The notes under the pieces are model-generated. The model searched no databases, was not told the DNA's origin, and saw only the letters and a program-made list of their open reading frames with translations. A stretch of DNA of 59,368 nt from Nemertoderma westbladi (lineage: Eukaryota > Animalia > Xenacoelomorpha): contig JAUCBJ010009094.1 in the NCBI GenBank assembly GCA_032718475.1, positions 1 to 59,368 of the forward strand, in the 5' to 3' direction. The position numbers were made by a program, and so were the translations under genes. Shown here piece by piece: positions 1 to 59,368 of the stretch. Each line of letters opens with the position of its first letter. Position 1 is the stretch's first letter.

Positions 1-196
1 TATCGGTATTCGAAAGGGAGCTACTGTAAGAATTGAAGAACTTGAATACCAATCAGCCAAGAGGGGTGTTGGTTATTGTAGCGATTCCCCAGTTGTAGTG
101 TTTCGTCAACCCCTCCAGAACTATATACAACCTCTGTTAACCTCGCCAGAGCTTACCGGATATGCAATCTTTTTGCGACATTTAGATTTGCAAGCT
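1..196 (+). other. Orphan coding-like exon (3' part), unknown product; complete copy at 15040-15304
   Basis: Open frame ...IEELEYQSAKRGVGYCSDSPVVVFRQP...HLDLQA ends at a canonical CT|GTAAGT donor; near-identical to the copy at 15109-15304. Confidence 0.4.
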
Positions 197-1157
197 GTAA
201 GTATTTATTTATTACATACTTTTTTTTTACAACAAATGATTGCATCAAGGTGCAAAAGTTAAAATATGTTCATCAAGGTGCAAAAGTTAAAATATGTTAT
301 ATCTTTCAATATTCCCTCTATTGAGGAAACTTTCACAATTCTGTCTACAATTGCTACATTCATTCGTGAAAACCACAATCATGAAAGTTTTCAAAAAATG
401 CTAGGACCATTGTTGTTGAAAGCTACATTTTATTTGGATAACTCACTTTTCAATTTTCATCTAACCCTATTAGCACTGAGCTATAAAATGTTGTACAATT
501 ACCGGGGGGGGAGTCATATTGACCCCCCCCCCCCCCCCCCCCCCCTCTAAAATCTACAAATTTTTACGAAAACGTCTGATTTTTTGTTTGTACGTAAGTA
601 TCACTAGTCTAGATCCGATTGAAAAAAAAATTTCGAAAAAATGTACTGAATTTATTAATCATGGTTATATTCACATAGATTACGAGCACAAACTGTAAAT
701 AGATCAACATAAAATAGGTACTGTGGTGGTACTGTGGTGGTACTGTAGATAATTCAGTGTTGTTACAAGAGATGGAATCAGCACGAATACGAACTTTGGT
801 TTTTTCCAAAAAACATTCGGGAAAAATACACATGCGTGTCAGCTATTATTACTGAATTATTATTATATTATAATATTGCAGCAACAAAATTACAAGTAGT
901 ACACAATTTTCACAAAATTTGAAAGTTACATATTTCGGCTAATTGTTTTTCAATACAGGTTTACTTGGGCGCAAAATACATAAAAAATACAAAAATATTT
1001 AAAAATGATATGATTACTATAAATGGCTGCTTAGTCCTCTCTGCAAATGAAAAAAACAAGTAACCTGCACTTTTCAGTTAGAACACAACATTTTTAATTC
1101 ATTTATACTACGCTATAAATTCACATTTTCAGGTTTTCTAGGGCGCTAATTCTAATG

Positions 1158-2447
1158 AGATTGAAACTAATGGGATTGAAACCAAGTTCAACTAGTTCAT
1201 TGTATTTATATCATGTAACATTTTAACATACCAGCATTTTACTAGCTAATGGCATTGTACTGTAGGCAACTTGATAAATTATAATTCCAGGTCATCTGCG
1301 TACTGAGATTCCTCTGGCAATTGCGACTGCACATATATGTAAATGGAGTCATCATCAACAGTTAATGTCTTTTTGAAGAGATTCATAAGACCCGACGAAT
1401 CAAAAGAAATAACAAATACAGAAATTCTGGACAGATTCGAGGTCCAGAATGCAACAACATCAACACGACTAATGATCGTGCAAAGTGTTCGCACCATTGG
1501 ATTAGAATTGGGTTGGAAGTTCACTGAAAAACCGGAAATAACACTTCGCGGAGGTAGTTACAGGAGTCCTATAAAAGTGTTCAAAGGGCTTCGATTTATA
1601 ACAAAATTAGAACTGGTAAAAAAGGCGAATGTTATTATTATCACAGGGCACTATACAAAGGAGTTTCGTTACTTAAATAAGCTTTTAGAGCATGAAACAA
1701 ATATTCAGGACCTTCTGCACCCCACTAATGCCACACGTATTGCCATGGTTGGATTTTTGCCCATGAGCGCAGTTCCAAAAATTATGTTATGTCCAAAATC
1801 AACAGGACCATTGTGTTCATACGCGGCCACACTCTCCATCTTGGAAGTGGCACCACAAGCGCAACTGCTGCTGAAAACAGGTACAGCTTGCGCCCGGGGA
1901 TTGCCACCTGCGACAATTACAGTTGGAGGAACGAACCAAGGAGTGGCGATGATAGATCAAGTGGAAAATAAAACGCATGTTGCTGAATGTGGATTTCCTT
2001 CGGAAATAGTTTGTGCCTTTTCGGACGAAAATGGTTACCTGGTGCAAGCTCCGATATACAGTAAGGGACACCGTATAACGTTAGAGGACTATGAAACAGG
2101 AAAAGCACGTGGAGAGTTTATCGGAGAGTGGGAATTTAGCGGCATCTATAAGGCTGCAAAGCTGTGTGGCTTCATGGGAGAAATATCCCATGTATCAGGC
2201 ATCACTGAGTTTTTTCCTGTGAATCGTAATCACCATCCAAAAAGGATTCACCCTTCTGTTGTGATGCCCAAAGTGGTGCGGGTCCTCAAAGAACTGTTTG
2301 GATTTATGGAAGAAACACACTGATGTCTCTGGTCTTGGTACAGTATGAGTACCTACTATGCCAACATTATTGTGAATTTCTTTTATCAAAATTAGATAAA
2401 ATCTCTTATCAAATATGATGTTATGTGACCTGGCTTCACACATTTCT

Positions 2448-2478
<31 letters not shown>
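1158..2478 (+). mobile_element. Retroposed mRNA (retrocopy) with poly(A) tail and short TSD
   Basis: Absent from the paralogous site (TCTAATGGAATAC at 16221-16233). Ends in A29 (2450-2478), AATG is duplicated at 1154-1157 and 2477-2480, and it contains one intronless ORF. Confidence 0.8.
1343..2323 (+). CDS. 326 aa protein: putative N-terminal winged-helix-like region plus nucleoside phosphorylase (PNP/UDP-like) domain
   Basis: Intact ATG-to-TGA ORF. LLLKTGTACARG resembles the family motif hhhxGxaGg, and IGEWEFSGIYKAAKLCG...HVSGITE resembles DMExaa...hrxISD. Motif recognition by eye only. Confidence 0.65.
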   Translation: MESSSTVNVFLKRFIRPDESKEITNTEILDRFEVQNATTSTRLMIVQSVRTIGLELGWKFTEKPEITLRGGSYRSPIKVFKGLRFITKLELVKKANVIIITGHYTKEFRYLNKLLEHETNIQDLLHPTNATRIAMVGFLPMSAVPKIMLCPKSTGPLCSYAATLSILEVAPQAQLLLKTGTACARGLPPATITVGGTNQGVAMIDQVENKTHVAECGFPSEIVCAFSDENGYLVQAPIYSKGHRITLEDYETGKARGEFIGEWEFSGIYKAAKLCGFMGEISHVSGITEFFPVNRNHHPKRIHPSVVMPKVVRVLKELFGFMEETH

Positions 2479-2481
<3 letters not shown>

Positions 2482-2509
2482 AATACATTTCTAATATGCC
2501 AGATCATTG

Positions 2510-3080
2510 CTACTTGTATTTTTCGGCGTAACTTGGCAAATTTTGGTGCTAGCACCAAATTTGGTACCCATCACCGAAAAGTACATTCCATCAGAGTCAG
2601 GACCCTCATCTGATCAATTTGCTTATTTTCAAAAATTTGGTGCTGGCACAACAATTTTCACCCACCAGCGAAAAATACAAGATTGGAAACTCTTTATGAA
2701 ATTTTTACTGATTCCATTGAAATCAGAACCATCACAAACCCGCATAACGCAAGAAACAAGGCGACACAATCAATTGATATATTTGATGGTTTTCAAAATT
2801 TGGGGCTAGCACCACATTTTGCACCCACTTCCGAATAATACAAGTTTGAGATATCTTGTTCGATAATTATATATTCCATTGAATTCAGAACAGCTAAAAA
2901 CACCCAAAACGCAAGAAATAAATTGTCACAAGCAATTTTATCTATTGAATGGATTTTTAAAAATTTCGTGCTAGCACCAAAAAATACAAGTTTGATACGC
3001 TAGGTGCAACTCGTATATATTCCATCGAAACCAGAACCCCAAAAGACCCCAATTGCGTAAAATACAAGTTTCAAATAATC
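2510..3080. repeat. Degenerate internal repeats with GTGCTAGCAC palindromes (probable DNA-transposon internal repeat)
   Basis: Recurrent blocks GCTAGCACCA, AAATACAAG and TTCCATTGAAATCAGAAC; perfect palindrome TTTGGTGCTAGCACCAAA at 2542-2559; second copy at ~16257-16827. Confidence 0.5.
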
Positions 3081-3421
3081 AATTGATATATTCATATGTA
3101 AACATGGCCTCAATAAATCATAAAGTGAAAATTGTGCTGATTGGTGGGGAATTAACACGAGGCTATGGGACAAAGAAAAAACCCTGGCCAATGGCTGGTG
3201 ATTTCGTCACTATAGCTCAGTACCAAAATGAACGCTAGAGGGCGTAAGTTTTATAAGTTCTCAAATCACTCGAGACAATGCCAGTTTTAGAGTAGTTCGC
3301 GCATTGCACAAAAAAAACACATTTTTGCCACAAAAGCTTTAATAACTAACCTCCAACGAAGCCGACGTAAACCTTGCCGAGTCACAGCTGTTGGCGCAGC
3401 TCGTTCATATTAATAAGGCTC

Positions 3422-3491
3422 CAACAACCGCCACAGGGGTTAGCGTTGTCTGACGCAACAACCGCCACAGGGGTTAGCGTTGTCTGACGCA
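3422..3491. repeat. 34 bp tandem duplication
   Basis: CAACAACCGCCACAGGGGTTAGCGTTGTCTGACG x2; also present at ~17169-17238. Confidence 0.9.
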
Positions 3492-4085
3492 TACCATTCG
3501 ATACATCCACCATGGGTTATAAAAGTACCACCCAGTACAGTCGAATTGTATACCTCCGGTTCTACAATGAAATATTTTGTCCTGGTTCTGAAGAAGTCAA
3601 TAGAGAGGATGACACTATATTTCGAGCAGAAGATAACGGTCAGGGGTTACTGCTACGTGATAGCCCCTGAGTATAATTACGATACTATAGAAATACTCAC
3701 TCCACTATGGATTCTCGAGGACGCTACGATGGTCGATGATGCAAAGAGATACGCCCCTCTACCAACTGGGCTGATATCTATAAGGACAATGGCGCCATTA
3801 GTCATGGAGGTGCCACATCTACGTGGCACCTCTATATCGTTCGCGGATGCGTGCAGTTGCGGCTTTTGTGATGGCCACTATAAGGCCGCATGCCCGGCCT
3901 GCGAGAAGGCCAGGTCTGCAACTCTAGCAGTGGAGCTGCGGCTTCCCCGCTGTATCTTCCAGGGCATCGACGTCATGCCATATACATTACATCAGTCAAC
4001 CCCGGCCATTCTCTCTACATCAATGTTCTCATGGTTCCCCAGCACCAAGCTATTCCCCACTGTGTCTAATGGCACAGCCATTTAA
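3480..4085 (+). CDS. Hypothetical ORF with a CxCxxC...H...CxxC cluster
   Basis: GC-richer open frame containing CSCGFCDGHYKAACPACEK; non-ATG start; the 5' frame differs from the paralogue at 17259-17801 by a 31 bp indel. Confidence 0.3.
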   Translation: MSDAYHSIHPPWVIKVPPSTVELYTSGSTMKYFVLVLKKSIERMTLYFEQKITVRGYCYVIAPEYNYDTIEILTPLWILEDATMVDDAKRYAPLPTGLISIRTMAPLVMEVPHLRGTSISFADACSCGFCDGHYKAACPACEKARSATLAVELRLPRCIFQGIDVMPYTLHQSTPAILSTSMFSWFPSTKLFPTVSNGTAI

Positions 4086-4089
4086 ATTT

Positions 4090-4172
4090 CATTTAAAATA
4101 GATAAAGTAATTCCTCTCTTTAAAAAAGATGACCCAGCTGACCCGAAAAATTATTGCCCAATATCTCTCATA
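4090..4172 (+). mobile_element. Short decayed LINE reverse-transcriptase fragment
   Basis: Translates FKIDKVIPLFKKDDPADPKNYCPISLI, the KVIPxxKK...NYRPISL motif; copy at ~17806-17888. Confidence 0.7.
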
Positions 4173-4940
4173 GTGCGGACGGCTAAAAAAAAGTGGAAAA
4201 AAGTGGAAATAGGCAGCTAAATACAAATAAGTAAAGTTCTACCATATAATGCATATTTATAGGAAATATTGTTGTTGCATCAGAAAGAGCATCATTTCCT
4301 AAAACCAAAGATATTAAATGTTTAGAATAAGAATAATTCAAAAAGTGCACCACTTCAATGCCAGTGCCAAAGTTCTATGAATATGCTTTGCAAAGATAAT
4401 TTTTCAAAACAGTCTGATATTTAATATGTAAATAACAGTGCACCTAATTGTATGCATGCCAAGCCAACTCATATGTAGTCAATGTCTATCACAAACAAAA
4501 TAATAAATAATTTTAAGTTAGGCAAATTACATTTTCAACGTATTTTTTTTAGCTACCAAAAAAAATTAGGGGGTAGGGTAAAAAAAATAAGCCTCAAATT
4601 TGAATTTCATTCACATATCAATCAGTCAGTACAGCAGTACAATGAGAATACTGAAGTAATCACTCATTCTGGCAGAGCCTTATAGACATTCAATAAACAG
4701 TACTGTATCTAACTATGGCAGTAAGGGGCAATGGACAGAAATCAGTATCAGCCAGTCAGTGATCTTCAATGGTATATGGTATATATAACTTGGTCAGTTG
4801 GTACCGTAAGTAGATGGTCGAATCTTTTTTGATTTTATTTATTGGACCTTCATAAAATAATACTGTTAAAACATTTCTACCAGTACTTGAAATTGAATAG
4901 GTCTACAGAAATGGGCCTATCCCATTTATATAAGAGAAAT

Positions 4941-5157
4941 CCAACACGCCCTACTGCACTCCATTAGATATATTCTCGCGTCCTGAGCCCAGCCAACTCG
5001 CCCTACTGCGCTCTAATAGATCTATTCTAGCATCCAGAGCCGGTCCAACATACCCTCCTGTGCTCCATTAGATCTTTTCTCGCATCCTGAGGCCAGCCAA
5101 CACGCCCTACTGTGCTCAATTAGACATATTCTGGCCTCCTGAGCCGAGCCTATACAC
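4941..5157. repeat. 52 bp minisatellite, ~4 diverged units
   Basis: CCAACACGCCCTACTG...CCTGAGCCCAG repeated; copies at 10566-10782 and 18642-18858. Confidence 0.85.
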
Positions 5158-6469
5158 CATAAATTGTTCCCGAATGGGACAAAAAATAGCATAATAAGGT
5201 TTATTTCAGCTATACTATATATATTACTATATATATACTATATTGCATTCGTCCTACCTACATCAATAGTCAAACAGTATTTGGTTCAATTTTACTATAT
5301 TACTTTGCAGCAGAAATACGTTCCCATATAGTGTTCCCAAAGGGGACAATAGCTGGTCGTTTTTTATAGGTACACCTTTTTTTACAACAAATGATTGCCT
5401 CAAGGTGCAAAAGTTAAAATATGTTATATCTTTCAATATTCCCTCTATTGAGGAAACTCTATTGAGGACTCTGAACTTATCACTACCTCCTGGATATGTT
5501 GTGACATGGCCTAATACTGTAATAAACAGTCCCGAAATGCCAATAGGTGTGCGATATGCAGAAAACAGTTTCATGGCTTGAGTACGTGTAATAATTGGAC
5601 TGGGTTCTGATCACGACCGGATCGGATCCGGATTCGACCAGTGTTACCGACCTCTGTGCGACAGGATCTGCCGGGGTACTTAATACTACTAGGTGCAATT
5701 TTTGTAGTACTTTTGTTTAGGGGGAAATAGGGTGGTTAGAACAGAGTCGGATTGTGCAGTATTGTTGCATATAGTTATGGACTTATCTAGACTAACTATT
5801 CTGGAATGAACTCTTCCAGTAATTCCCTTTCTTTTACTCTAAAATAAAAAAAAAATAAACTATATCATATCTGGACTCTACTTTTATAAACTGTAAAGTT
5901 ATATAGCAATTGAAGAAGCCATATCCCAGTAAATACCAGTAATAACTATAATAATTATATTTGTAAGACAAATACTGGCTACTAGATGTGATATGGGGCA
6001 TGATAATTTTAGTACCATTTAAAGACATGGTGACACTAAGCAGTCTGAGTCCACATTAGATAAGTTTTTACTTGATCAGTTTAATTTACTTTCCTTTTTT
6101 TATAGTAGTATTCTATGTAAATACTATATATGTACTTTCCTTTTTATATTATCAATTATTTATTATCTATCAGTGTTTTAAATCTCTTTTAGTTTTAGGT
6201 ATATATATAACATTACAACATTAACTAAACCAAGCTGTTGATTGACTTGCACTTTTTATAATCAGGATTGACTTTCCATTATTTTTACAAAATTCCGAAG
6301 AACATTATCTGGACCATCACTAGACATTGCTTTCTTATATTAATAAGTACATACAATGCCCTGATATGCCTCAGATATCAAAGGTTTAATACTGGTAGGC
6401 CTACTGGTACCAGTACTAGTACTTAACGGATAAACCTACCACCCAAACCGCCTAACAAATACCATTTTG

Positions 6470-6550
6470 TTTTAGCCAATCAGAACAGTATTGCTCAAAT
6501 CAACCAATCAAAACTAAGTTCTGGAATTCAAAATATTATATATAAATAGA
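6470..6550 (+). promoter_or_regulatory. Putative Pol II promoter of BAF-like gene (two CCAAT boxes plus TATA)
   Basis: AGCCAATCAG, AACCAATCA and TATATAAATA lie ~120-190 bp upstream of the BAF-like ATG; the same block precedes 12288, 20352 and (minus strand) 57021. Confidence 0.55.
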
Positions 6551-6666
6551 ACTGCACATCAATCTGTCAATTAGGAGAAAAATTATTTACAAATCGGACA
6601 TATACTGTATAATAATCGGTAATATTTGATCTTATCTATTCATCTTTGAACTAATACGAACTAATA

Positions 6667-6965
6667 ATGTACAAGAAAGGTAAATCATCAAAGGTCCATC
6701 GATGTTCCCGGGATTGGTGAAGTATTCTCCAGGCGGCTGGGAAGAAAGGGAATTTAATACGCGAATCAGCTGTTAAAACGCTTCAATGACCTCAATGGGG
6801 GTAAAGAAGGGTTCTATCGTTATCTACATGATATTTGTGGGCCCCAAATGCATCGAACTCGGTATCATGTAATATTGCAATGGGTGAAGGAACATAGAGA
6901 CATCGGGACAACAAAGAAACGTGAAAGTGATAGTCTGCAAGTCGGGGTCAGTAGTGAAACAACAA
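6667..6965 (+). pseudogene. BAF-like pseudogene, mosaic of the A and B paralogues
   Basis: Homologous to 12288-12584 but with a +1 insertion near 6696 and an AAA>TAA change; the middle tract matches BAF-B sequence. Confidence 0.75.
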
Positions 6966-7104
6966 GTCACAATCGCTGGATGCGAAGGCTATCTTAACCA
7001 TTCTTCTAATCAACCCCCAAGAGATAGAAAGGAAAGCGAAACCATCTGCGGTCAGAGAAAATTTAGTGTGTACACTCAATAGCGATACTATACCAGTTGT
7101 TTCT

Positions 7105-7560
7105 GCTTTGGCTGATGACAATGGGGCGTATACCGTTGAATTTAACTCTGTGGAGCTTTTTGAATTTTATGAGCATTTTGGCATATATGTAGATTCTACT
7201 GCAGGGTATTCCCCCTTTTCTAATGGTATTTGTGAACGAAGCAATGCAACCCTTAAGTCAATTTTGACCATGGTAAGAATCGACAATTTTAGTTGATCAA
7301 TAAATGTGATTCTCAACTATTCACTTTTAGCAAAGAATACACTAGTTGACTCAATGGAATTCTCACCCTTCCAACGTTTTTTTGGAAGTAATCCTAGATT
7401 GCCTGTTGTAACCTCAGAGTCACTTCCAATCATTAATGATACCGATAACTTTGACAGAGTTCAGCATCATTTAAACTTGCTTCATGATACTAGAAAGGCA
7501 TGCATCATGGCTGAGTCAGATAACAGGATAAGCCGAGCATTAAAACAGAGTTTATTCTAG
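7105..7560 (+). mobile_element. Decayed LTR-retrotransposon integrase fragment
   Basis: DDNG...EF...STAGYSPFSNGICERSN...KN...SPFQRFFG matches the rve DDE core; internal stop at 7294-7296. Confidence 0.75.
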
Positions 7561-7599
7561 TAAAGGCCCAATACCGTTATGTCCCCATCACCAGAATTA

Positions 7600-7815
7600 A
7601 TAACTAACATTAACATACTAATTAATTAACATATACCCAGTACTGGTACCGAAATTGTATTAAACTTTTCGAAAAATTGCCTATAACAACGCCAAATCCC
7701 AGTGCAATCCCTCCACGTTTTGGGGGAGTTCAAGCACAACAGACTGACAGAGAGACTTACAGATATACAGACAGATAGACAGAGAGAGACAATTTGATTT
7801 TTATAGCTATAGATA
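7600..7815 (+). mobile_element. Non-autonomous Helitron/Helentron-like repeat (3' part)
   Basis: TTAAACTTTTCGAAAA...GCCTATAAC...CGTTTTGG..GAGTTC shared with 48257-48542; (GACA)-type microsatellite and a ...TATAG..ATAGAT end. Confidence 0.45.
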
Positions 7816-8300
7816 TAAAAGGGCAAGCAAGATCTTTTTATATTGTATATTCTTATATATATATATGGTGGTAATTTTTCTCAAGTTTTACAATATTATA
7901 CCCATATTATTATCCCAACGTTTTAGTACAATATAATTTATGTTAGGGATATATTTCTCTGTGATATCCTTGACGTTTAGCCCATTACCTATAATTAACA
8001 TATCTGGCTACCGTGGGTTCAAGTTAACCCGGTTTCATCTATGCGCCTTGCATCCTTAAACGATCGCTAAAAGAGTGAGTTTCTTCTAGGCAGAATACAG
8101 TAGTTCTGGGGGAATCGCACTGGAAATAAGTGATTCTTTGTGCGTATTCCCTGAAATAATGTCCAAAGATAACTTTACTTTTTTTTAGTTAACTTTTGCA
8201 TCAATGTACATGGAGCATAGGGATATCGTGCTAGAAAATGAGATGAAAGAAAACGAAAAGAAGCAACGTCGGTTTATTAATTATTATTTTATCTTACAAA

Positions 8301-8373
8301 GAGGGGTTACGAAGACTTCCAGCGTTTTCTACATAATATTTGTGGGTCCCAAATGACTCAAACTCGGTTTGAC
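8301..8373 (+). pseudogene. Isolated internal fragment of a BAF-B-like sequence
   Basis: GGGGTTACGAAGACTTCCAGCGTTTTCTAC...CAAATGACTCAAACTCGGTTTGA matches ~23608-23678. Confidence 0.7.
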
Positions 8374-9779
8374 TCGGTTATAACCGGCATACATGTAAAG
8401 CTTTTCAATTTCAACAAGGTTTGACAGTGCAGCAGTGACATTGGCAGAGTCCAAGAGTGGTGTGGTTCTGGGCCCGTCTGCTAAGTAAGGCGTTCGGCGC
8501 ACAATTTTTTCCAGAATTTGGAGCAGGCGCAGAAAATTGAGAGCACGGCGCCGCACAGGCGCAGGCGCAGAAAATTCAGAGCAGCAGAGCGCGGCGCCGC
8601 ACGGTGCAAGCGCCGGCGCAGAAAATTAATAGCGCGGCGCAGACTTCTCGAACAACTGAATTGGCAGATTGGTGCGAGATAGAGATACTCGCAAGCAGAT
8701 TCAGATACAGGCTGTCTGTTGCTGTCAGTCAGTACCGGTATGCGGTACCAGACTGCCAGACTGAGACTACCAGAGCTGCAGATTTACCCCCTATTCTGAT
8801 GTCTGTTAGGCTATTTGAATAATTAGTTGACGTTTAGCCCATTACCTATAATTAATATATCTGGCTACCGTGGGTTCAAGTTAACCCGGTTTCATCTATG
8901 CGCCTTGCATCCTTAAATGATCGCTAAAAGAGTAAGTTTCTTCTAGGCAGACCTAAAGCACACGGATACCGTGCTAGAAAATTCCCTGAAAGAATACCAT
9001 AAGAAGCAACATCGGTTTCGATATTATAAACACCAGGAAATCATCTTCGAAAACAAGAAGAAACATCGACGGTAACTCGCAAAATTCGATAATCGCCAAC
9101 TTCCTGCTGCCTGTAGAGGTGGATTTGGACTCGCTAGGTCTAAAGGACAAGGAGGTATTCCCTGAAATAATGTACAAAGATAACTTTACTTTTTTTTAGT
9201 TAACTTTTGCGTCTCGGTACATGGAGCACATGGATTTCGTTAAATTGGATGAGTTAAATAGGAATATCATAGGGATATCGTGAATAGGGATGAGATGAAA
9301 GGGATATCGTGATAGAAAATGCGAAGAAAGAAGAAACAAAGAAATGTCGACGGATTCTGTACAATAATTAACCCTGTAAACTGATTTTTTCCTGCCTCAG
9401 CTATTTTATATTGAAATGTGGCAAAAACATCCAAGTAACAGACAAAAATGAGCTAATTGGCTATACTCTGTAATCTCTAACAATGAAAGGGGAAATCTAA
9501 CCACTGTGAAATAAGGGCAAATAACTATTGTATAGTGATGGACAAATAAGGCCGGTGAAAGTTCCCACATACATTGCTTGTCATTGCCGATACAAATGCA
9601 ATGATAAATTAACCAAAGATGATCAACTTTGAATATTTTCGGAATTTAGAGCATTAGATAAACAAAGGCAATCTAATAGGCAAAGGCCTATTTATAAAGG
9701 CAAAGGCAAGGATCATACCTCCCCCCAAGTCTAATAGTTCCCCCAAGAAACCATATACGGATAACCATAAGATGGGCAC

Positions 9780-9905
9780 AACTTGTCGACATGCTTCTTG
9801 TGTCTTAGACTGGGACATGTGAGACGTAAGTGCCAACTAATAGACACGAAAACGTGTCCGGCGTGTCAAGGCTCCCATTACCCCTTGCTACACCTAGACA
9901 CCGGA
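9780..9905 (+). mobile_element. BEL/Pao-type gag zinc-knuckle fragment, cut by gap
   Basis: CFLCLRLGHVRRKC...CPACQGSHYPLLH matches the CX2CX4HX4C plus CX2CX3HXXLLH pattern of BEL/Pao Gag. Confidence 0.7.
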
Positions 9906-10005
9906 NNNNNNNNNNNNNNNNNNNNNNNNNNNNNNNNNNNNNNNNNNNNNNNNNNNNNNNNNNNNNNNNNNNNNNNNNNNNNNNNNNNNNNNNNNNNNNN
10001 NNNNN
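9906..10005. other. Assembly gap (100 N)
   Basis: Run of N. Confidence 1.
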
Positions 10006-12287
10006 TATGAATATGCTTTGCGAAGATAATTTTTCAAAACAGTCTGATATTTAATATGTAAATAACAGTGCACCTAATTGTATGCATGCCAACTCATATA
10101 TACTCAATGTCTATCACAAACAAAATAATAAATAATTTTAAGTTAGGCAAATTACATTTTCAACTTATTTTTTTTAGCTACCAAAAAAAATTAGGGGGTA
10201 GGGTAAAAAAAATAAGCCTCAAATTTGAATTTCATTCACATATCAATCAGTCAGTACAGCAGTACAATGAGAATACTGAAGTAATCACTCATTCTGGCAG
10301 AGCCTTATAGACATTCAATAAACAGTACTGTATCTAACTATGGCAGTAAGGGGCAATGGACAGAAATCAGTATCAGCCAGTCAGTGATCTTCAATGGTAT
10401 ATGGTATATATAACTTGGTCAGTTGGTACCGTAAGTAGATGGTCGAATCTTTTTTGATTTTATTTATTGGACCTTCATAAAATAATACTGTTAAAACATT
10501 TCTACCAGTACTTGAAATTGAATAGGTCTACAGAAATGGGCCTATCCCATTTATATAAGAGAAATCCAACACGCCCTACTGCACTCCATTAGATATATTC
10601 TCGCGTCCTGAGCCCAGCCAACTCGCCCTACTGCGCTCTAATAGATCTATTCTAGCATCCAGAGCCGGTCCAACATACCCTCCTGTGCTCCATTAGATCT
10701 TTTCTCGCATCCTGAGGCCAGCCAACACGCCCTACTGTGCTCAATTAGACATATTCTCGCGTCCTGAGCCGAGCCTATACACCATAAATTGTTCCCGAAT
10801 GGGACAAAAAATAGCATAATAAGGTTTATTTCAGCTATACTATATATATTACTATATATATACTATATTGCATTCGTCCTACCTACATCAATAGTCAAAC
10901 AGTATTTGGTTCAATTTCACTATATTACTTTGCAGCAGAAATACGTTCCCATATAGTGTTCCCAAAGGGGACAATAGCTGGTCGTTTTTTATAGGTACAC
11001 CTTTTTTTACAACAAATGATTGCCTCAAGGTGCAAAAGTTAAAATATGTTATATCTTTCAATATTCCCTCTATTGAGGAAACTCTATTGAGGACTCTGAA
11101 CTTATCACTACCTCCTGGATATGTTGTGGCATGGCCTAATACTGTAATAAACAGTCCCGAAATGCCAATAGGTGTGCGATATGCAGAAAACAGTTTCATG
11201 GCTTGAGTACTTGTAATAATTGGACTGGGTTCTGATCACGACCGGATCGGATCCGGATTCGACCAGTGTTACCGACCTCTGTGCGACAGGATCTGCCGGG
11301 GTACTTAATACTACTAGGTGCAATTTTTGTAGTTTGTTTAGGGGGAAATAGGGTGGTTAGAACAGAGTCGGATTGTGCAGTATTGTTGCATATAGTTATG
11401 GACTTATCTAGACTAACTATTCTGGAATGAACTCTTCCAGTAATTCCCTTTCTTTTACTCTAAAATAAAAAAAAAATAAACTATATCATATCTGGACTCT
11501 ACTTTTATAAACTGTAAAGTTATATAGCAATTGAAGAAGCCATATCCCAGTAAATACCAGTAATAACTATAATAATTATATTTGTAAGACAAATACTGGC
11601 TACTAGATGTGATATGGGGCATGAGAATTTTAGTACCATTTAAAGACATGGTGACACTAAGCAGTCTGAGTCCACATTAGATAAGTTTTTACTTGATCAG
11701 TTTAATTTACTTTCCTTTTTTTATAGTAGTATTCTATGTAAATACTATATATGTACTTTCCTTTTTATATTATCAATTATTTATTATCTATCAGTGTTTT
11801 AAATCTCTTTTAGTTTTAGGTATATATATAACATTACAACATTAACTAAACCAAGCTGTTGATTAATTGCACTTTTTATAATCAGGATTGACTTTCCATT
11901 ATTTTTACAAAATTCCGAAGAACATTATCTGGACCATCACTAGACATTGCTTTCTTATATTAATAAGTACATACAATGCCCTGATATGCCTCAGATATCA
12001 AAGGTTTAATACTGGTAGGCCTACTGGTACCAGTACTAGTACTTAACGGATAAACCTACCACCCAAACCGCCTAACAAATACCATTTTGTTTTAGCCAAT
12101 CAGAACAGTATTGCTCAAATCAACCAATCAAAACTAAGTTCTGGAATTCAAAATATTATATATAATAGAACTGCACATCAATCTATGTCAATTAGGAGAA
12201 AAATTATTTACAAATCGGACATATACTGTACTATAATCGGTAATATTTGATCTTATCTATTCATCTTTGAACTAATACGAACTAATA

Positions 12288-12656
12288 ATGTACAAGAAAG
12301 GTAAATCATCAAAGGTCATTGATGTTCCCGGGATTGGTGAAGCATTCTCAGAGTGGCTGGGAAGAAAGCGAATTAAATACGCGTATCAGCTCGTTAATCG
12401 ATTCAATGACTTCAATGGGGATGAAGAAGCGTTTTATCGTTATCTACATGATATTTGTGGGCCCCAAATGCATCGAACTCGGTATCATGTAATATTGCAA
12501 TGGGTGAAGGAACATAGAGACATCGGGACAACAAAGAAACGTGAAAGTGATAGTCTGGAAGTCGGGGTCAGTAGTGAAACAACAGGAGAGCTCACAAAGG
12601 TTAACTGTCTGTGTAACTTTCTACGTAATGGCCTACGAGGTTCCCGAGATTGGTGA
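12288..12656 (+). CDS. BAF-like protein A (barrier-to-autointegration factor domain plus C-terminal extension)
   Basis: VIDVPGIGEAFSEWLGRKRIKYAYQLVNRF...DEEAFYRYLHDICG aligns by eye with BAF [30 protein letters not shown]...DEDLFREWLKDTCG. Confidence 0.8.
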   Translation: MYKKGKSSKVIDVPGIGEAFSEWLGRKRIKYAYQLVNRFNDFNGDEEAFYRYLHDICGPQMHRTRYHVILQWVKEHRDIGTTKKRESDSLEVGVSSETTGELTKVNCLCNFLRNGLRGSRDW

Positions 12657-13044
12657 AGTATTCTCCAGGCGGCTGGGAAGAAAGGGAATTAAATACGCGA
12701 ATCAGCTGTTAAAACGCTTCAATGACCTCAATGGGGGTAAAGAAGACTTCCAGCGTTTTCTACATACAATCTGTGGGCCCCAAATGACTCGAACTCGGTT
12801 TGATCAAATATTCCAATGGATGCGGGAACACAGTGACATCGGGGCAAAGGAACATCGGTGTGAAAGTGAAAGTGAAACAACAGGAGACATCAGCAAGATT
12901 CAGTGTCTGTGTCACTGTAGTGCTCAATCAAACTCTAGGGGAAGAAAACGCAACCCTACAAATTCAAACAACTCATTTATTAAAACATTTTTTAATTGTC
13001 TGCTGAAGTGTTTATTTTCCTGCTGCTGGTGTTCGACACTTTGA
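12628..13044 (+). CDS. BAF-like protein B with Cys-rich tail ending in CSTL (CaaX-like)
   Basis: ATG at 12628; EVPEIGEVFSRRLGRKGIKYANQLL...FQRFLHTICG; ends CLLKCLFSCCWCSTL*; AATAAA signals follow at ~13065-13086. Confidence 0.75.
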   Translation: MAYEVPEIGEVFSRRLGRKGIKYANQLLKRFNDLNGGKEDFQRFLHTICGPQMTRTRFDQIFQWMREHSDIGAKEHRCESESETTGDISKIQCLCHCSAQSNSRGRKRNPTNSNNSFIKTFFNCLLKCLFSCCWCSTL

Positions 13045-13562
13045 ACCCAGCCATACTATAATAATAATAAATATAATAATAATAAAACTATTCCATAAAA
13101 ACTATTAATTATTATCTTTATAACGATATTTAGACATACAAATTATATTATATAATATAAATATATTTTTTGATACAGATTTCTATGGTTTATGTTTGCG
13201 CCAGCAAGGTATGCAAGGGGCTGTTTAGAGATCAACTATGCCCATGCTTTCGCACAGTTCACAAGGAGTGGGCAGTCTCGTTTCGACCTAAATGGGACAA
13301 GATGATAATCGATAAGGAGGATAACATTATTATACCACACATCTTTTCGAACACTGAATTTCTGATGTTATTCTTCCCTAAAGATGTACTTCAGGTAACA
13401 ACAGATTTGGTATATATATCAAATAAAGATTAACATTAACTCCAAAGTAAATATACACACAAACATCAGATTTGGTCTCGGGCATATATTTTAGTATCTC
13501 GTCGAGATAGGGAGAGGGTGAGAAACTGGACGCAAATCCGTGCATACAGATACCTATAATGA

Positions 13563-13838
13563 AGGATAGCCAACTACAAGACAAAAATAATTAATGACAA
13601 ACCATCGACTGCCATTGACAGACATTTTACTACCTCGGGTCATTCTTACAATGCACACTTCAGAATTACACCATTTGATTGTCTACCGATCTCAGCAAAC
13701 AAAAAACTGAACCGACAAAAACTTAGAATTAAAGAGGGAGAATGGCAGTGCCGGTTGGAAACTTTACAACCAATGGGTTTGAATGTTCTCAACGAGGCGG
13801 TGATCAATAACTTTGGACTTGATGTTTTCAATCCTTAA
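13563..13838 (+). mobile_element. Penelope-like GIY-YIG endonuclease C-terminal fragment
   Basis: My translation: RIANYKTKIINDKPSTAIDRHFTTSGH...KLRIKEGEWQCRLETLQPMGLNV, the RxxxH..HF..H..E..W..L.TL.P.GLN pattern; not listed in the ORF track. Confidence 0.75.
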
Positions 13839-15039
13839 GAATTATTTATAAAGATTAAAGATTCAAAGCTTTAACAAACTCATTAATTGCTAGGGTAGTA
13901 TTATTATTTGTAGTGCAATTATTCTAGAATATCGTTTATTTGAAAAATATAGAGAGAGCTATCGAAAGCTAATAATAAAAAAAATTTTTAGTGATTGATC
14001 ATATAAGTTGTCACTTTTTGAATTCTTAAAATATTATTATATATATGATATATATGTAGATATATGACTTGCAGTACATAGTCCAAAAACCAACCTTGTA
14101 TATACGAAAAATAAACCGCGCCAGCATATTCCAAATAAATTCCAGTCCGACTTAGAAATTGGTACTGCATTTCCCTTTGAAGATTGCCTATATTGCTTAT
14201 AAAGAAACTGTTGCAATCATATAAAAGCCCATTACACGAGGTAGATAGGTGGATACATGAAATGGGAGGCAAAAGTATAGGGCCTTCTAAAATATGATAG
14301 TGTTCTGTCATTGGTCCATCCACATTCTAAGAAATCAGCAGACATTCCTTCGGTGGCCATTTCGACTTATCAATGAGAAAGTGTGAACCATGCTGCCCCA
14401 TCTCTTGCTTTCCTAAGAAAGTGTGGCGTCCAACGACTCTTGAGAGCAAGTCGTCTTGGGCAGTAGTGCATAGGGCAGTAGTTGTCATCACTCTTATTTC
14501 ATCGACTCGGTTCGTTCCTACCTAACAAATGTATCACCCGCTCGGTAACCAATAAACCAATTGCCCATTTAATCTAAGTTCTGGCTGGCTACCATGACAA
14601 TGTAGTTTATTTTGTTGCAGAGTGTAAAGTAAAAGTAATTTCGATTACTGACATGGAAGGAAGGTGGTGGGGGGACAAGTGGGAAAAGAGTTTGAGTGCA
14701 TATCTACAAAAACATTCCCCACAAATAAATAAAGTTATATTCCCATTTTTCATAATTAGCACATTAAAGCCTTTACTTTCCTCGTTCTCGTTCCTCGTTC
14801 AACAAGTCCAAAACAATTTCGAGACTAATTATTACTTACTTATATTATAAACTTACTTTTACATACAAACGTACTTATGCTGTTTTTTACTTACACAAAT
14901 ACACACCTATTCAATGAATTAATAAAATATGTAAATAAAATAAATATTTGCATCCTCCCCTTAAATGACTATCTTATATACTCTTACATAACTTATTACT
15001 ACAAGTTATAAAGTTGAATATAATATTTAATACTTTCAG

Positions 15040-15304
15040 AGATGTGATGTGCGGTCTCAGATTCCACAACTTGAATAGAGATCAAGACGCCTCGGAACAA
15101 TTCTTCAGTATCGGTATTCGAACGGGAGCTACTGTAAGAATTGAAGAACTTGAATACCAATCAGCCAAGAGGGGTGTTGGTTATTGTAGCGATTCCCCAG
15201 TTGTAGTGTTTCGTCAACCCCTCCAGAACTATATACAACCTCTGTTAACCTCGCCAGAGCTTACCGGATATGCAATCTTTTTGCGACATTTAGATTTGCA
15301 AGCT
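15040..15304 (+). other. Orphan coding-like exon, unknown product
   Basis: TTTCAG| acceptor and |GTAAGT donor around a 265 bp open frame. Confidence 0.45.
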
Positions 15305-17258
15305 GTAAGTATTTATTTATTACATACTTTTTTTTTACAACAAATGATTGCATCAAGGTGCAAAAGTTAAAATATGTTATATCTTTCAATATTCCCTCTA
15401 TTGAGGAAACTTTCACAATTCTGTCTACAATTGCTACATTCATTCGTGAAAACCACAATCATGAAAGTTTTCAAAAAATGCTAGGACCATTGTTGTTGAA
15501 AGCTACATTTTATTTGGATAACTCACTTTTCAATTTTCATCTAACCCTATTAGCACCGAGCTATAAAATGTTGTACAATTACCGGGGGGGGGGGGGGGGG
15601 GGATGGGAGTCATATTGACCCCCCCCCTCTAAAATCTACAAATTTTTACGAAAACGTCTGATTTTTTGTTTGTACGTAGGTATCACTAGTCTCGATCCGA
15701 TTGAAAAAAAAATTTCGAAAAAATGTACTGAATTTATTAATCATGGTTATATTCACATGGATTACGAGCACAAACTGTAAATAGATCAACATAAAATAGG
15801 TACTGTGGTGGTACTGTAGATAATTCAGTGTTGTTACGAGAGATGGAATCAGCACGAATACGAACTTTGGTTTTTTCCAAAAAACATTCGGGAAAAATAC
15901 ACATGCGTGTCAGCTATTATTACTGACTATTATTATATTATAATATTGCAGCAACAAAATTACAAGTAGTACACAATTTTCACAAAATTTGAAAGTTACA
16001 TGTTTCGGCTAATTGTTTTTCAATACAGGTTTACTTGGGCGCAAAATACATAAAAAATACAAAAATATTTAAAAATGATATGATTACTATAAATGGCTGT
16101 TTAGTCCTCTCTGCAAATGAAAAAAACAAGTAACCTGCACTTTTCAGTTAGAACACAACATTTTTAATTCATTTATACTACGCTATAAATTCACATTTTC
16201 AGGTTTTCTAGGGCACTAATTCTAATGGAATACATTTCTAATATGCCAGATCATTGCTACTTGTATTTTTCGGCGTAACTTGGCAAATTTTGGTGCTAGC
16301 ACCAAATTTGGTACCCATCACCGAAAAGTACATTCCATCAGAGTCAGGACCCTCATCTGATCAATTTGCTTATTTTCAAAAATTTGGTGCTGGCACAACA
16401 ATTTTCACCCACCAGCGAAAAATACAAGATTGGAAACTCTTTATGAAATTTTTACTGATTCCATTGAAATCAGAACCCTCACAAACCCGCATAACGCAAG
16501 AAACAAGGCGACACAATCAATTGATATATTTGATGGTTTTCAAAATTTGGGGCTAGCACCACATTTTGCACCCACTTCCGAATAATACAAGTTTGAGATA
16601 TCTTGTTTGATAATTATATATTCCATTGAATTCAGAACAGCCAAAAACACCCAAAACGCAAGAAATAAATTGTCACAAGCAATTTTATCTATTGAATGGA
16701 TTTTTAAAAATTTCGTGCTAGCACCAAAAAATACAAGTTTGATACGCTAGGTGCAACTCGTATATATTCCATCGAAACCAGAACCCCAAAAGACCCCAAT
16801 TGCGTAAAATACAAGTTTCAAATAATCAATTGATATATTCATATGTAAACATGGCCTCAATAAATCATAAAGTGAAAATTGTGCTGATTGGTGGGGAATT
16901 AACACGAGGCTATGGGACAAAGAAAAAACCATGGCCAATGGCTGGTGATTTCGTCCCTATAGCTCAGTACCAAAATGAACGCTAGAGGGCGTAAGTTTTA
17001 TAAGTTCTCAAATCACTCGAGACAATGCCAGTTTTAGAGTAGTTCGCGCATTGCACAAAAAAAACACATTTTTGCCACAAAAGCTTTAATAACTAACCTC
17101 CAACGAAGCCGACGTAAACCTTGCCGAATCACAGCTGTTGGCGCAGCTCGTTCATATTAATAAGGCTCCAACAACCGCCACAGGGGTTAGCGTTGTCTGA
17201 CGCAACAACCGCCACAGGGGTTAGCGTTGTCTGACGCATACCATTCGATACATCCACC

Positions 17259-17801
17259 ATGGGTCATAAAAGTACCACCCAGTACAGTCGAATTGTGTAC
17301 CTCCGGTTCTACAATGAAATATTTTGTCCTGGTTCTGAAGAAGTCAATGGAGAGGTCAGGGGTTACTGCTACGTGATAGCCCCTGAGTATAATTACGATA
17401 CTATAGAAATACTCACTCCACTATGGATTCTCGAGGACGCTACGATGGTCGATGATGCAAAGAGATACGCCCCTCTACCAACTGGGCTGATATCTATAAG
17501 GACAATGGCGCCATTCGTCATGGAGGTGCCACATCTACGTGGCACCTCTATATCGTTCGCGGATGCGTGCAGTTGCGGCTTTTGTGATGGCCACTATAAG
17601 GCCGCATGCCCGGCCTGCGAGAAGGCCAGGTCTGCAACTCTAGCAGTGGAGCTGCGGCTTCCCCGCTGTATCTTCCAGGGCATCGACGTCATGCCATATA
17701 CATTACATCAGTCAACCCCGGCCATTGACTCTACATCAATGTTCTCATGGTTCCCCAGCACCAAGCTATTCCCCACTGTGTCTAATGGCACAGCCATTTA
17801 A
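17259..17801 (+). CDS. Hypothetical 180 aa ORF, paralogue of 3480-4085
   Basis: ATG in CCACCATGG context; same Cys cluster; no recognisable family. Confidence 0.3.
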   Translation: MGHKSTTQYSRIVYLRFYNEIFCPGSEEVNGEVRGYCYVIAPEYNYDTIEILTPLWILEDATMVDDAKRYAPLPTGLISIRTMAPFVMEVPHLRGTSISFADACSCGFCDGHYKAACPACEKARSATLAVELRLPRCIFQGIDVMPYTLHQSTPAIDSTSMFSWFPSTKLFPTVSNGTAI

Positions 17802-20351
17802 ATTTCATTTAAAATAGATAAAGTAATTCCTCTCTTTAAAAAAGATGACCCAGCTGACCCGAACAATTATTGCCCAATATCTCTCATAGTGCTGACGGCT
17901 AAAAAAAAGTGGAAATAGGCAGCTAAATACAAATAAGTAAAGTTCTACCATATAATGCATATTTATAGGAAATATTGTTGTTGCATCAGAAAGAGCATCA
18001 TTTCCTAAAACCAAAGATATTAAATGTTTAGAATAAGAATAATTCAAAAAGTGCATCACTTCAATGCCAGTGCCAAAGTTCTATGAATATGCTTTGCGAA
18101 GATAATTTTTCAAAACAGTCTGATATTTAATATGTAAATAACAGTGCACCTAATTGTATGCATGCCAACTCATATATACTCAATGTCTATCACAAACAAA
18201 ATAATAAATAATTTTAAGTTAGGCAAATTACATTTTCAACTTATTTTTTTTAGCTACCAAAAAAAATTAGGGGGTAGGGTAAAAAAAATAAGCCTCAAAT
18301 TTGAATTTCATTCACATATCAATCAGTCAGTACAGCAGTACAATGAGAATACTGAAGTAATCACTCATTCTGGCAGAGCCTTATAGACATTCAATAAACA
18401 GTACTGTATCTAACTATGGCAGTAAGGGGCAATGGACAGAAATCAGTATCAGCCAGTCAGTGATCTTCAATGGTATATGGTATATATAACTTGGTCAGTT
18501 GGTACCGTAAGTAGATGGTCGAATCTTTTTTGATTTTATTTATTGGACCTTCATAAAATAATACTGTTAAAACATTTCTACCAGTACTTGAAATTGAATA
18601 GGTCTACAGAAATGGGCCTATCCCATTTATATAAGAGAAATCCAACACGCCCTACTGCACTCCATTAGATATATTCTCGCGTCCTGAGCCCAGCCAACTC
18701 GCCCTACTGCGCTCTAATAGATCTATTCTAGCATCCAGAGCCGGTCCAACATACCCTCCTGTGCTCCATTAGATCTTTTCTCGCATCCTGAGGCCAGCCA
18801 ACACGCCCTACTGTGCTCAATTAGACATATTCTCGCGTCCTGAGCCGAGCCTATACACCATAAATTGTTCCCGAATGGGACAAAAAATAGCATAATAAGG
18901 TTTATTTCAGCTAAACTATATATATTACTATATATATACTATATTGCATTCGTCCTACCTACATCAATAGTCAAACAGTATTTGGTTCAATTTTACTATA
19001 TTACTTTGCAGCAGAAATACGTTCCCATATAGTGTTCCCAAAGGGGACAATAGCTGGTCGTTTTTTATAGGTACACCTTTTTTTACAACAAATGATTGCC
19101 TCAAGGTGCAAAAGTTAAAATATGTTATATCTTTCAATATTCCCTCTATTGAGGAAACTCTATTGAGGACTCTGAACTTATCACTACCTCCTGGATATGT
19201 TGTGGCATGGCCTAATACTGTAATAAACAGTCCCGAAATGCCAATAGGTGTGCGATATGCAGAAAACAGTTTCATGGCTTGAGTACTTGTAATAATTGGA
19301 CTGGGTTCTGATCACGACCGGATCGGATCCGGATTGGACCAGTGTTACCGACCTCTGTGCGACAGGATCTGCCGGGGTACTTAATACTACTAGGTGCAAT
19401 TTTTGTAGTTTGTTTAGGAGGAAATAGGGTGGTTAGAACAGAGTCGGATTGTGCAGTATTGTTGCATATAGTTATGGACTTATCTAGACTAACTATTCTG
19501 GAATGAACTCTTCCAGTAATTCCCTTTCTTTTACTCTAAAATAAAAAAAAAATAAACTATATCATATCTGGACTCTACTTTTATAAACTGTAAAGTTATA
19601 TAGCAATTGAAGAAGCCATATCCCAGTAAATACCAGTAATAACTATAATAATTATATTTGTAAGACAAATACTGGCTACTAGATGTGATATGGGGCAGTA
19701 CCATTTAAAGACATGGTGACACTAAGCAGTCTGAGTCCACATTAGATAAGTTTTTACTTGATCAGTTTAATTTACTTTCCTTTTTTTATAGTAGTATTCT
19801 ATGTAAATACTATATATGTACTTCCTTTTTATATTATCAATTATTTATTATCTATCAGTGTTTTAAATCTCTTTTAGTTTTAGGTATATATATAACATTA
19901 CAACATTAACTAAACCAAGCTGTTGATTAATTGCACTTTTTATAATCAGGATTGACTTTCCATTATTTTTACAAAATTCCGAAGAACATTATCTGGACCA
20001 TCACTAGACATTGCTTTCTTATATTAATAAGTACATACAATGCCCTGATATGCCTCAGATATCAAAGGTTTAATACTGGTAGGCCTACTGGTACCAGTAC
20101 TAGTACTTAACGGATAAACCTACCACCCAAACCGCCTAACAAATACCATTTTGTTTTAGCCAATCAGAACAGTATTGCTCAAATCAACCAATCAAAACTA
20201 AGTTCTGGAATTCAAAATATTATATATAATAGAACTGCACATCAATCTATGTCAATTAGGAGAAAAATTATTTACAAATCGGACATATACTGTACTATAA
20301 TCGGTAATATTTGATCTTATCTATTCATCTTTGAACTAATACGAACTAATA

Positions 20352-20492
20352 ATGTACAAGAAAGGTAAATCATCAAAGGTCATTGATGTTCCCGGGATTG
20401 GTGAAGCATTCTCAGAGCGGCTGGGAAGAAAGCGAATTAAATACGCGTATCAGCTCGTTAATCGATTCAATGACTTCAATGGGGATGAAGAA
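20352..20492 (+). pseudogene. BAF-like A, 5' part, broken by rearrangement
   Basis: Matches 12288-12428 almost exactly, then switches to filler and transposon sequence. Confidence 0.8.
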
Positions 20493-20518
20493 ACCAACCT
20501 TGAAATACCAAACAAATA

Positions 20519-21753
20519 TCAAACAACCTTGAATGTGAATGGCTATAGTTAGATGAACTAAATGACTCAGGGGCAATTCTATGAGGATAGGAATATCTAC
20601 ATCTAAGTTCAAAGGTCTCACAGAATCCACAACTCGTAGGTGAAGGAACAGTGTGGACAGAAATACTATACTTCCGCCGTTTGCAAGTTTTGCAAATTGC
20701 AGATTTACCTAGTGCTTTATTGAGTATGGACAGATCAATGATATGGAAGGTTGATGGTGGAGTATTCTTATCTTTGGGATTGGGTGGATCCACATACCTC
20801 AGTTTTGATCTGCTAGCACTACTTGTTGGTACAGCTATGATGGGTGCACTTTCATCACTTTGAACATCTATAAAAAGTGGCAATACTCATTATAATAAGT
20901 AGTACTTGCTTGTAAATATGTAAATAATATAACATATGCTAAAACTGTTACCTAAGCATAACCCGTATGATAGCTTATATTGAGGTTGAGGCCATCAATT
21001 TTTTTGGTGTTTTTGGGGTTTTTGTGGTATTTTGGGACAAATTATTATTGTCATATCCAACTACTGGTGGATATGACAATAATACAGTAATAATAATAAT
21101 AAGGCTGTTATCTTAGAAGAAAAAAAGTCATAAATCCACTAATACAGACAAATTACAATGTTATTCACAAACTAACTTGATCAAGAGCAGCCCTATTGTA
21201 CCTTCAATGATTATCAAACCGGACATCTACCTACTTTTACTTACTTACCAACGGGTTTGTCATCCAGCTTCTTCACATGTTGATTACCGAGAAATTTATG
21301 ATGTTTGTATGTGCTTGTACTGCGAGGCATTCTCTTGGTATTAGGCGCACCATATACAATTATAAATTAATACACCTACAGTAACATACCAGCCGAGCTC
21401 AAAGTAACTCAAGCAACCTAAATCCGCAGTGTGCTGCTGCAATAGGCCTACCAGATGTATAAGAAAGACTGTAAATTAAACTTTGAATTTCCCTCTACTT
21501 TGTAAAGTGTGGAAAATAACATAGATTTGTCTCTTTCGCAACAAAATTCTTATGAAGCAAAAAATAGACTTGGCAGTGATTTTTATTAGGGGCGGGTGTG
21601 TTCGGACAACTTTCACAAAAGACGTCATAACTTTTGACAGAGTGACATTCATTGAATATAACTTACATATTCGGAATCTCCATTAAATTGTGGTTTAGAA
21701 TCCATAATAAAAAAAAATTTGATTTTTATATTTATTTTTCATGTTGAGCCACC
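20519..21753 (-). mobile_element. Truncated Kolobok/Mutator-like transposon (5' part)
   Basis: Near-identical to 27513-28751; ends CC|TTAA at 21753. Confidence 0.75.
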
Positions 21754-23051
21754 TTAAATAACTTCTTGCAATAAAATGCTACAGGCAATGTTTGCTTTAA
21801 TACCAATTTTTCTCAGATACCATAATATATTGATGAAGGTTATGTGATTCATATTACCTGACTGTAATATCAATAGGCCTAAGGCTAAAATGTAAAAATG
21901 TTTTTTTTTATTTAAAAAGAAATACCAGTAGGCCTACATAGGACCACTGAACCAGTACCCATACACTGCTTACAATACAGTCCTGCAGTCTTCCTCCTAT
22001 CAGCTAGGTATTAGAAGATTCTTAATCTTAGTTCAATTCTGGTAGTGGATTAAGTACCATATATGTCTATGGATATGGTACAGCAGTAGGCTAACTACAT
22101 TGCATGACAGATCACCTAAAATTCAAATTAGGGTGGTGTTAGCCTTCAACTCAGTACCTTAGAGTAAGTAAGCCTTCTGCAGTACTGACTATCAATGGGT
22201 GCAGGACACTTTGCCACACTGCCTTTTCGACATAGAAGTTAGTAAAACAAAAGTGAAGTATCTTGTGCTTGTGTGACGCTAGGGAAAGCAATTTTACTAC
22301 TGATTTTCAGACAATTTCAATCAATTGCTTATCAATTCAATCAATCCTTTAATTATTCCAAATGCACAACCTGATAAATTTACAATTTTTACAGTATGGA
22401 AGCACAATGGCAATTTATTAGACTTGATATAATCAACAATTTACAGATTTACGTTGTATAGTATAGGTACTCAAGCGCGGCTGTACTGTAGCAATAGTTT
22501 AGTAGCCATTACAGTAAAATAAAGATTATAACACAATATCGGTTTGGCGGGCGGTGGGTTGGGGGAAGGACTTGATAGCCTCAAATTTGTTAATTTTTTA
22601 ATTTTAATTGTACTTGATTTAATTTTTTAATGATGTTGAAATGAGATAATGTATAGTGGGTGAACCTGCATTAGTAGATACTCAAGCCACAACTTTATAA
22701 TTGTACATATTTTATCTCTTACAGGTCATCTTATATTTATCATTGAACAGCATCACATGAGGATGAAGACATGAGATAAAAGGGAAAAAACAATGTAAAT
22801 TTGTAATATATTAAAGAATATTACATACACAGTATATTAATATTACAACAAACTGTAGTAACAACTGTGATTTAAACAACTGATGATAACACAATCGGGT
22901 AACGCAATCGACACGCTTACCATACCCTCTACACAAACCAAAAACCTCAAGCACAGCATGGACTGATCAACTGGTGCGCATCCATAATGAATTAATAAAT
23001 TAAAATAATTTTTTCATTTTTACTTAAAAATGATTTAACATAATTTTACAG

Positions 23052-23177
23052 ATATTGATGAATGTACATTAAACACCGACAACTGTCACATTAATGCTGA
23101 CTGTTCCAATACTGTCACTGGATTTAGTTGCAGCTGCAAGTCTGGATATACAGGAGATGGTGTCACTACATGTACAG
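23052..23177 (+). other. Orphan calcium-binding EGF exon (phase 1-1)
   Basis: TTTTACAG| [42 protein letters not shown] |GTAATA; 126 bp; six Cys. Confidence 0.9.
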
Positions 23178-23510
23178 GTAATAAACTTTCTTAAATAAAA
23201 ATCATTGAGTTAATAATAATATGCCAAAATATAATTTTCCGCTTTATATTTACTGTAATACATAAGGTCCTTCCAGGCTTCCCTTACCTATTCTCCATGA
23301 GTGTCGCAATTTCGTTTTTCCTTAGTCAAGCATCCCTTTCATTTGTCTAAATATATGTCATAGCCGGTCTTCCATGGCTATGCTTTTCTTGTGTTGGTTG
23401 CCGGAAAAGTAGATCTGGCATGACCTCATGCTTACTTCTCCAGCAGTGCCCACTGAATCTTAATCGGTGTTCATGGAGGGTGGTTGATAGAGGTGGTATT
23501 AATTAACCGG

Positions 23511-23912
23511 GAGGTTCCCGAGATTGGTGAAGTATTCTCCAGGCGGCTGGGAAGAAAGGGAATTAAATACGCGAATCAGCTGTTAAAACGCTTCAATGAC
23601 CCCAATGGGGGTTACGAAGACTTCCAGCGTTTTCTACTTACAATCTGTGGGCCCCAAATGACTGATACTCGGTTTGATCAAATATTCCAATGGATGCGGG
23701 AACACAGTGACATCGGGGCAAAGGAACATCGGTGTGAAAGTGAAACAACAGGAGACATCAGCAAGATTCAGTGTCTGTGTCACTGTAGTGCTCGATCAAA
23801 CTCTAGGGGAAGAAAATGCAACCCTACAAATTCAAACAACTCATTTATTAAAACATTTTTTAATTGTCTGCTGAAGTGTTTATTTTCCTGCTGCTGGTGT
23901 TCAACACTTTGA
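23511..23912 (+). pseudogene. BAF-like B copy lacking its native start
   Basis: Homologous to 12637-13044, including the CSTL end and 3'UTR to ~24008. Confidence 0.75.
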
Positions 23913-25318
23913 ACCCAGCCATACTATAATAATAATAAATATAATAATAATAAAACTATTCCATAAAAACTATTAATTATTATCTTTATAACGATATTTA
24001 GACATACAGCAGATTAGATTAGATGTATGCACTTTCTAATGGTGAATACATGGAAACGCCTAACTCAAGCGTTCTTCTTTAAATTGCACTGATTCGCCCC
24101 CTCATTAGAAATCACTAGCTGCCTGGTAAAACAATAATGAAAAAAAAAACACTAGCTAACTAATATAAGAGAGTTATAATAGGTTTACACAATAACATAC
24201 TTACCAAGGACTAACATAATAATGACATATTCAGGGCAGGGCACTCCCCTAGTATGCGTTAATCGAAGTAGAGTCTGGTTCATCTTATTATATTAAAATT
24301 TAATTAGCTTATAATATAGGCCTACACCAGTTTTATGTGACCTAGGTGCCCCCCTAATATGTATATTAAATTATATTGTTATTATAGGGGGGGAATATCC
24401 GTTTTTCCACATCCTAAATCTGATTCAAATTTTAAATATTTATTTGTTCTAGAATATTCTATAATACCCCCCTACATTTTCTATAAACATGTTAACTAAA
24501 TTATATTCATGCCTGTGCATGTAGTTAAATAAGAATAATCCACTATATCTTTATAGAATATTTATTTTAACATCAACAATTACCATGACGAACTTCATGT
24601 TATAAATGCAAGCAAAAAAGTTATTGATGTTGTTTGTTCTTTGTCTTCAATTCATTAACTCTATTGTTAATTATTTTGATCAATGATATAATTAAAATTA
24701 ATAGTACAGATAAATACAGATCGCACAATATTGTTTTCATTTTACTTACTGCAAGGTAATATGTCGAAGTTTCTGTATTTGATATCAGGATTATAATTTC
24801 ATATTACAACATTTTTAATTTAACATGCCCTGTATGTTGAGAATATCTTGCTTTACTAATATTATTATGTTAATTATAATTTTTATTTAATTAATAAACT
24901 TCGTTAAAATTTATAGTGAAAGATACCATTACAAATAAATACAACTGTATAATATAAGCCAGTAGTAAGATTTCTTATTGGTCTGGCTCTTCATGAGCAA
25001 GTTTAGTAATATTTAGTAAGCTGAGATATAGGCCAGCCACATTTAGATATAGTTATTCTTTGCAAAGCAGACTTATGTTTCAGCAGGAGCATCCCAGTAT
25101 TATATGAGAATGGGAATGAGTGTAGGTCCGGGGGGGGGGCTTGTTTATTATTGTTAGAGCGTTGCTGGCAAAACTGCTGGCTCAGGCCAGCAGCGTAAAT
25201 ATATGATTTGTAACAATATGAGAAATTTATTAACTTTATAAGAGCGATGGAAATATAAGTCTTTGTATACACATCACTGTCCAGCAAGCAGTTTAATATG
25301 GATATTGTAATATTTTAA

Positions 25319-28300
25319 GGCACTCCCATTAAATTATTGCTAATATTGTGAAATTACGTGGTTGCGACATTTATTGAGTGGCTAATAACCAATTCAAAAT
25401 CAATATCAAAACTGCTTTAGGCTTTCAAACACATTTAAATTAAAAATTAATTTATTTATTGTAACACTAATGCACCCAATCCATATCTGTGTAGTAACAG
25501 TACATCAGTCCATGTTTGACATTAGAGCCCCTACAAACATTTTATATTATATATTTCACACTGAAACCTAGGCCTAAGATTATATTTTCAGAAAATGTAT
25601 AATTACAGTATAAAATAATAATATTGTAATTTAATTATTTTAGGCTCCAGTACAATGCGGCACACAAAGCACAACCACATGGCAAAAAGGTTTTACTGCA
25701 TATGAAACAGTTTAACAAATTTATTTCAACTGATAATCAATCACATCCTAACTGTGGATAACTTATCGTATCTGGCACTTTTTTTATTGAATTTCAATTA
25801 CAGTACAATACATTCATTTAATAGTTATGATATTTATTCAAATAAAGTAATACAGAGCCCACCACCATAACTCCAGCAATTAAAATAAAATGTAAACATA
25901 CAGTTCGCGGCCACACAGTAGTTTAGTTGAGTTTATTTCAGTTCTGCAGTTGTTTTAGTTGTGTGTGGCAAGCACAACCACATTGATGAATCTATGTCAT
26001 TGAGGCCATTAAGAAAGAGCTGGAAATTCTGTACAAGGTCCCAAAATTTCATACCTATACCTTCAGTAGTTTTTGAGAAAGAGGTACATGAATGAAAACA
26101 AATGCAAGCGGCAGAAAAAACATGTTTAAAGTTCAGTGAATATGTAAACTTTAATACATTCGATCATACAATTATTTTCATTCGATCATACAATTATTTT
26201 ACAATGTAAATACACAATTATATTTATGGCAAACAGCAACTATATAACTAAGGAGCATGGAGTATATCAAATACATAAAGTGGTCTAGAACATTCCACTA
26301 TCGTATGTTTTCGGCCCAGTAGGAAGTTTTCGTTTCCGCCTTTGTCGCCGTAGAATTCTAGACTGGCGCTCTAATTTGGATATTTTCCGGTCAGCCTGCA
26401 GGATTCGCTTTCGGTCAAATGTCTGAAAATCCTTAACCGTTTTCTTTGAACTACTGACAAGTTGGTCTAGGACACCAACTCTTCCTTGATAACGTCCATT
26501 GAAGCATATAACTGCATCATTTATGCCAATAGAGAGAGCTTGTTTACTAATGAAGACCCTCTTCGGGCATCGGCTCCAAGCGAGATTATTGAGGCCTTCA
26601 TTCCGATTGTGTCTGACCATGAAGGCATTTAGATAACAATTCCGGTTCTGACAATGCCTTGTAGATAGGTTTAATGGCATCAGTCACAGCACGTGGTAGT
26701 GAGTTTCTGTGTACATAACATTTACCTTCTTTCTGTGCCTGTTTATACTTGCACCATTGATCAGAACATAACTGATGGCTTGGACTCTTGTCGGTAGAGC
26801 ACGTATGAAAGAAAGATGCCCATATAGCCTTCTTCATTTCCCGAACAGAGGAGTTATTTTCCCTTATGGCTCTACCATAATAGAGCTGGAGACTATCAAT
26901 CTTGTCCAAGATCCTTCTTCAGGGTACGGAGCCGTGAACCGAGTCTCTTTTGGACGTGTCCTACACATTCTAACTTGGTTATCTCTTTTCCTTTATAAGG
27001 TTTTGCCTCTTTTACATTGGAAAAGGTTGATGTATCCCCATCCCCAAGGTATTCAACATATGCAAGGCCTCTGTCATTCATGGATCTATTATAGATATTG
27101 AGAGCCCCAACAACCTCCATTCCTCCACTTGACCCACTGTAATTGCTAGTACATTTGTGTGGTAGAGGGTTATCTTCCCTAGAACAGGTTCGACAGAACT
27201 TCGACAATATTTCAACACCTTCCCTGTGTCCATACTTATACAAGAAACAAACCCATTGAGAGAACTGTATCCTCGCCTTTGCCATGACCCGTCAAAAGAT
27301 GCACCTGTATCACTACTACCATCATTAGCATCCTTTACTTCACCTGCAGCCCTTTTCATTGACTTCAATGATTCAATCTCCACTGCACTTTCAATAGCCG
27401 TATTATACGATATTATATTTGATGATATAAGCCCGAAACTGCTGCAAATATTTTGGCAGGCTCCAGCCCAAGTCCAACACATCTAAATCCATACATCATA
27501 CGCAAGTTAAGCTCAAACAACCTTGAATGTGAATGGCTATAGTTAGATGAACTAAATGACTCAGGGGCAATTCTATGAGGATAGGAATATCTACATCTAA
27601 GTTCAAAGGTCTCACAGAATCCACAACTCGTAGGTGAAGGAACAGTGTGGACAGAAATACTATACTTCCGCCGTTTGCAAGTTTTGCAAATTGCAGATTT
27701 ACCTAGTGCTTTATTGAGTATGGACAGATCAATGATATGGAAGGTTGATGGTGGAGTATTCTTATCTTTGGGATTGGGTGGATCCACATACCTCAGTTTT
27801 GATCTGCTAGCACTACTTGTTGGTACAGCTATGATGGGTGCACTTTCATCACTTTGAACATCTATAAAAAGTGGCAATACTCATTATAATAAGTAGTACT
27901 TGCTTGTAAATATGTAAATAATATAACATATGCTAAAACTGTTACCTAAGCATAACCCGTATGATAGCTTATATTGAGGTTGAGGCCATCAATTTTTTTG
28001 GTGTTTTTGGGGTTTTTGTGGTATTTTGGGACAAATTATTATTGTCATATCCAACTACTGGTGGATATGACAATAATACAGTAATAATAATAATAAGGCT
28101 GTTTGTTATCTTAGAAGAAAAAAAGTCATAAATCCACTAATACAGACAAATTACAATGTTATTCACAAACTAACTTGATCAAGAGCAGCCCTATTGTACC
28201 TTCAATGATTATCAAACCGGACATCTACCTACTTTTACTTACTTACCAACGGGTTTGTCATCCAGCTTCTTCACATGTTGATTACCGAGAAATTTATGAT

Positions 28301-28751
28301 GTTTGTATGTGCTTGTACTGCGAGGCATTCTCTTGGTATTAGGCGCACCATATACAATTATAAATTAATACACCTACAGTAACATACCAGCCGAGCTCAA
28401 AGTAACTCAAGCAACCTAAATCCGCAGTGTGCTGCTGCAATAGGCCTACCAGATGTATAAGAAAGACTGTAAATTAAACTTTGAATTTCCCTCTACTTTG
28501 TAAAGTGTGGAAAATAACATAGATTTGTCTCTTTCGCAACAAAATTCTTATGAAGCAAAAAATAGACTTGGCAGTGATTTTTATTAGGGGCGGGTGTGTT
28601 CGGACAACTTTCACAAAAGACGTCATAACTTTTGACAGAGTGACATTCATTGAATATAACTTACATATTCGGAATCTCCATTAAATTGTGGTTTAGAATC
28701 CATAATAAAAAAAAATTTGATTTTTATATTTATTTTTCATGTTGAGCCACC
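25319..28751 (-). mobile_element. Kolobok-type / Mutator-like DDE DNA transposon
   Basis: Contains the transposase; bounded by TTAA|GG ... CC|TTAA (25315-25320, 28750-28755). The 3' boundary is less certain because long TIRs are absent. Confidence 0.6.
26285..28328 (-). pseudogene. Frameshifted, intron-containing transposase
   Basis: Motifs FDGSWQRRGYSSLNG, GSSGGME, YLGDGD, KLECVGHVQKR and CLHGQTQ..NE are spread over several frames; exon 1 MPRSTSTYKHHKFLGNQH starts at 28328. Confidence 0.85.
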
Positions 28752-29052
28752 TTAAATAACTTCTTGCAATAAAATGCTACAGGCAATGTTTGCTTTAATA
28801 CCAATTTTTCTCAGATACCATAATATATTATGGTATAACCTAAGGAACACGTAAGTACATATTACAGTAGGCTTTTATATAACGCTGCCTCACTCACCGC
28901 CCACCACCCGTCTCGTCTCCACAGATGTCGCCAGGCTGATTCCACAGGCCAAGAAGCACAAGACCAAAACAAAAAAACAAAAATGTGGAAACTTCATTGC
29001 AATTGTATTAAAGTTTCCGCAATATTATTAAGAGAAATTTTATGTAGATTTT

Positions 29053-29090
29053 GGGGGGGAACATCCTTGTGCACAAGGACTGACCCCCCC
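29053..29090. other. Unit-junction hairpin / joined complementary termini
   Basis: GGGGGGG-AACA-TCCTTGTG|CACAAGGA-CTGA-CCCCCCC, repeated at each junction. Confidence 0.85.
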
Positions 29091-29178
29091 ACGCACTTTA
29101 AACATTGACCTTCATTACGGATTCTGATTTTAATGAGAATTTACACAATTGTTGACATTGGTAGTTTGCTTTCCGCAA

Positions 29179-29409
29179 ATGAGTGATCAGGTGTGTTCCA
29201 GCTGCAATAAACCAAACTGTTATCGTTGTAGTCAATGCGGTTGCTACTGTCGGTGCTGTGACCACTGCCCCTCAACTAACGCCTGTTACACCTGTTATTG
29301 CTGTTTCAAACCCACCTGTTGCTGTGACTGTGTTCCCTGTGAGCGCTGCGGAAAAGCTGTAAATTATTTTGGAGGTCTTTGTTGCAACTGCACCTCCAGA
29401 GGAGCATAA
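29179..29409 (+). CDS. 76 aa Cys-rich protein (copy 1)
   Basis: ATG at 29179; 23 of 76 residues are Cys with many CxxC/CxC motifs. Confidence 0.7.
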   Translation: MSDQVCSSCNKPNCYRCSQCGCYCRCCDHCPSTNACYTCYCCFKPTCCCDCVPCERCGKAVNYFGGLCCNCTSRGA

Positions 29410-29482
29410 AGCAAAATCAAAACAGATAATCGCCAGCACAACCTCCTGGATAGCACAACTTTAGTGTTATACAATCTCCATA

Positions 29483-30943
29483 ATGAATGCACAGCAGCAA
29501 AAAAGAGACGCATCAGTCCATAAATTACTGGTGAACTCAACCTCCAATGTCCATCTTGATTGCTGGGATGAGAGTGACACACACATAGATCACTTTTGGA
29601 ATAACGTAGGCGGCCAGATCAACAGACTGAATGAACTGAGACTCCAATGGGAAACCTCAAAAGATGTAAAAGCCCAGAACTCCACTTCAAATGAGATCAA
29701 TGCAGTGTGGATTAAAATTCGAACATACAACTCGATGACACACGGAGTGCTGGATGCTTTATCAAAACAAGTTATTGTTCTTCAAGGTTTAGGAGTGGAA
29801 GAAATAAACTCTGTCCTCACTGTGTGGAACGCCATGAAGGGGAAAAGGAACACACAGCAACGAAGTGCAAGTGACAACACTGATTTAAAAGAGTTTACTG
29901 AAACTACAATCAATGTTTGGAATGACACAATAACAATTGGCGCCATACCAAAAACCTGGACAAAGGTCGTTGCAAAGGGGTCTAAACTAGCTAGAGGTGT
30001 GATGTCTGTGATTAGGAGCGGCCAGATGGAACGCCTTGAAGCTGACCCTATACTTAAGGATGTGCCAGGCTTTTTACAAGCGCTTCAAAATACACCAGAG
30101 AAGACTGATCAGAATCCATTAGCCATTGCCAACGCCAACATGCTTGATTACCAACTCCTCCTGATGTATCATTGTAGAAGAAACAACGGACATCTGACAG
30201 TTGGAGATTTCCGGAAGTTTGTAACAAGGATTGCTAGGATGTCGAGGTCACCAAGTTTTAGCAAGGACTTTTGGAGAACTGCTTCTGATGCACCCATTAA
30301 TTCCAATTTCAGGCTCGCCATGCAAGACATCCAAAAATTGGCTTTAAGGGATAATCCTCTCAAAATGTCAGTGAACAGGTTTGTGATGGGTGCATCATGT
30401 TATGAATTGACTGGCAGTGAGCTTATGTGCATGGGTCTAGATACTCCCAAGTTATTCAAAACCATAGCAAGAATGCAAGGTCTAAGCCCTTGTTCATTAG
30501 AGCCTGAGACTACAACGCCTCAAGAACATCTTCTACACCAAGTGGCGACTACAGGCAAGACCACTAACTCCCACCACAACAAAGGCAGTATCTCGAAAGG
30601 GGCTTTGAGCTATGTTACCTTCCGCGCAGAAGGCGGAACTGAGCACGAGGGAGGACCCGAAGAGGAAGAGGAAACAGAAGAGAGGGCTTGGAATCAACCA
30701 GAAGAACAAACGATTGATGTCGAAGATGAAATGGCATGGTTAATACAGTGGGTTTCTTTAGGCTGTCCAGTTAATGACGGCTCTCTAGAAGATGTCGATC
30801 CGGACGCCGGGGCGGCCGGCGGGCTAGAGTCCATGGCACAAGGTGCGGTTGTGAAACAGAGAACGGGTGGGCCGGGCCAAGGAGGAAATTTACTTCCTGC
30901 GCTCGTGGAGGATGGCAAAAAGAAGAAGCCAAGGAACCACTAA
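29483..30943 (+). CDS. 486 aa orphan protein, possibly a viral nucleocapsid/structural protein (copy 1)
   Basis: Long intronless ORF; acidic, Gly-rich C-terminus ending KKKKPRNH; no recognisable family motif. Confidence 0.8.
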   Translation: MNAQQQKRDASVHKLLVNSTSNVHLDCWDESDTHIDHFWNNVGGQINRLNELRLQWETSKDVKAQNSTSNEINAVWIKIRTYNSMTHGVLDALSKQVIVLQGLGVEEINSVLTVWNAMKGKRNTQQRSASDNTDLKEFTETTINVWNDTITIGAIPKTWTKVVAKGSKLARGVMSVIRSGQMERLEADPILKDVPGFLQALQNTPEKTDQNPLAIANANMLDYQLLLMYHCRRNNGHLTVGDFRKFVTRIARMSRSPSFSKDFWRTASDAPINSNFRLAMQDIQKLALRDNPLKMSVNRFVMGASCYELTGSELMCMGLDTPKLFKTIARMQGLSPCSLEPETTTPQEHLLHQVATTGKTTNSHHNKGSISKGALSYVTFRAEGGTEHEGGPEEEEETEERAWNQPEEQTIDVEDEMAWLIQWVSLGCPVNDGSLEDVDPDAGAAGGLESMAQGAVVKQRTGGPGQGGNLLPALVEDGKKKKPRNH

Positions 30944-31283
30944 CCTAAGGAACACGTAAGTACATATTACAGTAGGCTTTTATATAACGCTGCCTCACTC
31001 ACCGCCCACCACCCGTCTCGTCTCCACAGATGTCGCCAGGCTGATTCCACAGGCCAAGAAGCACAAGACCAAAACAAAAAAACAAAAATGTGGAAACTTC
31101 ATTGCAATTGTATTAAAGTTTCCGCAATATTATTAAGAGAAATTTTATGTAGATTTTGGGGGGGAACATCCTTGTGCACAAGGACTGACCCCCCCACGCA
31201 CTTTAAACATTGACCTTCATTACGGATTCTGATTTTAATGAGAATTTACACAATTGTTGACATTGGTAGTTTGCTTTCCGCAA

Positions 31284-31514
31284 ATGAGTGATCAGGTGTG
31301 TTCCAGCTGCAATAAACCAAACTGTTATCGTTGTAGTCAATGCGGTTGCTACTGTCGGTGCTGTGACCACTGCCCCTCAACTAACGCCTGTTACACCTGT
31401 TATTGCTGTTTCAAACCCACCTGTTGCTGTGACTGTGTTCCCTGTGAGCGCTGCGGAAAAGCTGTAAATTATTTTGGAGGTCTTTGTTGCAACTGCACCT
31501 CCAGAGGAGCATAA
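31284..31514 (+). CDS. 76 aa Cys-rich protein (copy 2)
   Basis: Same protein as copy 1. Confidence 0.7.
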   Translation: MSDQVCSSCNKPNCYRCSQCGCYCRCCDHCPSTNACYTCYCCFKPTCCCDCVPCERCGKAVNYFGGLCCNCTSRGA

Positions 31515-31587
31515 AGCAAAATCAAAACAGATAATCGCCAGCACAACCTCCTGGATAGCACAACTTTAGTGTTATACAATCTCCATA

Positions 31588-33048
31588 ATGAATGCACAGC
31601 AGCAAAAAAGAGACGCATCAGTCCATAAATTACTGGTGAACTCAACCTCCAATGTCCATCTTGATTGCTGGGATGAGAGTGACACACACATAGATCACTT
31701 TTGGAATAACGTAGGCGGCCAGATCAACAGACTGAATGAACTGAGACTCCAATGGGAAACCTCAAAAGATGTAAAAGCCCAGAACTCCACTTCAAATGAG
31801 ATCAATGCAGTGTGGATTAAAATTCGAACATACAACTCGATGACACACGGAGTGCTGGATGCTTTATCAAAACAAGTTATTGTTCTTCAAGGTTTAGGAG
31901 TGGAAGAAATAAACTCTGTCCTCACTGTGTGGAACGCCATGAAGGGGAAAAGGAACACACAGCAACGAAGTGCAAGTGACAACACTGATTTAAAAGAGTT
32001 TACTGAAACTACAATCAATGTTTGGAATGACACAATAACAATTGGCGCCATACCAAAAACCTGGACAAAGGTCGTTGCAAAGGGGTCTAAACTAGCTAGA
32101 GGTGTGATGTCTGTGATTAGGAGCGGCCAGATGGAACGCCTTGAAGCTGACCCTATACTTAAGGATGTGCCAGGCTTTTTACAAGCGCTTCAAAATACAC
32201 CAGAGAAGACTGATCAGAATCCATTAGCCATTGCCAACGCCAACATGCTTGATTACCAACTCCTCCTGATGTATCATTGTAGAAGAAACAACGGACATCT
32301 GACAGTTGGAGATTTCCGGAAGTTTGTAACAAGGATTGCTAGGATGTCGAGGTCACCAAGTTTTAGCAAGGACTTTTGGAGAACTGCTTCTGATGCACCC
32401 ATTAATTCCAATTTCAGGCTCGCCATGCAAGACATCCAAAAATTGGCTTTAAGGGATAATCCTCTCAAAATGTCAGTGAACAGGTTTGTGATGGGTGCAT
32501 CATGTTATGAATTGACTGGCAGTGAGCTTATGTGCATGGGTCTAGATACTCCCAAGTTATTCAAAACCATAGCAAGAATGCAAGGTCTAAGCCCTTGTTC
32601 ATTAGAGCCTGAGACTACAACGCCTCAAGAACATCTTCTACACCAAGTGGCGACTACAGGCAAGACCACTAACTTCCACCACAACAAAGGCAGTATCTCG
32701 AAAGGGGCTTTGAGCTATGTTACCTTCCGCGCAGAAGGCGGAACTGAGCACGAGGGAGGACCCGAAGAGGAAGAGGAAACAGAAGAGAGGGCTTGGAATC
32801 AACCAGAAGAACAAACGATTGATGTCGAAGATGAAATGGCATGGTTAATACAGTGGGTTTCTTTAGGCTGTCCAGTTAATGACGGCTCTCTAGAAGATGT
32901 CGATCCGGACGCCGGGGCGGCCGGCGGGCTAGAGTCCATGGCACAAGGTGCGGTTGTGAAACAGAGAACGGGTGGGCCGGGCCAAGGAGGAAATTTACTT
33001 CCTGCGCTCGTGGAGGATGGCAAAAAGAAGAAGCCAAGGAACCACTAA
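31588..33048 (+). CDS. 486 aa orphan protein (copy 2)
   Basis: Differs from copy 1 by one S/F residue. Confidence 0.8.
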   Translation: MNAQQQKRDASVHKLLVNSTSNVHLDCWDESDTHIDHFWNNVGGQINRLNELRLQWETSKDVKAQNSTSNEINAVWIKIRTYNSMTHGVLDALSKQVIVLQGLGVEEINSVLTVWNAMKGKRNTQQRSASDNTDLKEFTETTINVWNDTITIGAIPKTWTKVVAKGSKLARGVMSVIRSGQMERLEADPILKDVPGFLQALQNTPEKTDQNPLAIANANMLDYQLLLMYHCRRNNGHLTVGDFRKFVTRIARMSRSPSFSKDFWRTASDAPINSNFRLAMQDIQKLALRDNPLKMSVNRFVMGASCYELTGSELMCMGLDTPKLFKTIARMQGLSPCSLEPETTTPQEHLLHQVATTGKTTNFHHNKGSISKGALSYVTFRAEGGTEHEGGPEEEEETEERAWNQPEEQTIDVEDEMAWLIQWVSLGCPVNDGSLEDVDPDAGAAGGLESMAQGAVVKQRTGGPGQGGNLLPALVEDGKKKKPRNH

Positions 33049-33388
33049 CCTAAGGAACACGTAAGTACATATTACAGTAGGCTTTTATATAACGCTGCCT
33101 CACTCACCGCCCACCACCCGTCTCGTCTCCACAGATGTCGCCAGGCTGATTCCACAGGCCAAGAAGCACAAGACCAAAACAAAAAAACAAAAATGTGGAA
33201 ACTTCATTGCAATTGTATTAAAGTTTCCGCAATATTATTAAGAGAAATTTTATGTAGATTTTGGGGGGGAACATCCTTGTGCACAAGGACTGACCCCCCC
33301 ACGCACTTTAAACATTGACCTTCATTACGGATTCTGATTTTAATGAGAATTTACACAATTGTTGACATTGGTAGTTTGCTTTCCGCAA

Positions 33389-33619
33389 ATGAGTGATCAG
33401 GTGTGTTCCAGCTGCAATAAACCAAACTGTTATCGTTGTAGTCAATGCGGTTGCTACTGTCGGTGCTGTGACCACTGCCCCTCAACTAACGCCTGTTACA
33501 CCTGTTATTGCTGTTTCAAACCCACCTGTTGCTGTGACTGTGTTCCCTGTGAGCGCTGCGGAAAAGCTGTAAATTATTTTGGAGGTCTTTGTTGCAACTG
33601 CACCTCCAGAGGAGCATAA
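33389..33619 (+). CDS. 76 aa Cys-rich protein (copy 3)
   Basis: Same protein as copy 1. Confidence 0.7.
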   Translation: MSDQVCSSCNKPNCYRCSQCGCYCRCCDHCPSTNACYTCYCCFKPTCCCDCVPCERCGKAVNYFGGLCCNCTSRGA

Positions 33620-33692
33620 AGCAAAATCAAAACAGATAATCGCCAGCACAACCTCCTGGATAGCACAACTTTAGTGTTATACAATCTCCATA

Positions 33693-35153
33693 ATGAATGC
33701 ACAGCAGCAAAAAAGAGACGCATCAGTCCATAAATTACTGGTGAACTCAACCTCCAATGTCCATCTTGATTGCTGGGATGAGAGTGACACACACATAGAT
33801 CACTTTTGGAATAACGTAGGCGGCCAGATCAACAGACTGAATGAACTGAGACTCCAATGGGAAACCTCAAAAGATGTAAAAGCCCAGAACTCCACTTCAA
33901 ATGAGATCAATGCAGTGTGGATTAAAATTCGAACATACAACTCGATGACACACGGAGTGCTGGATGCTTTATCAAAACAAGTTATTGTTCTTCAAGGTTT
34001 AGGAGTGGAAGAAATAAACTCTGTCCTCACTGTGTGGAACGCCATGAAGGGGAAAAGGAACACACAGCAACGAAGTGCAAGTGACAACACTGATTTAAAA
34101 GAGTTTACTGAAACTACAATCAATGTTTGGAATGACACAATAACAATTGGCGCCATACCAAAAACCTGGACAAAGGTCGTTGCAAAGGGGTCTAAACTAG
34201 CTAGAGGTGTGATGTCTGTGATTAGGAGCGGCCAGATGGAACGCCTTGAAGCTGACCCTATACTTAAGGATGTGCCAGGCTTTTTACAAGCGCTTCAAAA
34301 TACACCAGAGAAGACTGATCAGAATCCATTAGCCATTGCCAACGCCAACATGCTTGATTACCAACTCCTCCTGATGTATCATTGTAGAAGAAACAACGGA
34401 CATCTGACAGTTGGAGATTTCCGGAAGTTTGTAACAAGGATTGCTAGGATGTCGAGGTCACCAAGTTTTAGCAAGGACTTTTGGAGAACTGCTTCTGATG
34501 CACCCATTAATTCCAATTTCAGGCTCGCCATGCAAGACATCCAAAAATTGGCTTTAAGGGATAATCCTCTCAAAATGTCAGTGAACAGGTTTGTGATGGG
34601 TGCATCATGTTATGAATTGACTGGCAGTGAGCTTATGTGCATGGGTCTAGATACTCCCAAGTTATTCAAAACCATAGCAAGAATGCAAGGTCTAAGCCCT
34701 TGTTCATTAGAGCCTGAGACTACAACGCCTCAAGAACATCTTCTACACCAAGTGGCGACTACAGGCAAGACCACTAACTTCCACCACAACAAAGGCAGTA
34801 TCTCGAAAGGGGCTTTGAGCTATGTTACCTTCCGCGCAGAAGGCGGAACTGAGCACGAGGGAGGACCCGAAGAGGAAGAGGAAACAGAAGAGAGGGCTTG
34901 GAATCAACCAGAAGAACAAACGATTGATGTCGAAGATGAAATGGCATGGTTAATACAGTGGGTTTCTTTAGGCTGTCCAGTTAATGACGGCTCTCTAGAA
35001 GATGTCGATCCGGACGCCGGGGCGGCCGGCGGGCTAGAGTCCATGGCACAAGGTGCGGTTGTGAAACAGAGAACGGGTGGGCCGGGCCAAGGAGGAAATT
35101 TACTTCCTGCGCTCGTGGAGGATGGCAAAAAGAAGAAGCCAAGGAACCACTAA
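33693..35153 (+). CDS. 486 aa orphan protein (copy 3)
   Basis: Same protein as copy 2. Confidence 0.8.
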   Translation: MNAQQQKRDASVHKLLVNSTSNVHLDCWDESDTHIDHFWNNVGGQINRLNELRLQWETSKDVKAQNSTSNEINAVWIKIRTYNSMTHGVLDALSKQVIVLQGLGVEEINSVLTVWNAMKGKRNTQQRSASDNTDLKEFTETTINVWNDTITIGAIPKTWTKVVAKGSKLARGVMSVIRSGQMERLEADPILKDVPGFLQALQNTPEKTDQNPLAIANANMLDYQLLLMYHCRRNNGHLTVGDFRKFVTRIARMSRSPSFSKDFWRTASDAPINSNFRLAMQDIQKLALRDNPLKMSVNRFVMGASCYELTGSELMCMGLDTPKLFKTIARMQGLSPCSLEPETTTPQEHLLHQVATTGKTTNFHHNKGSISKGALSYVTFRAEGGTEHEGGPEEEEETEERAWNQPEEQTIDVEDEMAWLIQWVSLGCPVNDGSLEDVDPDAGAAGGLESMAQGAVVKQRTGGPGQGGNLLPALVEDGKKKKPRNH

Positions 35154-35485
35154 CCTAAGGAACACGTAAGTACATATTACAGTAGGCTTTTATATAACGC
35201 TGCCTCACTCACCGCCCACCACCCGTCTCGTCTCCACAGATGTCGCCAGGCTGATTCCACAGGCCAAGAAGCACAAGACCAAAACAAAAATGTGGAAACT
35301 TCATTGCAATTGTATTAAAGTTTCCGCAATATTATTAAGAGAAATTTTATGTAGATTTTGGGGGGGAACATCCTTGTGCACAAGGACTGACCCCCCCACG
35401 CACTTTAAACATTGACCTTCATTACGGATTCTGATTTTAATGAGAATTTACACAATTGTTGACATTGGTAGTTTGCTTTCCGCAA

Positions 35486-35716
35486 ATGAGTGATCAGGTG
35501 TGTTCCAGCTGCAATAAACCAAACTGTTATCGTTGTAGTCAATGCGGTTGCTACTGTCGGTGCTGTGACCACTGCCCCTCAACTAACGCCTGTTACACCT
35601 GTTATTGCTGTTTCAAACCCACCTGTTGCAGTGACTGTGTTCCCTGTGAGCGCTGCGGAAAAGCTGTAAATTATTTTGGAGGTCTTTGTTGCAACTGCAC
35701 CTCCAGAGGAGCATAA
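35486..35716 (+). CDS. 76 aa Cys-rich protein (copy 4, one C>S change)
   Basis: T>A at 35630. Confidence 0.7.
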   Translation: MSDQVCSSCNKPNCYRCSQCGCYCRCCDHCPSTNACYTCYCCFKPTCCSDCVPCERCGKAVNYFGGLCCNCTSRGA

Positions 35717-35789
35717 AGCAAAATCAAAACAGATAATCGCCAGCACAACCTCCTGGATAGCACAACTTTAGTGTTATACAATCTCCATA

Positions 35790-37250
35790 ATGAATGCACA
35801 GCAGCAAAAAAGAGACGCATCAGTCCATAAATTACTGGTGAACTCAACCTCCAATGTCCATCTTGATTGCTGGGATGAGAGTGACACACACATAGATCAC
35901 TTTTGGAATAACGTAGGCGGCCAGATCAACAGACTGAATGAACTGAGACTCCAATGGGAAACCTCAAAAGATGTAAAAGCCCAGAACTCCACTTCAAATG
36001 AGATCAATGCAGTGTGGATTAAAATTCGAACATACAACTCGATGACACACGGAGTGCTGGATGCTTTATCAAAACAAGTTATTGTTCTTCAAGGTTTAGG
36101 AGTGGAAGAAATAAACTCTGTCCTCACTGTGTGGAACGCCATGAAGGGGAAAAGGAACACACAGCAACGAAGTGCAAGTGACAACACTGATTTAAAAGAG
36201 TTTACTGAAACTACAATCAATGTTTGGAATGACACAATAACAATTGGCGCCATACCAAAAACCTGGACAAAGGTCGTTGCAAAGGGGTCTAAACTAGCTA
36301 GAGGTGTGATGTCTGTGATTAGGAGCGGCCAGATGGAACGCCTTGAAGCTGACCCTATACTTAAGGATGTGCCAGGCTTTTTACAAGCGCTTCAAAATAC
36401 ACCAGAGAAGACTGATCAGAATCCATTAGCCATTGCCAACGCCAACATGCTTGATTACCAACTCCTCCTGATGTATCATTGTAGAAGAAACAACGGACAT
36501 CTGACAGTTGGAGATTTCCGGAAGTTTGTAACAAGGATTGCTAGGATGTCGAGGTCACCAAGTTTTAGCAAGGACTTTTGGAGAACTGCTTCTGATGCAC
36601 CCATTAATTCCAATTTCAGGCTCGCCATGCAAGACATCCAAAAATTGGCTTTAAGGGATAATCCTCTCAAAATGTCAGTGAACAGGTTTGTGATGGGTGC
36701 ATCATGTTATGAATTGACTGGCAGTGAGCTTATGTGCATGGGTCTAGATACTCCCAAGTTATTCAAAACCATAGCAAGAATGCAAGGTCTAAGCCCTTGT
36801 TCATTAGAGCCTGAGACTACAACGCCTCAAGAACATCTTCTACACCAAGTGGCGACTACAGGCAAGACCACTAACTTCCACCACAACAAAGGCAGTATCT
36901 CGAAAGGGGCTTTGAGCTATGTTACCTTCCGCGCAGAAGGCGGAACTGAGCACGAGGGAGGACCCGAAGAGGAAGAGGAAACAGAAGAGAGGGCTTGGAA
37001 TCAACCAGAAGAACAAACGATTGATGTCGAAGATGAAATGGCATGGTTAATACAGTGGGTTTCTTTAGGCTGTCCAGTTAATGACGGCTCTCTAGAAGAT
37101 GTCGATCCGGACGCCGGGGCGGCCGGCGGGCTAGAGTCCATGGCACAAGGTGCGGTTGTGAAACAGAGAACGGGTGGGCCGGGCCAAGGAGGAAATTTAC
37201 TTCCTGCGCTCGTGGAGGATGGCAAAAAGAAGAAGCCAAGGAACCACTAA
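35790..37250 (+). CDS. 486 aa orphan protein (copy 4)
   Basis: Same protein as copy 2. Confidence 0.8.
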   Translation: MNAQQQKRDASVHKLLVNSTSNVHLDCWDESDTHIDHFWNNVGGQINRLNELRLQWETSKDVKAQNSTSNEINAVWIKIRTYNSMTHGVLDALSKQVIVLQGLGVEEINSVLTVWNAMKGKRNTQQRSASDNTDLKEFTETTINVWNDTITIGAIPKTWTKVVAKGSKLARGVMSVIRSGQMERLEADPILKDVPGFLQALQNTPEKTDQNPLAIANANMLDYQLLLMYHCRRNNGHLTVGDFRKFVTRIARMSRSPSFSKDFWRTASDAPINSNFRLAMQDIQKLALRDNPLKMSVNRFVMGASCYELTGSELMCMGLDTPKLFKTIARMQGLSPCSLEPETTTPQEHLLHQVATTGKTTNFHHNKGSISKGALSYVTFRAEGGTEHEGGPEEEEETEERAWNQPEEQTIDVEDEMAWLIQWVSLGCPVNDGSLEDVDPDAGAAGGLESMAQGAVVKQRTGGPGQGGNLLPALVEDGKKKKPRNH

Positions 37251-37753
37251 CCTAAGGAACACGTAAGTACATATTACAGTAGGCTTTTATATAACGCTGC
37301 CTCACTCACCGCCCACCACCCGTCTCGTCTCCACAGATGTCGCCAGGCTGATTCCACAGGCCAAGAAGCACAAGACCAAAACAAAAAAACAAAAATGTGG
37401 AAACTTCATTGCAATTGTATTAAAGTTTCCGCAATATTATTAAGAGAAATTTTATGTAGATTTTGGGGGGGAACATCCTTGCATACTATTACGTAGCTAT
37501 TACGTGAATTTGGTATATACATTTTCTAATAAATAAATAAAATTTAACAAATTATACAATTTGGTAGATAATACTAGTATATGGATTCTGGAATAAAAAA
37601 AACTAGCTAAACTGTTGTTTGAGTTAGATTGTATATAAAAACAGAACCATGTCCATTTATTGTCGATGGTAGGCGGTGATGGTGCGTCTGCACGTCCAAA
37701 TGAATGCGACTAGCTAAACAAACTAAAGGCCTCCTTCTTTCAAACGATCAATC

Positions 37754-40700
37754 ATGGAAATACCCTGCATTAGTCTCACTGATAGTGAGCTTCTAGCAGA
37801 CCCACCTCCCGAATCTGAAGACATGTACGAATTTGGAGGTCTGCCTCTCTCGAGGCACGATATAGAATCGTTAAATGGGCAAAACTGGTTGACAGATAAC
37901 ATTGTTGAAGCAGTTATATCCAGCTTGTGTTTAGGCTACAACGGCCATGCAAGAGTTTTTAACTCTCATTTCGTTGACATCTTTCAAGAAGGCGGCTTTA
38001 AGAACATACAGAGTCTGAGCAAGGGCGCTTCAGTGCCAGTTTTTGATAACGATTTCATATTTTTCCCTATAAATGTAAACAATTGCCACTGGACCCTTGC
38101 TGTTTACTCCCCTTTAAAGTCAGCAATTTGGTTTTTCGACTCACTGGGGGGCTCTAACCAAACAGTTGTTGATTCTATCAAAGAATGGGTGAATCTTGTT
38201 GCCATTCATTACAATGTGGACCTCCCCCCAATTGCCGTTTATCCCTCCATTCAAAAGGTGCAATACAACACCTATCAATGTGGGGTATATATCTGTAGGT
38301 ATGCAAAGTGGTGTATTGAAGGTTACTCACGATCGGATTTTGAGGATATCAATGATATTACCATTTCCAAGCATCGTAGTGATCTGTATTCTGATATTTC
38401 CAGAAATGCCCCTCTAGTTTGGTCAGCCAATCAACAGAAGGCATCGACACCTACACCACCTCCAATTGGAGATCCCACCCCGTTTCCGAATTCTCACCCA
38501 CCCGTGCTTAACCATACACAATCAATCTCACCGCTAGAGCCGAAACAACCTCCAATCCAATCAGCCGAATCCTCCAAGGATAACAATCAAATTGGAGACC
38601 CCACTCTGGTCCCGAACTCTCATCCACCCCTATTTACCCATACTCCATCAATTGCACCGCTAGAGCCGGGACAACCTCCCACCGTTACCAGTGGAGGACT
38701 GTCCCTCAAGTTCCCATGCACCACCTGCTCTAAATTATGCTGTGTCAACCCCAAGGGAGGGCTGCGCAAACACAGATCCACTGAAGGCACCTCTTGTCCT
38801 GGGTCAGGTTCCATCATTACATTTCCAGCCACCGGTTCCTCCGCTCCTGCTGAAGCTGCAATTCCACCCGACTTACACTCTAATCAGCCAGCCATGTCTC
38901 AAGGGTCACCCGGACTACTGTCCCAACCGTTTACCAATGACACTCCATCCCCTGCTCCTGTGGTAGCCAGCCAGAGCGCCATATCAGATTCACTTAGCAG
39001 TGCATTCGAAACCCTCACTAGGATCAGAACCCTGACTCGTATCCCCAGGGGTGCAAGACTAAAAGCAGCCACACTTTACAGTAGTCTCTGTGATGCCATC
39101 GTCCTCAACAACAGTCAGTCAAACTGGTTAAACCTGCTGGCCTTTCCATTCTCTCTCAGAGTACCCTCCCAGGGATCAAGGTCCAGACGTGGCCGGAGGG
39201 CTATCGGTCCAGCCTGCAAATCACTCACAGCCAAGGTAAAGGACCAACTGTTGGAATTTGAAGAGATGGTCAAGAACACCAAAGAATTACTAGTACTGCC
39301 TACGACTAGCCTTCCATCCCATCTGAAGCCCAAGACTCAACAATCCTCGGATGACATGCTTGGGAAATTGATAGCCTCTAAGATAGAAGAAGGAAATGTG
39401 AAAGCAGCTGCACGACTAGCATCCTCATCAGCCACTATAGCCCCAGCCACCTCAGAGACCCTTGAAGCCCTCCGACTCCTTCATCCTACACGCCCATCAG
39501 ATGACTTCCACGGAGTACCGTCATTAGAGGAAGCAGATGTCCCGACCCTCGAGCTATCTTACCCAGAGGTTCTAAAATCAATCAAGCTATTCCCCAATGG
39601 CTCGGCACCAGGTCCCGACAACTGCCGTCCTCAGTTCCTCAAGGACATGATCTCATCATCAGTGGGGGATGCTGCCCTGGCTTCCCTCAAGGCTATGACA
39701 TCGGTAGCTAATATCATGCTAAAGGGAGGAGTGCCCCAGGAAGTTCTCCCTTACCTCTATGGCGCCAGGCTTTGTGCTTTCACTAAACCAGCAGGTGGAG
39801 TTCGCCCCATAGCCGTGGGGTGCACTCTGCGTCGACTTACCGCCAAAACAGGCTGCCATTCAGCGGCAAAGCATTCCGGTTTAAAGCTAGGACCCCATCA
39901 GCTAGGGTTCGGGACCCCCCGGGGTGCAGAAGCAGCAGTACATGCAGCCAGGCGTTTCCTCAGTGAGTCAATAGAGAGAGAGACAGTCATGATCAAAATT
40001 GATTTCTCAAATGCCTTCAACAGTATTCACCGTGGACCAGCCTTGAGGGCAGTGCTAAAGAACCTCCCACCACTATACAACCTGGCATATCAGTCATATT
40101 CGCAACCCTCTCTCCTATTCTACAATGGGACAACAATTGCCTCTGACGATGGTATGCAACAGGGAGACCCACTAGCCTCTCTATTCTTCAGCAACGACAC
40201 AATTGAACTTGTCGATAGCATGGAATCTCCTCTCAACGTGTGGTTCCTGGATGACGGTTCCTTGGGTGGAACACCATCTGTTGTTGCTTCTGACCTGAAG
40301 AGGGTCATAGCCGAGGCAGCAAAGCTAGGGCTTATGGTCAAGGCATCCAAGTGTGAGTTAATCTTTGGCAAGCACTTTCCCTTACAACTGAAAGAAGAGA
40401 CAACAGCTCTGTTTGATGCCATCACACCAAGCATTAAACCAATCGATTTTTCTGATGCGCTGTTGCTTGGATCACCCCTAGGAGATTCAGCCATGGAAAA
40501 GATCCTTGAAGAGAAGGAATCAGACCTCTCTAGGTTCGCAGACCGCCTCCACCTTCTATCGGCGCATGACGCCCTATACCTACTCAGACATTGCTTTGCC
40601 ATTCCGAAGTTGATGTATGTGCTGCGGTGTTCACCCGCCTTTGGATCGCCTCGATTGAAGTCTCTAGATGATAAGATTCGGCAGTGCTGCCAAATTGTGC

Positions 40701-41743
40701 TCAACACTAGGATTGGGGGCGATGCTTGGGCCCAGGCTTCCCTTCCAATATCTTTGGGCGGGCTGGGGGTTAGAAGCACATCCGACGTAGCTTTACCAGC
40801 TTTCCTGGCTTCCAGCCATGGGTGCATCCCACTGCTTAACACCCTACTACCCAGTTCCATTTCCAGCATCCCCAACCCACTCCTAATAGCTGCGAAGCAA
40901 CTACTACCTACCGATTTTCCTGAACCAATCAATCAAGCCATTCAGAAAGGATGGGATGCCCCGCTGTGCTCATCACGACAGGATGAACTGATCACCAAAG
41001 CCTCATCAGCAAAAGAGAAGGCTCGTCTCCTAGCTGCCGCCGCAGACCACGCCGGGGACTGGCTAAGGGCACTGCCGGTATCATCCCTAGGCCTTCGCCT
41101 CAGTGATGAGCAGCTGCGGGTGGGAGCAGCTCTCCGCTTGGGTACACCTATTTGCGAGGAGCATTCCTGCAGGGGTTGCGGGTTGGAAGTCGACACGAGT
41201 GGAAGTCATGGCCTCAGCTGCTTACACAATTATGGGAAATACACCCGTCATGCAGAGGCCAATGACATCATTCACCGTGCACTCTCATCAGCCGGCATTG
41301 CCTCCACCTTGGAGCCTCGAGGACTTTCACAAGACGGCAAGACACCAGACGGTTTGACCTTTGCCCCTTGGTCCTCAGGCCGCCCACTCGTTTGGGACTT
41401 TACTTGCAGGGACACCCTCGCTCCTTCCTATCTACCCGAGACAAGTAAATCTGCAGGTGCAGCCGCTTTAATGGCAGAGACCAGTAAAGGAAATAAGTAT
41501 GCTGCGCTCCAGCACCACCACTTATTCCGCACTATTGCCTTAGAGACCTTAGGCCCAATCGGTGCAGAAGGCACCGCAGTACTGCGGGAGATAGGGCGGA
41601 GAATCGCCAAGGAAACAGGTGAACCTAGGTCCACAGAATTCCTTTTCCAGCGGCTCTCAATTGCAGTGGTCAGAGGGAACGCGACATCTGTCCTAGGTAC
41701 CACCCCCCACCAGGCGGGCCTTGATGAGGTATTCCTACTCTGA
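37754..41743 (+). CDS. Intact single ORF of a CRE-clade (RLE-type) non-LTR retrotransposon: Ulp1/C48 protease - Pro-rich linker/Zn finger - RT - restriction-like endonuclease
   Basis: Protease WLTDNIV, HWTL, FFDSL, QxNxxxCG. RT GVRPIAVG, IDFSNAFNS, GMQQGDPL, FLDDG. RLE CxxC..H..C, RH, PDG..VWD, ExxKxxKY. Confidence 0.92.
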   Translation: MEIPCISLTDSELLADPPPESEDMYEFGGLPLSRHDIESLNGQNWLTDNIVEAVISSLCLGYNGHARVFNSHFVDIFQEGGFKNIQSLSKGASVPVFDNDFIFFPINVNNCHWTLAVYSPLKSAIWFFDSLGGSNQTVVDSIKEWVNLVAIHYNVDLPPIAVYPSIQKVQYNTYQCGVYICRYAKWCIEGYSRSDFEDINDITISKHRSDLYSDISRNAPLVWSANQQKASTPTPPPIGDPTPFPNSHPPVLNHTQSISPLEPKQPPIQSAESSKDNNQIGDPTLVPNSHPPLFTHTPSIAPLEPGQPPTVTSGGLSLKFPCTTCSKLCCVNPKGGLRKHRSTEGTSCPGSGSIITFPATGSSAPAEAAIPPDLHSNQPAMSQGSPGLLSQPFTNDTPSPAPVVASQSAISDSLSSAFETLTRIRTLTRIPRGARLKAATLYSSLCDAIVLNNSQSNWLNLLAFPFSLRVPSQGSRSRRGRRAIGPACKSLTAKVKDQLLEFEEMVKNTKELLVLPTTSLPSHLKPKTQQSSDDMLGKLIASKIEEGNVKAAARLASSSATIAPATSETLEALRLLHPTRPSDDFHGVPSLEEADVPTLELSYPEVLKSIKLFPNGSAPGPDNCRPQFLKDMISSSVGDAALASLKAMTSVANIMLKGGVPQEVLPYLYGARLCAFTKPAGGVRPIAVGCTLRRLTAKTGCHSAAKHSGLKLGPHQLGFGTPRGAEAAVHAARRFLSESIERETVMIKIDFSNAFNSIHRGPALRAVLKNLPPLYNLAYQSYSQPSLLFYNGTTIASDDGMQQGDPLASLFFSNDTIELVDSMESPLNVWFLDDGSLGGTPSVVASDLKRVIAEAAKLGLMVKASKCELIFGKHFPLQLKEETTALFDAITPSIKPIDFSDALLLGSPLGDSAMEKILEEKESDLSRFADRLHLLSAHDALYLLRHCFAIPKLMYVLRCSPAFGSPRLKSLDDKIRQCCQIVLNTRIGGDAWAQASLPISLGGLGVRSTSDVALPAFLASSHGCIPLLNTLLPSSISSIPNPLLIAAKQLLPTDFPEPINQAIQKGWDAPLCSSRQDELITKASSAKEKARLLAAAADHAGDWLRALPVSSLGLRLSDEQLRVGAALRLGTPICEEHSCRGCGLEVDTSGSHGLSCLHNYGKYTRHAEANDIIHRALSSAGIASTLEPRGLSQDGKTPDGLTFAPWSSGRPLVWDFTCRDTLAPSYLPETSKSAGAAALMAETSKGNKYAALQHHHLFRTIALETLGPIGAEGTAVLREIGRRIAKETGEPRSTEFLFQRLSIAVVRGNATSVLGTTPHQAGLDEVFLL

Positions 41744-41761
41744 ATCCAGGAATTCTCATAG

Positions 41762-41950
41762 GTGTTAATTTATCTCAACTCAGCAGTGAACCCAATATTA
41801 TATAATATTATGTCACAACAATTTCGTCGGGACTTTCGTCGCGTTTGTTGCCGGGGTAACCAACAGCGCTTGGCTTTTATCAATCAAAGAACTGTCAATT
41901 ACAATTCGGAAATGACGAGGCATAGCACACTCGATAGTACAAAACTGTAA
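41762..41950 (+). pseudogene. Last coding exon of a class A (peptide-receptor-like) GPCR: TM7 + helix 8 + tail, followed by 3'UTR to ~42158
   Basis: [30 protein letters not shown] contains NPxxY, helix-8 FR and palmitoylation CC; preceded by TTCTCATAG| acceptor. Confidence 0.85.
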
Positions 41951-43399
41951 CCCTGGAGACTTGAGATTACTTTTATAACAATAGATGGATGATTGACCGT
42001 CTGTTCGTATTAGAGTATTTCTTACTCTGAGAGAGAATTTGATGTTTTACGAATTTTAGCTCCTCTATATACGAACTTTGTACAATATTATGTAGTTAAC
42101 CGGTTTCTTGTAATTTAGTTTTGCTTTAATGTATATCTGGACTCTATTAATTAAAATAATAATATATTGATGAAGGTTATGTGATTCATATTACCTGACT
42201 GTAATATCAATAGGCCTAAGGCTAAAATGTAAAAATGTTTTTTTTTATTTAAAAAGAAATACCAGTAGGCCTACATAGGACCACTGAACCAGTACCCATA
42301 CACTGCTTACAATACAGTCCTGCAGTCTTCCTCCTATCAGCTAGGTATTAGAAGATTCTTAATCTTAGTTCAGATTTTCAAAAATTCTGGTAGTGGATTA
42401 AGTACCATATATGTCTATGGATATGGTACAGCAGTAGGCTAACTACATTGCATGACAGATCACCTAAAATTCAAATTAGGGTGGTGTTAGCCTTCAACTC
42501 AGTACCTTAGAGTAAGTAAGCCTTCTGCAGTACTGACTATCAATGGGTGCAGGACACTTTGCCACACTGCCTTTTCGACATAGAAGTTAGTAAAACAAAA
42601 GTGAAGTATCTTGTGCTTGTGTGACGCTAGGGAAAGCAATTTTACTACTGATTTTCAGACAATTTCAATCAATTGCTTATCAATTCAATCAATCCTTTAA
42701 TTATTCCAAATGCACAACCTGATAAATTTACAATTTTTACAGTATGGAAGCACAATGGCAATTTATTAGACTTGATATAATCAACAATTTACAGATTTAC
42801 GTTGTATAGTATAGGTACTCAAGCGCGGCTGTACTGTAGCAATAGTTTAGTAGCCATTACAGTAAAATAAAGATTATAACACAATATCGGTTTGGCGGGC
42901 GGTGGGTTGGGGGAAGGACTTGATAGCCTCAAATTTGTTAATTTTTTAATTTTAATTGTACTTGATTTAATTTTTTAATGATGTTGAAATGAGATAATGT
43001 ATAGTGGGTGAACCTGCATTAGTAGATACTCAAGCCACAACTTTATAATTGTACATATTTTATCTCTTACAGGTCATCTTATATTTATCATTGAACAGCA
43101 TCACATGAGGATGAAGACATGAGATAAAAGGGAAAAAACAATGTAAATTTGTAATATATTAAAGAATATTACATACACAGTATATTAATATTACAACAAA
43201 CTGTAGTAACAACTGTGATTTAAACAACTGATGATAACACAATCGGGTAACGCAATCGACACGCTTACCATACCCTCTACACAAACCAAAAACCTCAAGC
43301 ACAGCATGGACTGATCAACTGGTGCGCATCCATAATGAATTAATAAATTAAAATAATTTTTTCATTTTTACTTAAAAATGATTTAACATAATTTTACAG

Positions 43400-43525
43400 A
43401 TATTGATGAATGTACATTAAACACCGACAACTGTCACATTAATGCTGACTGTTCCAATACTGTCACTGGATTTAGTTGCAGCTGCAAGTCTGGATATACA
43501 GGAGATGGTGTCACTACATGTACAG
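43400..43525 (+). other. Orphan cbEGF exon copy
   Basis: Same as 23052-23177, with splice sites. Confidence 0.9.
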
Positions 43526-43969
43526 GTAATAAACTTTCTTAAATAAAAATCATTGAGTTAATAATAATATGCCAAAATATAATTTTCCGCTTTATATTTA
43601 CTGTAATACATAAGGTCCTTCCAGGCTTCCCTTACCTATTCTCCATGAGTGTCGCAATTTCGTTTTTCCTTAGTCAAGCATCCCTTTCATTTGTCTAAAT
43701 ATATGTCATAGCCGGTCTTCCATGGCTATGCTTTTCTTGTGTTGGTTGCCGGAAAAGTAGATCTGGCATGACCTCATGCTTACTTCTCCAGCAGTGCCCA
43801 CTGAATCTTAATCGGTGTTCATGGAGGGTGGTTGATAGAGGTGGTATTAATTCATGAAGTACAATTATAAATGGGAAGGTTGAGGCAGTTAGATCTGTTA
43901 GAAAGTTTGAGGGTGGTTTGGGGGGGGGGGGGCGGTAGTGGAATAGAGTGGCATTTCTTGGACTATGGA

Positions 43970-44170
43970 CTACCTCTTAGAGTCTGTTGCTGTTATGAGC
44001 AGGGCATCCGCTGTCCCCAAGATGGAGACCGCATTACCAGCCAGAAACGCAATAGCCAGTATCTTCATGAAGAATCCGTGAAATCTGGACACTTGTGTTA
44101 CAGCATGGAGTCTGGCCCCAAACTCATTCAAGAACTCAGATGTTTCAGAGCTGGGGCAGCCCAGGATCTC
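43970..44170 (-). mobile_element. 3'-terminal fragment of a second, diverged CRE-like element
   Basis: EILGCPSSETSEFLNEFGARL...FMKILAIAFLAGNAVSILGT aligns with ETLGPIGAEGTAVLREIGRRI...LFQRLSIAVVRGNATSVLGT of the 1329 aa ORF. Confidence 0.7.
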
Positions 44171-46552
44171 ATAGATAGATAGATAGATAGATTTATTTAT
44201 ACATTATGTAAAAACAATAACAAATACACCAAACAATGTACCGGTATAAAGGTATTGTCCAACATAACATATAGGATTACCCCTAAAGCTTTGCAGCTTA
44301 TTTCCAAGGGGGTCCTTTATGTTACTTGGTTACAAATACAATATTACACTACGCTAATTTAAAACCAATATAAAACGTAATTACACTATGTACATGTACA
44401 ACTTTACCGAGAGTGTGACAATGTCCGACTCAACGATAAAGATGTAATGTACAGAACAATTTATTATAAAACGTAATTACAGTATAAATAGTAAATAATT
44501 AATAAACTAATTGCTTACTGTAGGACTATTGTACCTATTTTTACATTGCACACGGAGGTGAGATTTAACTGCAGATTTAAAAGAATGTTTATTATTTAGG
44601 TTTTTAATTTCATTAGGCAGAGCGTTCCAATTTTTAATACCGTTAAAAAAGAAAGTCAGATTCAAAGGATTTACAATTCGGGAGGTAGAAGTTTGAAGCA
44701 CTAGCTCTGGTACTGTAAGAGTGTGTATCGCGTACTCTGTTGAATTTTTGTTTTAGGTAATGGGGACATTTACCATTATACACTTTATGCACATGGTTAA
44801 GGCGTAGCGTAGCTGCTTAACTCTACTATCTAAGTTAAGTAGTCCAGATTCAGAAAAGTCATCTGGAGTTAGGTGGTGCCTAGGTTTGTAGTCTTTAATA
44901 AATCGTACTACTTTATTCTGAGCTACTTGTAATTTACATTTAAGCTGTTTGGTTAAGCCTTCATACCAAGAAGAGCATGCATAGTCCATGTGACACTGTA
45001 TTAAAGAAGTGCAAAGTAACTTGCGGGAGTCGGTGTTTAAACTATTTTGGTTTCTGTATAGAAACCTAAGCCTACTGTTAACTTTCGAGAAAATATTTTT
45101 CACTGTACTTTCTCCTGATAAGCAGTTATCCAATGTGGCGCCTAAATATTTAACTTCCTTTTTATTTTCAATCTTATGTCCATTACTAGTGACTTCAGAC
45201 TTAGTTACCTTCTTTAGCTTTCTTTTGGAACCAAACAAAATACTTTCAGTCTTACCGTAGTGAATGGATAGCTTATTATCATATCAACCAACCACTCATT
45301 ACAGGATTCTAGAACTGCACTTAACTTTTGGGAAATATGGATAGGATCTTTATGAGAGAAAATAAGAGCACTGTCGTCGGCATATAAAATTTAAAATCGG
45401 GATCTATACTACTTATCATATCATTTACATAGCATACAAAAAGCAGAGGACCTAATATACTACCTTGCGGTACACCACAGGTAATCTCTTGTACAGTAGA
45501 CTGCGATTTGCTAATGACTACAGTTTGACCTCTGTCTGACAGGTAGGACTTGAACCAGTCTATAGAACCTACACCCATCAGGCCTAACATACCAAGCAGA
45601 ATTTCGTGATCTACAGTATCGAAAGCCTTTTGTAGGTCCAACATTACCATACCAGTATATAAAGCCTTTGCGTTATTACATCTAATTGTATCAGTTAAGT
45701 TAATAAGGCAGGTGTCTGTAGAATATGATTTACGAAAACCGGACTGAAGTTAATAGATCTTGAGTATTTTTTGAAAAATTTTAGAATTTAGAAAAAGTAG
45801 ATTTTGAAAAACGAAATCCTCAGAAACGGGTTTTAAAAATAACTTTTCTGAATTTTGTAACTTCTCTAAATAAAAATTATTTAGAGTTTCGGACCCTATA
45901 CTATATTTATTACTTGATAACGGTAACCTCTTAACTAAATTAGAGGCAACATTAGTAAAATAATTATTAAATAAATTACTAACTAGAGTATGATCATGAA
46001 TCAGCTCACCGTTATCTTGCAGAACAATATTCGATTTAGATTTAAGGTTTTTATAACCTAAAGATTTTAGGGTAGACCATAGACTTTTAGGATTATCTTT
46101 ATTCTCACTTATTTTGTTGTACAAATATTCAGATTTAGCTTTTTTTATTTCCTGTTGGACAAGGTTTCTATATTTGCAGTAATTATTATAATCAGCTAAA
46201 ACACGGTATTTCCTAAATTTATACAAATATTTATCTCTTTCTCTGATATTACTAAGAATACCCGAGGTCATCCAGGGCTCAGTGCGTTGTTTAAGACTAA
46301 TTTCTTTAATTGGTGCTACAGTATTAAGTGCCTTTAGAAATATATCTTTAAAAACAGTGTACGCAAGGAAAATGTCAGCGGCCTTAAAACAGGGTTCCCA
46401 GTCAGAATTAACTAACAAACTTAAAAAGCGTTCCTTGCTGTAATTTTTCATAGACCTAACTGTTACTGTTTTATGATCCCCGAAAAAAGATTTTTGAGTC
46501 TTTCTTGTGCAAAAAACTATAAAATGATCGCTTAGACTTATAGGTAAAACCC
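44171..46552 (-). mobile_element. 5'-truncated CR1/L2-group LINE, frameshifted, with (TCTA)n tail
   Basis: [37 protein letters not shown] motifs; microsatellite tail at 44171-44190. Confidence 0.9.
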
Positions 46553-48256
46553 TACAGCTTGCCAACACATTGTTACTACCTTTAAAAAGGCACATTTCAC
46601 TGATTATCAAGGAAATGAATATCCATCCAGTTGTCTGCAAATCATGCAGTCTGCCAGTCTGTGAGGAATTGAAGACAAGACATACTGCATACAGACATTT
46701 CCTCTACTTATCTACTGCTGTACTGTTATGGAATTCATCCCTAAATCATCTTGCTTGATATTACTGGCATGGGCAAGATCTCTCGTATTAGTTGCCATAG
46801 CATACTGACCCACCACATCCATGAACCATATTAATCTGTAAATATGAAATATATAAATAAATAATAATATAAAAACCTAAATAATCCATATACCAATTAA
46901 GACTAATATTACAATCCCGATCCAATATCCATCAGTTGATCCAAAATCTTCCTTCTTGACTTGCCGCCTGGGTTGACTGATCTTCTCTCATTGTCTCATC
47001 TGTTTGGTTTGCCTGATTGTGTGTTTCAGGCCTCTCCAATAAATATACATAAATAATATAAAATATTATAATAGGCTTTATTATGTCTAATGCTCAACAA
47101 TTTATGTAGCCAGGGATAAACTTGGAAAGTCTATTATAATGTTTAGCAACTTTCTAGTCATTATTATTATTATATTAAACTATAATATTTTTTTTATCCA
47201 AGTTCCAACAACCCGATTTCGGCCGATTTTGGATATGTTGATAAGCATAAAATTTGGGCCTAGAAAATATTAAATTAAATTCTGTTGCTGTTGCAATTTG
47301 TCCGAGGTTGAGCCTTTTTTCGCCTATTTTGACTGGACTATAATATATAACACATTATATGTATATTCGTTGCTAAATAAAATATAGGCCTATAATTAAA
47401 TATTTAAAAGCTGAAATATTTCCACTAACCAAAGCTATTTAATTTTATTTTAAAATATTATTGTAACTTTCTCAAATGCATAAAACCCATCCACCCACAG
47501 TCTGATGTGTGTGTTGGTGAGGCTGTACTGCTTTTTTGCTAAGCAACAAAGGTTTCCAGGGTTTCCTATGCTTGGTTGTTGTTGCCAGGTTGTTTGGCTT
47601 GGTTGTTGACACTCATACACATACATCATCAGACAGTGGCTAGTCAACAGTATGCAAGCAAGTATAACTTTACAATGCTGTAACTGCGAGCAAGGAAGTT
47701 ATTTACTCCTTTCAAAGTATTGTAAAAAAATACCCTACTATTATACTATTATACGGCCATAGTAATCCTGAGACTAGAGATTTATTATTAATTGATTTAG
47801 ATTCAGTATTTTTGTATAACCAACTGTGAGATGTCAGGATGTATGTATACCACTGTCTGACTTGACTTCTGGCCTGGCAGACCAGGTAATGCATCATTAG
47901 GTACTTTAGTCTTTAGATCCTGTGTCTTTACATCCAGCAAGTTGTCATCATGTCATGTGTTCTTAGGTCCTATGTATTGCATATTACACATTGCACTCGC
48001 ACTTGCACATTACAATGTTACCAGCACTTCTACAATAAATGGAATATAGAACTGGTTATATATCATTATTTAAACTTACAGTATATACTTACAATTATTT
48101 TATTTTAATTATTCAGTAGGATGTATTGTATATATTTAATTTATTAGGCCTACTATGTATATTATATACACTTTATTTATAATTTTTACATAATTTATTA
48201 TATATTTATATTGATTTTTTGCATTCATTTTCATACTATTAGACAATTATTATACA

Positions 48257-48542
48257 TACTAGCAGGCAATACCCGAGACATGTTACCCGGTATTTCCTGC
48301 TACCGGCATAGGCCTACTGGCGTACTGGTACCGGCATAGGCCTACTGGCGTACTGGTACCGGTATAGGCCTACTGACGTACCGGTACCCAGTACCGGTAC
48401 CGAACGTGAATTAAACTTTTCGAAAAGTGGCCTATAACGACCGCTGGTTAATGTTATACACACATGCCAAGTTCCAGCGCAATCCTTCTGCCCGTTTTGG
48501 AGGAGTTCGAACACAGAGAGAGAATGCTGATTGTAGTAGTAG
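48257..48542 (+). mobile_element. Non-autonomous Helitron/Helentron-like repeat with an internal ~28 bp tandem array
   Basis: Starts TACTAGCAGGCAATACCCG; TACCGGCATAGGCCTACTGGCGTACTGG x~3; body shared with 7600-7815. Confidence 0.5.
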
Positions 48543-48719
48543 TTAGTTACCCATGGAGCCATTGGCTGTTTGTTCATAATTTGGGATGTGCCGCTTGTGC
48601 CCAGCCAGATCATCCAGTCATTATTCATTGGGAGCCACACTGCCGAGGAAGCAGAGACTCTTAAGGATCCGCAAATGCCAGGTACTCATAGGCTAACCCT
48701 TCCACCCGAAATTTATTAC

Positions 48720-48845
48720 CTGTACATGTAGTGACACCATCTCCTGTATATCCAGACTTGCAGCTGCAACTAAATCCAGGGGCAGTATTGGAACAGTCAG
48801 CATTAATGTGACAGTTGTCGGTGTTTAATGTACATTCATCAATAT
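48720..48845 (-). other. Orphan cbEGF exon copy (variant, NTAPGF)
   Basis: 126 bp with splice sites intact; two substitutions versus the other copies. Confidence 0.85.
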
Positions 48846-49261
48846 CTGTAAAATTATGTTAAATCATTTTTAAGTAAATATAAAACATGAAAAAATTGTT
48901 TTAATTTATTAATTCATTATGGATGCGCACCAGTTGATCAGTCCATGCTGTGCTTGAGGTTTTTGGTTTGTGTAGAGGGGATGGTAAGCCTGTGATTGCG
49001 TTACCCATGGTACCACCATGGAGCCGTGGGCTGTTTGTTCATCATGTGGGATGTGCCACTTGCGGAACCTCTTGTGCCCATCCAGATCATCCAGTCATTA
49101 TTCATTGGGAGCCACACTGCCAAGGAAGCAGAGACTCTAAGGATCCGCAAATGCCAGGTACTCATCAACCCAGGCTACCCCTTCAACCCGGTAGCTTAGG
49201 AGATCCTGGGCTGAAAATACAATTTTATGTAATCTTCGGTCAGACTGTGAAATATATTTCT

Positions 49262-50906
49262 TAGGTGATTTTAATATCTGTTACCATCACAAAGCATCCC
49301 CCATCTGTAAACAGTACCAAAGTATTTTAAATTTGTTTGGTTTAAAACAAATTATTCGAGATTCTACCAGAATTACCAGTAAAACTTCTACTTTACTAGA
49401 TCACATCCTTTGTAATAATACCAATATTATTTCTCAATCTGGGGTTTTACCTATAAGTCTAAGCGATCATTTTATAGTTTTTTGCACAAGAAAGACTCAA
49501 AAATCTTTTTTCGGGGATCATAAAACAGTAACAGTTAGGTCTATGAAAAATTACAGCAAGGAACGCTTTTTAAGTTTGTTAGTTAATTCTGACTGGGAAC
49601 CCTGTTTTAAGGCCGCTGACATTTTCCTTGCGTACACTGTTTTTAAAGATATATTTCTAAAGGCACTTAATACTGTAGCACCAATTAAAGAAATTAGTCT
49701 TAAACAACGCACTGAGCCCTGGATGACCTCGGGTATTCTTAGTAATATCAGAGAAAGAGATAACTATTTGTATAAATTTAGGAAATACCGTGTTTTAGCT
49801 GATTATAATAATTACTGCAAATATAGAAACCTTGTCCAACAGGAAATAAAAAAAGCTAAATCTGAATATTTGTACAACAAAATAAGTGAGAATAAAGATA
49901 ATCCTAAAAGTCTATGGTCTACCCTAAAATCTTTACGTTATAAAAACCTTAAATCTAAATCGAATATTGTTCTGCAAGATAACGGTGAGCTGATTCATGA
50001 TCATACTCTAGTTAGTAATTTATTTAATAATTATTTTACTAATGTTGCCTCTAATTTAGTTAAGAGGTTACCGTTATCAAGTAATAAATATAGTATAGGG
50101 TCCGAAACTCTAAATAATTTTTATTTAGAGAAGTTACAAAATTCAGAAAAGTTATTTTTAAAACCCGTTTCTGAGGATTTCGTTTTTCAAAATCTACTTA
50201 GCCTATCAGCCTCAAAAAGTACCGGTCTAGACCTAATACCTGCCCGTTTTCTTAAGGATGGTGCTGAAGTACTTAAAGTGCCGATTACTTTTATTATTAA
50301 TTACTCTATCGTAGATAATGTAGTACCAGACGAACTGAAATTAGCTAAGGTTGTTCCTCTGTATAAAAAGAATAGTAAAGTAGAACCATGTAATTACAGA
50401 CCTGTTAGTGTCTTAAGTATTGTATCTCAAATTCTAGAACGTTCTGTTTTTCTACAGCTGGAAGCACATCTTAGTAGGCTAAATCTGATCTATTAACTTC
50501 AGTCCGGTTTTCGTAAATCATATTCTACAGACACCTGCCTTATTAACTTAACTGATACAATTAGATGTAATAACGCAAAGGCTTTATATATACTGGTATG
50601 GTAATGTTGGACCTACAAAAGGCTTTCGATACTGTAGATCACGAAATTCTGCTTGGTATGTTAGGCCTGATGGGTGTAGGTTCTATAGACTGGTTCAAGT
50701 CCTACCTGTCAGACAGAGATTAGCGTAGTGTAATATTGTATTTGTAACCAAGTAACATAAAGGACCCCCTTGGAAATAAGCTGCAAAGCTTTAGGGGTAA
50801 TCCTATATGTTATGTTGGACAATACCTTTATACCAGTACATTGTTTGGTGTATTTGTTATTGTTTTTACATAATGTATAAATAAATCTATCTATCTATCT
50901 ATCTAT
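49262..50906 (+). mobile_element. CR1/L2-group LINE fragment (endonuclease end to RT start, internal deletion, TCTA tail)
   Basis: GDFNI, TLLDHI, SDH, NYRPVSVL; jumps at ~50718 to the 3'UTR. Confidence 0.9.
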
Positions 50907-51107
50907 GAGATCCTGGGCTGCCCCAGCTCTGAAACATCTGAGTTCCTGAATGAGTTTGGGGCCAGACTCCATGCTGTAACACAAGTGTCCAGATTTCACG
51001 GATTCTTCATGAAGATACTGGCTATTGCGTTTCTGGCTGGTAATGCGGTCTCCATCTTGGGGACAGCGGATGCCCTGCTCATAACAGCAACAGACTCTAA
51101 GAGGTAG
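50907..51107 (+). mobile_element. 3'-terminal fragment of diverged CRE-like element (mirror of 43970-44170)
   Basis: Same translation ending ...GNAVSILGT...KR*. Confidence 0.7.
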
Positions 51108-51557
51108 TCCATAGTCCAAGAAATGCCACTCTATTCCACTACCCCCCCCCCCCCCCCCCCCCCAAACCACCCTCAAACTTTCTAACAGATCTAACTGCCT
51201 CAACCTTCCCATTTATAATTGTACTTCATGAATTAATACCACCTCTATCAACCACCCTCCATGAACACCGATTAAGATTCAGTGGGCACTGCTGGAAAAG
51301 TAAGCATGAGGTCATGCCAGATCTACTTTTCCGGCAACCAACACAAGAAAAGCATAGCCATGGAAGACCGGCTATGACATATATTTAGACAAATGAAAGG
51401 GATGCTTGACTAAGGAAAAACGAAATTGCGACACTCATGGAGAATAGGTAAGGGAAGCCTGGAAGGACCTTATGTATTACAGTAAATATAAAGCGGAAAA
51501 TTATATTTTGGCATATTATTATTAACTCAATGATTTTTATTTAAGAAAGTTTATTAC

Positions 51558-51683
51558 CTGTACATGTAGTGACACCATCTCCTGTATATCCAGACTTGCA
51601 GCTGCAACTAAATCCAGTGACAGTATTGGAACAGTCAGCATTAATGTGACAGTTGTCGGTGTTTAATGTACATTCATCAATAT
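51558..51683 (-). other. Orphan cbEGF exon copy
   Basis: Reverse complement of 43400-43525. Confidence 0.9.
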
Positions 51684-52993
51684 CTGTAAAATTATGTTAA
51701 ATCATTTTTAAGTAAAAATGAAAAAAATTATTTTAATTTATTAATTCATTATGGATGCGCACCAGTTGATCAGTCCATGCTGTGCTTGAGGTTTTTGGTT
51801 TGTGTAGAGGGTATGGTAAGCGTGTCGATTGCGTTACCCGATTGTGTTATCATCAGTTGTTTAAATCACAGTTGTTACTACAGTTTGTTGTAATATTAAT
51901 ATACTGTGTATGTAATATTCTTTAATATATTACAAATTTACATTGTTTTTTCCCTTTTATCTCATGTCTTCATCCTCATGTGATGCTGTTCAATGATAAA
52001 TATAAGATGACCTGTAAGAGATAAAATATGTACAATTATAAAGTTGTGGCTTGAGTATCTACTAATGCAGGTTCACCCACTATACATTATCTCATTTCAA
52101 CATCATTAAAAAATTAAATCAAGTACAATTAAAATTAAAAAATTAACAAATTTGAGGCTATCAAGTCCTTCCCCCAACCCACCGCCCGCCAAACCGATAT
52201 TGTGTTATAATCTTTATTTTACTGTAATGGCTACTAAACTATTGCTACAGTACAGCCGCGCTTGAGTACCTATACTATACAACGTAAATCTGTAAATTGT
52301 TGATTATATCAAGTCTAATAAATTGCCATTGTGCTTCCATACTGTAAAAATTTTAAATTTATCAGGTTGTGCATTTGGAATAATTAAAGGATTGATTGAA
52401 TTGATAAGCAATTGATTGAAATTGTCTGAAAATCAGTAGTAAAATTGCTTTCCCTAGCGTCACACAAGCACAAGATACTTCACTTTTGTTTTACTAACTT
52501 CTATGTCGAAAAGGCAGTGTGGCAAAGTGTCCTGCACCCATTGATAGTCAGTACTGCAGAAGGCTTACTTACTCTAAGGTACTGAGTTGAAGGCTAACAC
52601 CACCCTAATTTGAATTTTAGGTGATCTGTCATGCAATGTAGTTAGCCTACTGCTGTACCATATCCATAGACATATATGGTACTTAATCCACTACCAGAAT
52701 TTTTGAAAATCTGAACTAAGATTAAGAATCTTCTAATACCTAGCTGATAGGAGGAAGACTGCAGGACTGTATTGTAAGCAGTGTATGGGTACTGGTTCAG
52801 TGGTCCTATGTAGGCCTACTGGTATTTCTTTTTAAATAAAAAAAAACATTTTTACATTTTAGCCTTAGGCCTATTGATATTACAGTCAGGTAATATGAAT
52901 CACATAACCTTCATCAATATATTATGGTATCTGAGAAAAATTGGTATTAAAGCAAACATTGCCTGTAGCATTTTATTGCAAGAAGTTATTTAA

Positions 52994-55900
52994 GGTGGCT
53001 CAACATGAAAAATAAATATAAAAATCAAATTTTTTTTTATTATGGATTCTAAACCACAATTTAATGGAGATTCCGAATATGTAAGTTATATTCAATGAAT
53101 GTCACTCTGTCAAAAGTTATGACGTCTTTTGTGAAAGTTGTCCGAACACACCCGCCCCTAATAAAAATCACTGCCAAGTCTATTTTTTGCTTCATAAGAA
53201 TTTTGTTGCGAAAGAGACAAATCTATGTTATTTTCCACACTTTACAAAGTAGAGGGAAATTCAAAGTTTAATTTACAGTCTTTCTTATACATCTGGTAGG
53301 CCTATTGCAGCAGCACACTGCGGATTTAGGTTGCTTGAGTTACTTTGAGCTCGGCTGGTATGTTACTGTAGGTGTATTAATTTATAATTGTATATGGTGC
53401 GCCTAATACCAAGAGAATGCCTCGCAGTACAAGCACATACAAACATCATAAATTTCTCGGTAATCAACATGTGAAGAAGCTGGATGACAAACCCGTTGGT
53501 AAGTAAGTAAAAGTAGGTAGATGTCCGGTTTGATAATCATTGAAGGTACAATAGGGCTGCTCTTGATCAAGTTAGTTTGTGAATAACATTGTAATTTGTC
53601 TGTATTAGTGGATTTATGACTTTTTTTCTTCTAAGATAACAGCCTTATTATTATTATTATTGTCATATCCACCAGTAGTTGGATATGACAATAATAATTT
53701 GTCCCAAAATACCACAAAAACCCCAAAAACACCAAAAAAATTGATGGCCTCAACCTCAATATAAGCTATCATACGGGTTATGCTTAGGTAACAGTTTTAG
53801 CATATGTTATATTATTTACATATTTACAAGCAAGTACTACTTATTATAATGAGTATTGCCACTTTTTATAGATGTTCAAAGTGATGAAAGTGCACCCATC
53901 ATAGCTGTACCAACAAGTAGTGCTAGCAGATCAAAACTGAGGTATGTGGATCCACCCAATCCCAAAGATAAGAATACTCCACCATCAACCTTCCATATCA
54001 TTGATCTATCCATACTCAATAAAGCACTAGGTAAATCTGCAATTTGCAAAACTTGCAAACGGCGGAAGTATAGTATTTCTGTCCACACTGTTCCTTCACC
54101 TACGAGTTGTGGATTCTGTGAGACCTTTGAACTTAGATGTAGATATTCCTATCCTCATAGAATTGCCCCTGAGTCATTTAGTTCATCTAACTATAGCCAT
54201 TCACATTCAAGGTTGTTTGAGCTTAACTTGCGTATGATGTATGGATTTAGATGTGTTGGACTTGGGCTGGAGCCTGCCAAAATATTTGCAGCAGTTTCGG
54301 GCTTATATCATCAAATATAATATCGTATAATACGGCTATTGAAAGTGCAGTGGAGATTGAATCATTGAAGTCAATGAAAAGGGCTGCAGGTGAAGTAAAG
54401 GATGCTAATGATGGTAGTAGTGATACAGGTGCATCTTTTGACGGGTCATGGCAAAGGCGAGGATACAGTTCTCTCAATGGGTTTGTTTCTTGTATAAGTA
54501 TGGACACAGGGAAGGTGTTGAAATATTGTCGAAGTTCTGTCGAACCTGTTCTAGGGAAGATAACCCTCTACCACACAAATGTACTAGCAATTACAGTGGG
54601 TCAAGTGGAGGAATGGAGGTTGTTGGGGCTCTCAATATCTATAATAGATCCATGAATGACAGAGGCCTTGCATATGTTGAATACCTTGGGGATGGGGATA
54701 CATCAACCTTTTCCAATGTAAAAGAGGCAAAACCTTATAAAGGAAAAGAGATAACCAAGTTAGAATGTGTAGGACACGTCCAAAAGAGACTCGGTTCACG
54801 GCTCCGTACCCTGAAGAAGGATCTTGGACAAGATTGATAGTCTCCAGCTCTATTATGGTAGAGCCATAAGGGAAAATAACTCCTCTGTTCGGGAAATGAA
54901 GAAGGCTATATGGGCATCTTTCTTTCATACGTGCTCTACCGACAAGAGTCCAAGCCATCAGTTATGTTCTGATCAATGGTGCAAGTATAAACAGGCACAG
55001 AAAGAAGGTAAATGTTATGTACACAGAAACTCACTACCACGTGCTGTGACTGATGCCATTAAACCTATCTACAAGGCATTGTCAGAACCGGAATTGTTAT
55101 CTAAATGCCTTCATGGTCAGAGACACAATCGGAATGAAGGCCTCAATAATCTCGCTTGGAGCCGATGCCCGAAGAGGGTCTTCATTAGTAAACAAGCTCT
55201 CTCTATTGGCATAAATGATGCAGTTATATGCTTCAATGGACGTTATCAAGGAAGAGTTGGTGTCCTAGACCAACTTGTCAGTAGTTCAAAGAAAACGGTT
55301 AAGGATTTTCAGACATTTGACCGAAAGCGAATCCTGCAGGCTGACCGGAAAATATCCAAATTAGAGCGCCAGTCTAGAATTCTACGGCGACAAAGGCGGA
55401 AACGAAAACTTCCTACTGGGCCGAAAACATACGATAGTGGAATGTTCTAGACCACTTTATGTATTTGATATACTCCATGCTCCTTAGTTATATAGTTGCT
55501 GTTTGCCATAAATATAATTGTGTATTTACATTGTAAAATAATTGTATGATCGAATGAAAATAATTGTATGATCGAATGTATTAAAGTTTACATATTCACT
55601 GAACTTTAAACATGTTTTTTCTGCCGCTTGCATTTGTTTTCATTCATGTACCTCTTTCTCAAAAACTACTGAAGGTATAGGTATGAAATTTTGGGACCTT
55701 GTACAGAATTTCCAGCTCTTTCTTAATGGCCTCAATGACATAGATTCATCAATGTGGTTGTGCTTGCCACACACAACTAAAACAACTGCAGAACTGAAAT
55801 AAACTCAACTAAACTACTGTGTGGCCGCGAACTGTATGTTTACATTTTATTTTAATTGCTGGAGTTATGGTGGTGGGCTCTGTATTACTTTATTTGAATA

Positions 55901-56416
55901 AATATCATAACTATTAAATGAATGTATTGTACTGTAATTGAAATTCAATAAAAAAAGTGCCAGATACGATAAGTTATCCACAGTTAGGATGTGATTGATT
56001 ATCAGTTGAAATAAATTTGTTAAACTGTTTCATATGCAGTAAAACCTTTTTGCCATGTGGTTGTGCTTTGTGTGCCGCATTGTACTGGAGCCTAAAATAA
56101 TTAAATTACAATATTATTATTTTATACTGTAATTATACATTTTCTGAAAATATAATCTTAGGCCTAGGTTTCAGTGTGAAATATATAATATAAAATGTTT
56201 GTAGGGGCTCTAATGTCAAACATGGACTGATGTACTGTTACTACACAGATATGGATTGGGTGCATCAGTGTTACAATAAATAAATTAATTTTTAATTTAA
56301 ATGTGTTTGAAAGCCTAAAGCAGTTTTGATATTGATTTTGAATTGGTTATTAGCCACTCAATAAATGTCGCAACCACGTAATTTCACAATATTAGCAATA
56401 ATTTAATGGGAGTGCC
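52994..56416 (+). mobile_element. Kolobok-type / Mutator-like DNA transposon (mirror copy)
   Basis: TTAA|GG at 52990-52995 and CC|TTAA at 56415-56420. Confidence 0.6.
53417..55450 (+). pseudogene. Frameshifted transposase; exon 1 53417-53498, intron 53499-53871
   Basis: GTAAGT donor and TTTTATAG acceptor join in frame (..KPV-D-VQSD..); DDE motifs are split across frames. Confidence 0.85.
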
Positions 56417-56928
56417 TTAAAATATTACAATATCCATATTAAACTGCTTGCTGGACAGTGATGTGTATACAAAGACTTATATTTCCATCGCTCTTATAAA
56501 GTTAATAAATTTCTCATATTGTTACAAATCATATATTTACGCTGCTGGCCTGCGCCAGCAGTTTTGCCAGCAACGCTCTAACAATAATAAACAAGCCCCC
56601 CCCCCCCCCGGACCTACACTCATTCCCATTCTCATATAATACTGGGATGCTCCTGCTGAAACATAAGTCTGCTTTGCAAAGAATAACTATATCTAAATGT
56701 GGCTGGCCTATATCTCAGCTTACTAAATATTACTAAACTTGCTCATGAAGAGCCAGACCAATAAGAAATCTTACTACTGGCTTATATTATACAGTTGTAT
56801 TTATTTGTAATGGTATCTTTCACTATAAATTTTAACGAAGTTTATTAATTAAATAAAAATTATAATTAACAGTTCGTATTTAGTTCGTTTATATTAGTTC
56901 GTATTAGTTCAAAGATGAATAGATAAGA

Positions 56929-57021
56929 TCAAATATTAAATTTGATTTGCTTTGTCCCCAGCCGCTTGGAGAATTCCCGACCAATCTTGGGAACCTCGAT
57001 GACCTTTGATGATTTGTACAT
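56929..57021 (-). pseudogene. Diverged BAF-like 5' fragment with its promoter block (57022-57618)
   Basis: MYKSSKVIEVPKIGREFSKRLGTKQIKFNI*; upstream sequence is the reverse complement of ~6068-6660. Confidence 0.75.
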
Positions 57022-58135
57022 TATTATTCGTATTCGTATACAAAGATGAATAGGATATCAAATATTACCGATTATTATACAGTATATGTCCAATTTGTAA
57101 ATGATTTTTCTCCTAATTGACATAGATTGATGTGCAGTTTTATTATATATAATATTTTGAATTCCAGAACTTAGTTTTGATTGGTTGATTTGAGCAATAC
57201 TGTTCTGATTGGCTAAAACAAAATGGTATTTGTTAGGCGGTTTGGGTGGTAGGTTTATCCGTTAAGTACTAGTACTGGTACCAGTAGGCCTACCAGTATT
57301 AAACCTTTGATATCTGAGGCATATCAGGGCATTGTATGTACTTATTAATATAAGAAAGCAATGTCTAGTGATGGTCCAGATAATGTTCTTCGGAATTTTG
57401 TAAAAATAATGGAAAGTCAATCCTGATTATAAAAAGTGCAAGTCAATCAACAGCTTGGTTTAGTTAATGTTGTAATGTTATATATATACCTAAAACTAAA
57501 AGAGATTTAAAACACTGATAGATAATAAATAATTGATAATATAAAAAGGAAAGTACATATATAGTATTTACATAGAATACTACTATAAAAAAAGGAAAGT
57601 AAATTAAACTGATCAAGTAATCAGTACGACCACGTCTTATTCCAATGCGCATCATGACAATCGCAAGTATATAAGTCACATTAAATTCGAAGGACATAAC
57701 CAACGCCTGATTGGGACATGTCACTAGAAACTTTTCTAAATGTCCAAATACACCCTCCTCTTCAACGTGCTCTGGGAGATATTCCAGGAATTTCTTTAAT
57801 TGTTCCCTCACAATTCCTGTAGAGAAAAAAATAAACATAAAATAAATTGAGCAATAATAGAAAAATAATTATTGGTTATAAGTTAGACATATTCCAACTA
57901 TGTCCACTAACCCCATTATGTACATTTTACACTAACCCCACTATGCCCTATGTCCACTAACAAGGGCTATCAAAAATTATTAATTGATTTTGTAAACTCG
58001 CAATTACAATTAATTGCTTGGTTCAAGGCTTTAATTGCAATTAATTGATTGATATCGCTTTCGCTTTCGTCTTTTAACACAGCATATATTATACAAAATT
58101 CACAAATAAAGCCATATAATAAATATATTAAATTT

Positions 58136-58225
58136 GTCGGCACCTGTGTTGGCACCTGTGTCGGCACCTGTGTCGGTACCTGTGTCGGCACTTGTGTCGG
58201 CACTTGTATCGGCACTTGTATCGGC
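58136..58225. repeat. 12 bp tandem repeat (~7 units)
   Basis: TGTCGGCACCTG-type units. Confidence 0.9.
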
Positions 58226-59337
58226 CCAGCGTCTATGCCCGTTTGGCATTTAGCACTAGCAGTGTGCTGCGCATGTGTGCGTATGGAACTTTATATTGAA
58301 TTGAATGAATATATCAAAATAAATATCCACATACAACTTAACCAAAGCCCATCAACAAAAAGCAATATACTGATGGTACCAAAGGAAGGCCAACTAGTGA
58401 ATGTCCAGTCCAAGTATTAATTATTAAGGGGAACTTCATGTCTGTAGCCGCACCGCACCCCCAATAAACCTATACCAACCTGTCAGTACAATAACGATGG
58501 ATTCAAAAAATGATTTGTGATGATCGTTTGAATTTTTAAAGAATTGCTGTGCTGGTTGCGACGTCATCCCAATCTCAACAGTAAACTTCTGGAATTGAAG
58601 TTCCCACCCCGCTTTTATGACAGACAGCCTTTATCATCGTGTGCTCAAGGTGACCGAGCCCAGGTATTGGTAGTATCTGACTGCTCCACTCCGGCATCTT
58701 TTCTAGGCTCTTTAGCAGCAGGCACATGGGACTCCCATCCATAACAATGGGGGTCCATTGTCTAAGGCCAGGTATTCCTAAAGAAATGACATAACACATA
58801 AATAATAATAATTATTCAAAGAAACAGCACCTAGCTAATTCCTCAGTAAATAACATGATACTACAACACAGATTATAGCTAGGTAAATATTTTTTATTAC
58901 TATTGTAGAATATTGTTACATTTTTATTCCCCTTGCGGTTGAGGTACAACGGTCTGAGGGTGGGGTGGGGTGGGGTGGGTGGGGGGGGGGGGGGGGGGGG
59001 GGGGGGCGTTCATGGATGGAAATCATGACCTACCTGCTAGGTCGATGTTGCCACAGTTTCGTGTACAGCTTGATAACTCCCAGGATCTTTGGGCAGTGGT
59101 GGGTGGATGACCGTATCAGCGACGGACGGTTCACGATAACGTCCGAAATTATGTTCCTTTCAACAGCCAGTTCTATGAGTTTTTTATATGACTTATCGCA
59201 GAATGTGGTTAGTTGACCGTCAGCTGTTGATACCTCTTTATTAAGGAATGATAATTTGGAAAGTATAAACACACAGCGTAACTGTGGGGCGAGCCACGAA
59301 GTGAGAGAGCCTTAGCGTAGTGGTACCATTAATCAAC

Positions 59338-59368
59338 CTGTCGTTCTGTCGTTCTGTCGTTCTGTCGC
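59338..59368. repeat. 8 bp tandem repeat at window end
   Basis: (CTGTCGTT) x~4. Confidence 0.85.

Follow-up and report, generated by a model that had tools for sequence, protein, structure and literature searches.

A tandem array in Nemertoderma westbladi that reads as a Hareavirales-type nucleoprotein segment, probably copied in by a neighbouring CRE-like retrotransposon

RNA viruses mostly leave endogenous copies that are mRNA fragments, with a route of arrival that cannot be traced; a chimera between LCMV and an IAP element was reportedly described by Geuking in 2009. Retroelement–virus chimeras with LTR elements are represented by the LTR-linked endogenous viral elements (EVEs) of Aedes (10.1101/127498), chimeric LINE insertions with one duplication exist (PMC2104539), LINE-1 copies viral mRNA (PMC4038843), and full-length segment EVEs have been reported in mosquitoes (PMC10956553), all as given in the available portions of these sources. 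The locus described here would share with the LTR–virus and LINE chimeras (LCMV-IAP, the Aedes EVEs, U6-L1 and Magnaporthe WEIRD-MGL) a template switch from retroelement RNA to foreign RNA, in the same polarity and within one duplication (excerpts of 10.1101/127498 and PMC2104539). Unlike in those chimeras, the carrier is an RLE-type non-LTR element, and the cargo, in four tandem copies, appears to be an entire segment that keeps its two ends and derives from a replication RNA lacking poly(A). With LINE-1 viral cDNA and the endogenous bornavirus-like N it would share the copying of negative-strand virus RNA by a non-LTR reverse transcriptase (RT), but those copies come from polyadenylated mRNA, whereas here there is no poly(A) and both promoter arms are kept (PMC4038843, in its accessible part). 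In the open-access literature searched, part of it available as excerpts, nothing we found describes a tandem array of end-complete segments that shares a single duplication with an RLE-type element.

The whole stretch of DNA analysed, hereafter the window, is 59,368 nt of N. westbladi contig JAUCBJ010009094.1 (forward strand; coordinates are window positions). Positions 28836-37481 contain a 4.1-copy head-to-tail array of a 2105-nt unit, which we read, with a probability of about three in four, as an undescribed Hareavirales-type (arena/mypo/nairo-like) nucleoprotein segment that was copied into the genome, in a single insertion, by the CRE-like retrotransposon next to it. That the array represents a real endogenous viral segment with an unusually complete capture record is well supported. 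It begins with a 236-nt partial unit (28836..29071), the last 236 nt of the 3' non-coding end, with the same sequence as at the end of unit 1 and of unit 2. Four units follow, all on the plus strand like the partial one: unit 1 (29072..31176, 2105 nt), with a single private difference at unit position 1499; unit 2 (31177..33281, 2105 nt); unit 3 (33282..35378, 2097 nt), which lacks 8 nt of the A-rich tract in the 3' non-coding part; and unit 4 (35379..37481, 2103 nt), which stops 2 nt before the junction centre and has a private difference in its Cys-rich ORF. Private differences occur once each in three of the four units, and three in 8.6 kb fit either RT error or later mutation. The unit has 45% GC against 36% in the flank, and its TpA content also differs from that of the flank. 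No poly(A) tail or foreign leader was found at the unit junctions; the 3' non-coding part contains an AU-rich imperfect hairpin (28976-29029) in addition to the A-rich tract. Unit 1 is likely a full-length viral segment in coding sense, and the absence of any ORF longer than 54 aa on the minus strand of the unit bears out the coding (antigenomic) orientation proposed in the sequence-only reading.

The head-to-tail junction of the two segment ends, or panhandle arms (29052..29091), is present at each unit boundary. Its arms (29052-29071 and 29072-29091) are 20 nt each, 80% complementary and spacer-free; they form a proximal and a distal duplex of 8 bp each, on either side of a 4x4 internal loop. 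The junction motif occurs at 29065, 31170, 33275 and 35372, the four internal boundaries, and all four are letter-identical. The local fold of 29030-29113 has -26 kcal/mol (z -3.0), and none of 200 shuffles was equally stable. With a cut before 29072, the two ends of the unit pair more stably than in any other of the 2105 rotations (-30.2 kcal/mol; mean over the rotations -6.4, sd 3.4), and this cut is the only one with at least five terminal perfect pairs (eight). The whole-unit minimum-energy fold pairs both ends in either sense. Complementary 5' and 3' ends with a proximal and a distal duplex, the feature by which segments of Bunyaviricetes and Hareavirales are defined (PMC9836281, relevant excerpt), are therefore found here. 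The earlier claim of an interrupted terminal complementarity at this junction was confirmed, except that the distal duplex measures 8 bp and not 7. The exact terminal base of each end is ambiguous, since the two central junction bases could belong to one end as well as to the other.

The unit is present in three DNA runs (X1, X2 and X3) of one organism from two studies; X1 is perhaps the source of the window itself, and X2 and X3 are one sample. Two further runs, X4 and X5, do not cover the unit and are uninformative. Five of the 17 loose ends listed (19 were found) lie on the unit, every one at most 2 nt from the cut, and they represent four distinct junctions with DNA other than the flank of the window. 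Together with the right end of the array in the window, this makes five distinct foreign-DNA junctions at most 2 nt from the cut (four of them in contigs, from two samples), the chance of one junction falling so near being 5/2105. In a 2180-nt X3 contig, foreign DNA flanks one unit on both sides; this unit has 12 differences from the common unit of the window, two flank motifs of the insertion are absent from the window, and the contig could stand for a monomer or for an array that assembly has collapsed. On its unit side, the contig across the right junction of the window extends over only 16 letters. The left junction occurs in the window assembly alone and not among the listed contig pieces; it is the sole internal boundary, as expected where synthesis stopped. 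The right junctions at 37479-37483 in the window and at 37482 in an X2 loose end share the same stop 2 nt before the junction centre and the same next base; for two apparently independent junctions, this possibly reflects dinucleotide-repeat slippage at the start of the jump. A circular template would have been opened at arbitrary points, so the one copied here likely ended where the unit does. The independent junctions with foreign DNA at the cut thus speak for the linear ends of the sequence-only reading and against the alternative that it had offered, the origin hairpin of a covalently circular element.

The same junctions bear on the explanation that survives best beside ours, namely that the virus itself makes head-to-tail multimeric or covalently closed S-type RNA, which the RT would copy in one pass or by rolling circle. 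Multimeric S RNAs of arenaviruses exist, the four junctions of the array are letter-identical, and a 60-nt X2 contig from the second study has the same junction with no differences (32 and 28 letters on its two sides, where the bar of the tool is 31). A closed circle, however, would need a site-specific break to account for five foreign junctions at the ends, and no Rfam ribozyme was found in 24000-46000. The literature material found, available in part, concerned protein multimers, and no support for multimeric viral RNA was met in it. We regard this explanation as improbable.

The larger ORF of the unit (486 aa; 29483..30943, plus strand, in unit 1) likely encodes a nairo/arenavirus-type nucleoprotein, as suggested by four remote homologues, an invariant motif and fold matches. 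A word-index protein search with it gave no match among 6834 candidates, and the same search with a five-sequence alignment returned one of its own members only. Pfam and PDB sequence searches found no viral N family for this ORF, the ESM Atlas had nothing at 0.9 or above for it or for homologue P0004, and a protein scan of viral and metagenome contigs confirmed none. A HMMER pass over 1.84 billion representatives returned five matches at E up to 0.001, of which four contain the same C-terminal motif with E-H-x-x-H, G and N invariant; the fifth, P0005, was a 33-residue repeat match and was dropped. The four homologues are unnamed singletons, one on a 1938-nt contig and two, P0002 and P0004, on contigs of 19.6 kb and 37 kb. 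P0002 and P0004 may be further endogenous insertions of this viral lineage, in the genomes of different hosts. In the CCHFV nucleoprotein, EHLLHQ occupies residues 452-457, i.e. its end (PMC6147494, available in part).

A single-sequence fold model of the ORF was discarded (pLDDT 33), and the comparisons were made with a model of residues 61-390 from the five-sequence alignment, whose pLDDT of 44 is poor. Against viral models, the top Foldseek probabilities were 0.44 for an arenavirus N, 0.30 for a nairovirus N and 0.30 for a bunya-like N, and against the PDB the CCHFV N reached 0.28, all at E >0.1. When 971 chains were realigned, 10 of the top 11 rows were nairovirus or Lassa N (Z 4.4-4.9, rmsd 5.5-7.2, 132-169 aligned residues), phenuivirus N rows lying lower at Z 2.5-3.4, and E288 of the model landed on CCHFV E452 in three chains (99-296/116-460, 99-295/117-459 and 105-297/122-461). 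In a Foldseek-free search of 48161 chains, two PH domains came first, on about 55 N-terminal residues, and the Songling, Lassa and Erve N ranked 3, 6 and 15; these three were the sole rows with more than 120 aligned residues among the best 50 listed. The PH-like match (model residues 1-68) has pLDDT <45 and is not claimed. Structural Z values of 4.0-4.9 with rmsd 5-7 are within background, and the nucleoprotein assignment is for that reason likely, not proven; we hold it with good confidence. Eight differences fall within the ORF, four of them silent where 22-33% would be by chance, and this count gives no clear sign of purifying selection.

Upstream of the nucleoprotein-like ORF, in the same sense and in all four units, is a 76-aa ORF with 23 Cys (29179..29409, plus strand). 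It had no match in Pfam and none in the PDB at E <1; its predicted product is likely metal-binding.

For the family placement, we compared the unit ends with six representative published end pairs, hand-picked from the accessible part of the PMC7551631 supplement, at three offsets each; C-rich tracts inflate such match counts. First, the 5' arm matched the end of Hubavirus (a mypovirus) at 14/19 positions at a one-base offset, a score reached in 23 of 100000 shuffles, followed by antennavirus (11/18), Dugbe (11/19) and Heartland (8/19). Second, the 3' arm matched antennavirus, Dugbe and Hubavirus about equally, at 10-12/19, without discrimination; the Hubavirus value of 10/19 concerns the single mypovirid species compared. 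Among these six references, the unit ends appear to resemble those of Mypoviridae and fish antennavirus more than those of Phenuiviridae. Of the bunya-like ends claimed earlier, the two-duplex architecture stands, with the closest references outside Phenuiviridae, and the bunya-like nature as such gains from the nairo/arenavirus-type nucleoprotein signal.

The likeness to Mypoviridae (Hubei myriapoda virus 5 S), drawn from the published ends in the supplement and not from proteins, consists of the 5'-arm match and a C-run/G-run distal duplex, and the N segment there is of similar size (2.6 kb; PMC10770932). Their segments are monocistronic, however, whereas here the Cys-rich ORF precedes the N-like ORF in all four units (translation predicted). 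Among Arenaviridae, fish antennavirus has a similar proximal CACA motif and C5/G5 distal duplex in its sampled end pair, and the modelled fold resembles the N-terminal domain of Lassa NP (Z 4.3-4.7). In contrast to that family, the unit has neither CGCAC ends nor an ambisense ORF or an intergenic-hairpin ambisense layout, its 486-aa ORF ends in an acidic-then-basic tail where arenaviruses have an exonuclease, with no such domain visible, and the searches recognised no RING spacing in its Cys-rich ORF; the full arenavirus end was absent from every observed junction. With the N of Nairoviridae (CCHFV, Hazara, Kupe, Erve and Songling), the model would be colinear over about 150-170 head-domain residues with EHLLHQ in structural register, but identity is 5-13%, the unit ends are not UCUCAAAG, and the protein continues beyond the motif for about 100 additional acidic and basic residues. 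Phenuiviridae differ in both their ACACAAAG ends, with 8 and 7 of 19 positions matching Heartland S, and their phenuivirus-type N. The unit lacks a defining feature of each named family tested and is therefore filed as Hareavirales S-like, family unplaced.

An end-motif scan of viral contigs found nothing, and that of metagenomes found 19 loci, none with N similarity and one of the 19 with a loose second arm; we treated these as chance matches. Neither scan showed a polymerase or glycoprotein segment, no RNA run containing the unit was listed, and no named close relative was found. Because neither a polymerase segment nor RNA evidence was found, the word virus refers here to the ends and one protein. 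The terminal sequences and the layout, with a Cys-rich ORF before N, belong to a lineage that sequence searches leave unnamed, and they can be used to hunt for its polymerase.

As another possibility, the unit would belong to the host, as a non-autonomous element or a satellite-like repeat that the CRE-like element mobilises, and its ORF would resemble a viral one by chance. The several insertions, in at least two haplotypes of one organism, would fit such a repeat, as would the weak fold scores and the two of four homologues that lie on the 19.6-kb and 37-kb contigs. Long contigs are equally compatible with other endogenous copies, however, and the 1938-nt contig of another homologue fits a free segment. 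The two-duplex bunya-type ends, the register of the CCHFV N motif, and a GC and TpA content unlike the flank likewise count against a host repeat, which we consider very unlikely.

To the right of the array, the window contains an intact 1329-aa ORF (37754..41743, plus strand) with Ulp1 protease (PF02902), RT (PF00078), CCHC knuckle and PD..D restriction-like endonuclease domains or motifs. It has 423 relatives at E<=1e-30 and 40-50% identity to hundreds of elements, the second-best match, and the sole named one, being a SLACS protein. A single ORF with an RT, a C-terminal CCHC and PD..D endonuclease and a target-site duplication, as in CRE/SLACS elements, are all present, and by sequence the element appears to be a CRE/SLACS-like non-LTR retrotransposon. 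Between the array and its multicopy body lies a low-copy spacer of about 120 nt (37482..37600, plus strand), at a depth of 41-43 in run X1 versus 321-342 for the body; it is either 5' flank carried along by transduction or part of another template. In several contigs the junction with the retroelement lies at 37588-37605, possibly the usual position of its 5' end, and 37507-37545 resembles another repeat family.

One 10-bp target-site duplication (left copy 28820..28829, right copy 42159..42168) encloses the array and the retrotransposon, which have the same orientation. The 10-mer is single at empty sites (21822, and on the minus strand near 52912-52925) and double around the insert, and the empty-site join was found in an X3 contig too. 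The interrupted host sequence is a Mutator-like element (PF20700; minus strand, left part 24868..28829, resuming at 42159-44358) with 99.4% identity to an uninterrupted inverted copy at about 50719-56871. The filled and empty copies differ by eight mismatches and a few gaps over about 6.2 kb, and the insertion is therefore recent. The window has three near-identical Mutator-like copies with a frameshifted transposase (20519-23504; 24868-28829 with 42159-44358; 50719-56871). At the left junction, 6-7 extra nt copy the upstream flank and complete a perfect 22-nt palindrome (28815..28836), the longest in the window and missing at the empty site, a pattern suggesting that snap-back synthesis extended the target end when the insert was joined to it.

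Rolling-circle elements typically show tandem arrays and GC-clamped hairpins; on that view, a circular DNA element would have integrated as a concatemer, and the junction would be its replication origin. Here the arms meet without a loop motif, however, there is no Rep-like ORF or Pfam match, no viral contig matched, and the insert bears the marks of retrotransposition, which makes this origin highly implausible. Lastly, an array produced from one or two copies by faulty assembly, suggested by units >99.5% identical and an insert spanned whole by none of the listed contigs, is hardly credible given the private differences in three units, a self-closing X1 short-read contig of period 2105, and a unit depth of 212.7 versus 41-43 at the junction (about five-fold, depth not being equal to copy number).

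In target-primed reverse transcription, synthesis starts at the 3' end of the element and proceeds leftwards. For a capture by the retrotransposon, its endonuclease would nick the target and its RT would copy its own RNA to the 5' end. The RT would then switch to a full-length viral RNA of coding sense, starting at its 3' end, and copy all of it, the template being the antigenome rather than the capped, truncated mRNA of bunya-type viruses (PMC9836281, in the excerpt available). One or more further jumps, from the 5' end of the segment back to a 3' end, would follow, the two central junction bases serving as microhomology, until the last pass halted after 236 nt and was joined to the target via a short snap-back extension. 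The R2 RT adds up to five untemplated bases, jumps by microhomology to another template end and displaces annealed strands (PMC4117753, available in part); template jumping is known for R2, and by analogy we ascribe it to the CRE-like element. Repeated jumps are our tentative explanation for the four copies, with a little less than even odds; later unequal recombination between the 234-nt direct repeats is a possible one that we favour less, and a multimeric RNA an unlikely one. A bolder and rather doubtful extension is that the virus represents a new arena/mypo-like family and that the CRE-like element captures its replication RNA, closed by the panhandle, time and again, reading round it as a pseudo-circle and writing end-complete tandem arrays into the germ line at several loci. 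If so, read-through transcripts of the arrays would contain full segments with both promoter arms and could serve, against the live virus, as inherited decoys or as a source of small RNAs. Carrier, target scar, empty site and both viral ends are preserved together in one very young insertion, and this anatomy therefore offers a natural case for testing whether an RT jumps end to end onto viral replication RNA.

Elsewhere in the window, there is a 100-N gap at 9906-10005. Short ORFs with a barrier-to-autointegration-factor domain (PF02961) at 12276-13041 and 23457-23909 belong to a local repeat family. Inverted, broken pieces of an APE-type LINE, with RT and weak endonuclease matches, lie at 45324-46703 (minus strand) and 49195-50493 (plus strand), and a 52-nt four-copy minisatellite recurs at 4940-5150, 10565-10775 and 18641-18851 in a thrice-repeated segment.
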